Assembly: GCA_003696105.1 (NCBI GenBank) | Contig: RFGE01000022.1 | Location: 4,177 to 68,176 of the forward strand | Length of the DNA stretch: 64,000 nucleotides | Origin: Deltaproteobacteria bacterium | Lineage (GTDB): Bacteria > Myxococcota_A > Polyangia > Haliangiales > J016 | Direction: 5' to 3' | Shown: positions 1 to 64,000 of the stretch, piece after piece | Layout of the letters: the number at the start of each line of letters is the position of its first letter | Numbering within the stretch: the first letter of the stretch is position 1 | Made by a program: the position numbers and the translations under genes | The notes under the pieces: model-generated | Seen by the model: the letters and a program-made list of their open reading frames with translations, nothing else | Told to the model about the DNA's origin: nothing | Databases searched by the model: none

Positions 1-90
1 GCCGCGCGACGACCGCGGCGAGCCGATCGCTCATGTGCGCGGCGCTCTACAGTTGCATGTGCAACCAGACCGCGCCGTCGCCGGTCGGCG

Positions 91-576
91 CTACTCCGAG
101 TCCGCCGCGTCGCCGGCGGCCTGCGCCTCGGCAACGGCCTGCGCCTCGGCGGCGGCCTGCTCGGCAGCGGCTTCCGCCCGCGCTTCGGCCTCCGCCTGGG
201 CCTTGGCCTTGGCGCGGTCGTACACCCGCTCGCGAATCCGCGCCGCCTTGCCGCGCAGCTCGCGCAGGTAGTAGAGCTTGGACCGCCGCACGCGACCGCG
301 GGCGCGCACCTCGACCTTCTCGACGTTCGGCGAATAGAACGGGAAGATGCGCTCGACGCCGACGCCGTAGCTGATCTTGCGGACGGTAAACGATGCGCGC
401 GCCCCCCCGCGGGTGCGCTTGATGCACACGCCCTCGAACGCCTGCAGGCGCGTCTTGTCGCCTTCCCGGATCTTGACCCACACCTTGATGGTGTCGCCGG
501 GGCGGAAGTCCGGCAGCTTCTTGTCGCGCCGGTATTCCTTCTCGATATCCTGGATGACGGGGTGCGGAGCGGACAT
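91..576 (-). CDS. rplS: 50S ribosomal protein L19 with Ala/Glu/Gln-rich C-terminal tail
   Basis: 161-aa ORF. The first ~115 aa match the L19 pattern ([33 protein letters not shown]...[13 protein letters not shown]...RRSKLYYLR). It is the last gene of the conserved rpsP-rimM-trmD-rplS operon. The tail is [40 protein letters not shown]. Confidence 0.95.
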
Positions 577-607
577 AGGGCGGTACTTCTACAGCATTTT
601 CGGGCCG

Positions 608-1834
608 TCAGGGAGCCCTTTTTCCAAAGAAACGATCGAGGTAGACGCCGACTGCGGTCCGCACGGACAGGTGGCGGAATTCCGAGGGGCCGACGATCGG
701 CGTAAGCACTTGATCTGACAACGAAAACACGGAGTCGGCGAGGCCGTGGCCCGTCCCGAACACGAGCGCGAGCGGCGCGTCGGGATCCGCCGGGACCGGC
801 ACGGGCACCGCATCGGGCCGCTCCCGGGCCGACGTCGCCACCACCCACGGGCGCCGCTTGCCGTGGCGGCGCGCGATGTCGGCCAGCGCGTCGTCCAGGC
901 TCGCGACCGCCCGCACCGCCGCGAGCGCCACGCCGCGCTTGGCCTCGCGAGCTGCTCCGTCCTGCCAGTTCGCGATGACGCGCGCGACCATGTCCCGCTG
1001 CGCGGCGATCGGCGTGATCACGTAGTAGCCGGCGAGGCCGTACGTCGTCGCCGATCGCGCGATGTCGTGAATGTCGAGGTTCGTGATGGACGTCGTGATC
1101 GTGCGGCCGCCGGCATCCAGCACCGGGTGGTGGACGAGGCACACGTACGTCGCCCCGGCCCGCGCCGCGAGCCCGCGCAGCAACAAGTCGGGCCGCCGCG
1201 CCAGCGTGCGTTCCACCGCGCGCGCCCGCCGCCATGCCGCGATGGCCGCGTGGTTGCCGGATTGCAACACCTCGGGCACGCGCACACCGCGCACCTTTGC
1301 CGGCCGCGTGTAGTGCGGGTACTCGAGCAGCGGCTCGGAGAACGACTCCTCGTCGACGGACGACGCCTCGCCGAGCACGCCGGGCACGTAGCGCGACACC
1401 GCGTCGATGACGGCCATCGCCGCGGGCTCACCGCCGGACAGCACGAAGGCCCCGATCGACAGTTCCTCGTCGATCGCCGGCGCGATGCGGGCGTCGATGC
1501 CCTCGTAGCGGCCGCACACCAGCAAGATGTGGTCGAGCGCCGCGAGTTCGCGCACGCGGCGTTGCGACAGCGGTGCGCCTGCCGGCGACAGCAAGATGCG
1601 GTGTGCGCCGGGGGCCGACTCGATGGCAGCGAGCACCGGCGGCGCCATCATCACCATCCCGGGGCCGCCGCCATACGGCGCGTCGTCGACGGTGCGGTGC
1701 TTGTCGGTGGCGAATGCGCGCGGGTCGACGAACTCGACCTCGACGAGGCCGGCGGCGCGCGCCTTGCCGAGCAGCGATGCGTCGAGAAACGACGCGAACA
1801 TGTCGGGAAACAGGGTGACGACCGTGAACTTCAC
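608..1834 (-). CDS. trmD: tRNA (guanine37-N1)-methyltransferase TrmD fused to a second SPOUT-like RNA methyltransferase domain
   Basis: GTG at 1834 overlaps the rimM stop (GTGA at 1834..1831). The N-half, VKFTVVTLFPDMF...DDAPYGGGPGMVM...LLVCGRYEGIDAR, is TrmD. The C-half, YVCLVHHPVLDAGGRTITTSITNLDIHDIARSATTYGLAGYYVITP...LVFGTGHGL, looks like the TM1570-type SPOUT protein usually encoded separately between trmD and rplS. The Arg-rich 67 aa upstream in the ORF track (to 2035) overlap rimM and are rejected. Confidence 0.9.
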   Translation of the reverse strand: MKFTVVTLFPDMFASFLDASLLGKARAAGLVEVEFVDPRAFATDKHRTVDDAPYGGGPGMVMMAPPVLAAIESAPGAHRILLSPAGAPLSQRRVRELAALDHILLVCGRYEGIDARIAPAIDEELSIGAFVLSGGEPAAMAVIDAVSRYVPGVLGEASSVDEESFSEPLLEYPHYTRPAKVRGVRVPEVLQSGNHAAIAAWRRARAVERTLARRPDLLLRGLAARAGATYVCLVHHPVLDAGGRTITTSITNLDIHDIARSATTYGLAGYYVITPIAAQRDMVARVIANWQDGAAREAKRGVALAAVRAVASLDDALADIARRHGKRRPWVVATSARERPDAVPVPVPADPDAPLALVFGTGHGLADSVFSLSDQVLTPIVGPSEFRHLSVRTAVGVYLDRFFGKRAP

Positions 1835-2340
1835 CGGCGCACCTCGGGCAACCCCTCCGGCGGATCCACGACGACCCGGCGCCGGTCGAGGTCGATGTCG
1901 ACGACGAGGGCGCCGCGGACGAGCGGCAGTTCGCGCTCGACGTCGCCGTCCCGTATGACGAGCCGATCCTGCGCGCCGGGGATGACCGCCTCGATGCGCC
2001 CCCACGGCGTGCCGTCGACCAGCTCGACGGCGCAACCGATGAGGTCGACCTCGAAGACCTCCCCCGGCGCCAGCGGCACGTCGGCGCGATCGACCGCGAC
2101 CGCCGCCCCCTTGAGCGCCTCGGCGCGGTCGCGGTCGGCGACGCCGTCGACGGCGAGCAACACGGCCCCGCGCGTCCCGGCCCGCGCGCTCGCGACCGCA
2201 TAGGGTTCGCCGTCGAGGTAGACGGTCGCGACGGCGTAGAGCGTTTCGCTTTCCGGGTTGTGCAGGTGGACGCGCAGCTCGCCCCGCACTCCGTGGGCGC
2301 GCGCGACGTAGCCGATGAGCAGGAGGCGGTCGTCGGCCAT
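1831..2340 (-). CDS. rimM: 16S rRNA processing protein RimM
   Basis: 169 aa. LLIGYVARAHGVRGELRV... and a PRC-barrel-like C-half. Operon position is between the KH protein and trmD. Confidence 0.9.
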   Translation of the reverse strand: MADDRLLLIGYVARAHGVRGELRVHLHNPESETLYAVATVYLDGEPYAVASARAGTRGAVLLAVDGVADRDRAEALKGAAVAVDRADVPLAPGEVFEVDLIGCAVELVDGTPWGRIEAVIPGAQDRLVIRDGDVERELPLVRGALVVDIDLDRRRVVVDPPEGLPEVRR

Positions 2341-2355
2341 GACCCCGCCGGCGCG

Positions 2356-2601
2356 CTACTCGAGGATCTCGACGAGAATGCGCTTGCGCGACCGCGGCGC
2401 AGCGGCGCCGACGACCTGGCGGATGGCGCGCGCGGTCTTGCCGCCGCGGCCGATGACCTTGCCGAGGTCTTCGTCGGCGACCTCGATCTCGTAGACGTTC
2501 GCGTTGCGCTCCTCGACGAGCTCGACGCGGACTTCCTCCGGCCGGTCGACCAGCCCCTTGGCCAGGTAGCGGATGAGTTCGATCAGATCGGGGGCCGGCA
2601 T
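2356..2601 (-). CDS. KH-domain RNA-binding protein (YlqC/UPF0109 family)
   Basis: 81 aa with the KH GxxG loop (VIGRGGKTARAIR). Conserved position between rpsP and rimM. Confidence 0.88.
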   Translation of the reverse strand: MPAPDLIELIRYLAKGLVDRPEEVRVELVEERNANVYEIEVADEDLGKVIGRGGKTARAIRQVVGAAAPRSRKRILVEILE

Positions 2602-2616
2602 CGGCGACGCGCGGGC

Positions 2617-2862
2617 CTACTCCGCAGCCGCGGCCTGCAGCTTGCGGGCGAGGTTGCGAACGGTGTCGGTCGGCTGGGCGCCGGTCGACAACCAGTAGCC
2701 GTAGCGTTCCTGGTCGAGGTGAACGACCTTGGCGCGCGGATCGTAATACCCGATCTGCTCGATGAACCGGCCGTCGCGCGGTTTGCGCCGGTCGGCCGCG
2801 ACGATGCGGTAAAACGGCCTCTTCTTGGCGCCCTGGCGGGCCAATCGGATCGAGACTGCCAT
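2617..2862 (-). CDS. rpsP: 30S ribosomal protein S16
   Basis: [42 protein letters not shown] is a canonical S16 N-terminus. ATG at 2862 is chosen over the upstream track start at 2934. Confidence 0.95.
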
Positions 2863-2872
2863 AGAGCGCGGC

Positions 2873-2901
2873 AACCTACACGCGACCGACGACCCTGTCA
2901 A
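2873..2901 (-). promoter_or_regulatory. candidate sigma70-type promoter of the rpsP operon (near-leaderless)
   Basis: On the minus strand: TTGACA (2901..2896), a 17-nt spacer, TAGGTT (2878..2873), then only 10 nt (gccgcgctct, no SD) before ATG 2862. Confidence 0.4.
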
Positions 2902-2976
2902 CACCCGAAATCTCCGCGCCGGGCGCGGCCGCACACGCAGCGCGCGGCCGCGGCGCCGTGCTATATCCGGGCCGTC

Positions 2977-4653
2977 GTGGTGATCGTCAGACGTGCGCTC
3001 GTCGCCTGCTGCGCCGCGGCCCTCGCCGCCTGCTCCGCGCGGCCCAAGACCGCGGGATCCGGCGACTCGGCCGGCCGTCTGACCGTGTTCGTCACCACGG
3101 AGGTCAAGGGCCAGACCGAGCCGTGCGGCTGTACGAGCGACCCGATGGGGGACCTCGCGCGCACCGCGGCGCTGATTGCAGGCGCACGGCGGGCCGGGCC
3201 GGTCGTGGTCGTGGACGGGGGATCGCTGCTATACGGCGAGGCGCGGGTGCGCCCGGACCGCGCCGTACAGGCCGAACGCAAGGCCGACCTCGTCGCGGAG
3301 GTCTACCGCGACCGGCTCGGCGCCGCCGCCATCGGGTTGGGCCCGTTCGACCTCGCGAGCGGCCCGGACGGGGTGCGCCTGCCGCGCCAGGCGGCCAACG
3401 CGCGCGGCGTCCGCACCGAGCCGCCGAAGGTGATCGACGCCGGCGGCGTCCGCGTCGGCGTGTTCGGGGTGGTCGACCCGGCGCGGGTGGCCAAGGCAGG
3501 TGTCGACGCTTCAGACCCGGTCGCCGCGGCGCGCGACGCGGTGCGGTCGCTGGCCGCCGACGGCGCGCAGGTGATCGTCGCGCTGCTCCACATGAGTCGC
3601 GCCGACGCGCGGTCGCTCGCCGCGGCGGTGCCCGGCATCCACCTGGCCGTCGTCGGCGCCGATGCGCCGGAGCCCGACCGCGTGTCGCCGGCGCCGGAGC
3701 GCGCGGGCGACGCGTGGCTGGTGCAGCCGGCCAACCGCGGCCAGGTCGTCTCCCGGATCGATCTCACGTGGCGCGGCCCCGGGCCGCTCGCCGACGCGAT
3801 CGGCCCGGCGCGCGCGCGCGCCGAACTGGCCGAGCTCGACCGGCGCATCGCAGTGGTCGAGGCGGACGTCGCCAAGTTTGCCGCGGACCCGGCGGCGGAC
3901 CCGACATTCGTCGCCGCCCAGCGGGCGGATCTCGCCGAGCTGCGCGCGCGCCGCGCCGCGCTGGCCGCGGAGCCGCTGCGGGTGCCCGCCGAGGGCAGCT
4001 ACTTCGTGCTCGAGCAGATCCCGATCCGCAAGGCGCTCGCGTGCGACGCCGACGTGGTGGCGAAAAAGCGTGCGTATGACCTGGCGGTGGGCCGCGACAA
4101 CCTGGCGCGCGCGCCGGCCGAACCGCCGCCCGTGCCGCCGGGCCAGGCGGGCTACGCCGGCATCGGCGAGTGCGCGTTCTGCCACGCCGACGCGGTGGCG
4201 TTTTGGCGCGGCACCGTCCACGCCAGGGCGTGGGAGACCCTCGAGCAGCTCGGCAAGCAGTACGACCTCGAGTGCGTGTACTGCCACGTGACCGGGTTCG
4301 ACCGGCCGGGCGGCGCGACGCTCAAGACGCTGGCGAATCCGCCGGAGGGCGAGTCGCTGCGCGACGTCCAGTGCGAGGTGTGCCACGGGCCCGCGTCGCT
4401 GCACGTCGACGCCGACGGCAAGGAACGGCCGCGGTCGCTGGTGCGGGCGCCGCCGGTCGACACCTGCGTGACATGCCACAACGAGCTGCACTCGGATACG
4501 TTCGACTACGAGGCGTATTTGCGCGACGTCACCGGGCCCGGCCACGGCGAGGCGTTCCGCGCGCGGCTCGGCGACGGGCCGACCGGACGGCAACTTCGCC
4601 GCGCGGCGCTCGAGGCGGCGGGGGCTGCGATCGGCGAGGGATGCGACAAGTAG
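2977..4653 (+). CDS. lipoprotein: degenerate UshA/calcineurin-like N-domain fused to a tetraheme c-type cytochrome (c554-like)
   Basis: GTG 2977/2980 gives [23 protein letters not shown] (signal peptide plus LAAC lipobox). The C-terminus has four CxxCH motifs (CAFCH, CVYCH, CEVCH, CVTCH). The N-domain is collinear with 5'-nucleotidase N-domains but lacks their metal-ligand motifs. The start codon is uncertain. Confidence 0.8.
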
Positions 4654-5138
4654 CGAACGCGGCGCGCGCAGTCTGCACCGGGGGCCGGCGACGGGCATGC
4701 CACGGGCGGCGACTGATTGTATCAGCAACCGTTGCGCTCGCGGTGGCCGCGGCGCCGGCGTGCGGCGGCGCCCAGGCCCACCCGCCGGCGCGGCGCGGCG
4801 CGGTGACGCGCGGACTGGCCGCGTGGTACGGGGCAAAGTTTCACGGGCGCCGGACCGCGTCCGGCGAGCGGTTCGACCGCCGCGCGCTCACCGCCGCCCA
4901 CCGCACGTTGCCGTTCGGCACGCGCGTTCGAGTCACCAACCTCGCCAACGGCCGGTCGGTGATCGTGCGGATCAACGACCGCGGCCCGTACGGGCGGCGC
5001 AATCGCATCATCGACGTGTCGGAAGCGGCGGCGCGCCGCCTCGGGATGCTGCGGTCGGGGGTCGCGCGGGTCGAGATCGTCGTCGTCGAGCTCGGCGACG
5101 GACGCGGCGCCCGCCGCCGCGCGGGCAAGCGGCGATGA
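4641..5138 (+). CDS. rlpA: RlpA-family (DPBB) lytic transglycosylase lipoprotein
   Basis: [60 protein letters not shown] is an RlpA double-psi beta-barrel. The N-terminus ...[12 protein letters not shown] is a lipobox. ATG 4641 overlaps the previous gene by 13 nt; the start is uncertain. Confidence 0.85.
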
Positions 5139-6046
5139 TCGAGTTGGCCCACGTGACCGTGCGCTACGGCTCGGTGGAGGCGTTGTCGGACGTCACCGCA
5201 ACGATCGAAGGGCGCGTCATCGGGTTGCTCGGTCCCAACGGCGCCGGCAAGTCCACGTTGCTGAAGGTGCTGCTCGGTCTCACGGAGTTCTCCGGCGACG
5301 CGCGCGTGTGGGACCTGTCGTGCCGCACCGACGCGCTGCGCATCCGCGACCGCATCGGCTACATGCCGGAGCGCGACTCGTACCTGGCCGACCTCAACGC
5401 CGTCGAGATGTGCGCGTACGCGGGCGAACTCGGCGGGTTGCCGCGACACGAGGCGATGCAGCGCGCGCACGAGGCGCTGTACTACGCAGGGCTCGAGGAC
5501 AAGCGGTACCTGCCGGTGGCCGGTTACTCGACCGGGCTCAAGCAGCGGGTGAAGCTCGCGCAGGCGCTCGTGCACGATCCGAAGCTGCTGTTCCTCGACG
5601 AGCCGACCAACGGTCTCGACCCGCGGGCGCGCGACGAGATGCTCGCACTGATCGAGGATCTGCCCGCGCGGCGCGGCTGCACCGTCGTGCTGTCGACGCA
5701 TCTTCTGGCCGACGTGGACCGCGTGTGCGACGCGGTCGCCATCCTGCAGTCCGGACACATCCGCTACTCGGGCTCGATCGCCGCTTTGCGATCGGGCGGC
5801 GGCGACGGCGTCTACGACGTGGGCGTCAAGCGCGATGCGCCCGCGCTGGCGCAGCGCCTCGCGGCCGCGGGCTGCCGCGTCGACGTGCGCGATCCGCTGC
5901 ACCTGGAAGTGGCCCTCCCCGCGGGCGCCGACGCGCGGCTCGTGCTGCACCACGCGCGCGACGCCGGCGTACAGGTGCGACACATCGCGCCGCGCACGGT
6001 GTCGCTGGAGACCGCGTTTTTGCGCGAGATCGGAGCCGCACCGTGA
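5135..6046 (+). CDS. ABC transporter ATP-binding protein
   Basis: [12 protein letters not shown]...[14 protein letters not shown] (Walker A), YSTGLKQRV (signature), [12 protein letters not shown] (Walker B). ATGA overlap with the rlpA stop. Confidence 0.93.
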
Positions 6047-6951
6047 CGCCGTCGCGCGACGCCGCCGTCCACGACCTGAGCTATCGCCCCTACGAAGGCG
6101 TACGCCGGCCTCTGCACACGCGCTACCGGGCCATCGCCCGGAACCTCGTGGCGGTGAGCTGGCGCGGGTGGCTGCGACTGCGCGCGTGGGTGATCGCGGC
6201 GGTGATCGCCGTCGTCGTGTTCGGCGCGCTCACGTACGTGTTTTCGTTTCTCACGCAAAACCGCATCGTCGAACACGCGCTCGCGGGCAGCGGCACGCCG
6301 CTGCGCCTGACGGACTACCTGCTGCCGCTGTCCGTCGACGTGATGACGACGCTGGCGTTCGTCGTCGGCTTGACCGCGCTCGCGGGCGCCGTGGCCGACG
6401 ACCTGCGCGCGGGCGCATTCGAGTTCTACTTCGCGCGGCCGATTCGCGCGCGCGACTACATCGCCGGGAAGCTGCTCGGCGGCGCGATCATGATCGGAGC
6501 GATCGCCCTGTGCGGCCCGGTCGTCGTCGCCCTCGTGCAGCTCGCGCTGTCGACCGACACCGCGCGCGCGGCGGCCGGCGTGGCGCGCGCGATCGCGGCG
6601 GGGGCGATCGCCACGGCGGCGTTCGCGGTGGTGCCGCTCGGCATCGGCGCACTCGGGTCGCGGCGGCGCTATACCGCGGCGGCGTGGGCGCTGCTGTATC
6701 TCGTCGCCGGTAACGTCGCGATCGGCATCGGCCACGCCGTCGGCGCCCCCGAAGTCGGCGCGTTGAGTCTCAAGCAGTCGGTGATGGCGCTCGCGTATGC
6801 GATCTTCGACGTCCGCATCGTGCGCGGCGACGACCTCCTGCCGCCGGAGTGGGCGGCGGTACTCGCGCTGATCGGATACGTCGGCGCGGCGCTCGGCGCG
6901 CTGAGCTGGCGCGTGCGCCGCGCGTACCGGCGGGGAGTGGCGACAGGATGA
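6043..6951 (+). CDS. ABC-2-type transporter permease
   Basis: GTGA overlap with the preceding ATPase. About 300 aa, multi-TM and hydrophobic (WVIAAVIAVVVFGALTYVF..., AGAFEFYFARPI). Confidence 0.8.
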   Translation: MTPSRDAAVHDLSYRPYEGVRRPLHTRYRAIARNLVAVSWRGWLRLRAWVIAAVIAVVVFGALTYVFSFLTQNRIVEHALAGSGTPLRLTDYLLPLSVDVMTTLAFVVGLTALAGAVADDLRAGAFEFYFARPIRARDYIAGKLLGGAIMIGAIALCGPVVVALVQLALSTDTARAAAGVARAIAAGAIATAAFAVVPLGIGALGSRRRYTAAAWALLYLVAGNVAIGIGHAVGAPEVGALSLKQSVMALAYAIFDVRIVRGDDLLPPEWAAVLALIGYVGAALGALSWRVRRAYRRGVATG

Positions 6952-7898
6952 CCGGCGTCGACTCCGCGGCAGCGATCGCCTTCGACCACTGCTCGAAGTG
7001 GTACGGGCAGGTGCTCGGCCTGTCGGACGTGTCCTGGTCGACCGGCGCCGGGGTCGTCGGCCTGCTCGGCCCCAACGGCGCTGGCAAGTCGACGTTCATC
7101 AAGCTCGTCGCCGGCCTGATGCGACCCTCGCGCGGACGCTGCACCGTGTTCGGACAACCGCCCGCGGCGTCGCGCGACGCCCGCGCGCGGATCGGCTACG
7201 CGCCGGAGCACGACCGCGCGTGGGACGAGCTGACTGCACTCGAGTTCGTCGCCGCGCTCGCCGAACTCGCCGGCGTGCCCCGGCGCGCCGCCCGCCGCCG
7301 CGCCGAGGACGCGCTCGCCAGCGTCGGCATGGCCGACGCGATGCACCGGCGCATCGCCGGCTTCTCCAAGGGCATGCGCCAGCGCACGAAGCTGGCCCAG
7401 GCGCTCGTCCACGATCCGGACCTGCTGCTGCTCGACGAGCCGCTCACCGGCGTGGACCCGCTCGCGCGGCGCGACCTGATCTCCCGCATCCGCGACCTCG
7501 GCGCCGCGGGCAAGACGGTCGTCGTGTCGAGCCACGTGTTGCCCGAGGTCCAGGCGATCACCGACACGGTGCTCGTGCTCCACCGCGGCCGCGTACTCGC
7601 CGAGGGCAACGTGATGCGCATTCGCGAATTGATCGACCGCCACCCGCATCGCATTCGGGTCGCGTGCGATCGGCCGCGCGAGTTGGCCGCCGCCGTCGTG
7701 CGCGCCGACCACGTCGTGCGGCTCTCGCTCGAGGACGGCGCGGTGGTCGTCGAGACGCGCGCGCCGGACGCCTGCTACGACCTGCTCGCCGACGCGATCT
7801 GCGAACTCGACATCGCGGTGACGGCGCTGTCGTCCCCCGACAACAATCTGGCGGCGGTGTTCGCGTACCTCACCGACGACCGGGGGGCAACGGCGTGA
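6948..7898 (+). CDS. ABC transporter ATP-binding protein (second copy)
   Basis: ATGA overlap. [35 protein letters not shown]. Confidence 0.93.
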   Translation: MTGVDSAAAIAFDHCSKWYGQVLGLSDVSWSTGAGVVGLLGPNGAGKSTFIKLVAGLMRPSRGRCTVFGQPPAASRDARARIGYAPEHDRAWDELTALEFVAALAELAGVPRRAARRRAEDALASVGMADAMHRRIAGFSKGMRQRTKLAQALVHDPDLLLLDEPLTGVDPLARRDLISRIRDLGAAGKTVVVSSHVLPEVQAITDTVLVLHRGRVLAEGNVMRIRELIDRHPHRIRVACDRPRELAAAVVRADHVVRLSLEDGAVVVETRAPDACYDLLADAICELDIAVTALSSPDNNLAAVFAYLTDDRGATA

Positions 7899-8593
7899 CC
7901 GGACTGCAGGCTACCGTCTCCGTCGCGAAGCTGGCGCTGGCGCGCGCGCGCCGCGGGCGGCTGGCGTGGATCACGGCGGCGGTCCTGCTGGCGCCGGCCG
8001 GGCTCGCCGCCGCGATCGGCTCGCGGGATCGCGCGTGGGACGCGACGCTCGAGGCGTTGACCCTGCTCGTGGCGGTCGTGCCCGCCCTGTGGCTGGCCCC
8101 CGCGCTGGCGGAGGAAATCGAGGACGACATGGTGTCGTACCTGTGGTCGCGGCCGATCCCGCGCTGGTCGGTCGTCGCCGGCAAGTGGCTCGCGTTCGCC
8201 CCGTCCGTCGCCGCCGGCCTGGCGATCGCCACGGTCGCGGCACACTGGGCCGCGCTCGGCGCGATCGCGTCGGCGCAGCTGCCCGCCGCGGTGGCCGCGG
8301 TCGCCGTCGGGGCGGTCGCGGCGGCAGGCGCAGCCGCCGGCGTCGGCTCGATCGCGCCTCGCCACCCGACCACGGTGGCCATCGCATACCTGGCGCTGGT
8401 CGACCTGATCATCGGTCAGATTCCGTTTGCCATACAACAGTTGTCGGTGACGCACCACGTGCGGACGATCGCGCACGCGACCACCGCCGCGACGGCGGGC
8501 GCCAGCGCCGTGCGGGCGGTGGCGATCGCCGCCGCGTGGCTGGCGATCGCGGCGTTCCGCGCCGCGCGGGCCGAGCCCGGCGACCGGCGCTGA
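7895..8593 (+). CDS. ABC-2-type transporter permease (second copy)
   Basis: GTGA overlap. Hydrophobic 232 aa (AWITAAVLLAPAGLAAAIG..., YLWSRPIPRW). Confidence 0.75.
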   Translation: MTGLQATVSVAKLALARARRGRLAWITAAVLLAPAGLAAAIGSRDRAWDATLEALTLLVAVVPALWLAPALAEEIEDDMVSYLWSRPIPRWSVVAGKWLAFAPSVAAGLAIATVAAHWAALGAIASAQLPAAVAAVAVGAVAAAGAAAGVGSIAPRHPTTVAIAYLALVDLIIGQIPFAIQQLSVTHHVRTIAHATTAATAGASAVRAVAIAAAWLAIAAFRAARAEPGDRR

Positions 8594-8608
8594 CGGCGAG
8601 GCCGTCCC

Positions 8609-8715
8609 GCACGCCGCGGCAGGTCGCCTGCGCGCAGGCGGCTCCCGTGGCGCGGCCGCCGCGCACGCCGCGGCAGGGTCACCTGCGCGCCGGCGGATCC
8701 CGTGGCGCGGCCGCC
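8609..8715. repeat. ~55-bp GC-rich tandem repeat (about 2 copies) with internal hairpins between convergent genes
   Basis: GCACGCCGCGGCAGGTCGCCTGCGCGCAGGCGGCTCCC then GTGGCGCGGCCGCCGCGCACGCCGCGGCAGGGTCACCTGCGCGCCGGCGGATCCC then GTGGCGCGGCCGCC. GGCGGATCC...GGATCCGCC forms a 9-bp stem. It shares TGCGCGCAGGCGGCTCCC with 30708..30725. Confidence 0.6.
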
Positions 8716-8727
8716 GGATCCGCCCCG

Positions 8728-10374
8728 TCACCGCGGCCGGCCGGCGCGGTCGTGACGCGGCGCCGGCGCGCGCGGGCGGCCGACCCGTCGCGCGACCGCA
8801 TCGGCGAGTTGGGTCCACCACGCGGCGCGATCCGGGTGGTCGAACACCGCCGCATCCAAGGCCGCCCGATCGGCGCGGCGCACCTCGTCGGCGATCGGAC
8901 CGATCGGCCGGCGCGCGACCCGCTCGAGCGCCGTCGCCGCCGCCGGTGAGATGCGACGTGGGTCGACGACCGGCAGCGCGGCGGCTCCCGCGACCGTCCA
9001 CTCGAGGGCGCCCTCGCCCATCGACGCGCGCCCGAGCGACTCGATCGCCAGCGCGGTCCACGTCGAGTTGAGCACCGCCGCCAGCCGCGCCGCGGGCACG
9101 CCCGGCTTCGGCCGCACGGCGTAGACGCGCTGATCGCAGGCGATCGGCTCGGCGCAGCGGTGCTGCACGAACCGGTCGTGGTACGCCTTGGTGAAGAACA
9201 GCCGCGCGCGCTGCACCCGCAGCGCCCACCACGGATCGCGCGCGCGCAGCGTCCGCCGTGTGGCCACCTCCCGGCGCGACGCGAGATAGCGGCGCGCGCC
9301 GGGCAGCCGCGCGGCGCGGGCCGGGTCGACCGCGACGGCGACGAGCGGCGTCGCGCGCGGGTCGACGTCGATCCGGTCGGCCGGCCGTTTGAGCAGCGGC
9401 ACGAGCGCCTCGGGTTCGATGCCGAGCGCCGCCGCCCGCGCGCGCGGCAGGTAGAACACGTCGTTGGCGCCGGTCGTCGCGCCGCGCCGCACGTCCGCGA
9501 CCTCGCCGAGCGCGATCAACCGATCGCCGGCCGCCGCCGTGAACGCAAACCATGCGTCGGGCGCGGTGAGCAGCGCCCGCCACGCGCGCGGATCGTCTCC
9601 GGCGCGCACGTCGGCCACCGTCGCGAGCGAGCCGAGCGGGACCGCGGCGCGGGCGGTCGGCACGCGCAGCCGCGCGAGCGCGGTCGAACGCGAGTCGCGC
9701 GCGCCGCGCTCGAGCACGACGATCACCGCGTTGACCGCCGCGTCGGCGAACCAGCGCTCGCGCGGCGCGTCGACGACCGCGCGCACCGCCGCGTGGCGGC
9801 GAACGAACGCCCACAGCGTGTCGCCGTAGTCGGCGTCGACCAGCGCCGACGACACGACGAGCGCGACGCGGCCGCCGTCGGGGCGCGCGAACCGCAGCGC
9901 GCGCATCACGCACGCGGCGGCGAGATCGCCGCGCCGGACGACTCGATCGAGCGCGGCCGCCGGAGCGTCCGGCCAGTCCGCGGCCAGCCGTGCGCGCACC
10001 CGCGCGCGCGCCGCCGCCGGGAGCCGCTCGGCGCGCACGTACGGCGGGTTGCCGGCGACGACGTCGAACGGCGCGGGCGGCCGCGCGAACAGGTCGCCGG
10101 CGATCACGCGGGCGCCCGGCACGCGCGCGCGCGCGACCGCCGCGTGTGCCGGATCGAGTTCGATGCCGACGACCTGCGACGCGCCGGCGCGGCGTGCGCC
10201 GGCGAGAAACGCCCCGTCGCCGCAGGCCGGGTCGAGCACCCGCGCGCCGGGGCCGGCACCGGCGAGCGCGAGCGCGAGGTCGACGACGGCGGGCGGCGTG
10301 AACCACTGGCCGAGGTCGCGACGGCGGCGGGCGGCGGGCGCGGGCACGGCGTCATTATCGCGCCCGGCACCCAC
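8728..10374 (-). CDS. N6-adenine DNA methyltransferase (gamma-class, Eco57I/TaqI-like), solitary
   Basis: Motif I VLDPACGDGAFL, motif IV VAGNPPYV, and a ~300-aa C-terminal region (putative target-recognition domain). No nuclease gene is adjacent. Confidence 0.85.
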   Translation of the reverse strand: MGAGRDNDAVPAPAARRRRDLGQWFTPPAVVDLALALAGAGPGARVLDPACGDGAFLAGARRAGASQVVGIELDPAHAAVARARVPGARVIAGDLFARPPAPFDVVAGNPPYVRAERLPAAARARVRARLAADWPDAPAAALDRVVRRGDLAAACVMRALRFARPDGGRVALVVSSALVDADYGDTLWAFVRRHAAVRAVVDAPRERWFADAAVNAVIVVLERGARDSRSTALARLRVPTARAAVPLGSLATVADVRAGDDPRAWRALLTAPDAWFAFTAAAGDRLIALGEVADVRRGATTGANDVFYLPRARAAALGIEPEALVPLLKRPADRIDVDPRATPLVAVAVDPARAARLPGARRYLASRREVATRRTLRARDPWWALRVQRARLFFTKAYHDRFVQHRCAEPIACDQRVYAVRPKPGVPAARLAAVLNSTWTALAIESLGRASMGEGALEWTVAGAAALPVVDPRRISPAAATALERVARRPIGPIADEVRRADRAALDAAVFDHPDRAAWWTQLADAVARRVGRPRAPAPRHDRAGRPR

Positions 10375-10418
10375 GCCGGGCCGGCACCGGCCGGCGATCT
10401 ACGGTAGAGTCCGGGGCG

Positions 10419-10865
10419 ATGCCGATGCTCAAACCGGGCGACAAGGCCCCCGACTTCCAAGTCACCGCGCACGACGGCTCGACCGTGCGCCTGTCCGACT
10501 GCGCGGGCAAGCGCGTCCTGTTGTGGTTCTACCCGAAAGCCGACACCCCCGGTTGAACGATCGAGGGCAAGGGATTCCGGGACCGAATCCGCGAGTTCGA
10601 CAGCAAGAACACGGTCGTCTACGGCGTGTCGTTCGACACGGTCGACGAAAACCGCGCGTTCGCCGAAAAGTTTTCGTTTCCGTTTCTGCTGCTGTGCGAC
10701 ACGGACCGCACCATCGGCCTGGCCTATGGCGCCGCCGACGCGCCGGACGCGGGCTACGCGAAGCGCATCTCGTACCTCATCGGCCCCGACGGGACGATCG
10801 AACGGGTGTACGAGTCGGTCGACGTGAACGCACATCCGGCCCAGGTGCTCGCCGACATCGGATAG
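10419..10865 (+). CDS. bcp: Bcp/PrxQ-type peroxiredoxin with in-frame TGA (probable selenocysteine) at the peroxidatic position
   Basis: ATG 10419, then MPMLKPGDKAPDFQVTAHDGSTVRLSDCAGKRVLLWFYPKADTPG[TGA 10554..10556]TIEGKGFRDRIREFDSKNTVVYGVSFDTVDENRAFAEKFSFPF.... This is one continuous frame with the track ORF 10626..10865. The TGA aligns with Cys of the FYPKAxTPGC(T) motif. Confidence 0.8.
10561..10600 (+). promoter_or_regulatory. candidate bacterial SECIS hairpin
   Basis: Starts 5 nt after the TGA. Lower stem is TCGAG (10561..10565) with TTCGA (10596..10600). Upper stem is GGATTC (10572..10577) with GAATCC (10585..10590). The apical loop CGGGACC is G-rich. Folded by eye only. Confidence 0.4.
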
Positions 10866-11036
10866 GAGCGCCACGGCGCACAGGCGCGCCGGCGGAAGTG
10901 CCACGGGCGAGGGTCGGCGCACGCTCGCAGCGCACGAGGGCGCATATGAACGTGCGGTACCGGAAGGCGCGAGGGCGTACACCGGCGATCGCCGTCCGAT
11001 CGCGGCCGCAGCCAGTGGCTAGGCGCAACGTCCGGC
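10865..11036 (+). mobile_element. MITE-like element, copy A (degenerate 3' end)
   Basis: Collinear with 27521..27696 and 58342..58516 (TAGGAG...AGGCGCGCC...GGCGCACGC..GCAGCGCACGAGGGCGC...GATCGCC...GCAGCCAGTGGCTAGGCGCAAC). The 5' TA is part of the bcp TAG stop. The 3' end overlaps the last codons of the kinase gene. Confidence 0.65.
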
Positions 11037-12734
11037 GAGTCGTTCGCCTACCGCGGCGCCGGCGGGTGCGCGCTCGGCTGCGCCTGCGCGATAGGCCGGC
11101 AGCCAGATCGTGAATCGCGCGCCGCCGCCGTCGCGGTTGGCGGCGTGTAGCGTCCCGCCGGCGCGCTCGATCAACTGCCGCGAGATCCACAAGCCGAGCC
11201 CAGTCCCCTCGCCGGGAGGCTTCGTCGTGAAAAACGGCTCGAACAGATGGTCCATCGCGCCGGCCGCGATGCCCGGCCCGTCGTCGTCGACGTCGATCTC
11301 GACGCCGCCGCCTGCGGGGGCCGCGCGGACGACGATCGCGCCGGTGCGGCCGTCCATCGCGGCGCGCGCGTTGAGGATCAAGTTGACGAGGACTTGTGCC
11401 AGTTCGCCGGGATAGCCGGCGACACAGTCGACGCCGGCGGCGAGATCGACGCGAACCGAGGGTCCGGCGCGCAGCGCGGGCGCCGTCGTCTCGATCGCAT
11501 CGTCGACCGCGGCCGCGACGGACACCGGGCCCGGCGGCCCCGGATCGCGCCGGCTCGCGCGGGACAGTCGCGCGGCGATGCGCCGGATGCGCTCGATCGA
11601 CCGCTCGAGCGCTGCGACGTCCTCTCGCTCGTCGTCGCGCGCGCGGTGCAACAACAACGCGGCGCTCGCCGACACGACCATCAACGCGTTGTTGATCTCG
11701 TGCGCGATGCTCGACGCCATCACGCCCACGGTCGCGAGTTGTTCCTGATGGGCCAACGCGCGCACCATCTCGACCCGCTGCCGCGCGTGGCGCCGCTCGG
11801 ACCACAGGAGCCACGCAGCCGCGCCAGCGACCAGCAGGATCGCGACCGCGGCGATCGCGCCGAGCCGGTGCGCGGCCGCCGTCACCGGGGCGGCGAGCGC
11901 CGCGTCGCTCGCCGCGGCGACGACCGACCACGCGCCGCCCGTCCCCGGCACGGCGGCGACGGCGCGGGTCGCGGCGCCGTCGCGCGGCGGAGCGGGTCGC
12001 GCGCCGGCGGCGTACAACACGGCGCCATCCGGGCCGACGACCCACGCGCCGCTGTCGTCGCCCGCGTCGCCCTCGCCGCGCAAGTCGGCGAGCGCGGCGG
12101 CGGCCAGGGCCGCGGCGTCGATGTTGACCGACAGCCGCAGGCCCGACGCCAGCGGCGTGTCGAACGTGAGGTCGCCGCCGTGGCGGAGACATGCGTCGCA
12201 CACGCCGTAGCCGCCGCCGTGCGCGGCGACCCGGTGCCGGTGGCCGGCGTGCGCCGCGGCCGCCGCGGCCGGGGCGAGGTCGTCGGTCGCGAGCACCCGC
12301 CCCCGCCCGTCGTGCACCAGCAGGTGAATGCCGGCGGCGCGATCGTCGTCGGTGAGCCACGCGGCCAGCCGCGCGTGCAGCGCGGCCGGGTCGGTCGTGG
12401 CATCGACCTCCGCCGCCGCGCGGGCCGTCGGGTCGCCGAACCGGTGCCGGACGTCCGCGAGCGTCGCACCGATGCGCGCCGCCGCCTGGCGAGCGAGGCG
12501 CGCTCGGTCGCGCGCGGCGAACTGGCGGGCGACCGCCGCCGTGTGGTGTGCGCCGGCGGCCGCGACGGCCGCGGCCGCGAGCGCGGCCGCGGCGAGCAGA
12601 GCGACCGGCAACGACAGACGGCGGAGTTGCGACGGCGCTGCGACCACAGCCGCACGCGATGCAAGCGCGCTGCCAGGCAAACCCCTCGATACGGCCGCGT
12701 GGCCGCTGCCCGCCGCCGGCGCCTGCGTTTCCAA
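11019..12734 (-). CDS. sensor histidine kinase (TM/periplasmic sensor, HisKA, HATPase_c)
   Basis: H-box SIAHEINNAL, N/G boxes LILNARAAM, DDGPGI, GTGLGLWISRQLIERAGG. The N-terminus has a TM segment (LPVALLAAAALAAAAVAAAGA). The start is uncertain. Confidence 0.88.
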   Translation of the reverse strand: METQAPAAGSGHAAVSRGLPGSALASRAAVVAAPSQLRRLSLPVALLAAAALAAAAVAAAGAHHTAAVARQFAARDRARLARQAAARIGATLADVRHRFGDPTARAAAEVDATTDPAALHARLAAWLTDDDRAAGIHLLVHDGRGRVLATDDLAPAAAAAAHAGHRHRVAAHGGGYGVCDACLRHGGDLTFDTPLASGLRLSVNIDAAALAAAALADLRGEGDAGDDSGAWVVGPDGAVLYAAGARPAPPRDGAATRAVAAVPGTGGAWSVVAAASDAALAAPVTAAAHRLGAIAAVAILLVAGAAAWLLWSERRHARQRVEMVRALAHQEQLATVGVMASSIAHEINNALMVVSASAALLLHRARDDEREDVAALERSIERIRRIAARLSRASRRDPGPPGPVSVAAAVDDAIETTAPALRAGPSVRVDLAAGVDCVAGYPGELAQVLVNLILNARAAMDGRTGAIVVRAAPAGGGVEIDVDDDGPGIAAGAMDHLFEPFFTTKPPGEGTGLGLWISRQLIERAGGTLHAANRDGGGARFTIWLPAYRAGAAERAPAGAAVGERLAGRCA

Positions 12735-12783
12735 CTTGGTGCGGAGGGGATTCCAAGTCGGCTGTGCGCGGATGTGCGCCCGA

Positions 12784-13713
12784 TCAGACGCTGGCGGCGA
12801 TGCAGGCCTCGAACAGGTCCGGGTCGACGTTTCCGCCGGTGACGACGATCGCCGTCGCCCCCGCCGGCGCCGCGGCGACCGCGCCGGAGCGCACGGCAGC
12901 GACGGCGACGGCGCCGGTCGGCTCGACGATCTGGCCGAGGCGGCGGTAACACCACGCGACCGCGGCGCGGATGGCCTCCTCCGACACGAGCCCGATCTCC
13001 GCCACCCCGTCGCGCACCGCCGCGAACGTGCGCTCGCACACCGCCCCCTCGCACCCCTCGGCGATCGTCGGCGCCCCCCGGTAGTGCGTGAGCGCGCGCC
13101 CCTGTCGCAGCGACTCGTACATCGCGCAGTTCGCGCGCGGCTGCGCGCCGGCGACGTCGATGCCGCGCGGGCGCAGCCGCCGGACGAGGCCGGCGATCAA
13201 GCCGCCGCCGCCGACGGGAGCGATCACGCGCGCGAGATCGGGGATCTGGGCGACGAGTTCGTCGGCGAGACCGCCGCCGTTGCCCTCGATGACGTCGTCG
13301 TCGTCGAACGGGGAGACGAAGGCCGCCCCCGTCGCGCGTGCGGCGGCGCGCGCCGCGGCTTCCGCGGCGTCGTAGCCGGCGCCCTCGACGACGACTCGCG
13401 CGCCGAGCCGCGCGATCGCGTCGCGCTTGACCGCCGGGGTGGTCTCCGGGACGTACACGGTCACGGCCGCGCCGACGTGGCGCGCCGCGTAGGCGAGCCC
13501 CTGGCCGTGGTTGCCCGCCGACGCGGCCACGACGCCGCGCGCGCGCACCTCCGCCGGCATCGCCCGGAGCTTGCGCCACGCGCCGCGCGCCTTGAACGAG
13601 CCGGTGACCTGGAGGTTTTCCAGCTTGAAGTACAGCGCCCCGCGGGCGACGACCGGCGTCTGCCGAAGCACGCACCGACGGTAGCACGCCGCGCGCCGAC
13701 GGCCGCGCGGCAC
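12784..13713 (-). CDS. PLP-dependent threonine/serine dehydratase family enzyme
   Basis: FKLENLQVTGSFKARGA (PLP-Lys motif), ASAGNHGQGLAYAA, PVGGGGLIAG. Confidence 0.85.
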   Translation of the reverse strand: MPRGRRRAACYRRCVLRQTPVVARGALYFKLENLQVTGSFKARGAWRKLRAMPAEVRARGVVAASAGNHGQGLAYAARHVGAAVTVYVPETTPAVKRDAIARLGARVVVEGAGYDAAEAAARAAARATGAAFVSPFDDDDVIEGNGGGLADELVAQIPDLARVIAPVGGGGLIAGLVRRLRPRGIDVAGAQPRANCAMYESLRQGRALTHYRGAPTIAEGCEGAVCERTFAAVRDGVAEIGLVSEEAIRAAVAWCYRRLGQIVEPTGAVAVAAVRSGAVAAAPAGATAIVVTGGNVDPDLFEACIAASV

Positions 13714-13745
13714 GATAGCCGATCACACGGCCGCACGATCGCGGA

Positions 13746-15071
<1,326 letters not shown>

Positions 15072-15187
15072 GAACCCGCCATGCTGGACAACCGGCGAGG
15101 CGCTGTCAACGCAAATCGGCGCGCCGCCCAGGCCATCGCGATCGGCCGCCGGCCGGCCTCGGCGCGCGGTCGGTCTACAATGAAGCC

Positions 15188-16690
15188 ATGGCCCCGCCGC
15201 GATCGCCGCTGCTGCCCGCCCTCGGCGATCCGCTGGTCGACCTGCTCGACGCGGCGGGCGTCGGCATCTCGATCACCGTGGACCGCGGCGATCGGCTCGA
15301 ACGCCTCTACGTCAACCGCGCGGCCGCCGACCTGCTCGGCTACGGGGTCGACGAAGTGGCCGACATGCCGCCGATGCTGCCGGTCGCCGCCGACGAGCGC
15401 GACCGCGTCGCGTTCATCGCGCGGCGCGCGCGGGACACCGGCGCGGCCCCCGCGCCGCTGACCACCGCGCTCGTCGCCCGCGACGGCCGCCGCATACCGG
15501 TCGAGCTGACGTTCGCGCGCACCGAGTACCGCGGCTTGCCCGCGACGATCGCGTTCATCCGCGACGTGACGGACCGAGCGGCGATCGCCGCGGCGCTGCG
15601 AGAGTCGGAGCACCGGTTCCGCTCGCTCGCCGACGAGGCGCCCGACTCCATCACCGTGGCCGCGGATGGCCGATTCGTGTACGCAAACCGGGCTGCGGCG
15701 GCGGCGCTCGGCTACGACGAGCCGGATGAATTGATCGGCAAACCCGTGGCCGCCATCGTCCCGTCCGACGAGCTGCCGCGCATGCGCGAACGCATGGCGC
15801 GAGCGCTCGCCGGCGAGCGACTCGGGCCGAGCGAGTACACCGGGATCCGCAAGGACGGCGGCCGCATGACGATGGAAATCTCGTCGGTGCGCGTCGCGTG
15901 GGACGGACGCCCGGCACTGCTCGGCGTCGGACGCGACGTGAGCGATCGCCGCCGGCGCCAGGAGGAGATCATCCGCGCCAGCCAGCTTGCCGCCGTCGGC
16001 CAGCTCGCCGCCGGCGTCGCCCACGAGATCAACAACCCGCTCACCTTCGTGCTGCTGAACCTCGAGCGCATCCGCCGCGAACTCGCCGCCAGCCCGCTGT
16101 CGCACTTGCAGCAGCACGTCGAAGACGTGATCGACGGAGCCGAGCGCATCCGCGCCGTCGTCGGCGACCTGCTGTCGTTTGCCCGCGCGCCCGCCGCCGG
16201 GCGCACCCCGGCGCCCGTCGATGTGGTCGCCGTGGTGGACTCGGCGCTGCGGCTCGCGGGCCACGCGCTGCGCCGGTGCGCCCGCGTCGAGCGCACCGTC
16301 GCCGCCGTGCCGCCGGTGCCGATCGACCGCGCTCGCCTCGGGCAAGTCGTGCTCAACGTGCTCCTCAACGCAGCCGACGCGCTCGACGGCCGCGATCCGG
16401 ATAGCGGTCACATCGCGGTGCGTGTCACCGAAGCGCCGCCCGGCGCGGTCGAGATCGCGATCTCCGACAACGGGCCTGGCGTCGCCGAATCCGACGTCGA
16501 CCGGGTGTTCGAGCCGTTTTTCACGACCAAGCCGGCCGGCCGGGGCACGGGCCTCGGGCTCGCGATCTGCCGCACGATCGTCGAGGCGGCCGGCGGTTCG
16601 ATCGCGCTGGACTCGCATCCGGGGACCGGCACGACGGTCCGCATTCGTCTCCCGACCGCGCGCGAACCGAAGTCGGGTGCCGGCCGCTGA
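15188..16690 (+). CDS. PAS-domain sensor histidine kinase (cytoplasmic)
   Basis: Two PAS-like modules (RDGRRIPVELTFA.., RKDGGRMTMEISS..), H-box GVAHEINNPL, HATPase_c (DNGPGV, GTGLGLAICR). Confidence 0.9.
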   Translation: MAPPRSPLLPALGDPLVDLLDAAGVGISITVDRGDRLERLYVNRAAADLLGYGVDEVADMPPMLPVAADERDRVAFIARRARDTGAAPAPLTTALVARDGRRIPVELTFARTEYRGLPATIAFIRDVTDRAAIAAALRESEHRFRSLADEAPDSITVAADGRFVYANRAAAAALGYDEPDELIGKPVAAIVPSDELPRMRERMARALAGERLGPSEYTGIRKDGGRMTMEISSVRVAWDGRPALLGVGRDVSDRRRRQEEIIRASQLAAVGQLAAGVAHEINNPLTFVLLNLERIRRELAASPLSHLQQHVEDVIDGAERIRAVVGDLLSFARAPAAGRTPAPVDVVAVVDSALRLAGHALRRCARVERTVAAVPPVPIDRARLGQVVLNVLLNAADALDGRDPDSGHIAVRVTEAPPGAVEIAISDNGPGVAESDVDRVFEPFFTTKPAGRGTGLGLAICRTIVEAAGGSIALDSHPGTGTTVRIRLPTAREPKSGAGR

Positions 16691-16698
16691 CGGCGCCG

Positions 16699-17964
16699 CT
16701 ACTTCGACGGACACGGAGGATCGCCGGACAGCGCCGGCACGGAATCCTCCGGTACGACCGCGCGGAACACGGCGCCGCGCCCGCTCAGCGGCGCGGCCCG
16801 ACCGAATGCCGCCAGCACCGCGAACCCGGCCAGACCGACGCCGCCGCACCAGTACAGCGCCGCGGCGGGCCCGTAGGACGCCGCGATCGGCAGGAATACG
16901 GCGCCGATCATGAACGAGCGCTTCGCGATGCTCTCGATGGACAGCACGGTCGCGCGGTGATCGGAACTGGCGATCTGCCGGTTGAGCAGCGGCTTGACCA
17001 GCGGCGAGTACAGGCCGGTCGCGATCGCTTGCACGAGCAACAACATCATCACCCACTCGCTGCGAACCTGGCCGAGCAACAGGAAGCTGCCGGCCAGCGC
17101 GATCAACACGCCCCACACGAGCACGTCCTCGCCGTACTGGCGGCGCAGCGCGTCGGCCTGGTGAGCGACGAACGACGCCACCGCATAGACGCCGGCGAAA
17201 ATGAACCCCACCTCCGCGTAGCCGAACGACTGGGCCTTCAGCAGCGGCTGGTAAAGGTACGCGATCGCCTTGAGCAGCGCGAACACCACAGCCGCATAGC
17301 CGATCACCCACAGCAGCGCCCGATTGCTGCGCGCGGCGCGCAACGACTCGCGCATATGGCGGAAGTAGGCGCGCGCCTCCTCGCGCGCCGGCCGCAGCGG
17401 CCGCGACACGATCGCGGCGCGCTCGCCGTCCATCAGCAACGCGACCCCGAACGCGGCTGCCGACACGGCGGCCGTCGCCAGATACGGCAGCGCAAGGTCG
17501 ATCTCCGCGAGCACACCCCCCGCCGCAAACGCCAGCGTCTGGCCGGCGAAGTGCCACGCGGACGCGCGCCCCTCGTGGTGCGCGTATTCGTCCGCGCGAC
17601 CGTTGTCGACGAGCAAGTCGAACAGGTAGGCCGAATCCGCGCCCGAGCACAGAGACATCGAGGTCGCCGCCAGCACCTCCGCGATGGCGAACGCAGCGAA
17701 GCCGTGCGCGAAGTACGCCGTGACGCACGCCGCGACCATCGCGAGTGTCCCCGCCATCATGGAGCGGCGCCGGCCAATGCGGTCGGCGAACGCGCCCGTC
17801 GGGATTTCGACGAGGATGACGACGCCGCAGTAGATCGCGCCGAGAATGGAAATCTCGCTCCACTGTAGCCCGCGCGACTCGAAGAAGTAGACGAAGATCG
17901 GCACCCACAGGTACGAGGTCGCCAGCAGCCGGAACAGGTAGAACAGGCGAAGGTCGCGAGCCAT
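16699..17964 (-). CDS. MFS transporter
   Basis: 421 aa with about 12 hydrophobic segments and the MFS loop motif GAFADRIGRRRS. The ATG overlaps the upstream stop (ATGA at 17964). Confidence 0.85.
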   Translation of the reverse strand: MARDLRLFYLFRLLATSYLWVPIFVYFFESRGLQWSEISILGAIYCGVVILVEIPTGAFADRIGRRRSMMAGTLAMVAACVTAYFAHGFAAFAIAEVLAATSMSLCSGADSAYLFDLLVDNGRADEYAHHEGRASAWHFAGQTLAFAAGGVLAEIDLALPYLATAAVSAAAFGVALLMDGERAAIVSRPLRPAREEARAYFRHMRESLRAARSNRALLWVIGYAAVVFALLKAIAYLYQPLLKAQSFGYAEVGFIFAGVYAVASFVAHQADALRRQYGEDVLVWGVLIALAGSFLLLGQVRSEWVMMLLLVQAIATGLYSPLVKPLLNRQIASSDHRATVLSIESIAKRSFMIGAVFLPIAASYGPAAALYWCGGVGLAGFAVLAAFGRAAPLSGRGAVFRAVVPEDSVPALSGDPPCPSK

Positions 17965-19340
17965 CAGCGCAGCTCCGCCGGCCGCTCGTCGGCGGTCAAG
18001 ATCAAGATCGCCTCGGCGGCGGTGATCCGGCCCACGTCGTCGCCGTCGACCAGCGCGCGCGCCAGCGGCGCGAGGTCGACCTGCGCGTCCAACCGCCGAA
18101 GGGCGATCGCGGCGTCCACCCGCAGCGCGCTCGCGCCGAGCTGCTCGACCAGCGCGTCAACCGCGCGGGTGTCCCCGAGCGCAGCCAGCGCGTGGGCCGC
18201 GCCGACGCGGTCGCCCGCGGTGAGGATGTCGGCCAGCGCGTCGCGCGCCTCGTCGTAGCCGGCGGCGCCGAGGGCCACTGCCGCGCGCGTGCGCGCAACG
18301 CGCGCCGAACCCGCGAGGGCTTCGCGCAGCACCGCGAGCCCGGCGTCGTCGCCGAGCAGCGCGAGCGCCGCGGCGGCCCCGAGCCGGTGCGTGCGCACGC
18401 GCAGCATCGCGCGCAGCGCGGTGCGGCCGGCGTCGTTGCCGAGCCGCGCGAGCGATCGCGCGGCGTCGAGGCGCACGTCGCGGCTCGGATCGCGCAACGC
18501 CGCCTCGAGCGCCGCTACGCCGCGCGCGTCGCCGGACCGGGCGAGCACGTACGCGACGCGCAGGCGCGCGGCCGGGCTCGGCTCCTCGTCGAGCCGCCGG
18601 CCGAGCGCGGCGAGCGCGTCCGGATCGCGCACGCGGGCGAGCGCGAGCGCGGCGTCGCGCGCCAGCCGAGGCGACGGCGACCGCATCAGCTCGCGCAGCG
18701 CGCCGACGGCGGCGTCGCGCAACACCGCCGGATCGACGCGCGCGTCCGCGGCCGGCGGCGGGGCGGGCTCCGGCGCCGGCGCCGGCGCGACGGGCGCATC
18801 CGTCGCGGCGGTCGCATCCGTCGGAGACGACGGCGACACCGCGTCGACGATCGCGATCGCCATGCCCCCGACGCAGACCGCCCCGGCGATCGCGAGCGCG
18901 CGGCGCTTGTTTCCGCGCCGGCCGGCCGCCGGCGACGCCGCACCGCGCTCCTCCGCGTCGATGCGCGCCTGCGCGCGCTCGTCCCACGTGTGCCCGCGCC
19001 CGACGACCGGGGCCGACACCGGTGACGCGGGCTCGTCGTCCCACAAGTCGTCGACGTCGCGCGGCGAATCGGCGACCCGCGCGACGGCCTCGTCGGCGCG
19101 CTCGTACCACGCCACGCTCATCGCGGTCTCCTCGGCGCGCGCCGGCGTGTTTTCGGCGCGCACCTCGATCGGCGGTGCGCGATCGGCGTCCGCGGCCGCG
19201 TCGCCGTCGGCGCAGGCCGCCGGTGCGCCGTCGGCACAGGCTGCCGAGCAGTACGTGTACACGTGCCCGCCTCGCACCCGCGCGACCGGCGCACGCGCGG
19301 GATCGATCGGACGCTGGCAGGTGGGACAGACGGCGGTCAC
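17964..19340 (-). CDS. TRASH-type zinc-ribbon / single-TM / HEAT (PBS-lyase-like) repeat protein
   Basis: GTG 19340 overlaps the upstream stop (GTGA). The N-terminus CPTC-x22-CSAAC fits TRASH (C-x2-C-x19-22-C-x3-C). TM segment ALAIAGAVCVGGMAIAIVDAV. The C-terminus has repeated RDP..RL.AA.ALARLGD..A..AL HEAT-like units. Confidence 0.75.
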   Translation of the reverse strand: MTAVCPTCQRPIDPARAPVARVRGGHVYTYCSAACADGAPAACADGDAAADADRAPPIEVRAENTPARAEETAMSVAWYERADEAVARVADSPRDVDDLWDDEPASPVSAPVVGRGHTWDERAQARIDAEERGAASPAAGRRGNKRRALAIAGAVCVGGMAIAIVDAVSPSSPTDATAATDAPVAPAPAPEPAPPPAADARVDPAVLRDAAVGALRELMRSPSPRLARDAALALARVRDPDALAALGRRLDEEPSPAARLRVAYVLARSGDARGVAALEAALRDPSRDVRLDAARSLARLGNDAGRTALRAMLRVRTHRLGAAAALALLGDDAGLAVLREALAGSARVARTRAAVALGAAGYDEARDALADILTAGDRVGAAHALAALGDTRAVDALVEQLGASALRVDAAIALRRLDAQVDLAPLARALVDGDDVGRITAAEAILILTADERPAELR

Positions 19341-20410
19341 GGGAACACCAACACGTTGTCGGCGCCGTGGCGCGCGATCAGGTCGTCGATGTAACGCAGC
19401 GCGTAGTCGCGCCGCGCCATCAGCGCCGCGACCTCGCTGTCGTCGAGCAACTCGTGAAACGGCCCCGGATCGTCGGCGAGCGCGGCGCGCACCGCCTCCT
19501 CGTCGAGCGCGCGCAACGCCGCCACCAGCGACCGCGAAAACTTCTGCACCTTCATCAGGTAGGAGCGGACCTTTTCCGCCCCGGCGGGCTGCCGCCCAAA
19601 CGACAAGGTGTTGTCCATGTAGTACAAAAACGACCCGTCCGGCGACGAGCGGACGTTGCCGCCGCTCCACCGATCGAGATTGTTGATCAGAAAGTCGAAC
19701 ACCACCATGTCGCTGATCTGCGCGACGAGCCGCGCCTCCCGGTACGGCACCGGCTCGCCGATGGTCAGATAGCGGTGCCAGGTCACGACGCCGTCGACGC
19801 TGTCGACCGGGTAGCCGTCGATCCTCGGCTTGGCGATGCGCGGGATCCACCAGGACAGCTCGCCGACCACCCAGCCGTCGTTCTGGATCATCTCCGCTCG
19901 CAGCCGCGGCGCAATGTAGGCGCTGTCCGGTTCCAGGTGCGACAGAATGTCGTCGACGCGGAACATGCGACCGATCGCCGGCGCCACGGTACTCAACCCG
20001 AGCAGCCGGTTGATCCGGTACGCCGCCACCTCGCGGCGCGGCACGGTCTGCCAGTTGGTCTGGCGCGGCTTGAACGCGGCGCGCGCGCCGTTGTCGAAGT
20101 CGATCCGCAGCGAGATCGACGACCCGCCGAGGTTGAACGCCACGCGGTCGATCTCGCCGGTGCGCAACGGCGCGAGCAGCTGGTCGTCCGCCACGCCGCG
20201 AAACAGGCCGAGCGCGCGGCGGACCGGGCCGAGGCTCGGCCGCTCCGGCCAGCGGATTTCGACCCGCTCGGCCGGAGCCGCGGGCGCGCGGCCGGCATGC
20301 GCCCAGCGGCCCCGAAGCTCGCGCACGCCGGCGGTCCCCGCCAGCGCGAGGCCGGCGGCGAGCGAGACCCCGACGGCGAGCTCGACGGCCACACAGCTCC
20401 CGAGGCGCAC
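19337..20410 (-). CDS. secreted Fam20/Four-jointed-like protein kinase homolog
   Basis: Signal/TM N-terminus (VAVELAVGVSLAAGLALAG). Motifs AAFKP, REVAAYRINRLLGLSTVAPAIGR, ISDMVVFDFLINNLDR and YYMDNTLSFG are collinear with the Fam20C kinase-core motifs as I recall them. Confidence 0.7.
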   Translation of the reverse strand: MRLGSCVAVELAVGVSLAAGLALAGTAGVRELRGRWAHAGRAPAAPAERVEIRWPERPSLGPVRRALGLFRGVADDQLLAPLRTGEIDRVAFNLGGSSISLRIDFDNGARAAFKPRQTNWQTVPRREVAAYRINRLLGLSTVAPAIGRMFRVDDILSHLEPDSAYIAPRLRAEMIQNDGWVVGELSWWIPRIAKPRIDGYPVDSVDGVVTWHRYLTIGEPVPYREARLVAQISDMVVFDFLINNLDRWSGGNVRSSPDGSFLYYMDNTLSFGRQPAGAEKVRSYLMKVQKFSRSLVAALRALDEEAVRAALADDPGPFHELLDDSEVAALMARRDYALRYIDDLIARHGADNVLVFP

Positions 20411-20542
20411 GCCGTCAGGGTATCACGCGGCGCGCGACGCCTCCAAATTCCGACACAAGCAAAACAGCAACAGTTTCAACGCGTTAAGCCGATGCGCGCG
20501 GCGCTGTCGGAGGGGAATGCTACGCTCCCTGCGTCGCCCGCC

Positions 20543-20755
20543 ATGCCGACGCTCAAAGACTCCATGTGTTGCATGTGCAAGGCGCCGCTTCCCGCGGGCG
20601 CGGCCTACGTGCGCTGTTCGGTGGCGTCGTGCAACTCGGGCCGCTTCAAGCTGCGGTTCTGCAGCGTCGCATGCTGGGAAGCCCACCTGCCGACCGCCCG
20701 CCACCGCAACGCCGACTACGTCCGCGTCGACCCGACCGAGGCCAACTCCGGCTGA
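20543..20755 (+). CDS. small Cys-rich (zinc-ribbon-like) protein
   Basis: 70 aa: MPTLKDSMCCMCKAPLPAGAAYVRCSVASCNSGRFKLRFCSVACWEAHLPTARHRNADY.... High-GC3 codon pattern. Alternative ATG at 20492. Divergent from the Fam20-like operon. Confidence 0.5.
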   Translation: MPTLKDSMCCMCKAPLPAGAAYVRCSVASCNSGRFKLRFCSVACWEAHLPTARHRNADYVRVDPTEANSG

Positions 20756-20800
20756 CGCCCGGCCGGCGCGCCGCGCCGTGTCGCCGCGACTCGGCCGCCG

Positions 20801-21361
20801 TCAGGGACGCGGAGCCGCCAACAGGGGCTCGACCTGGTCGGCGAGCCAGCCGTCGAGGTCGACGGCCGCCCCGCGGTGAACCGCGACGACCACGCCGCGC
20901 CGGTCGATGACGACCAGGTGCGGGATGGTCGTCACCCGGAAGGCGTCGGCGACCGCGCCATCGTCGCTGAGCACGGGGAACGTGACGCCGAGGCGCCGCG
21001 CCGCGGCCAGCGCGGCCGCGCGGCCAGCGCGGCCCTCGATGTTGACCGACAGCACGCGGAAGCCATCGCCGCGAAGGCGCCGCCAGGCCCGCTCGATCGC
21101 CGGCATCGCGCGAATGCACGGCCCGCACCAGGACGCCCAGAAGTCCACGAGCACGACATCGCCGCGGGCGTCGGCCAGCGACACGCGACCGCCGCCGTCG
21201 GCACGCGGCAGCGAAAACAGCGGCGCCATGTCTCCCGGGGCGACCGGCCGCATCGCGTGCCAGTTGCGCGCGACGTCCACCGCGCCGAACGCGGCGGTCG
21301 CGAGCGCCAGCGCGATCGCCGCCCGGCCCGCCCACCGCGCGCGGCGGCCCGGATCAGCCAC
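20801..21361 (-). CDS. TlpA/ResA-family periplasmic thiol:disulfide oxidoreductase
   Basis: Signal anchor plus VLVDFWASWCGPC (thioredoxin CxxC) and a ...TIPHLVVID motif. GTG start. Confidence 0.88.
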   Translation of the reverse strand: MADPGRRARWAGRAAIALALATAAFGAVDVARNWHAMRPVAPGDMAPLFSLPRADGGGRVSLADARGDVVLVDFWASWCGPCIRAMPAIERAWRRLRGDGFRVLSVNIEGRAGRAAALAAARRLGVTFPVLSDDGAVADAFRVTTIPHLVVIDRRGVVVAVHRGAAVDLDGWLADQVEPLLAAPRP

Positions 21362-21875
21362 GGGCGTCCCCCCGCGCGCGAGCGACGCGAATCGCGAGCG
21401 CCACCGCGCCCCCGCCCCACGCGAGCGCCGCGACTCCGGCGACGTCCGTCGCCGCCCGCGACAGCGACCCGCCCGCCAGCGCGGCGGCGAAGCCGGCGAC
21501 GAGCCGGACGAATGCGAACGGCACGTAGGCGACCGCGGCGAGGTCGAAGTCGCGGCCGACCGCGCGGCGCCGCCCCGCCGCGATGGTCACGACGCCGCCG
21601 GCAATGAACAAGAACGCCAGATCCCACCCGATCGCCCGCCCGACGACCCCGGCGGCCGCGACCACACCGGCCAAGGCCGAGTCGACCGCGCCGATCCAGG
21701 CCGCCGCCACGAGCGCGCGGACGTGCAGCGCGAACGCCGACGCCAGCAGCACGGCGGTGGCGTCCGACGACGCGCGCCCGGCGTGGGCGGGATCGTCGGC
21801 GGCCGACAGTGCCGCCGTCGGGGCGGCGAGCGCCGCGCCGATCCGCTCGGCGAACGAGGTCGGGCACCAGATCAT
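21354..21875 (-). CDS. integral membrane protein, unknown function
   Basis: 173 aa with about 5 hydrophobic segments. Overlaps the tlpA-like start by 8 nt and lies 10 nt after the upstream gene. Confidence 0.6.
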   Translation of the reverse strand: MIWCPTSFAERIGAALAAPTAALSAADDPAHAGRASSDATAVLLASAFALHVRALVAAAWIGAVDSALAGVVAAAGVVGRAIGWDLAFLFIAGGVVTIAAGRRRAVGRDFDLAAVAYVPFAFVRLVAGFAAALAGGSLSRAATDVAGVAALAWGGGAVALAIRVARARGDARG

Positions 21876-21885
21876 CGTTCCGCGG

Positions 21886-22998
21886 TCACCGGCCGCCGCG
21901 TCCGCCGGTCGACCGGGTCATGACGAGCTTCCGCGCCTGGGCCGCCAGCGCCGACGGGATGCTCTTGGACCGCGCGAGCGCGCGGATGTCCTTGTCCCGC
22001 AAGTGGGGCACGAGCCGCATCGCGATCGCCAGCGGCGTCTTCGGGTTGTTGACCAGTGCGAGCTTGCACGCGTACAGCTTGGTCCATTCGCGCTTGCGCG
22101 CAATGTAGGCGATCACTTCCTCGGACAACGCGCTGTTTCCGGCGTGTTTGACCGCTTCCATTTCGGTGACGCCGGGCGCCTTGATGGCGGCGAGCGCGAC
22201 CATCTTGTTGGAGTCGCGCACCAGCTGCGCGCGCACGAACTTGTTGCCGAGCGTCGCGAGGCGAATCTTCATCGGGATCGTCATCGCCGACAGCGGGAGG
22301 TCGCGCTCATCGCCCTCGTCTGCTGCGGCGGCGCGATCGTCGTCCGCCTCCTCGGCGGCCTGCTCCGCCGCGGCCGCGAACAGCGCGTCGGCCGCGTCGC
22401 GCCCCTCGTCAGACGGCGGGCCCGCCTTCGCCGTCGCGACCGCCGCGCGCGCGATCTCGTCCCACGCGGCGATCCCCGGCACGCGCACCTGATTGCGCAC
22501 CGCGAGTTCCACCGCCCGATCCACCGTGGACATGCGGGCGGCGCGGTTGACGTACATCGCGGCGATGATGGCCGGATGGCGCAACAGCCGCTGCTCGTTG
22601 GAGGCGATCAGGTCGACCAGGCGCTCGCCGACCGCGCCCGCGAGTTCGGCGACGGTCTCATCGGCTGTCGCCGGATTGAGCAGAATCAGCTCGAGCATCG
22701 CCTCGCGGTTCGCCAGTCGCTCGGCAAAGAAGTCGAGCACGCGCGGATCCGCTTGCGGGTTCGACAGGGCGCCGGTGAGCACCCGGTCGGGCAACTCCGT
22801 GGCCGTCTTCGCGGCCGCCTGAGCGACCGCGCCGTCCGCGTCGATCGCGAGCTGATACAAAACGGTGATCAAATCAACCGGGTTGGGCAGAGGCGCGAGG
22901 CCGCGCGCGGCCATCATCTTGATGGGCCCGGAGGCCAGCGCCTTGCGCGCAGCCTCACTGAGCCGCTCCGCTTCGATCGGTGTACGCGCAATCGCCAT
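21886..22998 (-). CDS. conserved hypothetical alpha-helical repeat protein with acidic linker
   Basis: MAIARTPIEAERLSEAARKAL.... The ATG overlaps the coaX stop (ATGA at 22998). I recognise no catalytic motif. The track ORF extends to 24099, but that part is a shadow of coaX. Confidence 0.65.
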   Translation of the reverse strand: MAIARTPIEAERLSEAARKALASGPIKMMAARGLAPLPNPVDLITVLYQLAIDADGAVAQAAAKTATELPDRVLTGALSNPQADPRVLDFFAERLANREAMLELILLNPATADETVAELAGAVGERLVDLIASNEQRLLRHPAIIAAMYVNRAARMSTVDRAVELAVRNQVRVPGIAAWDEIARAAVATAKAGPPSDEGRDAADALFAAAAEQAAEEADDDRAAAADEGDERDLPLSAMTIPMKIRLATLGNKFVRAQLVRDSNKMVALAAIKAPGVTEMEAVKHAGNSALSEEVIAYIARKREWTKLYACKLALVNNPKTPLAIAMRLVPHLRDKDIRALARSKSIPSALAAQARKLVMTRSTGGRGGR

Positions 22999-23768
22999 CA
23001 GCGGTTCCTCTCGAACAAGATCTTCAATCCGCGGAGCGTCAGCAGCGGATCGACCTCGCGGATCGCGCGCGACGCGCCGGCGATCAGTCGCGCGAGCCCG
23101 CCGGTCGCAAGGCAATAGGGGTCGAAGTCCACCTCGGCGGCGATGCGGTCGACCACGGCGTCGACCATCCCGGCATACCCGTAATACAGGCCCGACTGCA
23201 TCGACGTCACAGGCGTGCGCCCGACCGCGCGCTCCGGCTTGACGATCTCCACCCGCGGCAGCTTGGCCGCCCGGCGGTACAGCGCTTCGGCGCTGATGAG
23301 AATGCCCGGCGCGATCACCCCGCCGAGGTACTCGCCCTTCGGCGTGACCACGTCCCACGTCGTCGCGGTGCCGAAGTCGACGCACACGAGGCCGCGGCGA
23401 TGTTTGTCGAACGCCGCCACCGCGTTGGCGATGCGGTCGGCGCCTACCTCGCGCGGATTCTCGTACAGGATCGGCATGCCGGTCTTGATCCCGGGACCGA
23501 CCACCATCGGCTCGATGCCGAGGTGGCGGGAAAACAGCCGCACGACCGCGTGCAGCGCGGGCGGAACGACCGACGCGACGATGCCGTGGCTCACCGCATG
23601 CCAGTCGCGGCCGTGCAGCGCGAACAGTTGTTGGACGAGCACGGCGTACTCGTCCGAGGTGCGGTTGGCCTCCGTCGCGAGCCGCCAGTGGTCGACGAGT
23701 TCGTCGCCCTCGTAGAGGCCGAACACCGTGTTCGTGTTGCCGACGTCGACCGCGAGCAAATTGGCCAT
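22998..23768 (-). CDS. coaX: type III pantothenate kinase
   Basis: MANLLAVDVGNTNTVFGLY...VDFGTATTWD...GPGI are CoaX motifs. 256 aa. Confidence 0.93.
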   Translation of the reverse strand: MANLLAVDVGNTNTVFGLYEGDELVDHWRLATEANRTSDEYAVLVQQLFALHGRDWHAVSHGIVASVVPPALHAVVRLFSRHLGIEPMVVGPGIKTGMPILYENPREVGADRIANAVAAFDKHRRGLVCVDFGTATTWDVVTPKGEYLGGVIAPGILISAEALYRRAAKLPRVEIVKPERAVGRTPVTSMQSGLYYGYAGMVDAVVDRIAAEVDFDPYCLATGGLARLIAGASRAIREVDPLLTLRGLKILFERNR

Positions 23769-23956
23769 GCCGGCGACATCTTAGCGCGGCGGCGGCCGCG
23801 CGCGGCGCGCCGGTGCGCCGCCCCCTGGCGCGGCCACGGGGGATGCCCCCGTCACGGCGCCCGCCGGGATGTCGCCGGGGCCTACCCACGCGGCGGCGCG
23901 CCGTAGTACGCTCCCTGGCGACCATTCGTTCGCTTACCACGGGGAGGAATCCGACG

Positions 23957-24676
23957 ATGCGCATCCATGTTGCTGGGTTCGTGTGCCTTGGTCTGCTCGC
24001 CTGCGGAGGCGGCGGCGATCCGGGGCCGCGCCCGCTGTCGCACCACTTCGACGACATGCACATCGCCGCGGTGCCGATCGCGGAGAAGCAGTCGGTCATC
24101 GAAGCGCAAAACGCCTACGCCACAGCGAAAATGGAGCGCGCCAAGGCGGAGGCCGACTACAACGAGTCGGCGACCAAGCTGTCGGTCGCCGAGAACGAGC
24201 GCGAGCAGGCGCTGCTCGCCGAAAAGTCCGCCCGCACCGAAAAGAAGGCGGCCGACGACTCGAACGATCTCACGCGCATCAATGCGGCGGCGGCCGAGCT
24301 TCACCGGGCCGAACTGGCTCGCAAGGCGGCCGACGAGAAGGTGTCGTGGCTGAAGGTCTACCGCGAATACCTCAAGAAGTGGCTGCGCTACACCGAAGAG
24401 GCCATGTACGCGGCGGAGGCCAAGTACGAGCTGGCCAAGGCGCGCATCGCGCAGAAAAAGAACATTCGGCCCAAGGGGTTCGATCCGGCGGTGTTCGAGA
24501 CTCAATACAAGGAGCGGTCGGAGCGCGCGCAGCGCGCCCGCGCCCAGGCGATGCAGATCAAACAGAAGGCCGACGCGAAAAAGAAACAGTGGGAGGCCAT
24601 GGTGAAGGCCGCCCAACCCAAGCCGGCCACCCAACCGAAGCCGGCCGCGACCGGCGGCAATACGAGCGGGAGCTGA
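23957..24676 (+). CDS. Lys/Glu/Ala-rich coiled-coil lipoprotein
   Basis: SD GGGGAGGA 9 nt upstream. MRIHVAGFVCLGLLACGGGG (lipobox), then long heptad-like KAEADY...AEKSARTEKKAADD... sequence. Confidence 0.75.
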   Translation: MRIHVAGFVCLGLLACGGGGDPGPRPLSHHFDDMHIAAVPIAEKQSVIEAQNAYATAKMERAKAEADYNESATKLSVAENEREQALLAEKSARTEKKAADDSNDLTRINAAAAELHRAELARKAADEKVSWLKVYREYLKKWLRYTEEAMYAAEAKYELAKARIAQKKNIRPKGFDPAVFETQYKERSERAQRARAQAMQIKQKADAKKKQWEAMVKAAQPKPATQPKPAATGGNTSGS

Positions 24677-24687
24677 GCGGACCGCGG

Positions 24688-26232
<1,545 letters not shown>

Positions 26233-26363
26233 CACCGCGCGGCGCCGGCGGCGGCCGGCCCTCCGATCCCGCGCTGACACCGCGCGGCGCTGGCGGCGGC
26301 CGGCCCTCCGATCCCGCGCTGACGCCGCGCCGCGGTCGACGGGCGCGCGCCCGGCCGGCTGCG

Positions 26364-26642
26364 CTACCGCCGGCGTCCCGCCAGCCACAGAGCCGCCGCG
26401 ATCAACGCGGCGGTCGCGCCCCCGTCGATCGCGCCGGCGGTGCGGCAGTCGCAGCCGTCGTTGTCGTCGATCGGGGGCGGGTATCGCCCCGCGTCGGCGC
26501 GCGTCGCGTCGGGCGCCGCGGCGTCGACCGTCGCGGCGTCGGCGGCGGCAGCGTCCACGGCGCCGCCGTCGGCCTGTGCGGCCGCCACGCCCGGCGCGGC
26601 GACGCCGAGCGCGAGCACGAAGCCGGCGAGTGCATCTCTCAT
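26364..26642 (-). CDS. small secreted protein with MYXO-CTERM-like sorting signal
   Basis: Signal peptide MRDALAGFVLALGVAAPGVAAAQA, a low-complexity Ala/Asp core, and a C-terminus GCDCRTAG...ALIAAALWLAGRRR (Cys motif plus TM plus RRR). Alternative GTG start at 26660. Confidence 0.7.
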   Translation of the reverse strand: MRDALAGFVLALGVAAPGVAAAQADGGAVDAAAADAATVDAAAPDATRADAGRYPPPIDDNDGCDCRTAGAIDGGATAALIAAALWLAGRRR

Positions 26643-26756
26643 GGCCCGGTACGGTATCACGGCGCGCGAGCGTCGCGTCGCGCGGGCCCCCGGCGCAACG
26701 CGGCCGCGTCAGCCGTTGTCATGGACCGCGGGCGCCGGTCGGACGTCTAACGGGAC

Positions 26757-27521
26757 ATGGCGCACCGCACTGTCCTGTGCCTGTCGTCGGCGGCGGCCCA
26801 CGCGGCCGCGATCGCCGCCCTGATCGCCGCCGGCGCCTGGCGCGTCGCCAAGCTGCCGGCCGAGTCCACCCCGCCCGTCTACCTGGCGATGGCCGTCCCG
26901 CCCGCGCTTCCTGCGCCCGGCGGCGGCGACGGCAAGCCGCCGCCACTGCGCCGCGCACACGGCGGTGCGGGCCGCGCAGACCCCGCCCGCAAGCAACGGG
27001 CCGCCGGCGTCCAGCCGCTCGCGGTCGAGGAGGACGCGGCGACCGCGGCAGGCGGCCGCGACGCAGACGGCGACGTCTGGGGGGACGACGCGTGGGGCGT
27101 CGCCGGCGGCGACGGGCGCGGGCTTCACATCGTTCCGGGGACCTGCCGCAACCCGCCCTGCGGCGTCGCCGGCATCACCGAGGTCGCGGTCCCCGATCCC
27201 CCCGAGCCGCGCGACCGCATCGTCCCTCCCGAGCTGCTCCGCGGCCGCCGCATCGCCGGCTCCGACCGGATCGAACCGCCGGACGCCGTGCGGGTCGCCA
27301 TGGCGCGAGCCGGCGTCGACCGCGTCCGCGCCAGCGTGCGACTGTGCATCGACTCGCGCGGCCGCGTGCGCGATCTCGCCGTGTTGCGAAGCACGACGTA
27401 CCCGGCGTACGACGCGACGCTGATCCGCGCGATGCGCGCGTGGCGATATCGCCCGTACGAAATCGATGGTACACCCGTGCCCGCGTGCACGGTCGTCCAG
27501 GTCCTGTATCGGTTCCGCTAG
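26757..27521 (+). CDS. TonB C-terminal domain protein
   Basis: N-terminal TM ([16 protein letters not shown]), a Pro-rich spacer, and a C-terminal TonB_C-like region (VRLCIDSRGRVRDLAVLRSTTYPAYDATLIRAMRAWRYRPY). Confidence 0.75.
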   Translation: MAHRTVLCLSSAAAHAAAIAALIAAGAWRVAKLPAESTPPVYLAMAVPPALPAPGGGDGKPPPLRRAHGGAGRADPARKQRAAGVQPLAVEEDAATAAGGRDADGDVWGDDAWGVAGGDGRGLHIVPGTCRNPPCGVAGITEVAVPDPPEPRDRIVPPELLRGRRIAGSDRIEPPDAVRVAMARAGVDRVRASVRLCIDSRGRVRDLAVLRSTTYPAYDATLIRAMRAWRYRPYEIDGTPVPACTVVQVLYRFR

Positions 27522-27696
27522 GAGGCGGTTGCGTATAGGCGCGCCAGCGAGGTTGCGAGATGCGAGGCGAGGTTCGGCGCACGCCCGTAGCGCACGAGGG
27601 CGCGTATAATCATACGGTACCGAAGGGCGCGAGGACGTACGCCGAAGATCGCCCGCCGATCGTGACCGCAGCCAGCGGCTATGCGCAACAGCCTCC
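27521..27696 (+). mobile_element. MITE-like element, copy B (best preserved; 21-bp TIRs, TA flanks)
   Basis: The 5' GGAGGCGGTTGCGTATAGGCG (27521..27541) matches the reverse complement of 27676..27696, GGAGGCTGTTGCGCATAGCCG, at 18 of 21 positions. TA lies on both sides (27519-20, 27697-98). 176 bp. Confidence 0.75.
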
Positions 27697-28169
27697 TATC
27701 CGTCCCGCTGGTCCGCATCGTGTCCGGCGGTCAGACCGGCGCCGACCGCGGCGGCCTCGAGGCGGCGATCGCGCTGGGCATCGAGCACGGCGGCTGGTGT
27801 CCGCGCGGCCGGCGCGCCGAGGACGGCCGCATCCCGGACCGCTACCGGTTGCGCGAGACCGAGTCGGCCGACTATGCACAGCGGACGGAGCGCAACGTGC
27901 TCGACAGCGACGGCACGGTGCTGTTCACCCGCGGCGCGCCGACCGGAGGCAGCGCGCTCACCGCCGCGTTGGCGCGCCGCCACGCCAAGCCGCTGTTGCA
28001 CGTCGATCTGGCATCGACGGACGAGCGCACCGCCGCGTGCGCGCTGCGCGCATGGCTGGCCGACCGCGGGATCGCGACACTCAACGTCGCTGGCAGTCGC
28101 GAAAGCGGCTGCCCCGGCATCTCGGACGCGGTCCGGCGCATCGTCACCGCGGCCGTCGCCGCGCCGTGA
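27681..28169 (+). CDS. SLOG-superfamily protein (circularly permuted YpsA / 'molybdenum carrier' family)
   Basis: VSGGQTGADRGGLEAAIALGIEHGGWCPRGRRAEDGRIPDRYRLRETESADYAQRTERNVLDSDGTVLF is diagnostic of that family. ATG 27681 lies inside the MITE 3' TIR, so the start is uncertain. Confidence 0.8.
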   Translation: MRNSLLSVPLVRIVSGGQTGADRGGLEAAIALGIEHGGWCPRGRRAEDGRIPDRYRLRETESADYAQRTERNVLDSDGTVLFTRGAPTGGSALTAALARRHAKPLLHVDLASTDERTAACALRAWLADRGIATLNVAGSRESGCPGISDAVRRIVTAAVAAP

Positions 28170-28210
28170 CCCCGAGGCGCCGCGCGGGCCGCGCGCCCGG
28201 TCCCCACCGC

Positions 28211-29869
28211 CTACGGCATCTCCATTCGCGACACGGCGACGACGCCCGCGCGATCGGCGTAGACCGCGACCTCGATCGTGCCGAACGCGGCCGCGATGCG
28301 GTCGACCAACCGCACGACGTTCGGGTCGGGCGTCCCCATCGCGAACGCGGACGACAGAAGCTTCATGTAGCGGCCGTAGTCGTACGCGAACGCGACCAGC
28401 GGTCCGTCGTGACGCCGCTTGGCGCCGAGAAACTGCACCATCCGGTCCACCGCGCCGGGGCCGAGCGACAGGCCGATCCAGTCGCCGCGGCGCGCCAGGT
28501 GCGCCTTGCCGGGAATCGGCAGCCCCAGTTGTACCTCCACCGGTTTGCCATCGGCCGGCAGGTCGACGCCGGCGAGGACCGGCAGCGCGGTCGCCAGCTT
28601 CGCGAGCAGAGCGTCTCCGGCGGTCGTGCCGACCACGGCGAACCCGCTGCCGGTGGGCGACGCGCCGTCGAGCGACAGCGACTGCACCGCGAACGCACCG
28701 CCGCGGATCGCCGCGACCTCGGCCGGCACCGTGTCCGCCGCGATCTGTCGGGCGGCGTCGTTGAGCTCCGCCAGATCCGCGCACTGATAGGGTGCGGCCT
28801 GCACCCGCCGAGCCCAGCTTTGCATCGACTGGACGACCGCGTTCATGTCGACGGCAACTCCCATCGCGAACAGGGGCGAGCTGTGCGCCAGCGCCCGCAT
28901 GTCGGGTGCGTCTGCCCGCCACCCGGCGAGATCGCGCGCCAGGTCGTCGCGCAGTTCGACGACGACCAGCGTGTCCAACGCGTGCGCGTCCGCTCGCGTG
29001 TAGCCGAACACGCCCCGCGGCACCGACGCCGCGATCGCCTCGATCTCCTTGCGGCATTCCGCGGACAGGTCGGCGGACTCCCCCCACGCCCCGAGCCCGC
29101 CGTCGGCCAGCGCCCACCGGACGACGGCGCGCGCATCGATGTAGCCGGCCGCCACGCCGAGCAGGCCGTAATTGGCGATCGCGTCCCGCAGCGCCCCGGT
29201 GTCCGCCAGCGACCGCGCGGGCCGACGCGCCCCCGTGAGTACGGGCAACACGTCGTCGGCCGCGCCCGCGGGCAGCACCGCCATCACGAGATCGCCGCCG
29301 GCCACGCCGACCGCGAACAGCCCCACGTCCTCGACCGGCCACGTCCGCAGCGACGCGCCGCCGACCGCGCGCGGCGCCGCGCCCCAGCCGGCCGCGTCGA
29401 GTCGTGCGAACAGCGCCTCGGTCTTGGCGGGATCCTTCAGCGCGACCCGCAGCGCCAGCGCCGGCCCGATCGCGTACACGGCGTAGTACGCGGGCGGCAG
29501 CGCGAGCCCCACGCGCTGCAAGCCGTCCGGCGACAGGTCGCCGCCGAGCGCGTCGTAGACCGCGCGGGCGATCGGATCCGCGGGCGGCTCCGCCTCCGCC
29601 GCCATCTTCGCGATCGGCGCCCACACCGCGCCGAACCGAGCGGCGGCGTCGTCGGGCAGCGGCCTCAGCCCCGCCATCACGAACGGCGTGTCCGCCGGGA
29701 TCAGCTTCAACATCTCGGGCTGCGGCACCTGCGCGGCCGGCCGCGGCGTGTACAGCGGCGGCTCGGACGGGTCGGCCGGCTCGCCGTCGGCCGGCTTGCC
29801 GTCCTTCGAGCACGCGGCCAACCACACCGCCGCGCACGCCACTGCCACTGCCAGCTTGCGTTGCAACAT
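28211..29869 (-). CDS. lipoprotein, unknown function
   Basis: Strong SD (GAGGAGGAGC) 1-10 nt upstream of ATG 29869. MLQRKLAVAVACAAVWLAACSKDG (lipobox). 552 aa, no motif recognised. Confidence 0.75.
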   Translation of the reverse strand: MLQRKLAVAVACAAVWLAACSKDGKPADGEPADPSEPPLYTPRPAAQVPQPEMLKLIPADTPFVMAGLRPLPDDAAARFGAVWAPIAKMAAEAEPPADPIARAVYDALGGDLSPDGLQRVGLALPPAYYAVYAIGPALALRVALKDPAKTEALFARLDAAGWGAAPRAVGGASLRTWPVEDVGLFAVGVAGGDLVMAVLPAGAADDVLPVLTGARRPARSLADTGALRDAIANYGLLGVAAGYIDARAVVRWALADGGLGAWGESADLSAECRKEIEAIAASVPRGVFGYTRADAHALDTLVVVELRDDLARDLAGWRADAPDMRALAHSSPLFAMGVAVDMNAVVQSMQSWARRVQAAPYQCADLAELNDAARQIAADTVPAEVAAIRGGAFAVQSLSLDGASPTGSGFAVVGTTAGDALLAKLATALPVLAGVDLPADGKPVEVQLGLPIPGKAHLARRGDWIGLSLGPGAVDRMVQFLGAKRRHDGPLVAFAYDYGRYMKLLSSAFAMGTPDPNVVRLVDRIAAAFGTIEVAVYADRAGVVAVSRMEMP

Positions 29870-29989
29870 CGCTCCTCCTCGTTGTCGGCCGGCGGATGTG
29901 CCGGCGATCCCCGGCGGATCGCCGCCGAATCGCGCCCGGCCCGGTCGCCGCGCGAACCGCCTGTCAGACTCGCCGCCTATATACCGCAC

Positions 29990-30637
29990 ATGCGCGTCTA
30001 TTTCATTGGAAGCCACGCCACCGGCAAGACGACGCTGTGCCGCTACGTCAGCCACCGCTATCGCCTGCCGATGATCACCGAGGTCGCCCGCCTCATCCTC
30101 GCCGAACAGGAGACCAACCTCGACGCGCTGCGCACCGACATGGACCTGGTCGCAGCCTACCAACGGCGCGTGTTCGAGCGGCAAATGCAGGTCGAGCGCC
30201 AGCACGACGGCTCGTTCGTGTCCGACCGCGCGTTCGACAACCTCGCCTACGCCGCCGAACACACCACCATCCTCGCGGAACTGCTCGGCGACCCGCGGTT
30301 CGACGAGTACATGGAGTGGGTCGCCGGCGGCGTCGTGTTCTTCTTGCGGCCGCACGCGTCGCTGTTGCGCGACGACGGCGTGCGCGCCGGCGTGTCGTGG
30401 GACGAGGTCGTCCGCATCGACGGGATGGTCAAGCTGCTGCTCGAGCAGTACCGCATCAAGTACCTGCCGGTCGAGAGCGTGTCGATGCAGGAGCGCGTGC
30501 GGGCGGTCGAGTTCGTGTTCGACCGCCTCGGCATCGCGGACCGCCCCGACGACACTCCGACGGCGCGCGAACGCCGGCGCGAAAGCGGGCGCGGAAACGG
30601 GCGTGGCAACGGCCACGACGTGCCCGCGTTCGTCTAG
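29990..30637 (+). CDS. P-loop ATPase (AAA_28 / NadR-kinase-like)
   Basis: MRVYFIGSHATGKTTLC (Walker A) and a later ...SFVSDRAF motif. 215 aa with a Gly/Arg-rich tail. Confidence 0.75.
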   Translation: MRVYFIGSHATGKTTLCRYVSHRYRLPMITEVARLILAEQETNLDALRTDMDLVAAYQRRVFERQMQVERQHDGSFVSDRAFDNLAYAAEHTTILAELLGDPRFDEYMEWVAGGVVFFLRPHASLLRDDGVRAGVSWDEVVRIDGMVKLLLEQYRIKYLPVESVSMQERVRAVEFVFDRLGIADRPDDTPTARERRRESGRGNGRGNGHDVPAFV

Positions 30638-30725
30638 GCAGCCGTTGCGCATCGGCGCGCCTGCTAGGTGCCGGGTTTGTCGCGCGCCGGCGGCGGGACC
30701 GCAGTTGTGCGCGCAGGCGGCTCCC
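30637..30725 (+). mobile_element. short (~89 bp) variant of the MITE-like element, copy D
   Basis: The 5' GGCAGCCGTTGCGCATCGGCGCGCC resembles the copy B 5' TIR. The 3' end GACCGCAG..TGCGCGCAGGCGGCTCCC is its imperfect inverted partner. The 5' TA is part of the ATPase TAG stop. Confidence 0.45.
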
Positions 30726-30783
30726 GCTCGCCCGGCGGCCGTGATAACGTCGCGTCTGCGCTCGCGTTTTACTCGTGGGGCCG

Positions 30784-33700
30784 ATGACCGACGACGTCAC
30801 GCCGACCAACCCGCAGCCGATCGACGTGCTGCAGGCGCAACTGGACGCGTTCCGCAAGGACCCGACCGACGCCGACCTGTACGTCGAGCTGCGCGCGGCG
30901 CTGCGCAAAAGCGGTCATCCGGACCTGTTGGCGGAAATTTGCGAGCTGCGCGCCCCACACGAACGCGACCCTCGCAAGGCGGCCGCCATGTGGTCGGAGG
31001 CCGGCGAGGCGCGCCTGCTCATCGGCGACGAACACCGGGGAGACCGCGACCTGCGACAGGCGCTCGCCATCGACCCGGCGGACGAGCGCGCCGCCGCCCG
31101 CTACGCCGAACGCCTGATGGTCGCCGAGCGGTTCGCGGACGCTGCAGCCGTTCTCGAGGCCGAACTCGCCGAACTCGAGCGCCGAGCCGCGGACGCGGCG
31201 GGCGCGCGCAAGCGAGCGGCCGAGCCGTTCGCGGCGCGGCGCGCGCAGCGCCACCGACTGCTCGCGCAGCTTTGGGACGAACGCCTGGGCCGGGTCGACC
31301 GCGCGCTACATCACTGGCAGCGCGCGTGGCGGCTCGAGCCCGACAAACCGGACGCGATCGAGGCGGCGCGCGCAATCTACGCGAGCCTCGGCGACCACGA
31401 CATGGTGGCCGAGTTGTATCGCGCCGAGTTGGCCGCGATCGGCGAGCGCGCGCCGGCCCGGCGCCGCGCCGAACTCGAACTCGCCCTCGGGCGTCTGATG
31501 CTGCGGCGCGGCGACGCGGCCGCAGCGGCAGCGCACGCGGAGAACGCGGTCGCGCTCGCGCCCGACTGGGCCGACGCGCGCGAAACGCTGGCCGAGGTGT
31601 ACGCGTCGCCCGTGTTCGCCGGCGAGTCCGATCCACAGCGGCGCGCCGGCGAGCTGTTCGTCGAACTCGGCCGAGCGGCGCTCGACGACGACGACCGCGA
31701 ACGCGCGATTACCTACCTGCGCCGCGCGCTCGGCGTCGACCCGTACTCGCGGGCGGGCACCGAGTCGCTCGAGGAGGCGCTGGCGATCGACGACCGTTGG
31801 GAGGAGCTCGATCGGTTGTACCAGCACCGTCTCGGCCTCACCGACGATCCACGCGAGCGACTCGTTCTGCTGCGCAAGCGCGCCCTGCTGTACGAGGAGC
31901 AGATCGACGACCGCGACGAACTCATCGCCATCCTCGAACAGATCGCGGCGGCCGAACCGCCGGGCGGCGACGCGAGCCGCCGCCTCCGACAGCTGTACCG
32001 GGAAACGGAGAACTGGGCCGCGCTCGCCGCGCTGATCGAGCGCGACATCGCGAACGTGCCAGAAGAGCCAGGCCCGCTCACGGACGCCCTGCTCGAACTG
32101 GCGACGATCGCCAAGGAGCACCTGCGCGAACGCGACCGCGCTGCCGAGTATCTACACCGCATCCTCACGATCGATCCGACACATCCGGAGGCGCTCGCGC
32201 GCTATCACGAGCACTTCCGCGAGCGGCGCGACTGGCGCGGCCTGGCCGACCTCACCGAGTTCGCGATCGACAACGCCCGCGACGCAGGCGCGCCGCCCGG
32301 CGAGATCGTCCGGCAACTCGAAGAATTGGCCCAGCTCGCCGAAATGCGGCTCGGCGACGTCGACCGCGCGGTCGCGACGTGGCAGCGCGTGCAGCAGATC
32401 GAGCCCGACAATCCGCGAGCCCGCGAGGCGCTGCGCCGGTTGGCATCCCGCGCGAAGATGTGGGAGTCGCTCGTCGGCGTGCTCGAGCAAGAGGCGGCGC
32501 AAGCGCAAAGCCCGGCCGAGCGCGCCGAGGCATTGCGCCGCATCGCTCAGGTCTACCGCGAGCGGCACGTCCATCCGCGCCAGGCGATCGCGCTGTTCGA
32601 GGAAGTGCTGCAGACGTTCCCTGGCGACGAAAGCGCGCTCAAAGCGCTCGCGGAGCTGTACGAGCGCGAGGGGGACGATGCCGGGCTCGCGCGCACGCTG
32701 CGGCGGCAGCTCGACGTCGACGCGCGGCGCGTCGCCGAGCGCCTGCGCGCCGAGGGCAAAGCGGCTGCGTCCGCACGCGACTGGCCGGTCGCGCAGCGGG
32801 TCGAACGGCTCACCACGCTGCGCCGGCTCGCAACGATGTACGAGCAACGGCTCGCCGACGTCGAGGGCGTCGTGTTCGCGTGCGCGGGCATTCTCGAGAT
32901 TCTGCCGGGCGACCGCGACGCGCTCGACCGGATGGAGCGCGTTCTCGAACGCGCCGGCGACACGGTCCGCCTCGAACAGACGCTCGAGTACCACGCCGAG
33001 GCGGCGACCGGCCCGGCCGAGCGCGCGCGCGTGCTGCGCAGGCTGGCGCGTCTCGCCCGCGACCGCGACGACCCCGCCGCGGCCATGGAGCGGTGGGAGC
33101 GCGTGCTCGCGGCCACGCCCAACGATGCCGAGGCGCTCGTCGAACTCGCCCACCTGTACGAGACGTACCGCCGGTGGTCCGAGCTGGCCGACGTGCTCGA
33201 GCGCTCGCTGGCGCTCGAACGCGCCCCCGCCGCCGGCACGCCGGAAGCCGCCCGCCGCGCGGCAAAACTGAAGAAGCTCGCCCGGGTCGTCGACCGGGAA
33301 CTCGGCGACGACGCGCGCGCGATCCGCGCCTGGCGGCAATTATTGGATATCCAACCGAAAGACCGCGACGCGCTCGACGCGCTGGCGCGGCTGTACGAAG
33401 CGCGCGGGCAGTGGCGCGACCTCACCGAGATCCTGGAGCGGCAGGCCCCGCTGTACGCGCACGACGACCCGGCAAAGGCGGCCGAAGTCATTCTCCGGCG
33501 AGCGCGCCTGCTCGAGGAGCGCCTCGGCGCGCCGGTCGAGGCGATCGACGCGCTGGAAGCGCTGCTGGCCGACGTGGACCCCGGGAACCTCGACGCACAC
33601 AAGGCGTTGCGCCGCCTGTACGAAGCGCGCGGGGACTTCGACGCCGCGGTTCGAATCGCCGAACGCGAGATGTACCTTAGCGCCGGCGAGGCCGAGAAGA

Positions 33701-36700
33701 TCGCGCGGGGCATGGAAATCGGCCTCTTGTGCCGCGACCAGCTCGGCGATGCAACCCGCGCGCTCCAGGCGTTCGAGCGCGTGCTCGAGCTGGCTCCCGA
33801 CCACGACGAAGCGCTCGCGGCCGCGGCCGAGTTGTACGCGCAGGTCGGCGACTGGCACCGGCACGTCGATGCGCTCGAACGGCGCCTGCCGCGCGTCGCG
33901 GCGGAGCGCGACCGCCGCGCGCTGTACATCCGCATCGCGCAGGCCAAAGCCGAGCGGCTGCACGACCCCGAGGGCGCATTCGCCGTGTTGCGCACCGCAC
34001 ACGAGGAGTTGCCCGATCCCACCACCATCGCCGAACTGCGCCGTGCCGCGGAGGCCTACGGCCTGTGGGCCGAACTCGCTGACGTCTACGACCGCGAGCG
34101 CCGGTCGCTCGCCGGAGCCGGCGGTCCGGCGGACCCGGACGCGTACGTCGCGGCGTCGCGCCAGGTGGCCGCGATCGCGGAGCGGCGCCTCGGCGACCGC
34201 GCGCGCGCCATGGATGCACTGCGCGACGCGCTCGCCGCGGCGCCGCTGGACGACGGGTTGGTCGCCGAGGCCGAGCGCATCGCACTCGAAGCCGACGAGC
34301 CCGCGCTGTGGCAGAAGCTGATCGACGTCCTCGGCGTACCGCTGACGGCGGTCGGTCGAGCCGAGCGGGTCGCCCTCCATACGCGGCGAGCGCGCATCTA
34401 CGAGGAGCGGCTCGACGACCCGAAAGGCGCCTTCGAAGAGCTGCTGCGCGCGTTCGCCTGGGAACCGCAGCGCGACGAGACCCGCCAGGCGATCTACGCG
34501 CTCGCCGAGCGCACGCGGCGGTGGACCGACGTGGTCGCCGTAGAGGCGGCGCTGTTTCAGCGCGCGCCGTCGCGCGAGGAGGCGATCGCCGTGTTGCGCC
34601 GCAAGGCGCAGGTGATCGAGGACCACCTGCACGAACGCGTTCGCGCGTTCCGCACCCACCTGGCCGCGTTTCTGCTCGCGCCGGACGACGGCGACACCGT
34701 CGCGCACCTGTGGCGGCTCGCACGGGACATCGGGGACTATCGGCCCGCCGATCGACGGCCGAAGCCGGAGCCGCCGCCGGCGCACGTCGAACCGACAGAG
34801 ATCGACGAACCGGCCGCGGTGCAGTCGGCGCGCCCGACCGCACCGGGGCGACGGGCTGCCGATACCGTGCCGGCGCCGCGCATCGAAATTCAATCGACGA
34901 CGTCGCGGGGCGAGCCGACACAAGAACTCACGCTGTCGGATCTCATCCCGCTGGCGGGCGGCCCGCAGCCGCCGCCGCGGGAGGACTCGACCGTCGAACT
35001 CGACCTCAACGATCTCGAGCCGGTCGCCCGGCAGGGCGAATCTCGCGGCGATCCGACCATCGAGCTGCGGACCGAGGATCTCATCCAGGCCCTCCGACCC
35101 GGCGACGACACGGCGCCGGTACCGCCGCCGCAGTCGTCGCGCCCGCGGCTTCCGGGGGTCCGCGCGCCGGGCCAGCCGCCGCCCCCGCCGCCGCGCCGGC
35201 CGACGATTGAACGCCATCCGCGATCTCCCCGGAGCGCGACGCCACCTGCCGCGAAACGCGCCGCGCCACGTCCCGTCCGCGGGCGCTCCCTGCCCGCGAT
35301 GCCCGACCGCGACTACGCATCCGCGTGGGACGAGTTCGCCACTGCCTACGAGTTGCTACCGGCGGCGAGCGACGCGGACAAGCTGCGCTGGCTGTTCCGC
35401 GCGGCCGAGGTGTGGGAAGCCGGCGCCCGCGACGTGGACCGCGCGTTCGAGGTGCTCGAGCGCGCGCTCGCGCTCGCTCCCGACGACGCCGAGCCGCGCG
35501 CCCGATTGCACCGGCTCGCCGCTGACCACGACCGGTGGGATCGACTGGCGGAGCTGTACGAGGCCGCCGCCGAACGAGCGGACACCGCCGACACGGCGGC
35601 CGCGCTGTACATGGAAGTCGCCGCGATCCGCGCAAATCAGGGCCATGCACAGCAAACCGAACGGTTGTACCGTAAAGTGTTGGGCATGCGACCGGATGAC
35701 GCGGTCGCGCGCGAGCGCCTCGAGGCGCTATATCGAGCGTCCGACCGCTGGGTCGACCTTGCGGCGTCGCTCGAAGAGCGCACGGATCCTCGCCTCGGTG
35801 CCGCGGCACCGGAAGCCGAACGCCCCGCGCTGTTGCGCGAACTCGCATCGATCTACCGCGACAAACTTCACCGACCGCACGACGCGCTCGATGCGCTCGA
35901 TCGACTGCGCAAACTGGTGCCGGACGATCTCGACGTCCTCGATCAGATCGCGGAAATCAACCAGGAAGCGGGCCATTTCAGCGCTGTAGTCGACGCGCTT
36001 CACAAGATCGCGGACCTCGCCGAGGGCACGCCGCGCGCACGCGAGGCGCTCCGCCGCATCGGCGCCATTTACGAGCGAGAGATCGAACTACCGGATCGCG
36101 CGATCGATGCCTACAACGAGATCATCGCCGCGTGGCCCGACGATGCGGATGCGTACGCCGCGCTCGATCGCCTGTACGAGAGCCACGCGCGCTGGCACGA
36201 ACTGGCCGATACACTGAGGCGTCGCGCGTCACTCGCCGACGACCCTGCCGAGCGCGCCGCGCTATTGCATCGGCGCGCGCGCGTACTTCTCGATTGGCTC
36301 GGCAACCCGGACGAAGCGGCCGCCGCGCTGCGCCACGCGCGCACGCTCAATCCCGACGACCCGCAGCTCGCCGACGATCTGGTCACCGCACTCGTCAAAG
36401 CCGGCCGCGAACGCGAGGCCGCCGCGGTGCTCGAAGGCCGAGTCGAAGCGCTCACCCGCGACGGCGCGGCCGCCGGCGACATCGCGGCGCTGTGGATCCG
36501 CCTGGCGCAGCTCCGCGCCGATGCGCTCGACGACATCGACGGCGCACGGCGCGCGCTCGACCGCGCGCTCGAGTTGGTGCCCAATCACCCGACCGCGCTG
36601 TCGGTCCACACGCGCCTGGCCGACACGGACACCGACCCGCGTGCGTACGCGGAGGCGCGCCTGCGCGAAGCCGACGCGCTCCGCGACATCGACGATCAGA

Positions 36701-39225
36701 TCGCCGCGTTGCTCGACGCGGGCCGCACGCTGCGCGAGCGCTGCGGCGATTCGGACGCGGCCCGCGCGGCGTTCGAACGCGTGCTCGCCCTTCGCCCCGC
36801 GCATCCCGAAGCGACCTGGGAGTTGGCCGGCCTCATCGAGGAAAGCGGCGATCCCGACGCCGCCGCGGAGTTGCTCGAGCGCCAGCTCGACCAGGAGGCT
36901 CTCGCGCCCGCAGACCGCGCTCGAATCCTCACTCAGCTCGCCGCGCTCGCGCGCCGCGCCGGCGTCCCCGCCGCGGCCGAGCGGCGCCTCGAAGAGGCGC
37001 TGCGCGCCGTGCCGGGCCACGTGCCGGCGATCCTGGCGCGCGCCGATCTGCTCGCCGAGAGCGAGCAGCACGAGCAGCTCGTCGCGTTCTTGCAGGAAGC
37101 TCGAGCGCACGTCGACCGCGACGCAGGCGACGCCCGCGCCGAGATCGACCGCCGCCTCGCCGCAGCGTACGAGGCGCTGGGCCGCGACGACGATGCGTAC
37201 CACACGCTGCTCGAAGCCGATCGCCGCCATCGCGGCAACCTGTTGGTCAAACTGGCGCTCGGCGAAAACCGCTACCGCGCGCGCCGCTGGCGCGAAGCGG
37301 CGCTCCATCTCGGGGCGCTGGCGGACCATCCGGACGCGGACAAGCACGCAGCCGAGGTCGCGGAGGGCCTGTACCACGCAGCGCTCGCCGAGATCCGCGC
37401 CCTGCGTCCCAACAAGGCCGAGCCGCTGTACCGGCGCGCCATCGAACTCAAGCCAAACTACGCGCCCGCGCTGCACGCGCTCGCCGAGTTGGCGATGGAG
37501 CGCGGCGACATGCACGAAGCCGCGGACCTGCTCACCAGACAGGCGACGGCCACCGAAGATCCCGCCGAGCGCGTGCGCCTGTTCGAGGCGCTCGGTGACC
37601 TCGCACTGATGGCGCTACACGACGAACAGCGCGCGCGGGTATGCTACGAAGCCGCCGTGCAGGCGGCATCGCCGCTGGGCTCCGAGCACATCGCATTGCT
37701 CGAGAAGCTGCTCGAGCGACAAGACCTGGCCGGCGACCACGCGGGCGCCGCGCGCACCGCGGAGCTGATGGCGTCGTTCGCGGCCGATCCGGCGGCGCGC
37801 GCCGCTCGGCTGGTCGCGGCGGCGCAGAACTACCTCGCCGCAGGCGACGAAGACCACGCGGTCGCGGCGGCCGAGCGAGCCGTCGATGCCGATCCCTACG
37901 ATCTCACCGGGGCCACGATCGCGTCCGAGCTGATGATGAAACGCGAGGCGTACGATCGCGCCGCCGAGGTGCTCAGCCGCGCCCTGAGTGCGGCGGCGCC
38001 GGCCGACGACGTGACAGCGGCACGCGCCGCGGACCTGTGGCGGCGGCTGGCCGACGCGCGCCGCAGTCGCGGCGATCTCAAGGGCGCCGTGACCGCGTAC
38101 GAACGCGCCGTCGACGTCGCGCCCGAGTCGGACGCCGCCCTGCGCGCGCGCCGCGAACTGCTCGACCTGTGGGATGACGACGACGAGCGTCGCGACCGCT
38201 GCCTCGCGTTCGCCCGCGAGATCGCGCGCGTCGACCAGCGCCCCGCAGACATCCTGGCGTTGGCGCGCATGCTGTGTCGCGCTACCTCCGCCGGGCCGGT
38301 GCATGTCGACGGCAGCCGCACCGCGCTCGAACTCGCGGCGGCCCTCGGCGAGTCGCTCGGGCCGGACGACGTCGCCTTCTTGGCGAAATACCCGGAGCGC
38401 GTGCTCGACGTCGATGAGGCATACCGCGGCGCGCTCGACGACAGCGATCGCGCGCAGCTGATCGCGGACCCGAGGGACGAGCCGCTCGCCTCGGTTCTCC
38501 AGGTGTTGTGGGAAGCGGCGCCGCTATTGTGGTCGGAACCCGCGGACGCGCTCGAACGCATGGGGATCCCCGAGGCCGAGCGCGTCGGCGCGCGCTCCGA
38601 CCTCGTGGCGGCCGTGATGTATCCGCACATCGCGCGCGCTCTCGGCGCCCCGCGCACCGTGCTGTACACCGCCCAGACCGGCGCCGACATCACCGTCGCG
38701 TGCGTCGCACCGCCGATCGTCGCGCTCGGTCGCCGGTTGCAGGTCACCACCGGCGGAGAGCGAGGCGACGATGCGCCGGGCGATCTCGAGCTGCGCTTCC
38801 TACTGGGGCGCGCCGCCGAGTTTGCGCGGCCCGAACGCGCAATCGCGGTCGGGCTGCCGCGCGATCAGTTCGCCTCCCTCGTCGCATCGCTTCGGCGCGC
38901 GTTCGGCCCGGGTCCGTCGCGCGACGACATCGCTGCCGGCCAGCGAGAACAGGACGCCACGCTGCGCAAGACCTTGCCCGTGAAAGTGCGGACACGGCTC
39001 GAAGAGATCCTCGCGAGCGCGGACCCGCGCGATCTGGACCCGGACCGCTACGTCGCGGCGTGTCACCGGGCGGCGGATCGCGCCGGCCTGCTCGTGTGCG
39101 GCGACATCGCGACGGCGATCCGCGTCGCCGGCGGACCGGATCGAGCGCGCCACATCATCGACGTCGCGCTGCGCGACGCCTACCTCGACGCGCGCGCGCG
39201 CCTGGGCGTCGCCACCGATGGCTGA
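30784..39225 (+). CDS. giant TPR-repeat protein (~2810 aa) with internal Pro-rich linker and non-TPR C-terminal domain
   Basis: Single uninterrupted frame of 8.4 kb. Dozens of TPR-like A..(Y/L)..AL..(D/N)P...A...L units. ATG 30784, or GTG 30775 as in the track. Confidence 0.9.
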   Translation: MTDDVTPTNPQPIDVLQAQLDAFRKDPTDADLYVELRAALRKSGHPDLLAEICELRAPHERDPRKAAAMWSEAGEARLLIGDEHRGDRDLRQALAIDPADERAAARYAERLMVAERFADAAAVLEAELAELERRAADAAGARKRAAEPFAARRAQRHRLLAQLWDERLGRVDRALHHWQRAWRLEPDKPDAIEAARAIYASLGDHDMVAELYRAELAAIGERAPARRRAELELALGRLMLRRGDAAAAAAHAENAVALAPDWADARETLAEVYASPVFAGESDPQRRAGELFVELGRAALDDDDRERAITYLRRALGVDPYSRAGTESLEEALAIDDRWEELDRLYQHRLGLTDDPRERLVLLRKRALLYEEQIDDRDELIAILEQIAAAEPPGGDASRRLRQLYRETENWAALAALIERDIANVPEEPGPLTDALLELATIAKEHLRERDRAAEYLHRILTIDPTHPEALARYHEHFRERRDWRGLADLTEFAIDNARDAGAPPGEIVRQLEELAQLAEMRLGDVDRAVATWQRVQQIEPDNPRAREALRRLASRAKMWESLVGVLEQEAAQAQSPAERAEALRRIAQVYRERHVHPRQAIALFEEVLQTFPGDESALKALAELYEREGDDAGLARTLRRQLDVDARRVAERLRAEGKAAASARDWPVAQRVERLTTLRRLATMYEQRLADVEGVVFACAGILEILPGDRDALDRMERVLERAGDTVRLEQTLEYHAEAATGPAERARVLRRLARLARDRDDPAAAMERWERVLAATPNDAEALVELAHLYETYRRWSELADVLERSLALERAPAAGTPEAARRAAKLKKLARVVDRELGDDARAIRAWRQLLDIQPKDRDALDALARLYEARGQWRDLTEILERQAPLYAHDDPAKAAEVILRRARLLEERLGAPVEAIDALEALLADVDPGNLDAHKALRRLYEARGDFDAAVRIAEREMYLSAGEAEKIARGMEIGLLCRDQLGDATRALQAFERVLELAPDHDEALAAAAELYAQVGDWHRHVDALERRLPRVAAERDRRALYIRIAQAKAERLHDPEGAFAVLRTAHEELPDPTTIAELRRAAEAYGLWAELADVYDRERRSLAGAGGPADPDAYVAASRQVAAIAERRLGDRARAMDALRDALAAAPLDDGLVAEAERIALEADEPALWQKLIDVLGVPLTAVGRAERVALHTRRARIYEERLDDPKGAFEELLRAFAWEPQRDETRQAIYALAERTRRWTDVVAVEAALFQRAPSREEAIAVLRRKAQVIEDHLHERVRAFRTHLAAFLLAPDDGDTVAHLWRLARDIGDYRPADRRPKPEPPPAHVEPTEIDEPAAVQSARPTAPGRRAADTVPAPRIEIQSTTSRGEPTQELTLSDLIPLAGGPQPPPREDSTVELDLNDLEPVARQGESRGDPTIELRTEDLIQALRPGDDTAPVPPPQSSRPRLPGVRAPGQPPPPPPRRPTIERHPRSPRSATPPAAKRAAPRPVRGRSLPAMPDRDYASAWDEFATAYELLPAASDADKLRWLFRAAEVWEAGARDVDRAFEVLERALALAPDDAEPRARLHRLAADHDRWDRLAELYEAAAERADTADTAAALYMEVAAIRANQGHAQQTERLYRKVLGMRPDDAVARERLEALYRASDRWVDLAASLEERTDPRLGAAAPEAERPALLRELASIYRDKLHRPHDALDALDRLRKLVPDDLDVLDQIAEINQEAGHFSAVVDALHKIADLAEGTPRAREALRRIGAIYEREIELPDRAIDAYNEIIAAWPDDADAYAALDRLYESHARWHELADTLRRRASLADDPAERAALLHRRARVLLDWLGNPDEAAAALRHARTLNPDDPQLADDLVTALVKAGREREAAAVLEGRVEALTRDGAAAGDIAALWIRLAQLRADALDDIDGARRALDRALELVPNHPTALSVHTRLADTDTDPRAYAEARLREADALRDIDDQIAALLDAGRTLRERCGDSDAARAAFERVLALRPAHPEATWELAGLIEESGDPDAAAELLERQLDQEALAPADRARILTQLAALARRAGVPAAAERRLEEALRAVPGHVPAILARADLLAESEQHEQLVAFLQEARAHVDRDAGDARAEIDRRLAAAYEALGRDDDAYHTLLEADRRHRGNLLVKLALGENRYRARRWREAALHLGALADHPDADKHAAEVAEGLYHAALAEIRALRPNKAEPLYRRAIELKPNYAPALHALAELAMERGDMHEAADLLTRQATATEDPAERVRLFEALGDLALMALHDEQRARVCYEAAVQAASPLGSEHIALLEKLLERQDLAGDHAGAARTAELMASFAADPAARAARLVAAAQNYLAAGDEDHAVAAAERAVDADPYDLTGATIASELMMKREAYDRAAEVLSRALSAAAPADDVTAARAADLWRRLADARRSRGDLKGAVTAYERAVDVAPESDAALRARRELLDLWDDDDERRDRCLAFAREIARVDQRPADILALARMLCRATSAGPVHVDGSRTALELAAALGESLGPDDVAFLAKYPERVLDVDEAYRGALDDSDRAQLIADPRDEPLASVLQVLWEAAPLLWSEPADALERMGIPEAERVGARSDLVAAVMYPHIARALGAPRTVLYTAQTGADITVACVAPPIVALGRRLQVTTGGERGDDAPGDLELRFLLGRAAEFARPERAIAVGLPRDQFASLVASLRRAFGPGPSRDDIAAGQREQDATLRKTLPVKVRTRLEEILASADPRDLDPDRYVAACHRAADRAGLLVCGDIATAIRVAGGPDRARHIIDVALRDAYLDARARLGVATDG

Positions 39226-39291
39226 CGCGCCGGCCGCACCCGGCCGCCGCGCGCCGGCGGGTTGCGCTCGCCGCGGGCGTCGCCGATCCTG

Positions 39292-40587
39292 ATGATCGTG
39301 TCATCGCCCCGCCCCCGGGCGCGCCATGCCGGGCGCCCGCCGCGTCGCCCGCCGGCCTCGGCGCGGCGCCGACGCCTGCGCACCGCCGCGGCCGTCGCGG
39401 TCGCCGCTGCCGCGAGCGCGTGCGGCGACGTACCCGCCGCCCTCTCGATCCCCGACGCGCGCGCGCCCGACGCCGCCGCAGCCGACGCCGCCGCTCCTCC
39501 GGTCCCGACCTGGCCACCGGCCGCGCCCATCCCCGACGCGATCGACTTTCCGCCGTGGCTCACTCTCCCCGCCCCCGACCGCGTTGTCGTGAGCTGGCGG
39601 ACGGTCGCTCCGACGCGCGGCGGCGTGCGCTACACGTCGGACCGCGGAGGCGGCGTCGTGCTGTCGCCGTCGCTCGCTGTCCTCCACCAGGTCGAACTCG
39701 GGCCGCTCGTCCCCGGCACGCGCTACCGCTACGAGGTGTTCATCGACGGAACGGACGTGTCGTTGCCCGGCGTGTTCACCACACCAGGCGGCTCGCGCTG
39801 GCGCTTCGTCCACCTCGCCGAGTTCCACGCCGCCAGCGAAGCGGATCACGTCGCCCGGTTCACCGAGGCGATCCGCGCGTTCGAGCCGAATGCCGTCGTC
39901 CACTCCGGCGACATGTGTGACTCGGGCGACGATCTCGCGGACTGGCGCAGCTTCTTTCGCACCGCCGCGCCATGGACCGCAAATGCGTTTTTGCTCCCCG
40001 CGCACTCCAACCACGTCAACGGCCCGGCCGGCAACGGCAATGCGCTGGCGCTGTTCGTGCTGCCCGACGCACAGCGCTGGTACCATACGCGTTTCGGCGA
40101 CACATCCATCTACACCCTCGACTCGACCTACGACGGGGCCAACCCGGACGTCGGGTCGGCGCAACTCGACTGGTTGCGGTCGACGCTCGCGGCCGAGCGC
40201 GCGTCGACCGCGCCGCCGCGGTTCGTAATCGGCGCGTGGCACTATCCGGCGTGCTCGAGTCACTACGCGTCGCGCGCCGACCAGCACCAGTGGGTGGTCG
40301 ACCACATCTTGCCCGCGTTCGCCGATGCCGGCGGCGTGGACCTCGTGCTCACCGGGCACGACAAGTACTACGAGCGATCCACCATCGCCGGCGGCCCGGT
40401 TCACGTCATGGCCAATGCCGGCCGGCTCCGGCCCGGCTCGCCCGGCGGGACGCCGGACGTCTGCGCGCCGCAGGTGACCGACACGGCCACCCGGTCGGTC
40501 GGCTTGTACGAGGTCGGGCCGGACGGCATCACGGCCGTCGTCGTCGGCGACGGCGGCAGCGTGATCGACCAGTTCTCGGTCCCCTGA
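39292..40587 (+). CDS. purple-acid-phosphatase-like metallophosphoesterase lipoprotein
   Basis: RRRRLRTAAAVAVAAAASAC (signal/lipobox), an FN3-like PAP N-domain (VVVSWRTV...GTRYRYEV), and metallophosphatase motifs (HSGDMCDSG, HSNH, LTGHDKYYER). Start uncertain (track start TTG 39262). Confidence 0.8.
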   Translation: MIVSSPRPRARHAGRPPRRPPASARRRRLRTAAAVAVAAAASACGDVPAALSIPDARAPDAAAADAAAPPVPTWPPAAPIPDAIDFPPWLTLPAPDRVVVSWRTVAPTRGGVRYTSDRGGGVVLSPSLAVLHQVELGPLVPGTRYRYEVFIDGTDVSLPGVFTTPGGSRWRFVHLAEFHAASEADHVARFTEAIRAFEPNAVVHSGDMCDSGDDLADWRSFFRTAAPWTANAFLLPAHSNHVNGPAGNGNALALFVLPDAQRWYHTRFGDTSIYTLDSTYDGANPDVGSAQLDWLRSTLAAERASTAPPRFVIGAWHYPACSSHYASRADQHQWVVDHILPAFADAGGVDLVLTGHDKYYERSTIAGGPVHVMANAGRLRPGSPGGTPDVCAPQVTDTATRSVGLYEVGPDGITAVVVGDGGSVIDQFSVP

Positions 40588-40621
40588 CGCCGACCGGCGT
40601 TCGTGCTAGGGTTGCGGGCCG

Positions 40622-40900
40622 ATGTACCTGGGACGCGTCATCGGCACGGTCGTCGCTCAGCGCAAGTACGCAGGGCTCGAGGGGCGCAAGTTACTGCTCG
40701 TGCAGCCCGTAGACGACGCCGGTACCGCCACCGGCCGCCCCGAGGTGGCGGTCGACACCGTCCAGGCGGGCCCGGACGACCTCGTGTTCCTGGTCGGCTC
40801 GCGCGAGGCCGCGCTCGCCCTCGATCCCTCGTTCGTTCCCGTGGACGCCGCGATCGTCGGCATCGTCGACCAGGTCGCCAGCGAACCGGTGACGCCATGA
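40622..40900 (+). CDS. bacterial microcompartment vertex protein BMC-P (EutN/CcmL family)
   Basis: [29 protein letters not shown]...[21 protein letters not shown]...DAAIVGIVD is the canonical EutN/CcmL pattern. 92 aa. Confidence 0.9.
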
Positions 40901-41169
40901 AGGTGTGCCGCGTTACGGGCACCGTCGTGTCCACGATCAAGCATGGCGTCTACGAAGGACGTCGCCTGATGGTCGTCCACCCCGAAGACGGCGGCGCGAG
41001 CTTTTTGGCCGTCGATACGGTGCAGGCCGGTCCCGGCGATCGCGTGCTCGTCATGCGCGAGGGCAACGGCGTGCGCCAGATCCTGGGCATCGGATCGCAG
41101 GTGCCGATTCGCTCGCTGATCGTCGGCATCGTCGACGCCGTCGACCGCGCCGACGGCGACACGCCATGA
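40897..41169 (+). CDS. bacterial microcompartment vertex protein BMC-P (second copy)
   Basis: ATGA overlap. [29 protein letters not shown]...[21 protein letters not shown]...[11 protein letters not shown]. Confidence 0.9.
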
Positions 41170-41927
41170 CCGCCGACCGCCGACAAGCCGACGCCGTCGT
41201 CGAGGTGGCGCGCGCGCTTCACGCGCGCGGGTGGGTGGCCAACCACGACGGCAACGTGACGGTCCGGCTCGGAGCCGACCGGTACCTCGCAACCCCGACC
41301 GCCACGTCGAAAGCGAAGGTCACGCGCGACTCTCTGCTGGTCGTCGACGGCGAGGGCAAGCGCGTCAGTGGCCGCACGCGGCCGTTTTCCGAGATCAACC
41401 TGCATCTGGCGATCTACGCGGCGCGGACGGACGTCGGTGCCGTCGTCCACGCTCACCCGCCACACGCGACGGCGCTGGCGTGCAGCGGTTCCGATCTGCT
41501 CGCGCGCCCGTTCATCGCCGAGGCGGTCGTGTCCCTCGGGCCGGCGATCCCGACGGTGCCGTTCGCGCCGCCCGGACCGGCCGCCGCGCGCGCCGTGGCG
41601 GCCGTCGCCCGCGACGTCGACGCCGCATTGCTCGGCAACCACGGAGTGCTCACGTGGGCCGCCGACGTCGAGCTGGCCTACTTGCGGATGGAACTCGTCG
41701 AACACCTCGCGCGCATCGCGATCGCGGCGCAGGCGGTCGGCGGCGTTCGCCCGCTCCCGGCCGACGCCATCGGGCCGCTGTTGGCGGCTCGCGCGAGAGC
41801 CGGGCTGGGCGCGGCGGCCGACCGCGCCGCCGCAGCGCAATCGCCCGCGCCGGTGGCCAGCGCGAGCACCGACGCATTGGCCGCGATCGTGCGAGAGGAA
41901 GTCCTGCGCGCCCTCGGCCGCCACTGA
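41166..41927 (+). CDS. class II aldolase/adducin-family protein with C-terminal encapsulation-peptide-like helix
   Basis: ATGA overlap. GNVTVRL...EINLHLAIY...[11 protein letters not shown]...LGNHGVLTW are class II aldolase motifs. An Ala/Pro linker is followed by [20 protein letters not shown]. Confidence 0.88.
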
Positions 41928-42009
41928 CGCGGCGACACGTGGAACACCGGGCCGCGCCCCGGAGGCGTGGCGAGCCGCCCCGCATTCGCGTCGCGCGTCG
42001 CCTGTCGCG

Positions 42010-42330
42010 TCAACCGGCCGAGTCGCCTCGCAGGCCGCCGAGAATCGCGCGGAAGATCGACCGGTTTTGCGCCTTCTCCTGCTCGAGCACCTTCTCGAGT
42101 TCGCCGTCGTCGAGCCACAGCCCGCCGCAGCCGAAGCAACGGTCGATCTCGATCGCGCCGTAGTGCACCGTGTGCAGCGACTCGCCGCACTTCGGACAGT
42201 GCATGAAGTGAAGTTGCTTCTGCCGCTCGCGCTCGGCCGCTTCGAGTTCCTTGCGCCGTTGCTCGGCCAGCTTCTTCAGTTTTTCGACCTCTTGGCGAAA
42301 GAAATACTCTTCTTCTGCTCTGCTCGTCAC
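42010..42330 (-). CDS. zf-TFIIB-type zinc-ribbon protein with N-terminal coiled coil
   Basis: HCPKCGESLHTVHYGAIEIDRCFGCGGLWLDDGELEKV. GTG 42330 is preceded by GGAGGG (5-nt spacer). Alternative GTG 42351 overlaps the kinase stop. Confidence 0.75.
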   Translation of the reverse strand: MTSRAEEEYFFRQEVEKLKKLAEQRRKELEAAERERQKQLHFMHCPKCGESLHTVHYGAIEIDRCFGCGGLWLDDGELEKVLEQEKAQNRSIFRAILGGLRGDSAG

Positions 42331-42347
42331 AATGCCCTCCGGGCCGC

Positions 42348-45300
42348 TCACGATACCCCAAAGCCGGGCGCGAGCAGCGCGGCGAGGCGCGAAATCGACC
42401 GCACGCCTTGGTGCGCGAACGCGGCCTCCGCTTCGGCGACGAGCGCCGCGCCTTCGTCCCCGCCGACCAGGCGGCCGAGGTGCCAGCGCGCCGCCGCCGC
42501 GAACAGCCCGAGTTCCGCCGCGTCGCACGCGGCCACCGCGCCGCGCAGGCGCTGCACAGCGCCCGCGGCGTCGCCGGCGCACGCCGCGGCGCCGGCCGCC
42601 ACCAGCGCAGCGAGCGCCCGTTCCCAGCTCCCTCCACGGGCGAGCGGCCGCGCCGCCTTGAGCGCCTCGCGCCGCCGGCCGGCGGCGAGCAGCGCGCGCG
42701 CGCGCAGGTGTGCGACAACCGGAGCGATCGCCGGCAGTCGATGCAGCCGAGACGCCGCGATCGCCGGCCCCGCGCGGTCCACCCGGTCGATCGCCGCCGC
42801 CACGTCGCGCGTGTACAGATCGATGTGGACTTGCGCCACGAGGTCGTCGATGTGCTGCAGCCACCACCGATCGCTCGACCAGCCGCGCATGGCCTCGTCG
42901 GCGCGCGCGCGCGCGCCGGTCGGGTCGTCGGCCGCAAGCCACACCAGGTTCGACCACCCAGACAACAGCGAAGCGGTCGCCAGTCGATCGCCGCGCTCGT
43001 CGGCCTCGCGCAGCCGCGCAGGCACGCGCTCAGCCAGGTCGCGCAGTCGGCCCAAAAACGCCAACGCGCGGTGCGCGACCTGCTGCGCGCTTCCCCGCTC
43101 CCACCACACGTTCGTGCAGTCCCGCAGGATCACGTCTGCCGCCTCGGCGGCGGCGAGCGCCCGCGTCCACTCGCCCGCCGCGGCCGCCGCAATGCCCTCG
43201 GTCAAGCTCACCAGGCCGCGCGCGCGATCGCTGTCGAGGTCGTCCGCCAACTTCGCGGCGAGTGCGAGCAGTTGGTCGATCCGGCGCCGCTGCCGCTCCG
43301 ACCCGCCGGCGCTGTACGCGACCTCGGCAGCGAACGCGCGGCACACGCGAAATCGCTCGCCGGCATCGAGCGCCTCCACCAGATGGAACAACTGAAAGTC
43401 CGCGCCGCGCGCCGGATCGACGTGGACCAACCCCATCGCGACCGTCCACAGGATGTCGACCACGGTGAGCGCCTCGAGCGAAACCTGCGTCGCGTCGCGC
43501 GGCTTGAATCGGAGGCTGCGTGCGCGAAGGCGTGCGCGCTGGCGCGCCAGCGACCATGCGCCCTGCCGCTCGCTGTCGACCGAGCCGAGCCCGGCGGCGT
43601 CGAGCACCCGCCCGAGCGCGTCGAGCCCGTCGGCCACGTGGCCGCTGCGCAACAGCTGTTCCGCGGCCCGCCGCAGCAGCTCGAGCTGCGCGGCGGCCGA
43701 CGATCCCTCCGCCGCGTCGAGATATGCGCGCGCAGCGTCCGCACCGCGTCCCGCGTACGCGAGCGCGTCGCCGAGCCGCGTGTACAGCCGGCGCAGGACG
43801 ACCCCTTCCGGACGTTGCCACTCGATCGCTTGCCGATACAGCTGCGCGGCGCGATCGAACGCGAGTGCCGCGGCCGCACGCCCGGCCGCCTCCTCCGCGT
43901 ACGCGCCCGCGCGCGGCAGATCGCCAGCGGCCGCCCAGTGGACCGCGAGCGCCTGCGCGTCGGCGCCGACGGCTTCCAGCGACAGCGCAAGTCGATGATG
44001 GCACGCCGCGCGCTGCTCGTCGCTCATTCGGTCGATGACCGCGTCGCGCACCCGACCGTGATACGGCTCGATCTCTTCGGCGCGGCCGACCCCGGTCGTC
44101 CGCGTGAGCTTGCTCGCGCGCAGCCGGCCGACTACCTCCGTGAACTCGCCAAACTCGACCCCCGCCGCTTCCGCGGCCACCTCCTGCGCGATCGGCGCGC
44201 CGGCGATCGACACGACCTCGACAATCGCGCGCGCGGTGTCCCCGAGCTGCTCGATTCGAGACCACAGCGCGGCGTCGAGATCCGGCAGCGCGATGTGCGC
44301 ACCGCCGAGCGAGACCGCGTGCTGTACGAGTTCGTCGATAAACAGCGGATGGCCGCGCGCCTCGTGCGCGATCGCGTCCGCGCCGGCGCGCGGGTCGACG
44401 TCCGCCTCGCGCAGCAACACGGCCGCAAGTTCGCGCGCCTCCGCCGGCGGCAGGGGCCCCAGGTGGACGTGGCGGATGTCAGCGACGTCGGTGCGCACCG
44501 AAAACTGCGGCACGGACGCCAGCGCCGCTGCCGGTTCGGACGCCTCCGTGCGCGCGCTCGCCACGAGCAACATCGGCGGCTCATCGGGCGGCTTCATCAC
44601 GTCGCGCAACAGCGCCAAACTGTCGCCGTCGACCCACTGCAGATCCTCGATGATGACGACGAGCCGGCGCCGTTCCGCGATCCGGTAAAACAGCTCGCGC
44701 ACCGCCGCGAACAGACGCCGCCGCTGCTCGAGCGGGTCGGCGATGTCGTGCGGTGGCCCGGGCGCCTTCGCAACGGCTTCTACCCGTCGCAGCACGGGGA
44801 AAATGTTGGCCGCCAGCCCCACGTCGAGAGGCAACACCGCGGCGACCTCCTCCGCCGGCTCCCGCCGCAGCACGCGGCTGAGCACGTCGATCACGCCGTC
44901 GATTGCCTTGTAGGGAACCGACTCGCGTTCGTGACAACGTCCGGCGAGCACGATCGCGCGCGGGTCGCCGGCGACTACGCCGCGCGCGAACCGCTGCAGC
45001 AGCGCGGTCTTTCCGACGCCGGAGTCGCCAGTCAGATACAGCGTTACGGCGCGGCCGCGCGCCGTCTGCTGGACCGCGTCGTGCAGCAGCGCCAGCTCGC
45101 GTTGGCGACCGACGAACGGCTGGTCCATCGCCGGATCGATCTGGCGCGGTGCGACGGTCACCTTCGCATCGACGCCGAGGGTCGCGAGAATGTCGCGACC
45201 GGTCGCGCGGCGCGACGGGTCGATCGCGAGTAGCCGCACGCACAGGTCGTCCAGTTCCGGCGGAATGCCGCCCAGCACGGCGCCGGGCGGCGGCGGCGCA

Positions 45301-46100
45301 ACCTGTTGCTTTCGCAACAAAATTTCCATCCGCGAGCCGGTATACGGCAGCCTGCCGGTCATCGCGCGATACAACACCACGCCGACCGCATACCAGTCGG
45401 CCGCCGGCGTTACCGGCCTACCGGCGGCCTGCTCCGGGGCCATGTAGTCGGCGGTGCCGACGACGATCCCGTCGGTGGTATGGCCGGTGGTCGTCTTGTC
45501 GATGACGAACCCGAAGTCGAGCAACACTGCGCGCCCTTCCGGCGTCACGAGTACGTTGGACGGCTTGATGTCGCGGTGGACCTTGTTCGCTCGATGAAGC
45601 GCCATCAGTGCCTGCGCGAGTTGCGCGAGCGCCGATGCGAGCTTGTCGACGTCGAAGCCGAGACCGAGCGCCGACGGCAACTTCCCTGTGGTCTTCGCGG
45701 CCGGAATTTCGCCCATCGTCGCGCGGCGCGCGCGAAACAGCTCCGACGCCTCGAGCGCAGCCGCCGCGGCGAAGGCGTCCCCGCCGGCCGCGCCGTCGCG
45801 CACGTAGCGGACGAAGTTGACGCCGTGGACGAGTTCCATCGTGAAAAACCACAAGCCGCGGTGTTCGAACAGCTCGCCGAGTTGGACGAGGTTCGGGTGC
45901 TGGACGCTCTGCAGGCTGCGAAACTCGTCCTTGAACCGCAGCAGCATTTCGGCGTTCTTCACCCGGAGCGTCTTGAGCGCGACGCGCCGTTGCGTCTCGC
46001 GGTCGAACACCTCGTAGACGACCCCCATCCCGCCCGAGCCGAGCCGCGACAGCACTTCGAACCGTTCGGTCCCGGGGAAGTCGAAATCCCGGCTCGTCAT
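42348..46100 (-). CDS. Ser/Thr protein kinase fused to AAA/STAND NTPase and TPR-like region (PknK-like)
   Basis: GSGGMGVVYEV...ALK, HRDIKPSNVL, DFG, GTADYMAPE, then P-loop LTGDSGVGKTALL and a long helical C-terminus. ATG 46100 is preferred to the track start 46154. Confidence 0.88.
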   Translation of the reverse strand: MTSRDFDFPGTERFEVLSRLGSGGMGVVYEVFDRETQRRVALKTLRVKNAEMLLRFKDEFRSLQSVQHPNLVQLGELFEHRGLWFFTMELVHGVNFVRYVRDGAAGGDAFAAAAALEASELFRARRATMGEIPAAKTTGKLPSALGLGFDVDKLASALAQLAQALMALHRANKVHRDIKPSNVLVTPEGRAVLLDFGFVIDKTTTGHTTDGIVVGTADYMAPEQAAGRPVTPAADWYAVGVVLYRAMTGRLPYTGSRMEILLRKQQVAPPPPGAVLGGIPPELDDLCVRLLAIDPSRRATGRDILATLGVDAKVTVAPRQIDPAMDQPFVGRQRELALLHDAVQQTARGRAVTLYLTGDSGVGKTALLQRFARGVVAGDPRAIVLAGRCHERESVPYKAIDGVIDVLSRVLRREPAEEVAAVLPLDVGLAANIFPVLRRVEAVAKAPGPPHDIADPLEQRRRLFAAVRELFYRIAERRRLVVIIEDLQWVDGDSLALLRDVMKPPDEPPMLLVASARTEASEPAAALASVPQFSVRTDVADIRHVHLGPLPPAEARELAAVLLREADVDPRAGADAIAHEARGHPLFIDELVQHAVSLGGAHIALPDLDAALWSRIEQLGDTARAIVEVVSIAGAPIAQEVAAEAAGVEFGEFTEVVGRLRASKLTRTTGVGRAEEIEPYHGRVRDAVIDRMSDEQRAACHHRLALSLEAVGADAQALAVHWAAAGDLPRAGAYAEEAAGRAAAALAFDRAAQLYRQAIEWQRPEGVVLRRLYTRLGDALAYAGRGADAARAYLDAAEGSSAAAQLELLRRAAEQLLRSGHVADGLDALGRVLDAAGLGSVDSERQGAWSLARQRARLRARSLRFKPRDATQVSLEALTVVDILWTVAMGLVHVDPARGADFQLFHLVEALDAGERFRVCRAFAAEVAYSAGGSERQRRRIDQLLALAAKLADDLDSDRARGLVSLTEGIAAAAAGEWTRALAAAEAADVILRDCTNVWWERGSAQQVAHRALAFLGRLRDLAERVPARLREADERGDRLATASLLSGWSNLVWLAADDPTGARARADEAMRGWSSDRWWLQHIDDLVAQVHIDLYTRDVAAAIDRVDRAGPAIAASRLHRLPAIAPVVAHLRARALLAAGRRREALKAARPLARGGSWERALAALVAAGAAACAGDAAGAVQRLRGAVAACDAAELGLFAAAARWHLGRLVGGDEGAALVAEAEAAFAHQGVRSISRLAALLAPGFGVS

Positions 46101-46229
46101 CCCGATGCGCGATTGTAGCCGCAATCGCGCGAGGCCACGACCACTGGCGACCACGCTGATGCGCCACAGCGTCAGGCAGCACGCGGATCGAGGAAGCGCG
46201 CGCCGCCGGCCGAAACGCGCGGCCGCCGG

Positions 46230-47954
46230 TCAGAATCGCGCCTGGAGCGTGAGATTGAAACCGAGCTGGTTGAAGTCGTCGAACTCGTACTGGAGAAGGT
46301 CCTCCGGTCCGTCGCGGCGCAGGCGCGTGCGGTTCGGGTCCCGGCTATAGTAGACGTCGAGGATCGACGCGAATCGATCGTCGGCGAAGTCGAGCCGCGC
46401 GGTAAACTTCGCGGCGAGCTGCGGCAGCGCCTTTTCGCCGGGCGGCAAGATGGTGTAGTCGCCTTCGGCCCGAATCACGTACACCGCCTCACCCGCGCTC
46501 ACTTGGTCGACCTCGACGATCGGTTTCGGCGACGCGATCGTCGCGGGCAGTTCGAGCCCGAGGACGATACCCGTGGTGAGATTGGGACCCGGGTAGTGGT
46601 GGTCGACGCCGGCGGCCGCGAAGAAGTTCGGCGTGAGTTCATAGTCGTCGGCAAAGTCGACGTACGACGGCAATGACGGCGCCGAGTGCAGGATATACGC
46701 CGCGTCGCGGTATTGCAGGTCGACACGAAACCGGGTGTAGTCGAGCTTGGCGCGAACGTTCACGTCGCCGGCGAACGCGTACTGAATCGTCGTCGTCCCC
46801 GGCGCGGCCGGATCCTTGAGCGTCTGTCCGAGCACCGTCGCCTCCGACGCGACCATCCACGCGAATCCGCCGGGGTACTCGTCCTTTTGGCGAAACAGCG
46901 TGCGAATGCTCTCGAGGTCGTTGCGGTAGAGCTTGTAATCGATCGACGACCCGACCGGGATCCCCTGCTGCAGCGCCACTTGCACCGATGCGCCGAAGAG
47001 TTGGACGTGCTCCGATCGCACGTCTTCCTGTTCGTTCGTACCGCGGTCGAAATAGCCGCCGTTGACCTCGACCCGCAGCATGTCGGTTACATCGACGCCG
47101 GCACCGGCCAGGTACGCGAATACGGATCGCTCCTCGTCGATCGTGTCGTCGACGAGCACCGCGGACTTCGCGCCGACGAACGCGTACACGCGGTCGTTCT
47201 CCCACTGCAGCTTGACGCCCGGGACCGCGTTTTTCGTGCGCTGGTACTCGTTCGACCCACCCCACGACAGCCGATAGCTGTACCCGAGGCGAAACCGATC
47301 CGACGACGTCGGAAACGCGGTGAGCGACACGCGCGCGGGCGACCGCCGCTCGGCGTCGGCCCACCGGGCGACGCGAATGTACGAGCCGGCATCCGACAGC
47401 CGGATGTCGCGCTCGGCTAGGTCGTTGACGCGCAGCACGAGCGCGCCTTCGACGTCCCAGTTGCCGGCGGAGTGGCGCTTGTACAGCACGGCATGCGACA
47501 GGGTTTCGAACCCCGAAAACCGCGTGTCGTAGTTGTCGAAAAACAGCGTGCCGAGTTGGTTTGGCCGGCCGAACCGATAGCCGGGCACGTTCGGCACGTG
47601 CGTCTCGTTCGGATCGGCCAACACGTTTTCGTTCGTGAACGTGAAGTTCAACCGCGTGTCGATGAAGTCACTGTGCGACTCCGGCGCGGCTGGGCGCTTC
47701 GGCGCGGCTGCTCGCTCCGGCGCGGCTGCTCGCTCCGGCGCGGCTGCTCGCTCCGGCGCGGGCGCCTCCGGCTCGGCGCCGCCTCCCGGCGCGGGCGCCT
47801 CCGGCTCGGCGCCGCCTCCCGGCGCGGGCGCGGCGGCCCACGGCGCAGCGTCGTCCGGCCGCTGAGCCGTGGGCGACTCGGACTCGCCGGCCGCCTGCGC
47901 GAACACGGCGGCCGACCACAACACGATCGCGGCAACAGGGACAATGCGGTACAC
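46230..47954 (-). CDS. outer-membrane beta-barrel protein with repetitive Pro/Ala/Glu N-terminal region
   Basis: Signal peptide MYRIVPVAAIVLWSAAVFAQA, alternating beta-strand pattern, and a C-terminal ...LGFNLTLQARF (terminal Phe). Confidence 0.75.
   Translation of the reverse strand: MYRIVPVAAIVLWSAAVFAQAAGESESPTAQRPDDAAPWAAAPAPGGGAEPEAPAPGGGAEPEAPAPERAAAPERAAAPERAAAPKRPAAPESHSDFIDTRLNFTFTNENVLADPNETHVPNVPGYRFGRPNQLGTLFFDNYDTRFSGFETLSHAVLYKRHSAGNWDVEGALVLRVNDLAERDIRLSDAGSYIRVARWADAERRSPARVSLTAFPTSSDRFRLGYSYRLSWGGSNEYQRTKNAVPGVKLQWENDRVYAFVGAKSAVLVDDTIDEERSVFAYLAGAGVDVTDMLRVEVNGGYFDRGTNEQEDVRSEHVQLFGASVQVALQQGIPVGSSIDYKLYRNDLESIRTLFRQKDEYPGGFAWMVASEATVLGQTLKDPAAPGTTTIQYAFAGDVNVRAKLDYTRFRVDLQYRDAAYILHSAPSLPSYVDFADDYELTPNFFAAAGVDHHYPGPNLTTGIVLGLELPATIASPKPIVEVDQVSAGEAVYVIRAEGDYTILPPGEKALPQLAAKFTARLDFADDRFASILDVYYSRDPNRTRLRRDGPEDLLQYEFDDFNQLGFNLTLQARF
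47700..47819. repeat. in-gene tandem repeats (18 bp x3, then 33 bp x2)
   Basis: CGGCGCGGCTGCTCGCTC x3 (47700..47753) and CGGCGCGGGCGCCTCCGGCTCGGCGCCGCCTCC x2 (47754..47819). They encode ERAAAP x3 and APAPGGGAEPE x2 on the minus strand. Confidence 0.9.
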
Positions 47955-47963
47955 GAAAGCTCC

Positions 47964-49145
47964 TTACGGCAGCGTCAGGTCGGACAGGTCGCGCGGGTAC
48001 ACGAGCCAGATGTTTCCGCCTGAGGCGAAGTTGAGCGGCCGAAGTGTGCCGACCACGCGCGGCAGCGCGCGGCCGACGAATGCGGCGGGATCGAAGTCGG
48101 GCACCTGGCCCAACGTGGACACCGAGATGGAGTCGAAGCAGCCTTTGCCGACGTCGAGCTTCCACTGGCCGAACTCGGCGAAGCTGTCGTCGAGCGGGCA
48201 GACGACGCCGCCTTCGACCGCGACCACGCCGGCTTCCAGCCGCTCGAGTTCGATGCGCGTGTCGAGCCACGCCGGATCGATCGGCACCGGCGCGGGGATG
48301 CGCGCCGGGTCGTGCTCGCCGCTGGCAATGCGCGTGCGCGGAAAGCCGATCTCCGTGAGCCCCTCGAACTCGGACACGCCGCCGCCCACCTCGGCCACCA
48401 CGTCGCCGGCGCGGATGTCACCGCCGTCCACCGTCTCCGGGCGGGAGAAGGTGAACACGAAAATGTGGTCGTAGTCGCCGGCCACGCACGGCGGCGTGCC
48501 CGCGGCGTCTGCGCACCGGACGTCCGACAGCGTGTACCCCTGGGCGTACACGCCGGTGACGACGAGCCGTCCCTCGGCGCCGTAGCGGCTCTGCGTCACC
48601 GTGACCTGTTTGCGCTCGAGCGGCGACACGAACAGCGCGTCGAGCGCCGTCTCGTCCTCGGGCATGGAGATGTCCACCAGCCACGGGTCCCGAAACCACA
48701 TGCGGGGCGACGTGCCGGTGGCGAACGTGGCGTTCGGGCCGACCGCGTCCTCGACCCACAAGAACGCCGGGCCGAACACGCGGGGCAACGACAGCGCGAC
48801 GTCGCCCGTCCGACCGCCCGCGATCGCCACGGTCGCGAGCGCCTCGCCGGAATTCAGCTCCGGCGTGAGACTGCCGAGGTGGTGCACGAACACGCGCAGG
48901 TCCGCGGCAAAGCCCGTATCGACCTCCCCCGCGGCGTCCAGCGCGGTGACCCGGACGACCACGTCTCGAGCGTCGTCGGGCAACCGGCGGTCGGCGGTGC
49001 CGGGATCGGCCGGCGCGATCAGGTCGACTCGCAGCGACGTCGTGCCCTCGAGCGGCGGCAGCCGATCCGTACAGCCGGCGGCACACGCGGCCACCGCGGC
49101 GGCCGCCCACGCCTTCCTACTCGAACACCGGGCGAATACGCCCAT
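47964..49145 (-). CDS. lipoprotein with ExeM/NucH-like OB-fold segment
   Basis: [25 protein letters not shown] (lipobox). VTGVYAQGYTLSD...IFVFTF...GDVVAEVGGGVSEFEGLTEI resembles the OB-fold found N-terminal in extracellular nucleases. Overlaps the upstream gene by 29 nt. Confidence 0.65.
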   Translation of the reverse strand: MGVFARCSSRKAWAAAAVAACAAGCTDRLPPLEGTTSLRVDLIAPADPGTADRRLPDDARDVVVRVTALDAAGEVDTGFAADLRVFVHHLGSLTPELNSGEALATVAIAGGRTGDVALSLPRVFGPAFLWVEDAVGPNATFATGTSPRMWFRDPWLVDISMPEDETALDALFVSPLERKQVTVTQSRYGAEGRLVVTGVYAQGYTLSDVRCADAAGTPPCVAGDYDHIFVFTFSRPETVDGGDIRAGDVVAEVGGGVSEFEGLTEIGFPRTRIASGEHDPARIPAPVPIDPAWLDTRIELERLEAGVVAVEGGVVCPLDDSFAEFGQWKLDVGKGCFDSISVSTLGQVPDFDPAAFVGRALPRVVGTLRPLNFASGGNIWLVYPRDLSDLTLP

Positions 49146-50907
49146 CGTGTGGCTCCACCGTCTCGTCGATGCAGGCGATCGCGCCGTGCTCGGCGATGAC
49201 CGCGGGATCAGTACACGCCGGCTGCCGGCGCAAAAAATCGGTGAGCGCGTCGCGCAGCGAAATGCCGGTGTCGATCTTCGCCGTGTTGCGCTCCAGCACG
49301 TCGAACCCCGATCCGCCGCGCGCGATGAAGTCGTTGACCGCGACCCGGTACAGCGCGCCCAATTCGAGCGGCGCACACTTCGTCTCGTCGATCGGGCCGT
49401 CCGGGTTGCCGTTGCGACAGTTCTCCCCGAGAAAGATGTTCTTCGCGCACCCGTTCGGGCAGTCCGGCGATCGGCACACCATGTCGTGCCAGATTCCGGC
49501 GACCTGCGCTTGCGACCGGCAGCCACGGCTAGCCGACTTCCGCGCGTTGAAGTCGAGCATCTCCTTGACCTCGGCGCCCGACAGGTACATGACGGTGATG
49601 CTGTTTTCGAACGGGAACACGTTGAACATCTGTTCGACGGTGAGCGCCCCCGGTTCGAAATCGGCTCGAATGCCGAGTGAGTTGGTGAGCGCGAACTCCG
49701 CCTCGACGCCCGACCGCGTTTGCATCGCGCGCGCCACGAGGTTGCCGAGCTGGGAGTCGCCGCCCGTGGGGTCGTTGCGAACGATCTTCGCGCCGCCCGG
49801 CGCGTCGACGTAGGCGAACACGCCGTCGAGGTCGATCTTCGCGTTGAGTTGCTGCCAGTACGGTTGCAGCAGATCCGTCAGTTCGACGTCGTCCGGAACC
49901 GTGGAGTCCACCGGGATGGTTTCGTACGAAAAGGCGGTGATGCGGCTGCGATCGGCCGGATCGCGGTTGTTTTCGCCCACCCGGACGACCAGATCGAGGC
50001 GCCCGACGTACTTCGCAAACGCTCCGGAGTGGACGAGAATCGCCTCGTTGCCGTCCTGGTCACGAATGACCTTGGGCGGGTTGAGCACGATGTGCAGGTG
50101 GCCGCCGAGGATCACGTCGACGTCGGCGAGCGGAAGCAGTTCGTTGCGGTCGAGTTCGATGTCGGCCGCGCTCAGTCCTTCGTCCTCCTCGAGCCCGAGG
50201 TGAGACAGCACGACCACGACGTCCACGACCGGGCGCAACAGCCGCGCGTAGCTGGCGACCACCTGGCCGTCCTCGATCGGCCGAATGCCGAGCGAGTTGC
50301 CGCCCTCGAAGATGCCGGTCATCGACGACCAGTTGCCCATTCCGATCACGCCGACGAGCACCCCGTCGAGATCGAAGATCGCGTAGGGCTGAACGACGTC
50401 GCGCAGCCACGGCTCCATCGGGTCGTTCGGCTCCTCGAACACGTAGTTGGCCGCCAGCGACCGGTACGTCGCCCACTGGTCGATCTGCTCGTAGAGGTTG
50501 CGCGAGCCGAGGTCGAACTCGTGGTTGCCCAACACCGCGGCGTCGAGCCCGGCGCGCGACAGCGCCCGGACCTCGACCTCGCCGCGAAACAAGTTGAACA
50601 CGGGCGCGCCCTGAAACACGTCGCCCGAGTCGAGCCACAGCGACCGCGCCGCCCGCTCCCGCTGCTCCTTGACCAGGGTGGCGATGCGCGCGATCCCGCC
50701 GAACGGGCCGTTTTCGGGAAGCAGGCCGTAGCCCTCGTCGAACCGGTTCGGCGTGAGCGTGTAGGGAAACAGCCGCGAGTGGATGTCGGCCGTGTGGACG
50801 ATGGTAATGCGAACGTCCTGGCCGACGAGGTCCGGGCGGTCGCGCGCCACCGTACACGCCGCGACGAGCGCCGCGGCCGCGGAGAGGATCGGCAGGCTCC
50901 GGGCCAT
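49117..50907 (-). CDS. bifunctional metallophosphatase/5'-nucleotidase (UshA family) lipoprotein
   Basis: [18 protein letters not shown] (lipobox). Intact motifs [29 protein letters not shown]. The C-terminal 5'-nucleotidase domain carries a Cys-rich insert. The track start 50967 is less likely. Confidence 0.88.
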
Positions 50908-50981
50908 GGAACGGCCCACATACCACACGCCCCCCACACGCCGATAGTCCGACCGGCCGCCGGCCACGCACCGGCTGCGCT

Positions 50982-52409
50982 ATGCTTCGCGCCATGCGGC
51001 GCGCCAAGATCGTCTGCACCCTCGGTCCCGCGACCTCGACTCCCGAGCGCATCGGCGAGCTGATCGACGCCGGCATGGACATGGCGCGGCTGAACTTCTC
51101 GCATGGTGACTACGCCACGCACGAGGCCACGTTGCGCGCAGTCCGCGCCGAGGCCGAGCGCCGCGACCGCGCCGTGGCGGTGCTGCTCGACCTCGCCGGT
51201 CCCAAGATTCGCGTCGGCCGGTTCGCGAACGGCGCGGTCGACCTCGAGCCCGGCGCGGCGTTCACGATCACCACCGACCGCAGCGTGGTCGGCGACCGAA
51301 CGCGCGTATCGACGACCTACGAGCATCTGCCGAAGGATGTCGCGGCCGGCGATCAGATCCTCCTCGACGACGGCTATCTGTCGTTGGTCGTCACCGACGT
51401 GACCGAAACGGAGGTCCACACCAAGGTGGTCGCGGGCGGGACGCTGCGCGACAACAAGGGCATCAACCTCCCCAACGTCAACTTGTCGGCGCCGACGCTG
51501 TCGGACAAGGACCGGCGCGATCTGGCATGGGGCGTGCGCGTCGGGGTCGAGTACATCGCACTGTCGTTCGTACGCTCCCCCGAAGACGTACGACTCGCGC
51601 GCGAACTCGCAACGGTCGACGGCGTCCGCGTCCCGATCATCGCCAAGATCGAATTGCCGCAGGCGGTCGATCGCCTCGACGAGATCGTCGAGGTCGCCGA
51701 CGGTGCGATGATCGCGCGCGGCGACCTCGGCGTCGAACTCGGGCCCGAAAAGGTGCCGCTCATCCAAAAACGCATCATCGAAACCACGAATCGTCACGGC
51801 AAGCTGGTCATCACCGCGACGCAGATGCTCGAGTCGATGATTCACAACTCGCGGCCCACGCGCGCCGAAGCATCGGACGTCGCCAACGCGGTGCTCGACG
51901 GGACGGATGCGCTCATGCTGTCGGGCGAGACGGCAGTCGGCGCGTACCCGATCGAAGCCGTGCGGACGATGGACCGGATCATTCGCGAGGTCGAGCACTC
52001 GGAGTACTACCGCCGGCACATCGAGCCGCCGACGCTCGATCTGCCCGTGTCGGCGAACGCGATCGCCCACGCGGCGGCGATCGCCGCCCGGCAGATGCGC
52101 ATCAAGACGATCGCGCTGGTGACCGAGTCGGGAGGCGCCGCCCGGTTGATGAGCGAGTACCGCCCCGAAGCGGCAATCCTCGCGCTGACGACCAACGATG
52201 TGACCTACCGCCGCCTCGCGCCTTACTGGGGCGTCACGCCGATTCTCATCTCGCCGGCGGCGACCACCGACGAGATGATCGATCGGATCGAAGCCGTGTT
52301 GCGCGAACGCCAGCTGGCCGAGCCCGGCGAGTACGTCGCGATCACGATGGGCGTCCCGGTCGGTGCCGGCGAATCGACCAACCTGCTGAAGATTCACCGG
52401 ATGTCGTGA
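50982..52409 (+). CDS. pyk: pyruvate kinase
   Basis: [13 protein letters not shown]...[11 protein letters not shown]...NKGINLP...[10 protein letters not shown]...MLESM. 475 aa. Alternative ATG at 50994. Confidence 0.95.
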
Positions 52410-52447
52410 CCGCCGCGCGCGGAAACGAATGCGGCGAATCGGGCCGG

Positions 52448-52529
<82 letters not shown>

Positions 52530-52602
52530 GAAACGACAGCCCGATTCGCCGCGGGTAGTGATATTCGGACGGCCCGTCGCTGTCAAGTGCGGATATAGTC
52601 CG

Positions 52603-53217
52603 ATGCGCATGGAATTGCCGGGGTCCGAGCCCGCCGGCCCGTCTCGGGCCGGCCTCATCATGGCGCTGTACGGCGCCCTCGCGCTCGTCGCGGTCCTCAT
52701 CTCGGCAGGCCGCGACGACGTCGACATCTATCGGATCGAGGGGCGGTCGACGGCGACCTGGTTGTTGCTGAGTCCACTGGTCGGCGCCGCCCTGGGGCTG
52801 GCCGTCGTCGCGGCGTCTCGCGCCGCCGTCCATCGATTCGCGTGGGCGCGCGCACTCCACCGCGACTTCCGCGCGCTGCTGGGCCCGCTCACGACCCGCG
52901 AGATCGTCATCCTCGCGGCGGCGAGCGCCGTCGGCGAGGAGCTGCTGTTTCGCGGCGCGCTCCAGCCGTGGATCGGCGTCTGGCCGCAGGCGCTCATCTT
53001 CGCGCTGCTGCACGTCGGCCCGGGGATGCGGTTTCTGCCGTGGACCGCGTGGGCGTTCGCGATGGGGCTGGTGTTCGGCTACGTGTTCGAGTGGACCGGC
53101 GACCTCGGCGCACCGATCGCGGCCCACTTCACGATCAACTTCCTGAACCTGCTGTTCATCGCGCGGGTGGAACTGCCGCCGGAACCGCACGCCGGCGCGC
53201 CGCCGCGCCCGTCGTAG
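52603..53217 (+). CDS. CPBP-family intramembrane glutamic endopeptidase (CAAX protease-like)
   Basis: Motifs EELLFRGALQ, FALLH, HFTINF. Multi-TM. Start uncertain (52558 or 52603). Confidence 0.85.
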   Translation: MRMELPGSEPAGPSRAGLIMALYGALALVAVLISAGRDDVDIYRIEGRSTATWLLLSPLVGAALGLAVVAASRAAVHRFAWARALHRDFRALLGPLTTREIVILAAASAVGEELLFRGALQPWIGVWPQALIFALLHVGPGMRFLPWTAWAFAMGLVFGYVFEWTGDLGAPIAAHFTINFLNLLFIARVELPPEPHAGAPPRPS

Positions 53218-53287
53218 GCGGCGTGCACATCGCCCGGCAGGCCGGTTTTTTGCCCGCCGCGCGCCGGCGGCGTAGCCTCGACGGCGC

Positions 53288-54970
53288 ATGCGCGCGATCC
53301 GCACATCGGTGGCCATCCTGGCGGCCTGCGTCGCCCTGGCCGTCGGCGCGCACCGGGCCGCGACCGATTTGTCGCGCGGCGACGAAGTGCGCGCCCTGTA
53401 CAGCGATCGGTTCGCGTTTACCGACGACGGCATCCCGGTCGTCACCGTCGAGATCATGGGCGGGCAGGACCGCGTCGCGCTGCGCGCCGACGGCGGCTTG
53501 GTGGCACTGCCGAGCGGCGACGGCGGACCGTCGGTCGCGGGCGCCGACGGCTGGCTGATCGAGGCCGAGGGCGCGACGCCGCCGCGGATCCGCGAGTGGA
53601 CGGTGGTGGCCGAGTTCGACGGCGCCGACGATGCGGGCGCCGCGCGCGAACTCGATCGCTGGCGCGCACGCGGCCACGAGACGCGGGCATTCGAGGTCGG
53701 CACGGTGTTCGGCGTCGATGGGGCGGTCATCGACGGCCGCCGGCGGCTCGTCGCAATCGACCCGGTGCCGGCGGGAAAAGGCGCGAAGCGCGCGCGGCGC
53801 ATCGCCCGCCGCTACGGCGTTCACACCCGCGTACACGAGGAGCTGGTCGACCCGCCGCGCGGCACGATCGTCGCGCGTGCCGTTGGCGGGCGCACGGTCG
53901 TGCGCAGCCCCGGCGTGCTGTGGTTCGCTCCCGCGCGCGCCGGCGCCACCGTCGAAGTCGCCGACGTCGTGTACGGCGGCGGCGGCTCGCAGGTCGGCGC
54001 CGAGCGCACCGAGGACCGCAGCTATTACGGCAGCGTGTACGTCACGATCGGACGCGACGGCAAGCTTGTCGCGGTCAACGCGGTACCGGCCGACAAGCTG
54101 CTCGCGGGGCTCGTGCCCGCCGAAATCTTTCCGGACGCGCCGGACGAAGCCCTCGCCGCGCAGGCGGTCGCAGCGCGCACCGAACTGCTCAGCCGCATCG
54201 GCACGCGCCATTTCGCGGACCCGTTCCTGGTCTGCTCCAGCCAGCATTGCCAGGTCTACGCCGGCGCGGGCCGCGAGCACCCTCGCACCACGCGCGCGGT
54301 CGACCGCACCCGCGGACTCGTCCTGCTGCGCGACGGCGGCGGGCTGGTGGACGCGCGCTACAGCGCGTCATGCGGCGGTCACGGGGAGCACAACGAGCAC
54401 ATCTGGGGTGGCGCGCCGGACCCGGCGCTGCGCGGCGCCGTCGACGCCACGCCGGCGGGGGCGAGCGCGATGGCGCCGTTTGCCGACGGCGTGTCCGAAG
54501 CCGAACTCGATGCGTTCCTCGCGCTGCCCGACGACGCCGCGTACTGCGGAGCCACCCGCTACGGCAAGGGGCGGTTTCGCTGGCGCGTGCGCCTGTCGGC
54601 CGACGATCTCACCGCGCGCGTCGCCGCGCGCTACCCGGGCGTCGGCCGGGTCGTCGCGCTCGAGCCGGTCGACCGGGGCGTGTCGGGGCGAATTCGCACG
54701 CTCGCCATCCGGGGCGACCGCGGTACGGCGACCGTCACCGGCGACCTGGCGATCCGGAGGCTGCTCGGCGGGCTCAAGAGTTCGCTGTTTCGCGTCACGC
54801 CCGAGGGACCGGCCGCGGCGCCGGCGGCCTTCGTGATCGACGGGGCCGGTTTCGGACACGGCGTCGGCATGTGCCAGACCGGCGCCATCGGGCGCGCGGA
54901 GGCGGGCCAGACGTTCCGCGCCATCTTGGAGCACTACTACCCCGGCTCCCGCGTGCGCCGGCTGTATTGA
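53288..54970 (+). CDS. SpoIID/LytB domain protein
   Basis: Signal peptide. ALAAQAVAARTE, CSSQHCQVY, ARYSASCGGH and GFGHGVGMCQTGA are SpoIID-family motifs. Confidence 0.88.
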   Translation: MRAIRTSVAILAACVALAVGAHRAATDLSRGDEVRALYSDRFAFTDDGIPVVTVEIMGGQDRVALRADGGLVALPSGDGGPSVAGADGWLIEAEGATPPRIREWTVVAEFDGADDAGAARELDRWRARGHETRAFEVGTVFGVDGAVIDGRRRLVAIDPVPAGKGAKRARRIARRYGVHTRVHEELVDPPRGTIVARAVGGRTVVRSPGVLWFAPARAGATVEVADVVYGGGGSQVGAERTEDRSYYGSVYVTIGRDGKLVAVNAVPADKLLAGLVPAEIFPDAPDEALAAQAVAARTELLSRIGTRHFADPFLVCSSQHCQVYAGAGREHPRTTRAVDRTRGLVLLRDGGGLVDARYSASCGGHGEHNEHIWGGAPDPALRGAVDATPAGASAMAPFADGVSEAELDAFLALPDDAAYCGATRYGKGRFRWRVRLSADDLTARVAARYPGVGRVVALEPVDRGVSGRIRTLAIRGDRGTATVTGDLAIRRLLGGLKSSLFRVTPEGPAAAPAAFVIDGAGFGHGVGMCQTGAIGRAEAGQTFRAILEHYYPGSRVRRLY

Positions 54971-55062
54971 CCGGCGCCATCGGGCGCGCGGAGCCGGGCG
55001 AGACGTTCCGCGCCATCTCGGGGCACGACGGCGCCGGCTCCCGGGTGCGCCGGCTGGATCGA
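54971..55062 (+). repeat. degenerate tandem copy of the last 92 bp of the SpoIID-like gene
   Basis: 54971..55062 aligns base-for-base with 54879..54970. By hand alignment there are about 14 mismatches and no indels. Confidence 0.85.
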
Positions 55063-55274
55063 CCGCGCCGTCGGGCGCCCGAGCAGATCCGGGCCCCGGG
55101 GCCGACCTTGCACGCCCCGACTGCAAATTTTCACCGCGGGGTCGATTTCTCCTGAAAACTCGTTGACTTGCACTCAAAGCCGCGCGAACAACAGAGAGAC
55201 AGACAAAACCCTGCACCAGGGTTCAGGCAGTCCGCTCGCGGCGGACGAACCGATGTTAAGGAGGCAGTAAGAGG

Positions 55275-55493
55275 ATGGCACTTGGCAAGGTGAAGTGGTT
55301 CAACGACGCGAAGGGGTACGGATTCATCGTGCACAGCGACGGGCGCGACGTATTCGTCCACTACTCGTCGATTGAGGGGGAAGGGTTCAGATCGCTGACC
55401 CAGGGACAGGACGTCGAGTACGAGGTCAGCGAGGGGCCGCGCGGGCTGCACGCCACGGCGGTGCGCAAGCTGGAGCAGCACGGCCGGATGTAG
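55275..55493 (+). CDS. cspA: cold-shock protein (CspA family)
   Basis: GKVKWFNDAKGYGFI...DVFVHYSSI (RNP1/RNP2). SD TAAGGAGG upstream. A comparatively AT-rich long leader precedes it. Confidence 0.95.
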   Translation: MALGKVKWFNDAKGYGFIVHSDGRDVFVHYSSIEGEGFRSLTQGQDVEYEVSEGPRGLHATAVRKLEQHGRM

Positions 55494-55507
55494 GACCACA
55501 ACCGCAA

Positions 55508-55553
55508 CCGAGCGCCGTCATCGCCCAGCGCGGTGGCGGCGCTCGGCATTTTC
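55508..55553 (+). terminator. candidate intrinsic terminator after cspA
   Basis: CCGAGCGCCG (55508..55517) pairs with CGGCGCTCGG (55537..55546), followed by CATTTTC. Confidence 0.45.
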
Positions 55554-55679
55554 GGTGCGGGCCCGGGCGCGGACCGCGCGGCGGCCGGCCGCGCGGCGCG
55601 CGGTCCCCCGCCGGCTCTCTCGGCGCGGTCTGGCGCGGCCGATCCGTTTGGCCGTTCGCCGCGGTACGCGGCGCGGCGG

Positions 55680-57974
55680 TCACCGGTCGAACGACGCGAT
55701 CCGGTAGCTGCCGTCGGCTTGCTGCGCCAGGGTCACCGCGAACCGTTCGTCGCCCGCGCGCACGACCAGCAGCAGGTGCGTTGCGTCGGCGCTCGGCGGC
55801 AGCATGTCGAACAGCCGCCGGTACTGTGCAGGCGACAGCACCCGCCAGTCGCGTACTCGGCGCCGGTGCGTCTCGCTCAGGATCGTCCGGTAGACGGCGG
55901 CGACGCCGTCCGGATCGTTGGCGACGATCGCCCCGCGGCTCTTGAACGGGACCGCGGACAGATGCACCAGCTCGCCCAGCTGCCCCGCTTCGAACGCGGT
56001 GACCCACGCGGCGGCGGCCGCGGCGGCCGCGGGGTCGTCTGGCGCCGGCAAGTTGGCCGCGGCGCGCGCGGCAGCCGCCGGATCGGCCGGCTCGATCGCG
56101 GGCGCCGGCGGGCGGCGGCGACTGGTCGATCGGCCGAGCAAGCCGGCGTTCGCGCCGCGGTCGCTGCCCGCGGGGGCATCGGCCCGGATGAACTTGTCGA
56201 CGCCGAACGTGCCGCACTGCCGCCAGTCGCGATGGAAGCGCCAGTGCAGGTACACCTTTCCGTCCGGCGACCGGATCTCGGGCGGCGTCGGATCGAATGG
56301 CTCGGCGCTGAACACGGTATCGAGCGCGGCCACGTCGAACGCGAGCACACCGGAGTGCTGCACGACCGTCGCCTTGTCCACCGTGCCGTCCGGGTTGACG
56401 ACGATCTCGATCTTCGTCATCAGGTCCCACCGGTTCAACTCGTGAGTCGCCGGCTTGCTGTCGAGTTCCTCGAGGAAACCAAACCCCCACAGCTCGTGAA
56501 TCTTGCGGTGCATGCGCGCGACGTACACGGCAAACGGCTCCGCACGCGTCTTGAGTGCGGTCTGGTTGCCGGGCCGAATCTCCGGCGTGAAGTTCTCGAG
56601 CGACGACTGCACCCGGGCGAGCTTGCGCTGATACCGGCCGAGCTTCTTCGACTGCCGGCGCTTGCCGACCTCGACCTCCCGTTGCGCCACGTCGGAGCCG
56701 ACGATCCGCTCGTAGTCGTCGAAGCTCAGCGGCCTGTCGAGCCCCGGGAGACCCTTCTTGCCGCGCCGGCCGGTCGTGCCGCCGCCGCCCGCCGCGTCCC
56801 CTGCCGGCGGCAACACCGGGCCGCCGGGCGAACCGCGGCCCTCGATTCCCCGCATCGCGAGGACGCCGGGCCGCCTGCCGTCGCCGCCGTCGCCGCCCTC
56901 GCCGCCGCCGCCCTCTCCCCCCTCGCCGGCCGTGTTGCCACGCGCGACGTTCGCGTCGCCGTTGTGCGCCGTCTCCTCGGCGCGGTCGATCGACAGCGAA
57001 CTCGGCTCACTGTCCTCGATCTGAGCCACATCCGTCTCCGCCGCGCCGACCTCGTCGCTCTCGATGTCGCTCGGCTCGGAGTACGGCGCGTCGCCGCGCT
57101 GCTCGCGCTCGAGGTTGGTGTCGGTCGCGCGCGTCTGCTCGACGACGTCGCGGTTTTTGTCCGACAAAAACTGCGCGTCGCTGGGCGCCTCGTCGACGAC
57201 GTGCTCGTCGTCGGCGACCTCCACGCTCTTCATCGGGATGGCCGGCTTGGGCCGCTCGGGCGGCGCGGGCGCCGGGGCGGCCTCCGGCGGCTGCGGCGGC
57301 GATGGAATCGCCGGAGGCGGCGGTTCGGCCATCACGAGGGGCGGCGGCTCCGGCTCGATCGGCGGCTCCGGTTCGACCGGCGGCTCCGGCTCGCGCGGCG
57401 CCGCCTCCGGCACCGGCGCGTCGAGAAGGGTCGCCTCGACCGCGGGCTCCGGCAGCGTGATGTCGTCGTCGGGACGGTCCTCGACGGCGACCGTGTCGAC
57501 CTCGACTCGCTCGGGTACCCGCTCGAAGAAGACCGTGACCTGTTCGGCGCCGTACAGCGCGAGCGTGCACTGCGCAAACGGCTCGCTGCGGCACGCGCGA
57601 GACCAGCCGTCGAGATACGAACCGTCCGCGGGTTCGGCGTGGACGACGACGAGCTGGCCGCGCGGGTACGGGGTGCGACACGGCGCACCCGCCTCACACC
57701 GGACCTCGGCGATCGGCGGACGGCCGCAGTACGCATCGATCAGCCACGCCGGCGCACCGCGCGCGACGCACGGTGCCGACCACGCCAGGCCGACCGGTTC
57801 GATGCGCACCGCCCCCGTTCCCGTGCCGTCGAACGATACGGTGAGCGTGGTCGGCGGCGGCTCGGGCGGGGTGCGCAGCGCGTCGAGCGCGAGGCCGGCC
57901 AGCAGCTGCAGGCCCGCGGACCCGATCAGAAAGCCCACCAGGACCAGCGGACTCCGCTTTCGCGCGCGGCTCAC
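55680..57974 (-). CDS. large membrane-anchored TonB-C-domain protein with Pro-rich and acidic/Gly-rich low-complexity regions and an extra C-terminal domain
   Basis: GTG 57974. TM segment PLVLVGFLIGSAGLQLLAGLAL. PEPPVEPEPPIEPEPPP tract. GEGGEGGGGEGGDGGDG tract. TonB_C-like core (KIEIVVNPDGTVDKATVVQHSGVLAFDVAALDTV). The start is uncertain. Confidence 0.7.
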   Translation of the reverse strand: MSRARKRSPLVLVGFLIGSAGLQLLAGLALDALRTPPEPPPTTLTVSFDGTGTGAVRIEPVGLAWSAPCVARGAPAWLIDAYCGRPPIAEVRCEAGAPCRTPYPRGQLVVVHAEPADGSYLDGWSRACRSEPFAQCTLALYGAEQVTVFFERVPERVEVDTVAVEDRPDDDITLPEPAVEATLLDAPVPEAAPREPEPPVEPEPPIEPEPPPLVMAEPPPPAIPSPPQPPEAAPAPAPPERPKPAIPMKSVEVADDEHVVDEAPSDAQFLSDKNRDVVEQTRATDTNLEREQRGDAPYSEPSDIESDEVGAAETDVAQIEDSEPSSLSIDRAEETAHNGDANVARGNTAGEGGEGGGGEGGDGGDGRRPGVLAMRGIEGRGSPGGPVLPPAGDAAGGGGTTGRRGKKGLPGLDRPLSFDDYERIVGSDVAQREVEVGKRRQSKKLGRYQRKLARVQSSLENFTPEIRPGNQTALKTRAEPFAVYVARMHRKIHELWGFGFLEELDSKPATHELNRWDLMTKIEIVVNPDGTVDKATVVQHSGVLAFDVAALDTVFSAEPFDPTPPEIRSPDGKVYLHWRFHRDWRQCGTFGVDKFIRADAPAGSDRGANAGLLGRSTSRRRPPAPAIEPADPAAAARAAANLPAPDDPAAAAAAAAWVTAFEAGQLGELVHLSAVPFKSRGAIVANDPDGVAAVYRTILSETHRRRVRDWRVLSPAQYRRLFDMLPPSADATHLLLVVRAGDERFAVTLAQQADGSYRIASFDR

Positions 57975-58341
57975 CGACTCACCGTGTTTTCTTCGCTTTG
58001 TCCAGGGTATAGCAACGCCGAGCGCGCGCCACAAGCGCACCGAAGTGGACGGCCCGCGGCGCGCGGCCGGCCGCGGTAGGTACGCAACATCGCAGGCGGA
58101 CGGCGCCGCCGAACGGTGAGACCCGAGCGGGTCCGTCGCGGTTGGCCGCACCGCCGGCGACGCGCGACGCGCGCCGCGATCCGGCAGACGCCCGCACCGG
58201 CGAGGAAGTCGACGGGGCGATGCCCGCCGCGCGGAAGGCGCCCGCGGCGAGGGGCCCCGGCGGAACCGTCCCGCCGCACCGAGGACGGCGCGCGCCCGCG
58301 ACGGCGCAGCCGGCGCCGCCGACAGCGACGCCCGCGCGCTG

Positions 58342-58516
58342 CGAGGCGGGTGCGCCGAGGCGGGCCAACGACGGTGCGAGATGCGAGGCCGCGTGCGGCG
58401 CACGCCCGCAGCACACGAGGGCGCGTAGCCCCACGCGCGACCCCACCGCGCGACACCGTACGCCGAAGATCGCCCACAGGTCGCGACCGCGGCCAGCGGC
58501 CACGCGCGACAGCCTC
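58342..58516 (+). mobile_element. MITE-like element, copy C (degenerate 5' TIR)
   Basis: Collinear with copy B along its length, except for a replaced 31-bp centre. The 3' end CAGCCTCC plus TA forms the lexA stop (TAG on the minus strand, 58517..58519). Confidence 0.65.
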
Positions 58517-59182
58517 CTAGCCCATCTTGCGGTAGACGCCGACGACGACGCCGAGGATATCGACCGAGCGCATGTCGCGGCGCCGGACGTAAATTGGATC
58601 CATGGAGGCGTTCGCCGGCTGGAACCGGATCACGTCTCCCTCCGGGTAGTAGCGCTTGACCGTCGCCTCGCCCTCGATCATCGCGACCACCGTATCGCCG
58701 CGCTGTGCGGTCGGCGTCTTCTTGACGAACACGTAGTCGCCGTCGTGTATGCCGTCTTCGATCATCGAGTCGCCGACGACGCGGAGCGCGAACACCTCCC
58801 GGGTGTTGCCGATGAAGAACCGGTCGACGACGACCGTGTCCTCGGCCTGCTCGACCGCCAACAGCGGCTCGCCCGCGGCGACGCGGCCGAGCAACGGCAC
58901 CTCGACGAACGACTCGCCCAGACCGACCGGGGCCGGCTTGCGCGCCGACGCGATCGGCGTCACCGGCCGCATGGCGCGCGACTTGAGATCCTCGCGCCGC
59001 AGGTAGCCCTTTTTCTCGAGCGCCTTGAGGTGGTCGTTGACTCCGTTGGTCGACCGGATGCCGAAGTGCTCGCCGATCTCGCGCAGCGTCGGCGGATAGC
59101 CGCGCTCCGCGATCGACGCGGTGATGAAATCGAGGATCTGCTGTTGGCGTTTGGTCAGCGTGTCGCGAGTTTCTAGTTGCAT
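58517..59182 (-). CDS. lexA: LexA repressor
   Basis: N-terminal wHTH ([12 protein letters not shown]...[10 protein letters not shown]) and a C-terminal S24 peptidase (VVGDSM...[13 protein letters not shown]). Confidence 0.95.
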
Positions 59183-59231
59183 GCCCGTGTCCCCCGTCTA
59201 CCCGGCTGATCCCGCGTGGGTCGCCCAGCTA

Positions 59232-59257
59232 CCTGAACGGCTGTACGGTACTGAACA
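59232..59257 (-). promoter_or_regulatory. candidate SOS (LexA) box in the lexA divergent promoter region
   Basis: The minus strand reads TGTTCAGTACCGTACAGCCGTTCAGG. CCGTACAGCCGTTCAGG differs at 2 positions from the M. xanthus LexA box CTRHAMRYBYGTTCAGS as I recall it. A second GTTCAG half-site is adjacent. It lies 50-75 nt upstream of lexA. Confidence 0.45.
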
Positions 59258-59312
59258 AACTCGCGGCCGGTCAAATTTTGTGCCGGCGCGCGCGCGCCGT
59301 AGGATGCGGACC

Positions 59313-60086
59313 ATGGGCCAACACGCCGCCATCGTTGCGGTTGCGGCGCTCGCCGGCGCGTTCGGCCGGGGCGACCGAGCCGAGCTTGCGTCCCGCGCGC
59401 GCCGGCTGCCGGCCGCGACGTTGGCCACCGCGATCGCCGGCCCCGACCGCGCCGCGGCGCTCGCCGCGATCGCGGCCGCCCCGCACAGCCGCGCGCCGTG
59501 GGCCCTGCTCGACCCGCTGGCGCGCGCCGCGCGATCGACCGATCGCCGCCGCGCATCGTCGGCCGCGCGCGCCGCCGCTGCGATCGCCGCAGACCTCACG
59601 CTCGACACGCTCCTCGCCTGGGAAATCGATCTCGACGCGGTCGACCGCGCCGCGCGCGCGTGGGGCGACGTCGCGGCCGACCCCGGCCTGTGGCCCGACG
59701 TGCGCGTGCACGCGCTCGAGGCGCGCGCCGCGCTCGGCCGCGCGGTGGCGCCGGCCGTCGAGCCGCCGTTTGCCCGCGCGCTGCTGGCAGACCCCGAGCC
59801 GGAGGTCCGGCGCGCGGCGTTCGACCTGCTCGCGCCGCCGCTTTCGCCCGAGCTGCTCGCGGTCGCGGCCGAACGCGCCGCGACCGACCCGGACCCCCCT
59901 GTGGCGCTGGCCGCCGCCGGCGCGGCGTGTGCGGGCCTGCCGCTGGGGGCCGACCCCGCCGCCGTGCGGGCGGCGTTCGGCGACCGCGGCATCGCGCGGA
60001 TCCGCCGACTCGCATCCGGCCGCGACGTAGCGCCCGACGTGGCCGCCGGCGTGTCGCGTTGCCTGCGCGAGGTCGCCCCGCGATGA
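59313..60086 (+). CDS. Ala-rich HEAT-like hypothetical protein
   Basis: [16 protein letters not shown]..., [14 protein letters not shown] (HEAT-like). The stop overlaps the murJ ATG. Alternative ATG at 59304. Confidence 0.6.
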
Positions 60087-61654
60087 CCGGTGAGCGGCGC
60101 TTTGCCCGGGCAGCCGGGCTGATCTCATCGGCCACGATGCTGTCGCGCGTCCTCGGGTTGGTGCGCGAGCAACTGTTCGCCGCGCTCATGGGCGCGACGA
60201 TGTTCGCCGACGCATTCGTGGTGGCATTCCGCATTCCGAACCTCCTGCGCGATTTGTTCGCCGAAGGCGCCCTGTCGTCCGCGTTCGTGCCGACGTTCAA
60301 GGCGGAGTTGAACCAGCACGGCCCGGACGCGGCCTACGCGCTGGCCAATCGCGTCGCCGGCACGCTGGTCGTGATCGTCGGCGCACTCGTGCTCACCGGC
60401 GCGGTGTTCGCGCCGCACATCGTCGACGCGATCGCACCCGGATTCGCGGTCGAGCCGGCCAAGCGCGACCTGACGATCGAACTCACGCGCATCATGCTGC
60501 CGTTTCTGGCGCTCGTGTCGGCCGCCGCGGTCGCAATGGGCATGCTCAACGCGCAGGACCGGTTCGCCGCGCCCGCGCTCGCGCCGGCGATGTTCAACAC
60601 CGCGACGATCGCGGTCGGCGCCGCGCTGTACGCGACCGGTGTCACGGGCCGCGGCGTCGCGGTCGGCTGGTCGATCGGCACGCTCGCCGGCGGCTTCGCC
60701 CAACTCGGCGTGCAGCTGCCGCCGCTTTGGCGGCTCGGGTTCCGGCCGCGCCCCGCCGCCGACCTCGCGCTGCGCGATCCGGGCGTGCGCCGGGTCGCGC
60801 GGCTGATGGCGCCGGCGGTCGTCGGCCTGGCCGCCGTGCAGGTCAACATTTTCGTCAATACGTTGTTCGCGACGTCCGAGAGTGGCGCCGCCGCGTGGCT
60901 CAACTACGCGTTCCGCTTCTTGCAGCTGCCCATCGGCGTGTTCGGCGTCGCGATCGCCACGGTCGCCACGACGCGGTTTGCCGACGCGGCGGCCGACCGG
61001 CGGCGCGACGACATGGCGGACCAACTCCGCCAGGGGCTGGAACTCGTCGCGTTCCTGACCGTACCGGCGACCGTCGGGCTCGTCCTGCTCGGCGAGCCGA
61101 TCATCCAGCTCATCTACGAGCGCGGCGCGTTTTCGCCGCACGACACCGCCGCGGTCGCCGCCGCGCTCCACATGTACGCGATCGGCCTCGTCGCGTACGC
61201 GGCCGTCAAGGTCGTCGCGCCCGCGTTCTATGCCGTAGATCGCGCGCGCGTGCCGATGGCGGCGTCGATCACCGCCGTCGCGGTCAACATTGCGCTGAAC
61301 GTGACCCTGCACCCGCACTTCGGCTACCGGGCGCTCGCGTTCGGCACCGCGGCGGCCGCGATCGTCAATTTCGGCATCCTGTACGCGGCGTTCGGCCGCG
61401 CGGTGGCGCGCGCGCCGCACGCCCGCCTGCTCGCGCACCTGGTCCGCGTCGGCGCGGCGGCCGCGGCGATGGGCGCCGCCGTGTGGGCGTGCCATGCCGC
61501 GCTCGTCGACGCGGTCGGGACCGAGACGCTCGCCGCGCGCGCGACCCGCACACTCGCTCCGATCGCCGTCGGCGTCGCGGCGTACGCGACCGCGTGCTGG
61601 GTGCTGCGCATCCCGCAGTTGGGCCACTTCGCGCGCCGATTGCGCCGCCGCTGA
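60083..61654 (+). CDS. murJ: lipid II flippase MurJ (MviN)
   Basis: [53 protein letters not shown] is the canonical MurJ N-terminus. About 14 TM segments, 523 aa. ATGA overlap. Confidence 0.93.
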
Positions 61655-61698
61655 CCGCAGCGGTCGCGATCGGCGCACCCTCGGGTAGACTGCCCCCC

Positions 61699-63708
<2,010 letters not shown>

Positions 63709-63813
63709 CGCCACGCGAACGCGCGCCGACACGTCGCGTGCGAGCGGCGCACCGCGCGCCGGTGAGTCGGCGCCGGCCGCGGGCCGCGAGCGTCCGGCCG
63801 CCCCGCGGGTCCG

Positions 63814-64000
63814 TCACGCGGCGAGAAACGGCGCGAGGTGGGCCAACACCGCGTCGGGCCGCTCGAACGCCGACAGGTGACCGGCCCCCGGGATGCGTAC
63901 CAGTTTCGATCCCGGCATCCGCCGATGCATCTTCTCCGACAGCGCCGGCGGCGTCGCGCGATCCTCCTCGCCGACCAGGATCAGCGCCGGCGCGCCGATC
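63814..64000 (-). CDS. alpha/beta hydrolase, C-terminal fragment (gene continues beyond the window)
   Basis: The reverse frame reads IGAPALILVGEEDRATPPALSEKMHRRMPGSKLVRIPGAGHLSAFERPDAVLAHLAPFLAA*. GxH near the C-terminus is typical of the catalytic His region. Confidence 0.7.
   Translation of the reverse strand, partial: IGAPALILVGEEDRATPPALSEKMHRRMPGSKLVRIPGAGHLSAFERPDAVLAHLAPFLAA

Follow-up and report, generated by a model that had tools for sequence, protein, structure and literature searches.

A probable selenocysteine peroxiredoxin of the Bcp/PrxQ type, with an in-frame UGA and an in-ORF SECIS-like hairpin, in a high-GC metagenome-assembled genome

The window, that is, the whole stretch of DNA analyzed here, comprises 64,000 nucleotides of a metagenome-assembled genome. 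On its + strand, a single reading frame runs from the ATG at 10419 to the TAG at 10863-10865 with no frameshift and is interrupted by one internal TGA at 10554-10556. The product would have 147 residues (148 codons including the stop), with the selenocysteine (Sec) position at residue 46. The in-frame translation of 10419-10868 reads MPMLKPGDKAPDFQVTAHDGSTVRLSDCAGKRVLLWFYPKADTPG, a stop, TIEGKGFRDRIREFDSKNTVVYGVSFDTVDENRAFAEKFSFPFLLLCDTDRTIGLAYGAADAPDAGYAKRISYLIGPDGTIERVYESVDVNAHPAQVLADIG and a second stop, and a mechanical list of open reading frames cuts the gene in two at this point, into 10419..10556 (45 aa) and 10626..10865 (79 aa). The features of the locus are as follows.

10419..10865, + strand: putative Sec peroxiredoxin gene of the Bcp/PrxQ type (reading frame, full-length AhpC-TSA match, Bcp NF006960, Bcp homologs in the PDB, 43/43 conserved columns)
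10533..10556, + strand: active-site motif P39-K-A-D-T43-P-G-U46, or PxxxTxxU (aligned relatives; PMC13188914)
10554..10556, + strand: TGA, predicted Sec codon at the peroxidatic position (Cys in the full-length protein homologs listed, TGA in at least 120 genomic homologs)
10561..10600, + strand: putative bacterial SECIS within the ORF (minimum free energy fold, relatives, covariation, rare codons, bacterial SECIS constraints)
10695..10697, + strand: codon of Cys93 (LLCD), candidate resolving residue; apart from the Sec position, no other Cys is conserved
10764..10766, + strand: codon of Arg116, the conserved peroxiredoxin active-site arginine (R in 123/123 relatives; alignment with 3drn)

When Cys is substituted at the TGA, residues 6-129 of the product match positions 1-123 of the 124-position Pfam profile AhpC-TSA (PF00578; E=5e-33). 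The top NCBIfam match is Bcp NF006960 at 111.2 bits, which is under the equivalog cut-off of 140; the protein is therefore placed in the Bcp subfamily by best match and not as an equivalog of Escherichia coli Bcp. The best matches in the PDB are all Bcp/PrxQ proteins (3drn, 5enu, 3gkk and others). Around the TGA the sequence reads WFYPKADTPG-TGA-TIEGKGF. In alignment with Sulfolobus solfataricus Bcp (3drn), the TGA codon falls at the peroxidatic position, and every full-length protein-database homolog among the matches listed has Cys at this position (WFYPKADTPGCTIEG). The resulting PxxxTxxU is the defining motif of Sec-containing peroxiredoxins (PMC13188914). Its Pro, Thr and Cys/Sec columns do not vary across the 123 aligned relatives, in part as a consequence of how the searches were built, and the column of Arg116, which the search patterns did not set, aligns with the R of ...ARITFVI... 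in 3drn.

E. coli Bcp carries its resolving Cys five residues after the peroxidatic residue (+5), whereas the window protein has Lys51 there. The Bcp-type resolving Cys is thus absent. Among relatives, the +5 residue is Cys in about 50 of 123, and a Cys at this position marks a mechanistic subtype and does not define the Bcp/PrxQ family. Residue 93 is Cys in 92 of the 123 relatives, Ser in 27 and Ala in 4, and Cys93 could, judging from this pattern, serve as the resolving residue for U46.

The coding signal continues across the TGA, with a GC3 of 0.93 on the 5' side and 0.88 on the 3' side. An alignment with 122 relatives has 43 columns in which conservation reaches 90% or more, and the window protein carries the majority residue in every one of them; the median among the relatives is 1 mismatch. 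L121, the closest of the metagenomic matches listed (77% identical, with TGA and a matching hairpin), is 80% identical to the window protein over the 45 residues N-terminal of the TGA and 76% identical over the 102 residues C-terminal of it. The retention of all 43 columns and the equal conservation on either side of the TGA argue that the gene is not decaying. An earlier sequence-only reading of this DNA had described a full Bcp/PrxQ frame broken by one TGA exactly at the catalytic Cys, an unbroken coding signal without a frameshift, and a missing +5 Cys. All of this is borne out by the frame, the end-to-end AhpC-TSA match of the Cys-substituted product, the Cys in the homologs listed and the alignment with the peroxidatic position of 3drn, the GC3 values, and Lys at residue 51.

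Downstream of the TGA, the mRNA is predicted to form a hairpin at 10561..10600, which is the minimum free energy structure (-11.2 kcal/mol) and starts 5 nt past the UGA. A lower stem (10561-10565 with 10596-10600) leads through internal loops to an upper stem that pairs 10572-10577 (GGAUUC) with 10585-10590 (GAAUCC). The apical loop, 10578-10584 (CGGGACC), lies 21 nt past the UGA and could alternatively be drawn as a GGA triloop, closed by a G-C pair, after a C-C mismatch; most relatives have CGUGAUC in place of the window loop. Bacterial SECIS elements are expected to have a loop of 3-9 nt, an upper stem of 4-16 bp, a G in the first two loop positions, a spacing of 16-37 nt and a minimum free energy of -7.5 kcal/mol or lower (PMC13188914). 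The window hairpin falls within all of these ranges, with its 7-nt loop, 6-bp upper stem, G at loop position 2, spacing of 21 nt and energy of -11.2 kcal/mol. The sequence-only reading had likewise pointed to a hairpin with a G-rich loop at SECIS distance, and the fold agrees.

Considered as a single sequence, the hairpin is unexceptional. Its stability shows no excess over shuffled sequence (z=+0.25), 65% of synonymous recodings fold overall at least as well as the window sequence, and, with G-U pairs allowed, all 6 of 6 stem pairs form in 9% of such recodings. A scan of the 64-kb window with Rfam at the gathering threshold returned a tRNA-Leu only, with nothing SECIS-like over threshold. The significance of the hairpin comes entirely from comparison with relatives. 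The all-Watson-Crick stem itself requires GGA and CGA, which make up 6% of Gly and 7% of Arg codons in the window, respectively; both are rare in this genome of 73% GC and a GC3 near 0.9.

Relatives of the window gene carry a hairpin in one of two registers, numbered here from the T of the TGA as nucleotide 1. In type A, a stem of 13-20/24-31 with the loop GUU encodes G-[C/R/S]-G-F-R-D (GGU YGC GGG UUC CGC GAC C); it is found in 82 of 89 members with C, R or S at +5 and cannot form in members with other residues at this position, the window gene included. In type B, a stem of 19-24/32-37 with the loop CGNGAYC encodes G-F-R-D-[R/G]-I or G-L-R-D-R-A. This second type is present in 22 of the 32 other members, among them the window gene, and in most of the remainder the hairpin is displaced by one register. 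The arms of type B change together, GGAUUC/GAAUCC in some members and GGGCUC/GAGCCC in others, with GGGUUC/GAGCCC also seen, so that A-U pairs are replaced by G-C, and U-A pairs by C-G, in a compensatory manner. The change from the first pair of arms to the second shifts the encoded peptide from F..I to L..A. Type A shows compensatory changes as well (UGC…CGC and UCC…CGG; GGG UUC and GCG UUG).

Two relatives, L121 and L005, fold into a two-stem architecture that matches that of the window. In an alignment of 30 sequences chosen by a peptide criterion and not by pairing (A1), 80.3% of cells pair under the two-stem structure of the window, and sliding the partner gives no more than 61%. The covariation score of this alignment was reached by 0 of 500 shuffles, and its 14 double-sided changes were reached by 1 of 500. 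Folding of nucleotides 10-42 gave a mean of -12.0 kcal/mol for TGA forms (n=121) and -7.5 kcal/mol for Cys forms (n=14; Mann-Whitney p=9e-5), a comparison that includes only 14 Cys sequences and whose statistics ignore phylogeny. Thus, the hairpin, whose loss from TGA-containing orthologs would have counted against the sequence-only reading, is kept in the nearest TGA relatives, with covariation.

On this evidence, we consider it probable, at roughly 0.86, that 10419-10865 is an intact gene for a thioredoxin-fold Sec peroxiredoxin of the Bcp/PrxQ type in which the UGA at 10554-10556 would be read as Sec (U46). Four other explanations were weighed against this one.

The best placed of these, which we nonetheless regard as improbable, is that a Cys-type Bcp gene has had its TGC or TGT mutated to TGA, or only seems to have done so because of a mistake in sequencing or assembly, such that its product is a 45-aa fragment or nothing at all. 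One base separates TGC from TGA, the source is a metagenome-assembled genome, and the hairpin, as noted, is thermodynamically unexceptional. A protein-database search adds to this picture in that the full-length homologs listed are all Cys forms, at most 69% identical to the window protein. The Cys form at 69% identity (P0001/L208, 73% GC) lies in a partly similar gene context, with a PALP gene directly downstream, as in the window (a weak match), and a methyltransferase-like gene upstream (weak Pfam hits). Close relatives, then, do use Cys. In P0001/L208 the segment equivalent to the SECIS encodes GKGLTTDHEQ, and the hairpin is not formed. A neighboring gene in the window encodes a RimO-like protein, and no synteny was found between the window neighbors and the loci of TGA forms.

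The Cys-only picture given by the protein database is, however, an artefact of gene callers that truncate Sec forms, and a different one emerges from DNA. The pattern TTYTAYCCN10ACNCCNGGNTGAAC (F-Y-P-x3-T-P-G-TGA-T) was scanned in one-genome-per-species contigs and matched at least 120 genome loci, where about 17 would be expected by chance on a rough estimate that assumes uniform composition. Essentially all of the matches listed encode complete PrxQ-type proteins with a single TGA at the codon in question, and about 40 of the at least 120 loci encode proteins with 52-70% identity to that of the window. The hosts among the matches listed include Acidobacteriota, Binatia, Myxococcota, Geobacter, Syntrophobacter, Planctomycetota, Actinomycetota, Chloroflexota and Gemmatimonadota, and cultured carriers of the TGA form include Myxococcus sp. 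RHSTA-1-4 (L106), Effusibacillus consociatus (L018) and Clostridium argentinense (L120). The 80 best metagenomic relatives comprise 74 with TGA and 6 with Cys (TGC or TGT), from which TGA appears to be the ancestral and normal state of the clade. Their frames are intact; decay of the locus in close relatives, a second sign that the sequence-only reading had said would speak against it, is not what they show. A chance stop in a Cys gene is also difficult to reconcile with conserved columns that are complete on both sides of the TGA and with a hairpin that is present in the nearest TGA relatives and is built with perfect Watson-Crick pairing from rare codons.

The Sec-insertion machinery bears on this explanation and on the next, and it is the chief point that holds back confidence in the Sec reading itself. 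None of selA, selB, selC and selD was found in the 64-kb window; Pfam scans of 30 of its proteins gave no SelA, SelB or SelD, and the single tRNA in the window is a tRNA-Leu, with no tRNA-Sec. A tRNA scan of 120 homologous genome loci found no linked tRNA-Sec, a result that carries no weight for either side. The lack of machinery in the window is compatible with a disrupted Cys gene, and it is also compatible with a relic, that is, with an ancestral Sec gene in a lineage that has recently lost Sec decoding, so that the gene would be non-functional yet undecayed. Losses of the Sec trait and of selenoproteins are frequent in bacterial evolution (PMC1794560), and some relatives of the window gene have changed to Cys. 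We judge a relic to be slightly less probable still than a disrupted Cys gene. Relaxed constraint is not seen in either the protein or the SECIS stem, and lineages that appear to have abandoned Sec at this locus (L136, L163, L201 and L202) have the codon converted to Cys and do not keep TGA.

Several Cys forms retain an intact SECIS, which may point to recent reversions from Sec to Cys.

It is very unlikely that translation begins after the TGA and that the upstream 45 codons lie outside the functional protein, giving two products or a truncated enzyme. The locus is annotated in this way at NCBI, where RMH44808.1 is a 101-aa call that begins just past the TGA (99% identity across the part of the query covered), and a GTG-initiated ORF exists at 10626-10865. 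The sequence-only reading had foreseen such a truncation by automated annotation. The 101-aa call, however, requires an ATC start at 10560 and lacks β-strands 1-3 and the entire PxxxTxxC active site, whereas the 45 codons that it omits are as well conserved as the remainder (the 80% and 76% identities to L121 given above) and have a GC3 of 0.93. The product would be a peroxiredoxin without a peroxidatic residue, and we know of no activity for such a protein. Weakest of all is the idea that an ordinary amino acid (Trp, Gly or Cys) is placed at the UGA, whether by general read-through or under an altered code, as in those bacteria that have UGA reassignments: TGA ends 22 of the 33 confident genes in the window and is the commonest ordinary stop there, so the code is standard and UGA is not reassigned; the TGA at 10554-10556 is the sole credible in-frame TGA with flanking coding signal in the 64 kb; and it occupies the position of a redox-active Cys, which is characteristic of Sec/Cys pairs. 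A second in-frame candidate, at 3513 on the - strand, was rejected as it appears to be antisense to a + strand gene at 2260-4653.

If the UGA is read as Sec, the route would be the established bacterial one, for which the SelB-dependent pathway of Sec insertion has been summarized (PMC13188914). SelB·GTP·Sec-tRNA(Sec) would bind the mRNA hairpin at 10561-10600, and Sec would be inserted at the UGA in place of termination; we infer that this takes place in the source organism. By analogy with peroxiredoxin chemistry, the selenolate of U46, held in a pocket formed by Pro39, Thr43 and Arg116, would then reduce peroxide and become a selenenic acid. The selenenic acid would be recycled by a thiol, either that of an external reductant, for example thioredoxin (a 1-Sec cycle), or possibly that of Cys93. 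The missing +5 Cys points to the cycle with an external reductant unless Cys93 resolves, and the 1-Sec mechanism that the sequence-only reading had proposed is plausible as a prediction from the protein sequence.

Peroxiredoxin (Prx; COG1225, Bcp; TxxU) is an established prokaryotic selenoprotein family (PMC9312934; PMC13188914), and Bcp-type Sec-Prx proteins have been catalogued since the mid-2000s. Zhang et al. (2006) recorded 12 Sec-Prx: Anaeromyxobacter dehalogenans accounted for three, and further examples came from Geobacter, Syntrophus and Syntrophobacter (PMC1794560). The window gene shares with this family (example, WP_011365628.1) the AhpC/TSA fold, Sec in the PxxxTxxU motif and an in-ORF SECIS right after the UGA. 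Both occur in Deltaproteobacteria/Myxococcota, with the family spread over many other phyla, and there is no categorical difference between them. The window gene is thus a new addition to an already catalogued Sec-Prx family and raises no new mechanistic question. Within its sub-clade, WFYPKADTPG-U-T-x-E-G, the window member has no +5 Cys, Cys93 (LLCD) is often present, and the SECIS of the window lies in the nt 19-37 register as opposed to the commoner nt 13-31 register of other members.

Other known systems are similar in some respects and different in others. The thioredoxin-dependent Bcp/PrxQ thiol peroxidases (E. coli Bcp, NF006960; PDB 3drn, 5enu and 3gkk) have the same domain, the same Pro/Thr/Arg and a similar length, but they have Cys where the window gene has a Sec codon. 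PrxU of Eubacterium acidaminophilum is an experimentally proven Sec-Prx (Sohling et al. 2001, as cited in PMC13188914) and, like the window protein as predicted here, is a peroxiredoxin with Sec at the peroxidatic residue. The window protein scores 52.1 bits against the PrxU model (NF040737), for which the cut-off is 270, and matches only part of its 233 residues, which places it in a different Prx subfamily. The Prx-like thiol:disulfide oxidoreductase selenoproteins are defined by UxxC/UxxU motifs (PMC9312934); the window protein reads U-T-I-E, in which the +3 residue is neither Cys nor Sec, and does not belong to them. The hairpin, like the bacterial SECIS elements of E. coli fdhF and fdnG and the bSECISearch consensus, is an in-ORF stem-loop within the constraints, but it has no sequence similarity to the fdhF and fdnG elements and no evident bulged U.

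For this locus, the consequence is a corrected annotation, in which the true product is a predicted selenoenzyme of 147 residues and not a 101-aa "peroxiredoxin" without an active site. The source organism (a 73% GC metagenome-assembled genome with a Deltaproteobacteria label) is a probable selenium user. Truncated mis-annotation of selenoprotein genes is a recognized systematic problem (PMC13326102). Because protein databases hide the TGA forms, these enzymes will be under-counted wherever the antioxidant capacity or selenium dependence of soil and sediment communities is surveyed from called proteins.

A broader proposal, which we offer tentatively and at slightly less than even odds, concerns the PrxQ sub-clade WFYPKADTPG-U-T-x-E/Q-G as a whole. 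It may be predominantly a selenoprotein group in soil and sediment bacteria that is largely hidden from protein databases. Its in-ORF SECIS would occupy either of two registers, nt 13-31 and nt 19-37, that are interchangeable and that each fix the local peptide (G[C/R/S]GFRD for one; GFRDRI or GLRDRA for the other), and members without the +5 Cys might operate on a true 1-Sec cycle or a cycle resolved by Cys93. The SECIS-bearing Cys forms would then be recent Sec-to-Cys reversions, a direction unrecorded for Prx in earlier surveys. These side observations do not make the window locus exceptional; the two peptide-shaping SECIS registers, the Cys forms that bear a SECIS and the predominance of TGA are perhaps worth comparative study.

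Among relatives L001-L200 of the selenocysteine-encoding peroxiredoxin (Prx) gene, the in-ORF SECIS hairpin is seen in two registers within nt 13-37 after the TGA (T = 1), and the register tracks the residue five positions after Sec. The arms of the hairpin co-vary with amino-acid changes (F..I versus L..A), and therefore the protein sequence beside the active site appears to be constrained by RNA structure.

A SECIS-type hairpin is also found, intact or nearly so, in the 48 nt that follow the peroxidatic Cys codon of four TGC relatives (L201, L202, L163, and L136). The region of codon plus hairpin in the first two is as follows.

L201, 436-483, TGC form
L202, 436-483, TGC form

These two share the hairpin sequence GGGUUCCGNGAUCGAAUCC, and that of L163 is GGUCGCGGGUUCCGCGAUC. 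Retention of the hairpin suggests that these Cys-form relatives underwent Sec-to-Cys conversion recently. The Prx events in the 2006 survey were Cys-to-Sec only (Zhang et al. 2006, PMC1794560).

A full-length Cys-form homolog, P0001, is encoded at the following locus.

L208, ena:ERZ25039483:contig_37948, 251201-252250, Cys form

P0001 is 69% identical to the window Prx, with 73% GC. A PALP gene lies directly downstream of it. The upstream gene is N6_Mtase/Eco57I-like, on the strength of weak Pfam hits. The gene context is like that of the window, except that in the window a histidine kinase gene (11019-12734) is inserted between the Prx and PALP genes.

The NCBI protein RMH44808.1 (101 aa, MEGKGF…) corresponds to window positions 10560-10865 (+). 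Its implied start codon is an ATC at 10560-10562, four bases 3' of the TGA, and the product is without the active site. This gene call is an annotation artefact.

Four contigs with Binatia- or Acidobacteria-like Sec-Prx genes carry the following labels.

L054 (CAMBFS010000005.1), 'Klebsiella pneumoniae', 57% GC
L055, 'Patescibacteria group', 71% GC
L078, 'Rickettsiales', 62% GC
L005, 'Clostridia', 63% GC

Each of these MAG contigs has probably been mis-binned or mislabelled.

Other genes of the window include the following.

608-2035 (-), single 475-aa ORF, TrmD (tRNA m1G methyltransferase) plus Methyltrn_RNA_4 SAM-dependent RNA methyltransferase domain, an apparent fusion
19337-20410 (-), 357-aa protein, Fam20C (Golgi casein kinase) C-terminal domain match (E = 2.5e-9)
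20801-21361 (-), second AhpC-TSA/Redoxin-fold gene, ResA/TlpA-like thiol:disulfide oxidoreductase
30775-39225 (+), 2816-aa ORF, strong coding signal
42348-46154 (-), 1268 aa, Ser/Thr kinase fused to AAA_16 ATPase

The second Redoxin-fold gene (20801-21361) lacks an in-frame TGA and is thus of the Cys form. Its product, which starts with a hydrophobic N-terminal segment, carries the ordinary WCGPC motif. The Fam20C family is unusual in a bacterium. The 2816-aa ORF and the kinase/AAA_16 fusion, taken with the 73% GC, look Myxococcota-like.

Follow-up and report, generated by a model that had tools for sequence, protein, structure and literature searches.

A putative periplasmic Fam20-family kinase of Myxococcota and the HEAT-repeat and MFS genes that accompany it in one lineage

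Introduction

The animal Fam20 proteins, namely Fam20C (a Golgi casein kinase), Fam20A (a pseudokinase) and Fam20B (a xylosylkinase), are delivered out of the cytoplasm by an N-terminal signal or anchor and share an FKP lysine, a helix-C glutamate, an xDR catalytic loop and a DN metal-binding motif. CotH, from the Bacillus spore coat, acts on a cell-surface structure and works in the mother-cell cytoplasm, not in the periplasm. Among characterised bacterial kinases, the CotH protein kinases alone have been described as Fam20C-like; their atypical fold is related to that of Fam20C, and they lack a DFG-type metal-binding motif (PMC12189002). HipA, HipA_2 and the PI3/PI4-kinase-like proteins, which are cytoplasmic and carry no export signal, have the catalytic-loop pattern (G/N)xDRxxxN, which recurs in the kinase described here.

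We found no characterised bacterial Fam20 in the literature searched, in which some papers reviewing Fam20 or its evolution are silent on prokaryotes; this is consistent with what a preliminary description of the DNA studied here had said. That description, of a 64,000-nt stretch of contig RFGE01000022.1 (the window), proposed a secreted Fam20-like kinase encoded together with a zinc-ribbon/HEAT-repeat membrane protein and an MFS transporter, and named as checks a Pfam Fam20C search, a structure comparison, and the conservation of catalytic residues and gene order elsewhere. Its three reading frames were correctly placed, all on the minus strand (Table 1).

Table 1. Features of the kinase locus (positions in the window)
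Feature	Position	Strand	Product or detail	Evidence
Fam20-like kinase gene	19337..20410	-	357 aa, GTG start	Pfam Fam20C, PDB FAM20C, AF2, Foldseek
Kinase N-terminal TM anchor, residues 5-28	20327..20398	-		hydropathy up to 2.1, conservation
Kinase invariant Glu10 codon, inside TM anchor	20381-20383	-		
Kinase domain, residues about 68-357	19340..20209	-		conservation, alignment to FAM20C
Kinase K114 codon	20069-20071	-		
Kinase E127 codon	20030-20032	-		
Kinase catalytic-loop codons D246/R247/N252	19655-19675	-		
Kinase metal-binding codons D266/N267	19610-19615	-		
Bitopic zinc-ribbon/TM/HEAT-repeat protein	17964..19340	-	458 aa, GTG start	HEAT_2, AF2, homologues
Cytoplasmic four-cysteine zinc ribbon, residues 5-35, TRASH/YHS/FCS-like	19236..19328	-		C-x2-C-x22-C-x3-C
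Single TM helix of HEAT protein, residues 148-168	18837..18899	-		flank charges in homologues
Eight HEAT/PBS-lyase-type hairpins, residues 204-448, predicted periplasmic	17997..18731	-		AF2, PDB matches
MFS transporter	16699..17964	-	421 aa, ATG start	MFS_1 E=2e-18
Conserved two-zinc finger gene	20543..20755	+	70 aa, divergent from kinase	tblastn, hhalign
Divergent intergenic region, presumed kinase-operon promoter	20411..20542	.	132 bp	sequence only
TlpA/ResA-like membrane-anchored thioredoxin	20801..21361	-		AhpC-TSA E=8e-23, Redoxin E=2e-20

A Fam20 homologue with conserved catalytic residues

Judged by sequence, profile and predicted fold, the 357-aa protein is a true Fam20-family homologue, and on each of these counts the proposed homology held. 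It matches Pfam Fam20C (PF06702) at 37.6 bits (E=2.5e-9), above the gathering score of 26.8, and FAM20C in the PDB at E=3.5e-11 as a single sequence and 1.7e-16 with the family profile. The PDB matches to FAM20C, FAM20A and Fam20B (E=3.5e-11 to 8.6e-6) cover both lobes, and 39 of 52 close relatives match Pfam Fam20C and no other family. In a Foldseek search of the PDB with the AF2 model (pLDDT 90.3), Fam20 structures took every one of ranks 1-28 (E about 1e-14, TM about 0.6); the first non-Fam20 match was PI4KII (E about 1e-6). PI4KII and the TIGR03843 family (E=1.2e-8, far below its 172-bit cut-off) show a distant fold likeness, and the HipA and PI3/PI4-kinase-like matches are much weaker than those to Fam20. 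The HipA families matched neither the window kinase nor its 51 close relatives, while HipA_2 matches were seen in 10 of 30 clade-2 relatives. The window kinase did not match Pfam CotH even at E<=1, no CotH structure was among its top 50 Foldseek matches, and it has, unlike CotH, an invariant metal-binding D266-N267.

All four motifs named in the preliminary description are present and collinear (AAFKP at residues 111-115, EVAAYRINRLLGLSTVAPAIGR at 127-148, DMVVFDFLINNLDR at 234-247 and MDNTLSFG at 265-272). HMMER pairs every one of them with the corresponding stretch of human FAM20C (AAFKP with ALFKP), an agreement far beyond chance by the Pfam and PDB E values above. In an alignment of 52 relatives (A1; mean column identity 45%), K114, E127, D239, N244, R247, N252, D266 and N267 show no substitution, and conservation at D246 is 90% or higher; K114, E127, D246 and D266 correspond in FAM20C to the FKP Lys, helix-C Glu, DRH Asp and DN(G) Asp, respectively. 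From these residues we infer that the kinase is catalytically competent.

Glu306 in the Kb3-Ka3 loop of human Fam20 is essential for catalysis, and a Gln at this position contributes to the pseudokinase state of FAM20A (PMC5865150). The window kinase has no counterpart of this ion-pair Glu, its loop being short and without a conserved acidic residue, as might be expected of a non-catalytic pseudokinase or binding protein. We nevertheless consider such a role highly improbable, given that the ATP Lys, helix-C Glu, catalytic Asp/Arg/Asn and metal-binding Asp-Asn vary little or not at all among the 52 relatives and are also retained in a paralogous clade. The bacterial protein further differs from animal Fam20 in its core of about 290 residues with shorter loops, in the absence of the conserved disulfides (the domain holds 0-1 Cys), in retaining a TM helix with an invariant Glu and in having operon partners with no animal equivalent.

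The target of the kinase might also be a glycan, a lipid or another small molecule of the envelope, with the HEAT protein as scaffold and the MFS transporter moving substrate or product; we regard this as possible but doubtful. Xylose, not protein, is the substrate of the animal Fam20 kinases that branch earliest, those of sponge and hydra (PMC5865150), and in a 2026 preprint Myxococcota come out as a possible sister group to FAM20B. In pairwise comparison, however, FAM20C and FAM20A (E about 1e-11 to 1e-10) are nearer to the window kinase than the xylosylkinase is (8.6e-6), a nearly invariant Trp (W248) stands where hydra has His301, the xylose-binding residue of the DRH motif, and the Kb3-Ka3 sugar-binding loop is shortened. 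The lipid kinases PI4KII and VPS34 are the next-best structural neighbours, the TIGR03843 match is a partial one to the PI3/4-kinase-like SCO1664 family, members are membrane-anchored via a TM helix or lipobox, and the gene sits within a conserved housekeeping block, often without a protein partner gene (24 of 61 loci, see below). On the other hand, glycan- or lipid-synthesis genes were not found adjacent in the loci inspected.

The family is large, with 322 or more clusters at E<=1e-30, and was met in 251 species genomes. As far as sampled it is confined to Myxococcota, mainly the class Polyangia, and its diversity argues against a recent transfer from one animal Fam20 clade.

Start site and membrane topology

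The deposited annotation (P0001, 351 aa) sets the kinase start six codons downstream of the GTG. Conservation of M/V-R-L-x-x-C/Y-h-h-x-E at the N-terminus in the family alignment supports the GTG start at 20410 over the deposited one; among the 52 relatives, conservation at R2, L3, C6 and E10 is complete or almost complete. Residues 5-28 are hydrophobic (Kyte-Doolittle maximum 2.1), and the anchor helix with its invariant Glu is kept in every group of loci, including those without HEAT and MFS genes.

The kinase domain probably faces the periplasm. Members of the paralogous clade (31-36% identity to the window kinase, E 1e-30 to 1e-41) begin with Sec signal peptides ending AxA-Q or with lipoboxes; such an N-terminal signal is present in 28 of 32 full-length members and is lipobox-like in 10 of those, which suggests that the family is exported, as animal Fam20 is. 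Among 84 TM-anchored relatives the net charge is +2.3 on the N-flank of the helix and -0.5 on the C-flank. The window kinase itself, with one Arg N-terminal to the helix and four Arg and one Glu C-terminal to it, points weakly against a periplasmic domain. The kinase had been called secreted: the paralogues' classical signal peptides favour this, whereas its own charge distribution is ambiguous, and we infer export from the relatives.

An N-out kinase with a cytoplasmic domain, using cytoplasmic ATP and resembling secreted kinases in fold only, would fit the more positive C-flank and the 0-1 Cys, hence disulfide-free, domain. It would also dispose of the difficulty that the periplasm is generally considered ATP-free, so that a phosphate donor must be postulated for a periplasmic kinase. 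We find this arrangement quite improbable, since homologous clade-2 proteins carry cleavable Sec or lipoprotein signals, the charge bias across the family favours N-in/C-out, and the co-translated HEAT partner has a large domain predicted to be periplasmic.

The HEAT-repeat protein

The architecture described for the second gene product, a zinc ribbon followed by a single TM helix and eight HEAT repeats, was borne out by the spacing of Cys5, 8, 31 and 35, by the TM helix and by the AF2 model, in which 16 helices form the eight hairpins with pLDDT above 95. The protein matches Pfam HEAT_2 (E=2e-20) and the repeats match alphaRep/HEAT proteins in the PDB (E down to 8e-34). Only 54 homologues were found, which have this architecture in common, and every member inspected adjoins a kinase gene. 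Of 49 homologues scanned, 42 contain the motif CPxCxxxIDPxRAPVARVRGGxVVTFCSxxC; the remaining ones are motif-less or apparently N-terminally truncated. A juxtamembrane AVSPSxPxD motif follows the TM helix (alignment A3). In homologues the flank preceding the helix carries a net charge of +2 to +5 and the following flank one of about -1, which suggests an N-in orientation with the HEAT repeats outside, in the same compartment as the kinase domain.

With its cytoplasmic Cys4 ribbon, single TM helix and periplasmic domain, the HEAT protein recalls bitopic zinc-binding TM regulators, such as zinc-binding anti-sigma factors, and TRASH/YHS metal-binding modules. It differs from these regulators in that its periplasmic domain is a HEAT solenoid, and from the anti-sigma factors in lacking both the HxxxCxxC ZAS motif and an adjacent sigma-factor gene. 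The ribbon had been assigned to TRASH; its cysteine spacing is as described, but its similarity to TRASH/YHS modules is sub-threshold (Pfam YHS E=0.0037 for the isolated segment, up to 0.22).

Operon structure and gene neighbourhood

The GTG start of the HEAT gene lies on the kinase stop in a 4-nt GTGA overlap, as described, and the ATG of the MFS gene lies on the HEAT stop as TGATG, a 1-nt overlap at 17964 in place of the ATGA reported earlier. These overlaps imply co-translation, and the sequence supports a single transcription unit in the window genome; the trio is bounded by a divergent small gene (before the upstream thioredoxin gene) and by a convergent gene at the far end. The intergenic region upstream holds a locally AT-richer stretch; a sigma-70 consensus scan of it found nothing, and its promoter is thus presumed. 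The third product is indeed an MFS transporter, of generic type, whose weak best matches are DHA1-type efflux pumps (Tet(A) family 37 bits, NorA E=0.002), drug/H+ antiporters being the nearest likeness. No specific similarity to nucleotide transporters was found, and the nucleotide supply suggested earlier would be no more than a possible role for it.

Among 61 species-level kinase loci, 25 have both HEAT and MFS genes; an MFS gene alone is present in 9, a HEAT gene alone in 3, and 24 have neither. The order kinase-HEAT-MFS is seen in 25, cultured Haliangium ochraceum among them, which bears out the expected synteny in other genomes. The three-gene module is specific to the Haliangium/Kofleriaceae lineage, which includes the window genome. 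Since 24 kinases have neither gene and 12 only one, the family as a whole cannot depend on either product as substrate or as supplier of the donor, and the earlier phrase of a dedicated partner or substrate and transporter, while in keeping with the syntenic trio, was too strong.

This uneven split, the retention of the N-terminal helix with its Glu in all groups and the housekeeping flanks in conserved order (coaX ... rimO, PALP) would also be compatible with mere neighbours, the kinase doing a housekeeping envelope job alone and the HEAT and MFS genes having been inserted between the kinase gene and rimO in one lineage. We think this unlikely: the overlapping starts and stops imply co-translation, the trio stays intact even where three unrelated genes split off the upstream block, the small HEAT family was seen in the survey only beside the kinase, and HEAT repeats and kinase domain are predicted to share a compartment.

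A comparably frequent neighbour, absent from the preliminary description, is the 70-aa zinc-finger gene, which tblastn (E=1e-15 to 1e-22) places directly upstream of the kinase gene at 52 of 81 loci, facing either way, and which is present even where HEAT and MFS are missing. Its product has eight invariant ligands (C9, C12, C25, C30, C40, C44, H48 and H54) and aligns with the HEAT-protein ribbon in hhalign (probability 85%, E=6.5e-6). The thioredoxin gene, a separate transcription unit in the window, is an upstream neighbour of the kinase gene at 47 of 74 loci.

Discussion

On balance we lean towards a periplasmic, membrane-anchored Fam20 protein kinase that is coupled, in this lineage, to a HEAT partner and an efflux-type MFS transporter. 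The kinase would be held in the inner membrane by its N-terminal helix, with its domain in the periplasm, and would phosphorylate a protein outside the cytoplasm with the help of a divalent metal and a nucleotide triphosphate. The HEAT protein may, through its periplasmic region, serve as docking partner and/or substrate of the kinase, with the conserved juxtamembrane S/T-P-rich segment as a candidate phosphosite, and the zinc ribbon could pass the resulting state to the cytoplasm. The MFS transporter would export a small molecule needed for the reaction, possibly the phosphate donor. As no bacterial member of Fam20 is known to have been studied, the window kinase is relevant to the origin of secretory-pathway kinases and to whether phosphorylation occurs outside the bacterial cytoplasm.

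A Fam20 homologue with conserved catalytic residues

The 357-aa kinase matched the Pfam Fam20C profile (PF06702) with 37.6 bits (GA cut-off 26.8, E=2.5e-9), and so did 39 of its 52 close relatives. Comparison with all PDB sequences by phmmer gave significant matches to Fam20 proteins only (human FAM20C 3.5e-11, FAM20A 2.9e-10, zebrafish Fam20C 6e-9, hydra xylosylkinase 8.6e-6), with separate stretches of the alignment covering the N-lobe and the C-lobe, and a profile made from the 52 relatives lifted the FAM20C match to E=1.7e-16. The four motifs which the preliminary description had likened to those of animal secretory-pathway kinases all occur in the protein in collinear order, and HMMER aligns each with its FAM20C counterpart. 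An AlphaFold2 model built on the 52-relative alignment has a mean pLDDT of 90.3; in a Foldseek search of the PDB, ranks 1-28 were all Fam20A/B/C chains (E 3e-14 to 2e-9, TM 0.5-0.63), and the next families, the PI4KII (2.5e-6) and VPS34 lipid kinases, were about 8 orders of magnitude weaker. The Fam20 assignment proposed earlier thus held both by profile score and by nearest predicted fold.

Catalytic residues, too, are retained among the homologues. Across the 52 aligned sequences (mean column identity 45%), the ATP-binding K114 (of FKP), helix-C E127, catalytic-loop N244, R247 and N252 and the metal-binding pair D266-N267 are invariant, with D246 conserved to 90% or more; K114, D246/R247 and D266/N267 align to FAM20C motifs. 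It is with this conservation that the alternative of a pseudokinase has to be weighed, along with the loop glutamate discussed below. As judged by sequence comparison and the predicted model, these results show a real Fam20 homologue whose catalytic apparatus appears intact, and Mn2+/ATP phosphotransferase activity can be predicted for it.

Several other assignments were tried and rejected. CotH membership (PF08757) was discarded, with no profile match at E<=1 and no CotH among the top 50 structural matches. HipA was discarded since HipA_C and HipA_2 match neither the window protein nor its 51 close relatives, HipA_2 matches being confined to 10 of the 30 members of a distant clade. A defence-system reading failed as well: PADLOC had no match for the kinase, the MFS transporter or the small protein, and its sole match to the HEAT protein was of a generic HEAT-ARM kind. 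A Rosetta-stone search of 10 longer relatives found no additional Pfam domains.

Departures from the animal enzymes

Animal Fam20 kinases have an essential glutamate in the Kb3-Ka3 loop (Glu306 of human Fam20C, Glu213 of ceFam20), for which the pseudokinase FAM20A has Gln (PMC5865150). In the HMMER alignment, which is uncertain in this loop, the FAM20C segment with that glutamate is an insertion missing from the bacterial kinase, and between K114 and E127 no acidic position is conserved across the 52 relatives; E127 itself aligns with the canonical helix-C glutamate, Glu218 of ceFam20 (PMC5865150). In the hydra xylosylkinase, xylose is touched by the histidine after the catalytic Asp-Arg (DRH, His301) and also by the Tyr148-Asp152 loop, Tyr-Glu-Gly-Tyr-Asp (PMC5865150), whereas the bacterial kinase has a tryptophan, W248 (at least 90% conserved), after D246-R247 and the Kb3-Ka3 loop is deleted. 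Cysteines are scarce: the mature domains of 84 relatives have none (47 sequences), one (36) or two (1), and with at most one cysteine in 83 of 84 the disulfides of animal Fam20 must be absent from the bacterial family. Since loop glutamate, xylose histidine and disulfides are all wanting, in substrate determinants the kinase resembles neither Fam20C nor Fam20B, and it looks like a stripped-down, separate branch of Fam20.

These differences bear on the main rival to a protein kinase, a kinase of glycans or lipids, which we regard as rather unlikely. The earliest animal Fam20s were sugar kinases (PMC5865150), the next structural neighbours of our model are lipid kinases and many loci have no partner gene, all of which would suit such an enzyme; the particular residues that bind xylose are, however, not conserved.

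A large myxobacterial family with signs of export

When 1.84 billion cluster representatives were searched exhaustively with the profile, 1920 clusters matched at E<=1e-3, of which 840 remained at <=1e-10 and 322 at <=1e-30. A genome scan with the single protein had returned nothing, which reflects a limit of peptide patterns; the alignment-based scan used instead, with one genome per GTDB species, found relatives in 251 species, and the best 80 of these 251 genomes all belong to Haliangium, Kofleriaceae, Polyangia or 'Myxococcales'. A hypothetical protein from a 'Deltaproteobacteria bacterium' metagenome-assembled genome has the same sequence as the window protein (100% identity). Contamination or recent transfer from a eukaryote was rejected, as base composition matches that of the flanks and the gene occupies the same chromosomal block in dozens of species.

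Close relatives begin with M/V-R-L-x-x-C/Y-h-h-x-E, followed by a hydrophobic helix; L3 and E10 are invariant, R2 and C6 nearly so. The deposited annotation has 351 aa with MAVELAV as its first residues, 6 codons downstream of our GTG, and conservation of MRLGxC in the family supports the longer form. Glu10, which lies inside the TM helix, is conserved in every synteny group, including loci with neither the HEAT nor the MFS gene, and an invariant glutamate in this position is unusual for a mere signal anchor. The idea that Glu10 contacts helices of the HEAT protein or the transporter found no support, the residue being equally conserved where both genes are missing. Cys6 was likewise dismissed as a lipoprotein cysteine, given its position at residue 6 with no hydrophobic region before it and the helix after it.

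A second clade, of paralogues with 31-36% identity to the window protein, comes from Myxococcota such as Sandaracinaceae and Polyangiales. In place of the helix, 28 of its 32 full-length members have Sec signal peptides (...ASAQ/P...) or lipoboxes, and these predicted signals are the strongest evidence favouring an extracytoplasmic site of action for the family. For the TM-anchored clade, the charge flanking the helix (mean of 84 sequences, +2.3 before and -0.5 after) favours an N-in/C-out orientation. The window protein departs from this pattern: four arginines follow its helix and its own bias is ambiguous, on which the rival of a cytoplasmic kinase can draw; setting this charge against the clade-level evidence for export, we see a periplasmic window kinase as the likelier case.

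The genes around clade-2 kinases (L087 6001-7038, L088 6001-6960 and L089 6001-6966, three loci from other genomes) differ from those of the TM-anchored clade. Here the order is a CcmC-like cytochrome c assembly gene, 1-2 tiny ORFs, often an acyl-CoA dehydrogenase gene, the kinase and, 3' of it, a protein of about 223 aa that has HATPase_c in 2 of the 3 loci. With a TlpA-like thioredoxin in the first clade and the CcmC-like gene in the second, both clades adjoin genes of periplasmic redox or cytochrome maturation.

Layout and conservation of the operon

Features of the window discussed in the text, with positions in nucleotides
Feature	Position	Strand	Remarks
PAS-PAS-HisKA-HATPase histidine kinase gene	15188-16690	+	between MFS gene and rimO; convergent with MFS gene, 8 bp between stops
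MFS transporter ORF	16699-17964	-	421 aa; ATG shares 1 base with HEAT-protein stop (TGATG)
HEAT protein ORF	17964-19340	-	458 aa; GTG start overlaps kinase stop as GTGA
HEAT protein, segment past TM helix	18800-18836		residues 169-180; HEAT-protein alignment A3
Kinase ORF	19337-20410	-	357 aa; GTG start
Kinase, TM helix	20327-20398		contains Glu10
Kinase, Glu10 codon	20381-20383
Kinase, codons upstream of deposited start	20393-20410		6 codons
Zinc-finger ORF	20543-20755	+	70 aa
TlpA-like thioredoxin gene	20801-21361	-	co-directional with kinase
Conserved upstream block	21354-23768	-	coaX, 364-aa helical protein, 173-aa membrane protein (latter two without Pfam match), TlpA-like thioredoxin
Response-regulator/GAF/HD-domain gene	~24700-26232	+	opposite strand beyond coaX
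tRNA-Leu(AAG) gene	52446-52529	-	sole RNA gene found in the window (ARAGORN, Rfam)

The GTGA overlap reported earlier for the kinase and HEAT genes is present, while the ATGA claimed for the HEAT/MFS junction is in fact TGATG. Upstream of the kinase, a 132-bp gap leads to the small opposite-strand gene, and the triad of kinase, HEAT and MFS genes is bounded on its 3' side by the convergent histidine-kinase gene; with opposite-strand genes flanking it on both sides, the triad should form its own transcription unit in this genome, apart from the co-directional thioredoxin gene. GC content is about 73% across the whole window; a sigma-70 promoter scan, uninformative at this GC in a myxobacterial genome, gave no sites, and the 4 terminator-like matches all fall within coding sequence, their number being close to shuffled expectation.

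To compare gene order, nine window proteins served as tblastn queries against 86 fetched loci. Three duplicates were set aside from the group counts, which rest on the 61 non-redundant loci whose sequence extends 3 kb or more past the 3' end of the kinase gene. The common block runs coaX, 364-aa helical protein, small membrane protein, TlpA-like thioredoxin, kinase and then, after a variable interval, rimO and a PALP enzyme; the thioredoxin gene is a close upstream neighbour of the kinase gene in 47 of 74 loci. Downstream of the kinase, HEAT and then MFS genes follow in 25 of the 61 loci, which belong to the Haliangium/Kofleriaceae lineage and include cultured H. ochraceum; 9 have the MFS gene only, 3 the HEAT gene only and 24 neither, with rimO within ~60-100 bp in most of the last. 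The triad had been expected to be syntenic in other genomes, which is true for 25/61 and fails for the 24 loci with neither gene and the 12 with one. These last figures would fit the alternative of neighbouring genes without functional coupling; taken together, the locus counts and the preserved overlaps suggest a real, translationally coupled, lineage-specific module that is not universal to the kinase family.

Some local rearrangements were also seen. In one Kofleriaceae locus (L006 4406-7600), three opposite-strand genes, among them one for a DUF6748/Cys-rich protein, lie between thioredoxin and kinase; the triad is intact there and its stops and starts still overlap. The membrane protein and thioredoxin appear to be one fused gene of 374-382 aa in Haliangium (L005 2203-3351). 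The histidine kinase seems to be an insertion specific to the window genome, since rimO elsewhere lies within ~100-200 bp of the MFS gene, downstream of it and on the same strand, in most related loci. Three other loci share the response-regulator/GAF/HD-domain gene (L001 696-2276, L002 2138-3685, L003 830-2347).

The HEAT protein, the transporter and a small zinc-finger protein

The HEAT protein begins with a zinc ribbon of the spacing described before, C5-x2-C8-x22-C31-x3-C35, which agrees with the C-x2-C-x19-22-C-x3-C of TRASH/YHS domains. This ribbon is its best-conserved part (consensus CPxCxxxIDPxRAPVARVRGGxVVTFCSxxC); its similarity to YHS/TRASH profiles is sub-threshold, with E=0.22 to Pfam YHS in the whole protein and E=0.0037 as an isolated segment (17.7 bits, below the 30.3 cut-off). 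A disordered linker follows, and then a positive-charge cluster and one TM helix (148-168), a Pro/Ala-rich linker beyond the juxtamembrane segment, and HEAT repeats (Pfam HEAT_2 E=2.1e-20 in 4 stretches, HEAT_PBS 1.3e-6) whose model has 16 helices forming 8 HEAT hairpins with pLDDT above 95, in agreement with the single TM helix and roughly eight repeats first proposed. The charge bias predicts a cytoplasmic ribbon and periplasmic HEAT repeats. Directly past the TM helix, on what is predicted to be the periplasmic face, a conserved AVSPS(T/S)P(S/T)D(V/A) offers a candidate site for modification.

Identification of the third gene as an MFS transporter was confirmed (MFS_1 66.8 bits, cut-off 33.4). 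It is a generic member whose weak best matches are the DHA1 efflux pumps, the Tet(A) family and NorA, and every NCBIfam match is far under its own cut-off, so that no subfamily can be assigned on them.

The 390-bp 'gap' between thioredoxin and kinase contains a 70-aa ORF that the preliminary description had missed. Of 81 loci, 52 have this gene (E=1e-15 to 1e-22) directly next to the kinase on its upstream side, 19 of them on the kinase strand and 33 on the opposite strand; it is present in 17 of the 24 loci without HEAT and MFS genes. As a neighbour of the kinase it is comparably frequent, and it occurs across all synteny groups, which the HEAT and MFS genes do not. Eight zinc ligands are invariant (C9, C12, C25, C30, C40, C44, H48 and H54, forming two zinc sites); Pfam zf-FCS and zf-MYND matches are sub-threshold and give no family assignment, and profile-profile comparison (hhalign) points to a distant relationship with the HEAT-protein ribbon (probability 85%, E=6.5e-6).

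Possible functions and relation to eukaryotic Fam20

On balance, we think it probable that the kinase, tethered in the membrane with its domain in the periplasm, acts on a protein target, that the HEAT protein would be its docking partner or substrate, possibly with a transmembrane relay through the zinc ribbon, and that the transporter would supply or remove a small molecule. The co-translated HEAT protein has its large domain predicted in the same compartment as that of the kinase. The phosphate donor is the biggest conceptual obstacle to a periplasmic kinase, since the periplasm is conventionally regarded as ATP-free. Donor export by the transporter is attractive because animals, too, use an MFS member as their vesicular nucleotide transporter; the idea has no specific similarity in support and is inapplicable where no MFS gene is adjacent.

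A far more speculative proposal, which we consider very unlikely to be right in all its parts, joins these points into ATP-dependent periplasmic phosphorylation in Polyangia. The transporter would export a nucleotide donor, by analogy with the animal vesicular transporter; the kinase would phosphorylate the juxtamembrane S/T-P segment of its partner or the HEAT solenoid; the FCS-type cytoplasmic ribbon and the related 70-aa zinc-finger protein would carry the signal inward; and the exported myxobacterial family would be the prokaryotic source of eukaryotic secretory-pathway kinases, not a gene acquired from animals.

No account of a bacterial Fam20 enzyme came up in full-text searches for Fam20 with bacteria, myxobacteria, Deltaproteobacteria, periplasm or PF06702, consistent with the earlier statement that none had been characterised. 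Among characterised bacterial proteins, the literature offers CotH as the nearest relative, and the window protein does not match it. The 2018 study 'Structure and evolution of the Fam20 kinases' searched animal genomes only, and traced the family within animals and its glycan-kinase form back to sponges (PMC5865150); prokaryotic homologues go unmentioned both there and in a 2021 review of Fam20. A 2026 preprint names FAM20B, in one sentence, among up to five possible contributions of Myxococcota to eukaryotic endomembrane functions, with a phylogenetic signal that is not always unequivocal. Many bacterial relatives are already auto-labelled PF06702 in public data, so that routine annotation picks up the homology. 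The features that seem to be new are the size of the family, its export and its confinement, within the sampling so far, to Myxococcota, together with its structural departures from animal Fam20 and its defined context in the triad and the conserved zinc-finger gene.

As the triad is present in cultured, fully sequenced Haliangium ochraceum, activity, topology and substrates are directly testable, and the soluble kinase domain, being cysteine-free, should be easy to express. If active in the periplasm, the kinase would challenge the assumption that no nucleotide-driven phosphorylation takes place there, with the co-transcribed transporter as a candidate donor exporter. Moreover, Myxococcota have repeatedly been discussed as contributors to eukaryotic endomembrane functions (2026 preprint), and a large, diverse, exported family in this phylum would shift the origin of Fam20, or an ancient transfer, into bacteria.

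Follow-up and report, generated by a model that had tools for sequence, protein, structure and literature searches.

A putative MITE-like family of palindromic repeats adjoining stop codons in an uncultured Myxococcota lineage

Prokaryotic MITEs are generally shorter than 500 bp, contain neither a transposase gene nor a conserved ORF, end in terminal inverted repeats of about 4–30 bp and are dispersed in multiple copies, and the direct repeats that flank the younger copies wane with age; variation in occupancy between orthologous sites and a related autonomous IS whose terminal repeats match are further attributes (PMC10969869). The Correia/NEMIS elements of Neisseria, 100–160 nt long with terminal inverted repeats of about 26 bp, lie mostly in intergenic regions near genes and insert at TA, which they duplicate. 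Hundreds of copies occur, AT-rich in composition and carrying an IHF site; the transcripts fold into a long stem-loop through pairing of their two ends, and the elements can fuse to neighbouring reading frames (PMC2229807). The RUP of Streptococcus pneumoniae is small and non-coding and is presumed to be moved in trans; it depends on IS630-Spn1, its terminal repeats match a known element of the IS630 family, and TA is present in its targets (PMC2229807). In enterobacteria, ERIC/IRU and other units are imperfect palindromes of 100–170 nt that occur in many copies per genome within transcribed intergenic regions, some of them fused to reading frames to which they contribute peptide segments (PMC2759123, PMC3184786). 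REP units (20–40 nt) and REPINs are extragenic hairpin-forming repeats that make no target duplication and use a transposase encoded elsewhere in the genome, the RAYT gene being expected to be flanked by REPs (PMC2817692).

The window analysed here, a 64-kb stretch of DNA from a metagenome-assembled genome of an uncultured Myxococcota lineage near Kofleriaceae, contains three full copies of a dispersed repeat, all on the + strand, and a probable short relative:

10863..11038, + strand: copy 1, which occupies the entire gap separating bcp from the histidine kinase gene, the two being convergent; right tip decayed
27521..27696, + strand: copy 2, the best preserved; 176 nt between the target duplicates, 180 nt with the flanking TAs (27519-27698)
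58340..58519, + strand: copy 3, directly 3' of lexA and antisense to lexA transcription; left tip decayed (TGCGAGG)
30635..30725, + strand: probable short relative, a hairpin of about 90 nt with TAGGCAGCCGTTGCGCATCGGCG as its left tip, which shares bases with the TAG that ends the AAA_28 gene

Pairwise identity among the full copies is 64–78% (75% for copies 1 and 2). A repeat search of the window clusters 10856–11041, 27516–27701 and 58337–58522 together, nhmmer gives the three copies E-values of 7e-45 to 3e-57, and a covariance model scores them at 146–207 bits (146 for copy 1, 207 for copy 2 and 152 for copy 3). The collinear copies in one orientation that a first-pass annotation of this DNA had described are thus borne out. 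The short variant that it had also listed stands only in part: the left end differs from the terminal-repeat pattern at 3 positions (0 matches this close expected) and a hairpin of –50 kcal/mol is predicted, but neither nhmmer (E = 1.2) nor the covariance model (14 bits, E = 0.4) separates 30635–30725 from noise. Run SRR7905024, assembled independently in Logan, also contains copy 3 (L006, 99.88% identical); the region of copy 2 is known from a single assembly, its gene not having been returned from the Logan assembly. The G+C content of the element is 66–77%, and the source genome, which is very compact, has 73%.

All of the three or four known copies come from this one window of one metagenome-assembled genome. 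No additional copy rose above noise in an unfiltered covariance-model scan of the window, none was present in the 5.2 kb that the assembly containing lexA adds beyond it, and none was found by nhmmer in 93 kb of related contigs. The conserved 24-mer GCGCACGCNCGNAGCNCACGAGGG matched one genome, four metagenome and no viral contigs, and all five matches were attributable to chance, without wider similarity; the terminal-repeat and right-arm patterns hit 40 loci in viral contigs, none of them a real copy, and blastn of the element against plasmids returned short chance matches only. A concatenated six-frame translation of the three copies found nothing at E ≤ 10 among 5.8 billion proteins.

No open frame is common to the three copies when all six frames are translated, and copy 1 is frame-shifted by a 5-nt indel; a hidden small protein gene was rejected on this basis. 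No Pfam transposase or integrase match was obtained among the window genes scanned, eight of which matched no family at all, no IS630-family gene lies in the window, and no Y1-transposase (RAYT) gene was found among its genes. These results agree with the earlier remark that the element encodes no transposase. A gene of 543 aa between copy 2 and the short copy (28211–29842) was considered as a transposase and rejected: its start is a lipoprotein-type signal peptide, it has no Pfam, NCBIfam, PADLOC or PDB match, and the repeats do not flank it.

Copy 2 lies at the junction of a TonB_C-like gene and cpYpsA, with the following features:

27485..27487, + strand: probable ancestral GTG start of cpYpsA
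27507..27520, + strand: left target duplicate, TATCGGTTCCGCTA, encoding the C-terminus YRFR and the first two stop-codon bases of the TonB_C-like gene
27521..27541, + strand: left terminal inverted repeat, GGAGGCGGTTGCGTATAGGCG
27676..27696, – strand: right terminal inverted repeat, reverse complement GGAGGCTGTTGCGCATAGCCG
27681..27683, + strand: ATG at which cpYpsA (27681-28169) starts, within the right terminal repeat
27697..27710, + strand: right target duplicate, TATCCGTCCCGCTG, now encoding SVPL of cpYpsA

The two 21-bp repeats (27521–27541 and the reverse complement of 27676–27696) are identical at 18 of 21 positions, as the first-pass annotation had counted. A 23-mer consensus composed of the repeat and the flanking TA has four matches in the window at ≤3 mismatches, compared with 0 in 100 shuffles. 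The TA brackets that had been reported for the element exist on both sides of copy 2 (27519-20 and 27697-98), but only on the left of copy 1 and only on the right of copy 3.

The TonB-like/cpYpsA junction occurs without the element or any spacer in five related contigs (L057–L061). The TonB-like gene overlaps cpYpsA by 37 nt in L057 and L058, and in L059, L060 and L061 the upstream gene overlaps it by 4 nt. The 3' flank of lexA is likewise devoid of the element in all related contigs compared (L007–L016); at the protein level, these empty-site relatives are only 70–83% identical. Judged from this absence at orthologous sites, the copies are insertions, and the earlier description of them as inserted mobile-type DNA, non-coding, dispersed and with inverted repeats, holds.

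The relatives also indicate what was inserted at copy 2. When 27521–27710 is excised (190 nt, consisting of the 176-nt element and one 14-nt duplicate), the remaining sequence is gapless against L057 and gapless through the junction against L058, whereas after excision of 178 nt both of these outgroups can be aligned only with 12 nt of gaps. The left duplicate is collinear with both up to the TonB_C-like stop codon. The duplicates match at 11 of 14 positions, and all three differences are synonymous in the cpYpsA frame. Since a 190-nt insertion leaves the 14-nt target on both sides, each bracketing TA belongs to a duplicate, one closing the left duplicate and the other opening the right. By comparison with the empty sites, copy 2, the only one to retain both ends, has a target duplication of 10–14 nt at its flanks and not a 2-nt TA. 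Neither the TA target-site duplication claimed previously, which would correspond to an insertion of 178 nt, nor the accompanying assignment to the IS630/Tc1-mariner type is supported; flanking TAs and inverted repeats are insufficient for such a call, and the empty-site comparison revealed the much longer duplication. A flanking duplication is seen at this copy only, copies 1 and 3 and the short copy having none above chance (p = 0.39, 0.32 and 0.65, respectively). The direct repeat TCGCCGACATCGG / TCGCCTACCGCGG near copy 1 was rejected as such a duplication; it is separated from the element and lacks statistical significance.

It is unlikely, in our judgement, that the element is a MITE moved by an IS630/Tc1-mariner-type transposase that duplicates nothing beyond the TA, with the additional 12 nt at copy 2 arising from an unrelated secondary duplication. 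TA does occur on both sides of copy 2, every copy retains a TA at the tip abutting the stop codon, the repeats including the TA are symmetric (TAGGAGG...CCTCCTA), and the 14-nt duplicate itself starts and finishes with TA. However, the excision of 178 nt needs the 12 nt of gaps and that of 190 nt none at the junction, two independent events at one spot are less parsimonious than one, no Pfam transposase match exists in the window, and TA is not scarce enough to account for four of four insertions at stop codons. A duplication of 14 nt is unusually long, and in principle it could comprise a separate 12-nt duplication beside a TA duplication. IS4-family elements make duplications of 10–13 bp, which serves here as a lead only.

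The insertion appears to have altered cpYpsA itself. Copy 2 encodes its first six residues, MRNSLL, and the public genome annotation takes the element-borne ATG as the start (P0121, 162 aa, 100% identical), the Pfam cpYpsA domain beginning at residue 13. The GTG at 27485–27487, now stranded to the left of copy 2, is probably the ancestral start: the reconstructed empty site, VHGRPGPVSVPLVRIVSGG, has the same length to the SGG motif as that of L058, MHGGSLPVPHALTRIVSGG.

Gene ends adjoin the element at each of its locations:

10863..10865, + strand: TAG stop of the bcp-like peroxiredoxin gene (AhpC/TSA), left tip of copy 1
11019..11021, – strand: stop codon of the histidine kinase gene (11019-12647/12734), inside the right repeat of copy 1
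27519..27521, + strand: TAG stop of the TonB_C-like gene (26757-27521), left tip of copy 2
30635-37, + strand: TAG stop of the AAA_28 gene (29990-30637), left tip of the short relative
58517..58519, – strand: TAG stop of lexA (58517-59182), right tip of copy 3

As had been observed before, a TAG stop stands at the element tip in all four cases (bcp, TonB_C-like, AAA_28 and lexA). The repeats of copy 1 stop both of its convergent neighbours, bcp and the histidine kinase gene, and the last five codons of the latter (GRCA plus the stop), a gene with HisKA and HATPase_c domains, are element sequence, so that five genes now terminate in a terminal repeat. Read inward, the termini are TAGGAGGCNGTTGCGYATAG, by which two of three frames are closed within 20 nt. 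In the relatives, the TonB-like genes stop at the identical codon position, counted from a conserved Cys, and TAG likewise closes their lexA genes, either at the same position or a codon before it. The explanation offered earlier, that TA is rare outside stop codons, is weak: the 64 kb contain 631 TA, of which about 50 are intergenic and lie away from the elements, and about 14 TAG/TAA stops. If every TA were used equally, with about 14 at such stops and about 50 elsewhere in non-coding DNA, the probability that all four insertions fall on a stop-codon TA would be about 0.002. Three of the 11 CTAG sequences in the window sit at element tips; CTAG was rejected as the target, because just the single base preceding the TA is derived from the flank.

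The complementarity between the element's halves extends past the 21 bp of the terminal repeats, and the element is imperfectly palindromic from end to end: the minimum free energy structure of copy 2 has 64 pairs and an energy of –106.5 kcal/mol (z = –7.9 for both strands), and the cpYpsA ATG is predicted to pair in it with 27534–27536. A consensus hairpin of 56 pairs is common to all three copies. The inner stem (alignment columns 58–89 and 110–136) is 88% and 78% invariant, versus 61% and 53% for the termini; such conservation, unlike the prediction for a decaying transposon, hints at some constraint. Several other identities were rejected: a promoter or intrinsic terminator, as consensus sites are lacking, and an integron attC, as the order GTTGCG...CGCAAC is opposite to RYYYAAC...GTTRRRY and no integrase is nearby. 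A perfect TATAAT occurs at the apex of copy 2 and is not conserved in the other copies.

The stable predicted hairpin, its 56 consensus pairs in all three copies, the conserved inner stem and the position of each copy immediately after a stop codon would also be expected of a selected structured RNA or DNA element (acting, for example, to stabilise the 3' UTR, as a terminator-like hairpin or as a binding site for protein after stops) that spread by recombination or by past mobility. We regard this explanation as quite improbable. Compensatory change is present in only two of the 56 consensus pairs, with many pairs broken in copies 1 and 3, and no terminator-like or promoter-like signal was found. 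Rfam 15 gave no match at the gathering score over the window and none at E ≤ 1 over 27400–27800. Moreover, copy 3, unlike the others, which are in sense orientation, runs antisense to the gene at whose stop it lies, and none of the relatives carries the element at the orthologous sites.

Very unlikely is an origin as a REPIN-like pair of inverted REP-type units, moved as single-stranded DNA by a RAYT (IS200/IS605-type) without target duplication. It would fit a palindrome over the entire element, an extragenic location adjoining gene ends, and the uniform orientation of the copies, the cumulative GC skew falling almost throughout the window, as is consistent with one replichore. Three of three copies in one orientation, however, have p = 0.25, the target duplication at copy 2 is unlike a mechanism that makes none, and a Y1-transposase gene is missing from the window's genes. 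Typical REPINs are, in addition, shorter than 176 nt.

In short, the repeats probably constitute an old family of non-autonomous, MITE-like DNA transposons of the foldback type, about 176 nt long, with terminal inverted repeats of about 21 nt and palindromic throughout. The element would have been moved in trans by a transposase that recognised the repeats and made cuts staggered by at least 10 nt, and copies may survive at gene boundaries because the element tips restore a stop codon. Copy 2 would have landed in the 37-nt overlap of two translationally coupled genes; the target duplication would have kept both the C-terminus of the TonB-like gene and the SVPL segment of cpYpsA, and the ATG of the element would have taken over from the stranded original start. 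Read-through RNA of the element would form a very stable hairpin, which in copy 2 would hold the upstream stop codon and the start of cpYpsA on one helix, separated by about 15 bp. As the copies are only 64–78% identical and the tips of two of the three are decayed, the family is probably no longer mobile.

A bolder version of the transposon interpretation, for which we see little likelihood, is that the element is specialised for gene boundaries, targeting the TA of TAG stops (four of four), with tips that stop two frames, an outward ATG and a duplication of 10–14 bp, and that it is moved by a transposase of a type not yet linked to MITEs. If so, the stop tips, the outward ATG and the long duplication together could allow insertion between overlapping, coupled genes, killing neither, and the hairpin would juxtapose the upstream stop and the downstream start.

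On the MITE-like interpretation, the repeats add a small family of mobile repeats, undescribed before, from an uncultured lineage of myxobacteria that has been little studied. Copy 2 would be an unusually clean natural example, in which one insertion in a 37-nt overlap of two coupled genes duplicated the overlap and kept one C-terminus, and swapped the start and first residues of cpYpsA for element sequence that is annotated publicly as coding. If it is genome-wide, the placement at stop codons would provide a useful case of target choice or selective filtering in a compact genome of 73% G+C.

In size, lack of an ORF, terminal repeats and presence or absence at orthologous sites, the element agrees with the definition of a MITE; the family is previously undescribed and lineage-restricted, and its kind, MITE-like, is already known. 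The MIRUs of Mycobacterium lie between operon genes, with ends that overlap the upstream stop and the downstream start, as those of copy 2 do; unlike the element, they are tandem units of 46–101 bp, are not inverted-repeat hairpins and are not considered transposons. With REPINs and the REP–RAYT system the element shares the extragenic hairpin, but REP units are far smaller and lack a target duplication, and the window shows no RAYT gene with flanking REPs. It resembles ERIC/IRU as an imperfect palindrome of similar length that contributes a peptide segment to a reading frame, whereas those units belong to another phylum, occur in many copies per genome and have no sequence similarity to it; to our knowledge, consistent placement exactly on stop codons has not been reported for them. 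RUP is likewise small and non-coding with terminal repeats and presumably moved in trans, but is tied to IS630-Spn1, and the TA-only duplication expected of RUP- and Correia-like elements was looked for at copy 2, the one informative copy, where 10–14 nt are duplicated instead. The G+C-rich element differs from the AT-rich Correia elements, to which no sequence similarity was found, and it is like Correia/NEMIS in its size, its terminal inverted repeats, its position near genes, the pairing of its ends into a long predicted stem-loop and its fusion to neighbouring reading frames.

Based on a repeat search of the window (G+C content 72-73%), a single repeat family was recognized at 10856-11041, 27516-27701 and 58337-58522. 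An nhmmer profile recovered the same three full copies at E = 7e-45 to 3e-57, all on the + strand, and a covariance model scored them at 146-207 bits, with the next match at 17 bits, so that the collinear, like-oriented copies described in the first-pass annotation are borne out. Pairwise identities among the three are 78%, 75% and 64%. The 21-nt ends of copy 2, the best preserved, form inverted repeats that agree at 18 of 21 positions, and the 23-mer consensus of these ends with the adjoining TA, TAGGAGGCNGTTGCGYATAGSCG, has four matches in the window at up to three mismatches (both ends of copy 2, the right end of 58340-58519, and 30635-30657) and none across 100 shuffles; the terminal inverted repeats proposed for this copy are thus real. 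The proposed short variant, placed here at 30635-30725, has the left tip common to the family and folds into a hairpin of about 90 nt, but neither the profile (E = 1.2) nor the covariance model (E = 0.4) separates it from noise, and it is therefore termed only a probable relative. The copies and the gene boundaries that they touch are as follows.

10863-11038, + strand: copy 1
10863-10865: stop codon TAG of the bcp-like peroxiredoxin gene, forming the left tip of copy 1
11019-11021, - strand: stop codon of a histidine kinase gene, inside the right repeat of copy 1
27519-27698, + strand: copy 2, TAGGAGGCGGTTGCGTATAGGCG...CGGCTATGCGCAACAGCCTCCTA
27519-27521: stop codon TAG of the TonB_C-like gene, forming the left tip of copy 2
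27681: ATG of cpYpsA, within the right repeat of copy 2
30635-30637: stop codon TAG of the AAA_28 gene, which the short copy follows
58517-58519, - strand: stop codon TAG of lexA, forming the right tip of copy 3 (58340-58519)

A TAG stop codon at one end of all four copies, as noted earlier, is thus found for the bcp-like, TonB_C-like, AAA_28 and lexA genes, and the tip consensus TAGGAGGCNGTTGCGYATAG contains TAG in two of its three frames. Copy 1 occupies the entire space between two convergent genes, and the histidine kinase gene (- strand) runs five codons into its right repeat (GGA CGT TGC GCC TAG). Copy 2 sits between the TonB_C-like gene and cpYpsA, whose start is placed at exactly ATG 27681 by the public annotation (P0121), and copy 3 directly follows lexA (- strand), with a further 365 nt of spacer to the next gene. 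Altogether, element sequence now contains the ends of five genes and the start of one.

The history of copy 2 can be read from related contigs. In two of them, L057 and L058 (cpYpsA 71% and 75% identical to that of the window), the TonB-like gene overlaps cpYpsA by 37 nt without a spacer, and in three more distant contigs (L059-L061) the upstream gene overlaps cpYpsA by 4 nt. The left flank in the window is collinear with L057 and L058 as far as the TonB-like stop codon, the C-terminus counted from a conserved Cys being of equal length in all three, and on the right side collinearity with the relatives sets in 14-15 nt ahead of that stop. Hence the target stretch TATCGGTTCCGCTA (27507-27520) is found a second time, as TATCCGTCCCGCTG (27697-27710). 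When two excision models were aligned to L057 and L058, deletion of 27521-27710 (190 nt) left no gap at the junction with either relative, whereas deletion of 178 nt, as a TA duplication would have it, forced 12 nt of gaps; the TA target-site duplication suggested earlier is thus not supported, and the insertion measures 190 nt. The flanking TAs make the boundary ambiguous (176 + 14, 178 + 12 or 180 + 10), and under every reading the duplication, its length drawn from one copy in one assembly, is at least 10 nt; one of the two TAs closes the left duplicate and the other opens the right one. The duplicates differ at three positions, each a synonymous change in the cpYpsA frame (TCG GTT CCG CTA versus TCC GTC CCG CTG, both SVPL), and in the TonB frame the right duplicate would read YPSRW, not YRFR-stop, so each duplicate has been kept by the gene now using it. 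Copies 1 and 3 and the short copy showed no flanking repeat above chance, which is consistent with old age.

The same insertion appears to have given cpYpsA a new start. The relatives' proteins begin MLGDAHHLPHALTRIVSGG or MHGGSLPVPHALTRIVSGG, and that of the window begins MRNSLL-SVPLVRIVSGG, in which MRNSLL is element sequence and SVPL comes from the right duplicate. Starting from a GTG at 27485, the reconstructed empty site gives VHGRPGPVSVPLVRIVSGG, equal in length to the relatives; the original start and eight codons would thus have ended up beyond the element and been replaced. The predicted fold of copy 2 has the TAG at 27519-27521 at the base of the stem, and the ATG is paired with 27534-27536. 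A ribosome terminating at this TAG might open the hairpin base beside the cpYpsA ATG, and in this way some of the ancestral translational coupling of the two genes could be regained.

At lexA, the relatives' genes likewise have a TAG stop, placed at the same codon or one codon before it, and no element is present in their flanks beyond the stop; copy 3 thus also sits exactly on a pre-existing stop codon. In relative L007 (7418-11486), about 4 kb carrying Peptidase_M78, DUF4411, aminotransferase and DUF6206 genes is inserted between lexA and a TonB_C gene, which marks the lexA 3' flank as variable in the group.

The stop-codon placement had been read as consistent with TA targeting in a genome where TA is rare outside stop codons. 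TA is not scarce, however: the window contains 631 TAs (1188 expected from base composition), about 50 of them non-coding and outside the elements, versus about 14 TAG/TAA stops on a rough gene map. Assuming uniform use of non-coding TA sites, the chance of four out of four insertions at a stop-codon TA is roughly 0.002. Either a transposase preference for such a context or, in a genome where genes often abut or overlap, selection for insertions whose tip regenerates the stop codon may account for this. CTAG is 14-fold under-represented in the window (11 observed versus 157 expected from base composition), and element copies contain or adjoin five of the 11, including three at element tips. 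Since only one base of each tip CTAG is flank-derived, these are no evidence of CTAG targeting.

The complementarity spans the whole element, beyond the tips. Copy 2 is predicted to fold into a single hairpin of 64 pairs (-106.5 kcal/mol, shuffle z-score -7.9), with a nearly equal result for the reverse strand, in agreement with the stable hairpin anticipated earlier. Its left half agrees with the reverse complement of its right half at 65 of 94 aligned columns (54-56 of 97-98 in copies 1 and 3). Copy 2 resembles copy 3 (78%) more than its two arms resemble each other (about 69%), so the arm asymmetry is ancestral and the orientation of the element well defined. RNAalifold gave a 56-pair hairpin common to the three copies, with compensatory changes in only two of the 56 pairs and many pairs broken in copies 1 and 3. 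One oddity is that 88% and 78% of the columns are invariant in the inner stem (alignment columns 58-89 and 110-136), as against only 61% and 53% in the termini. Translations of the three copies contain no reading frame open in all, a 5-nt indel shifting the frame in copy 1; no Rfam family matched the element even at E = 1, and no sigma-70-like promoter or intrinsic terminator pattern was found at any copy.

The best other LexA is 83% identical to that of the window, and those relatives that have a name belong to Kofleriaceae. The lexA locus with copy 3 is also present, at 99.88% identity, in a Logan assembly of run SRR7905024. When a 24-mer that is conserved among the three copies was scanned against 185,579 species-representative genomes, JGI metagenome records and IMG/VR, no true copy emerged, all five matches being by chance. 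Further viral scans, a plasmid blastn search, a six-frame protein search with the element translations, and a search of the closest relatives' contigs (93 kb) likewise yielded none; the density in the window is 3-4 copies per 64 kb. The family is apparently lineage-restricted, old and probably inactive. No transposase or integrase Pfam match was found among the window genes scanned (eight of which have no family match).

Between copy 2 and the short copy lies a 543-aa gene, which was considered as a transposase and rejected on account of a lipoprotein-type signal peptide. This gene (- strand; no Pfam, NCBIfam, PADLOC or PDB match) lies with the AAA_28 gene in a 2.6-kb segment (28170-30770) between cpYpsA and a 2816-aa TPR gene, with the short copy at its right edge, whereas in L057 a TPR-like gene directly follows cpYpsA. 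The bcp-like gene (10419-10865) has an in-frame TGA (10554-10556) at the catalytic Cys site (KADTPG*TIEGKGF), matches AhpC-TSA at E = 5e-33 with Cys substituted there, and carries a GGATTCCGGGACCGAATCC hairpin (10572-10590) 15 nt after the TGA; it probably encodes a selenocysteine peroxiredoxin with a bacterial SECIS. A 45-nt unit (26188-26334; about 3.3 repeats, 95-96% identity) begins 45 nt before the stop of a response-regulator/GAF/HD gene (24688-26232) and extends past it, and a 92-nt tandem duplication (54877-55060; 88% identity) crosses the stop codon of a SpoIID-like gene (53288-54970). Two runs of 18-nt tandem repeats lie inside genes on the - strand: 47679-47768 in an ORF (46230-47924) without Pfam or NCBIfam match, and 117-208 in the ribosomal protein L19 gene (91-576). 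The window also contains two adjacent EutN/CcmL-type microcompartment vertex genes followed by a class II aldolase gene (40622-41927), a 357-aa protein (19337-20410, - strand) matching the C-terminal domain of Fam20C (Golgi casein kinase) at E = 2.5e-9, and a single tRNA gene, for tRNA-Leu.

By a generic definition of prokaryotic MITEs (PMC10969869), the element fits in four respects: it is short, codes for nothing, carries terminal repeats and is missing from the orthologous sites of relatives. The target duplication is there at one copy. It is a real MITE-like family, new and of an ordinary kind; what goes beyond routine in these three or four copies is the consistent stop-codon placement and, from copy 2 alone, the long target duplication and the start codon donated to cpYpsA, which is well documented. 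IS4-family elements typically make duplications of 10-13 bp, which is only a lead here. IS630-type MITEs are defined by duplication of TA only, and with at least 10 nt duplicated at copy 2 the element is not filed among them, contrary to the IS630/Tc1-mariner-type assignment made earlier. It differs also from REP/RAYT elements, which produce no duplication.

Follow-up and report, generated by a model that had tools for sequence, protein, structure and literature searches.

A P-P-aldolase gene trio in a Myxococcota MAG, very probably a type I satellite of a Haliangium ochraceum-type microcompartment

The shell of Haliangium ochraceum (HO) serves as the chief model in structural and engineering studies of microcompartments (BMCs), and what it does in nature is not yet known; sources of 2021 and 2024 continue to call the HO cargo chemistry unknown, as the first-pass annotation of the present DNA had stated. 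In type I HO BMCs two BMC-P genes and an aldolase gene form a satellite locus, while in type II they are part of the main locus (Sutter et al. 2021, Nat Commun 12:3809). That catalogue already covers this gene arrangement, in its split as well as its fused form, and the unsolved cargo chemistry. By the published definition, a satellite BMC locus carries PF03319 genes only, together with an enzyme, and lacks PF00936 (PMC4207490, PMC8217296). ACI (Acidobacteria) and PVM/GRM5 BMCs likewise have a BMC-P triplet and a PF00596 class II aldolase, which serves as signature enzyme in PVM/GRM5; in these BMCs the aldolase bears an encapsulation peptide at its C-terminus (Sutter et al. 2021; PMC4594438). 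The substrates of PVM and GRM5 are fuculose and rhamnulose phosphate, which is not established for HO.

The satellite genes of Haliangium ochraceum, Hoch_4425, Hoch_4426 and Hoch_4427, have close counterparts in the window (the whole 64-kb stretch of DNA analysed here), where two EutN/CcmL genes (P1 and P2) are followed by a class II aldolase gene (Table 1). In both, the three genes have the same order and strand, and no BMC-H or BMC-T gene lies nearby. The genes of the trio, all on the forward strand, overlap at 40897-40900 and 41166-41169 by ATGA start/stop sequences, and are translationally coupled; open reading frames and Pfam bear out this part of the first-pass annotation. The ATG at 40622, 34 nt beyond the phosphatase stop at 40587 (a distance that had been given correctly), is the sole possible start of P1, because an in-frame stop is present at 40607. 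The trio corresponds to RMH44828-RMH44830 in the NCBI protein series (prefix D6689; a Myxococcota MAG named 'Deltaproteobacteria bacterium'), with BMC-P2 recorded as D6689_01555, RMH44829.1. The source MAG, whose GC content is approximately 73%, is fragmented; the contig here has a length of 74.7 kb.

Table 1. Features of the P1-P2-aldolase locus and of the genes upstream of it
Feature	Position in the window	Strand	Evidence or remark
AAA_28 ATPase gene	29978-30637		precedes the TPR protein gene
TPR protein (2816 aa)	30775-39225	+	only TPR families found (Pfam)
Metallophosphatase	39262/39292-40587	+	ORF; PF00149
BMC-P1 (92 aa)	40622-40900	+	PF03319 EutN_CcmL, E 1.5e-27
BMC-P2 (90 aa)	40897-41169	+	PF03319 EutN_CcmL, E 1.1e-20
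Class II aldolase (253 aa)	41166-41927	+	PF00596 Aldolase_II, E 3.6e-46
Aldolase linker, Ala/Pro/Ser-rich, residues ~225-234	41838-41867	+	homolog alignment; pLDDT
Aldolase putative C-terminal encapsulation peptide, residues 235-251	41868-41918	+	predicted helix, conserved motif

Compared at the sequence level, the trio proves orthologous gene by gene to Hoch_4425, Hoch_4426 and Hoch_4427. With Hoch_4427 (ACY16921.1) the aldolase shares 62% identity over 99% of its length. For the two BMC-P genes, a contig carrying a protein in the 90% cluster of Hoch_4427 (L087) was used to stand in for Hoch_4425 and Hoch_4426, and it has two EutN genes directly upstream of the aldolase gene. P1 shares 82% identity with its counterpart in L087 and 70-85% with those in L082, L084 and L086; the corresponding values for P2 are 65% and 63-81%. 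By gene order and by identity to the L087 copies, P1 is assigned to the Hoch_4425 class and P2 to the Hoch_4426 class. The Haliangium parallel drawn in the first-pass annotation is therefore right, and the locus matches the type I HO satellite in the catalogue of Sutter et al. (2021). A literature search by the tags Hoch_4425, Hoch_4426 and Hoch_4427, in a limited collection, gave no match.

Between P1 and P2 the identity is only 45%, the same value as between P1 and HO-5814. Against the main-locus class (HO-5814 and J125 Pa), the identity of P1 and P2 is 33-45% or undetectable. By these values the two are distinct paralogs of the 'BMC-P triplet', the third paralog of which belongs to the main locus. 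A PDB search for Haliangium BMC-P proteins gave only that main-locus paralog (5v74, a Hoch_5814-class sequence); the satellite paralogs are putative vertex proteins.

The order P1-P2-aldolase is nearly universal in 86 related loci, and a BMC-P gene stands directly upstream of the aldolase gene in 69 of 73 (aldolase identity 46-74%). Among the loci with enough upstream DNA, 24 of 27 are satellites, and the remaining three (L132, L144 and L147) have the full order H-P3-AldDH-T-P1-P2-aldolase; five type II fragments were found besides these. The full loci are of the type II HO form and share the P1-P2-aldolase block with the window, with aldolases 49-57% identical to that of the window. There, however, the block adjoins the genes for BMC-H, the third BMC-P, aldehyde dehydrogenase (AldDH) and BMC-T, whereas in the window it is detached. 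ACI-like loci (L063, L071-L074 and L077-L081) differ further, with the aldolase gene placed before BMC-H and three BMC-P genes coming after it, all within a single locus, and with an aldolase only 37-47% identical to that of the window. An ACI, PVM or SPU type was rejected for the window, since these types disagree with it in gene order and in sequence identity, and neither DeoC nor RpiB is present in it.

No hexamer or trimer gene was detected in the window, in agreement with the first-pass annotation. In tblastn searches with PduA, HO-5815, CcmK2 and EutM, the best E value in the 64 kb was 0.43. HMMs built from 122 BMC-H and 49 BMC-T sequences were run with --max on the full set of 623 six-frame segments; their best matches, at E 0.13 and 0.028, respectively, both score under 10 bits and amount to noise. 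The same procedure found both BMC-P genes (E 9e-57 and 7e-12). Pfam scans of approximately 35 further open reading frames in the window revealed no AldDH, PTAC, AlcDH, DeoC or BMC domain. With PF03319 genes only, an enzyme gene and no PF00936, the window fits the published definition of a satellite BMC locus.

Among the BMC-H loci listed in a genome scan with HO-5815 (at least 80), none came from this MAG. There was no RMH-series protein among the matches listed in a BMC-H protein search, which was crowded by metagenomic clusters at 82-97% identity, nor among the 10 candidates whose accessions were looked up after an AldDH search with a high-GC Kofleriaceae query. The one listed locus from the same project, J125 (L012), belongs to a different MAG with RME accessions. 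An exact-sequence look-up of the aldolase gave no match, and that of P1 gave a single one, a 14-kb Logan contig from SRR7905024. The main loci that HO-5815 detected in Myxococcota (L002-L011, L013 and L062) have the composition H-P-AldDH-T without a P-P pair, and are the complement of the P1-P2-aldolase satellite. By analogy with these, we infer that the facets, the third vertex protein and an acylating AldDH are encoded at a main locus in another part of the genome.

The aldolase is predicted with high overall confidence (AF2 model, pLDDT 93). It retains the counterparts of FucA E73, H92, H94 and H155, i.e., the glutamate and the three histidine zinc ligands, while phenylalanine stands in place of FucA Tyr113. 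The protein stays below the cutoff of every NCBIfam equivalog, so the substrate is not assignable by this means: FucA models give 70-86 bits where 250-400 are required, and the top model, 3-oxo-tetronate 4-phosphate decarboxylase, reaches 110 bits where 250 are required. The protein is a member of the PF00596 superfamily, and its identification as an L-fuculose-phosphate aldolase (FucA) equivalog was rejected on the scores and on the phenylalanine. The replacement of Tyr113, together with the lack of an NCBIfam equivalog, implies that the reaction could differ from the cleavage of fuculose or rhamnulose phosphate.

An encapsulation peptide is defined (Kinney/Aussignargues) as a terminal amphipathic helix of approximately 17 residues beyond a poorly conserved linker, and class II aldolases associated with BMCs are reported to carry such peptides at their C-termini, behind linkers of 23-81 residues (PMC4594438). 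Among 70 homologs of the aldolase, poor conservation starts near residue 214 and the linker differs in both length and sequence; the pLDDT drops to 67-71 over residues 221-240. Beyond it, a helix is predicted at residues 235-251 (pLDDT ~92). Essentially all of the 70 homologs inspected end in the motif [IV][IV]REE[IL]xRAL, in which E244/E245, R248 and L250 vary little or not at all, and the motif is common to the window and Hoch_4427 (RVIREELVRAL in the latter). The hydrophobic moment of the C-terminal 16-mer is 0.23, and when its residues were shuffled, 3060 of 5000 permutations gave a value at least as high (not significant); therefore the helix is not strongly amphipathic by this measure. 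AldDHs of type I main loci start with a similar helix, RIEEIVRRVVERL, with a hydrophobic moment of 0.8. The aldolase helix, following a flexible linker, is consistent with a putative encapsulation peptide.

We consider it very probable that the trio is a type I satellite of an HO-type BMC in this Myxococcota MAG and that it works as follows. The satellite BMC-P proteins would form pentamers able to fill shell vertices, and a separate main locus, which in related Myxococcota comprises BMC-H, a third BMC-P, AldDH and BMC-T genes, would complete the shell. The conserved C-terminal helix would draw the aldolase, which is likely the encapsulated (signature) enzyme, into the lumen, where it would split a ketose phosphate into a triose phosphate and an aldehyde; a co-encapsulated AldDH would turn the aldehyde into an acyl-CoA. 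From the relatives of the trio we infer that it belongs to such a complete BMC system. The locus is of minor comparative value as another clean satellite, with intact catalytic residues and a conserved C-terminal helix on the aldolase, to which the similar N-terminal helix on the related main-locus AldDH adds.

Two alternatives concern the trio itself. Aldolase and BMC-P genes might share an operon while the enzyme acts as a cytosolic sugar-phosphate aldolase, with the C-terminal extension serving oligomerisation or regulation. The insignificant result of the hydrophobic-moment test would suit such a role, as would the statement in a 2024 preprint that for HO BMCs neither the native encapsulation targets nor the peptides are known. 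The maintenance of the BMC-P gene order in the 69 of 73 loci described above nevertheless argues against it, as does the combination of a variable linker with a conserved terminal helix, which is the encapsulation-peptide architecture of BMC class II aldolases (PMC4594438). Moreover, the non-BMC aldolases matched in the PDB align only to about residue 204 and have no such extension, and a cytosolic role is considered improbable. Alternatively, the pentamer pair and the aldolase could act without a hexamer shell, e.g., as a small BMC-P/aldolase complex, in a genome that has no main locus. The joining of the P1-P2-aldolase block to H-P3-AldDH-T in L132, L144 and L147 speaks against this. The idea is based on the lack of PF00936 genes in the 64 kb and of RMH-series main-locus proteins among the matches listed, but these searches did not span the whole genome, and the MAG is fragmented; a shell-free system thus appears highly improbable.

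A third alternative extends the operon upstream, such that the TPR protein, the phosphatase, P1, P2 and the aldolase are expressed together and the phosphatase and/or the TPR protein takes part in the BMC pathway or in its assembly. All five lie in one direction, separated by gaps of 36-66 nt and 34 nt, and consensus scans of 38800-42600 gave no promoter- or terminator-like site, although such scans are uninformative at 73% GC. The phosphatase, however, has the N-terminus ...ARRRRLRTAAAVAVAAAASAC, with an Arg-rich signal peptide and a lipobox-like AASAC, by which it is probably exported; it would leave the cytoplasm, and is therefore unlikely to be part of the organelle. A homolog (51% identity) is kept only in L084/L085; L082, L086, L087, L089, L090 and the other satellites lack it, so that a single related lineage retains it. 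A role as cargo or pathway enzyme was rejected on the export signal and the lack of conservation, and the view of the phosphatase as an incidental neighbour holds. Its earlier description as 'purple-acid-phosphatase-like' finds weak support: PF00149 Metallophos is above its cutoff (E 9e-6, 26.7 bits; cutoff 21.5), whereas PF16656 Pur_ac_phosph_N falls below (E 1.3e-4, 22.9 bits; cutoff 30), and no NCBIfam model matches. As for the TPR protein, in 8 of the 24 satellites the triad is preceded by a homolog with 50-70% identity over more than 2000 aa. Against its participation, it is absent from the other 16, from the Haliangium-like L087, and from the ±10-kb flanks of the 80 BMC-H loci examined. 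In addition, unrelated genes separate it from P1 in some loci, namely an ABC transporter and a dioxygenase gene in L082 and an opposite-strand kinase gene in L111 and L130, a pattern that fits inherited synteny. The extended operon is, on balance, quite unlikely.

In one Myxococcota clade the triad is inherited along with an AAA_28 ATPase and a conserved TPR protein of ~2,800 aa, which lie directly upstream of it. A related and equally doubtful idea is that this TPR protein is a compartment-associated factor (a scaffold, or a positioning or regulatory partner of the two 'extra' BMC-P paralogs). If true, the giant TPR protein would be a new BMC accessory, and could bear on why BMC-P triplets exist.

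The surroundings of the satellite differ from those in Haliangium. Upstream, an MsrA gene in the Haliangium-like contig contrasts with the TPR protein and the probably exported phosphatase in the window; downstream, pyruvate kinase follows at 152 nt in the former and at 9 kb in the latter. P2 also differs in length, being 127 aa in Haliangium with an Ala/Asp-rich tail of approximately 35 residues, and 90 aa in the window, where the tail is absent.

The two BMC-P (pentamer) genes of the window, P1 and P2, and the class II aldolase gene behind them (together, the triad) are coupled through ATGA overlaps of stop and start codons (40897 and 41166), and all are co-directional with a metallophosphatase gene whose stop codon lies 34 nt before P1. 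Coordinates and Pfam matches agree, far beyond chance, with the two BMC-P genes and overlapping aldolase of the first-pass annotation, and the 34-nt spacing is as claimed. The triad proteins are identical to NCBI RMH44828.1, RMH44829.1 (locus tag D6689_01555) and RMH44830.1, which come from a 74,656-nt contig of a MAG labelled 'Deltaproteobacteria bacterium', and identical DNA is present in a Logan assembly of SRR7905024. The GC content of the window is about 73%.

Coordinates of the triad, its neighbours and related features (window positions unless a locus is named)
Feature	Position	Strand	Remarks
AAA_28 ATPase and 2816-aa all-TPR protein	29978-39225	+	upstream of satellite
Metallophosphatase	39292 or 39262 to 40587	+	431/441 aa; Metallophos above cutoff (Pfam)
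P1	40622-40900	+	92 aa; EutN_CcmL PF03319, E 1.5e-27
P2	40897-41169	+	90 aa; EutN_CcmL PF03319, E 1.1e-20
Class II aldolase	41166-41927	+	253 aa; Aldolase_II PF00596, E 3.6e-46
Zn_ribbon_TFIIB small protein	42010-42330	-	E 1.7e-16; convergent with aldolase
Ser/Thr kinase with AAA_16 domain	42348-46154	-	1268 aa; convergent with aldolase
5'-nucleotidase (-) and pyruvate kinase (+)	49117-52409	-/+	recur 3' of triad
Same recurring genes	L087:6648-8063; L106:1357-2763		
HO-type AldDH, N-terminal helix and Ala/Pro linker	L002:10618-12069; also L003, L007, L008		helix resembles aldolase C-terminal motif

The aldolase shares 62% identity over 99% of its length with Haliangium ochraceum ACY16921.1 (Hoch_4427). 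In the Haliangium-like locus L087, two EutN genes stand immediately 5' of an aldolase from the 90% cluster of Hoch_4427, and their products are 82% (P1) and 65% (P2) identical to those of the window. Between P1 and P2 the identity is 45%, and neither exceeds 45% against the main-locus paralog in the shell structure of the H. ochraceum-type (HO) microcompartment (5v74). Since each is closer to its own L087 counterpart than to the other or to the 5v74 paralog, they are distinct, separately conserved paralogs. Judged by sequence, the triad is the ortholog of Hoch_4425-4426-4427, and the parallel drawn with two adjacent BMC-P genes in a Haliangium satellite is borne out by this orthology and the L087 gene pair.

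A satellite locus was defined by Axen et al. 2014 as PF03319 genes alone or PF00936 genes alone. Sutter et al. 2021 named the HO type, found it in about 40 further genomes with a function that 'remains enigmatic', and described a BMC-P triplet encoded by all HO loci. In their type I, a satellite carries two BMC-P genes and an aldolase; in type II these genes belong to the main locus. The window locus matches their HO satellite exactly, so that the triad arrangement is already catalogued; together with the orthology, this match supports the reading as a satellite microcompartment locus.

The claim that the window holds no hexamer (BMC-H) or trimer (BMC-T) gene also stands. Four canonical BMC-H proteins gave a best E of only 0.43 (tblastn), and profile HMMs built from 122 BMC-H and 49 BMC-T sequences, run unfiltered over every six-frame segment of 40 aa or more (623 in total), returned only noise (best E 0.13 and 0.028, respectively; <10 bits), while both BMC-P genes were recovered by the identical procedure. 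About 35 further window ORFs are ordinary chromosomal genes by Pfam, including ribosomal protein L19, ABC transporters, histidine kinases, type III pantothenate kinase, pyruvate kinase, LexA and MurJ; aldehyde dehydrogenase (AldDH), phosphotransacylase, alcohol dehydrogenase and DeoC aldolase were absent from these scans. Rfam found one tRNA and nothing else.

A genome scan with the H. ochraceum BMC-H HO-5815 returned 80 loci. Its Myxococcota loci (L002-L011, L013, L062) have the order BMC-H, BMC-P, AldDH, BMC-T, without a BMC-P pair; many loci of other phyla read BMC-H, (BMC-P), AldDH, BMC-T, P1, P2, with the aldolase next in two. Scanning metagenomes with an alignment of aldolases, and adding the loci from earlier look-ups, brought together 86 aldolase loci. 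Of the 73 having at least 300 nt upstream, 69 have BMC-P immediately 5' of the aldolase, and the 27 with at least 3.5 kb upstream comprise 24 satellites and three complete loci (BMC-H, a third BMC-P, AldDH, BMC-T, P1, P2, aldolase). Judging from these relatives, a main locus is very likely present in the organism of the window; no RMH-series protein was among the matches listed by the similarity searches.

Compact (T)-H-P-AldDH-T-P-P loci with no adjoining aldolase occur in MAG J125 (L012/L093, RFKJ01000674.1), where the following gene runs in the opposite direction, and in JGI Ga0256727_1000053 (L091). J125 shares the J-numbered isolate naming and has adjacent RM-series accessions, and is probably from the same project. 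HO-like H-AldDH-T-P-P loci are also found on implausibly labelled MAGs, namely L064 ('Methanosarcinales archaeon', coverage 0.38), L009 ('Enterobacteriaceae') and L014 ('Alphaproteobacteria'); these labels are probably binning or labelling errors, not real hosts.

Alignment with E. coli FucA indicates that the catalytic Glu and three zinc-binding His are kept in the window aldolase, while Phe replaces the acid/base Tyr113, a substitution shared by the top PDB match 6voq. No NCBIfam equivalog cutoff is reached, the top model being 3-oxo-tetronate-4-phosphate decarboxylase (110 bits vs a cutoff of 250). The enzyme may catalyse something other than the cleavage of fuculose or rhamnulose phosphate.

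In all 70 homologs inspected, the catalytic fold is followed by an Ala/Pro-rich linker that varies and then by a terminal motif that is conserved, [IV][IV]REE[IL]xRAL, and the AlphaFold2 model (mean pLDDT 93) has a helix at 235-251 after a low-confidence stretch. The same architecture has been reported where BMC-associated class II aldolases carry encapsulation peptides (PMC4594438). In a simple test of hydrophobic moment, the aldolase helix did not stand out from shuffled versions of itself, so the putative encapsulation peptide is assigned on position and conservation. In type I main loci (those with a separate satellite), the AldDHs open with a similar, clearly amphipathic helix (RIEEIVRRVVERL; hydrophobic moment about 0.8), which fits co-encapsulation with the aldolase. 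Within the otherwise variable linker, V[VI]ACAPAPH is conserved in more than half of the homologs (P0005-P0070) and is missing from the window aldolase and Hoch_4427.

In the most likely working model, drawn at every step from family knowledge, the satellite would supply two putative vertex paralogs and a putatively peptide-tagged aldolase to a shell of main-locus tiles. The aldolase is predicted to release an aldehyde from a ketose phosphate, and the main-locus AldDH would convert this aldehyde to an acyl-CoA.

The phosphatase had been called an odd neighbour. Its N-terminus is an Arg-rich, export-type signal sequence ending in AASAC, its purple-acid-phosphatase N-domain match is below the Pfam cutoff, and triad-linked homologs occur only in L084 and L085 (51% identity). 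The likeliest reading is of an exported protein whose gene is an incidental neighbour. The TPR and AAA_28 genes are kept next to the triad in eight of the 24 satellites (L082, L084, L086, L089, L090, L097, L111, L130), with TPR homologs of 50-70% identity over more than 2000 aa, and are missing from the other 16, from L087 and from all BMC-H loci; the genes between the TPR gene and P1 differ by lineage. The linkage resembles synteny inherited in a single clade, and is the sole mildly novel lead here. In L090 (7126-9945), a 939-aa gene call joins the TPR C-terminal part to EutN domains; because tblastn splits the TPR match into several fragments, the likely cause is a frameshift or an error of assembly.

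Downstream, pyruvate kinase starts 46-152 nt beyond the aldolase in L106 and L087, followed in L087 by the Entner-Doudoroff genes Eda, Edd and G6PD; in the window, L084, L086, L104 and L130 its distance from the aldolase is 6.6-9 kb. The 1268-aa kinase keeps its position in L084, L085 and L096 (63% identity). Elsewhere in the window (19337-20410, minus strand), a 357-aa protein matches the C-terminal domain of Fam20C (Golgi casein kinase; E 2.5e-9), which is unusual in a bacterium.
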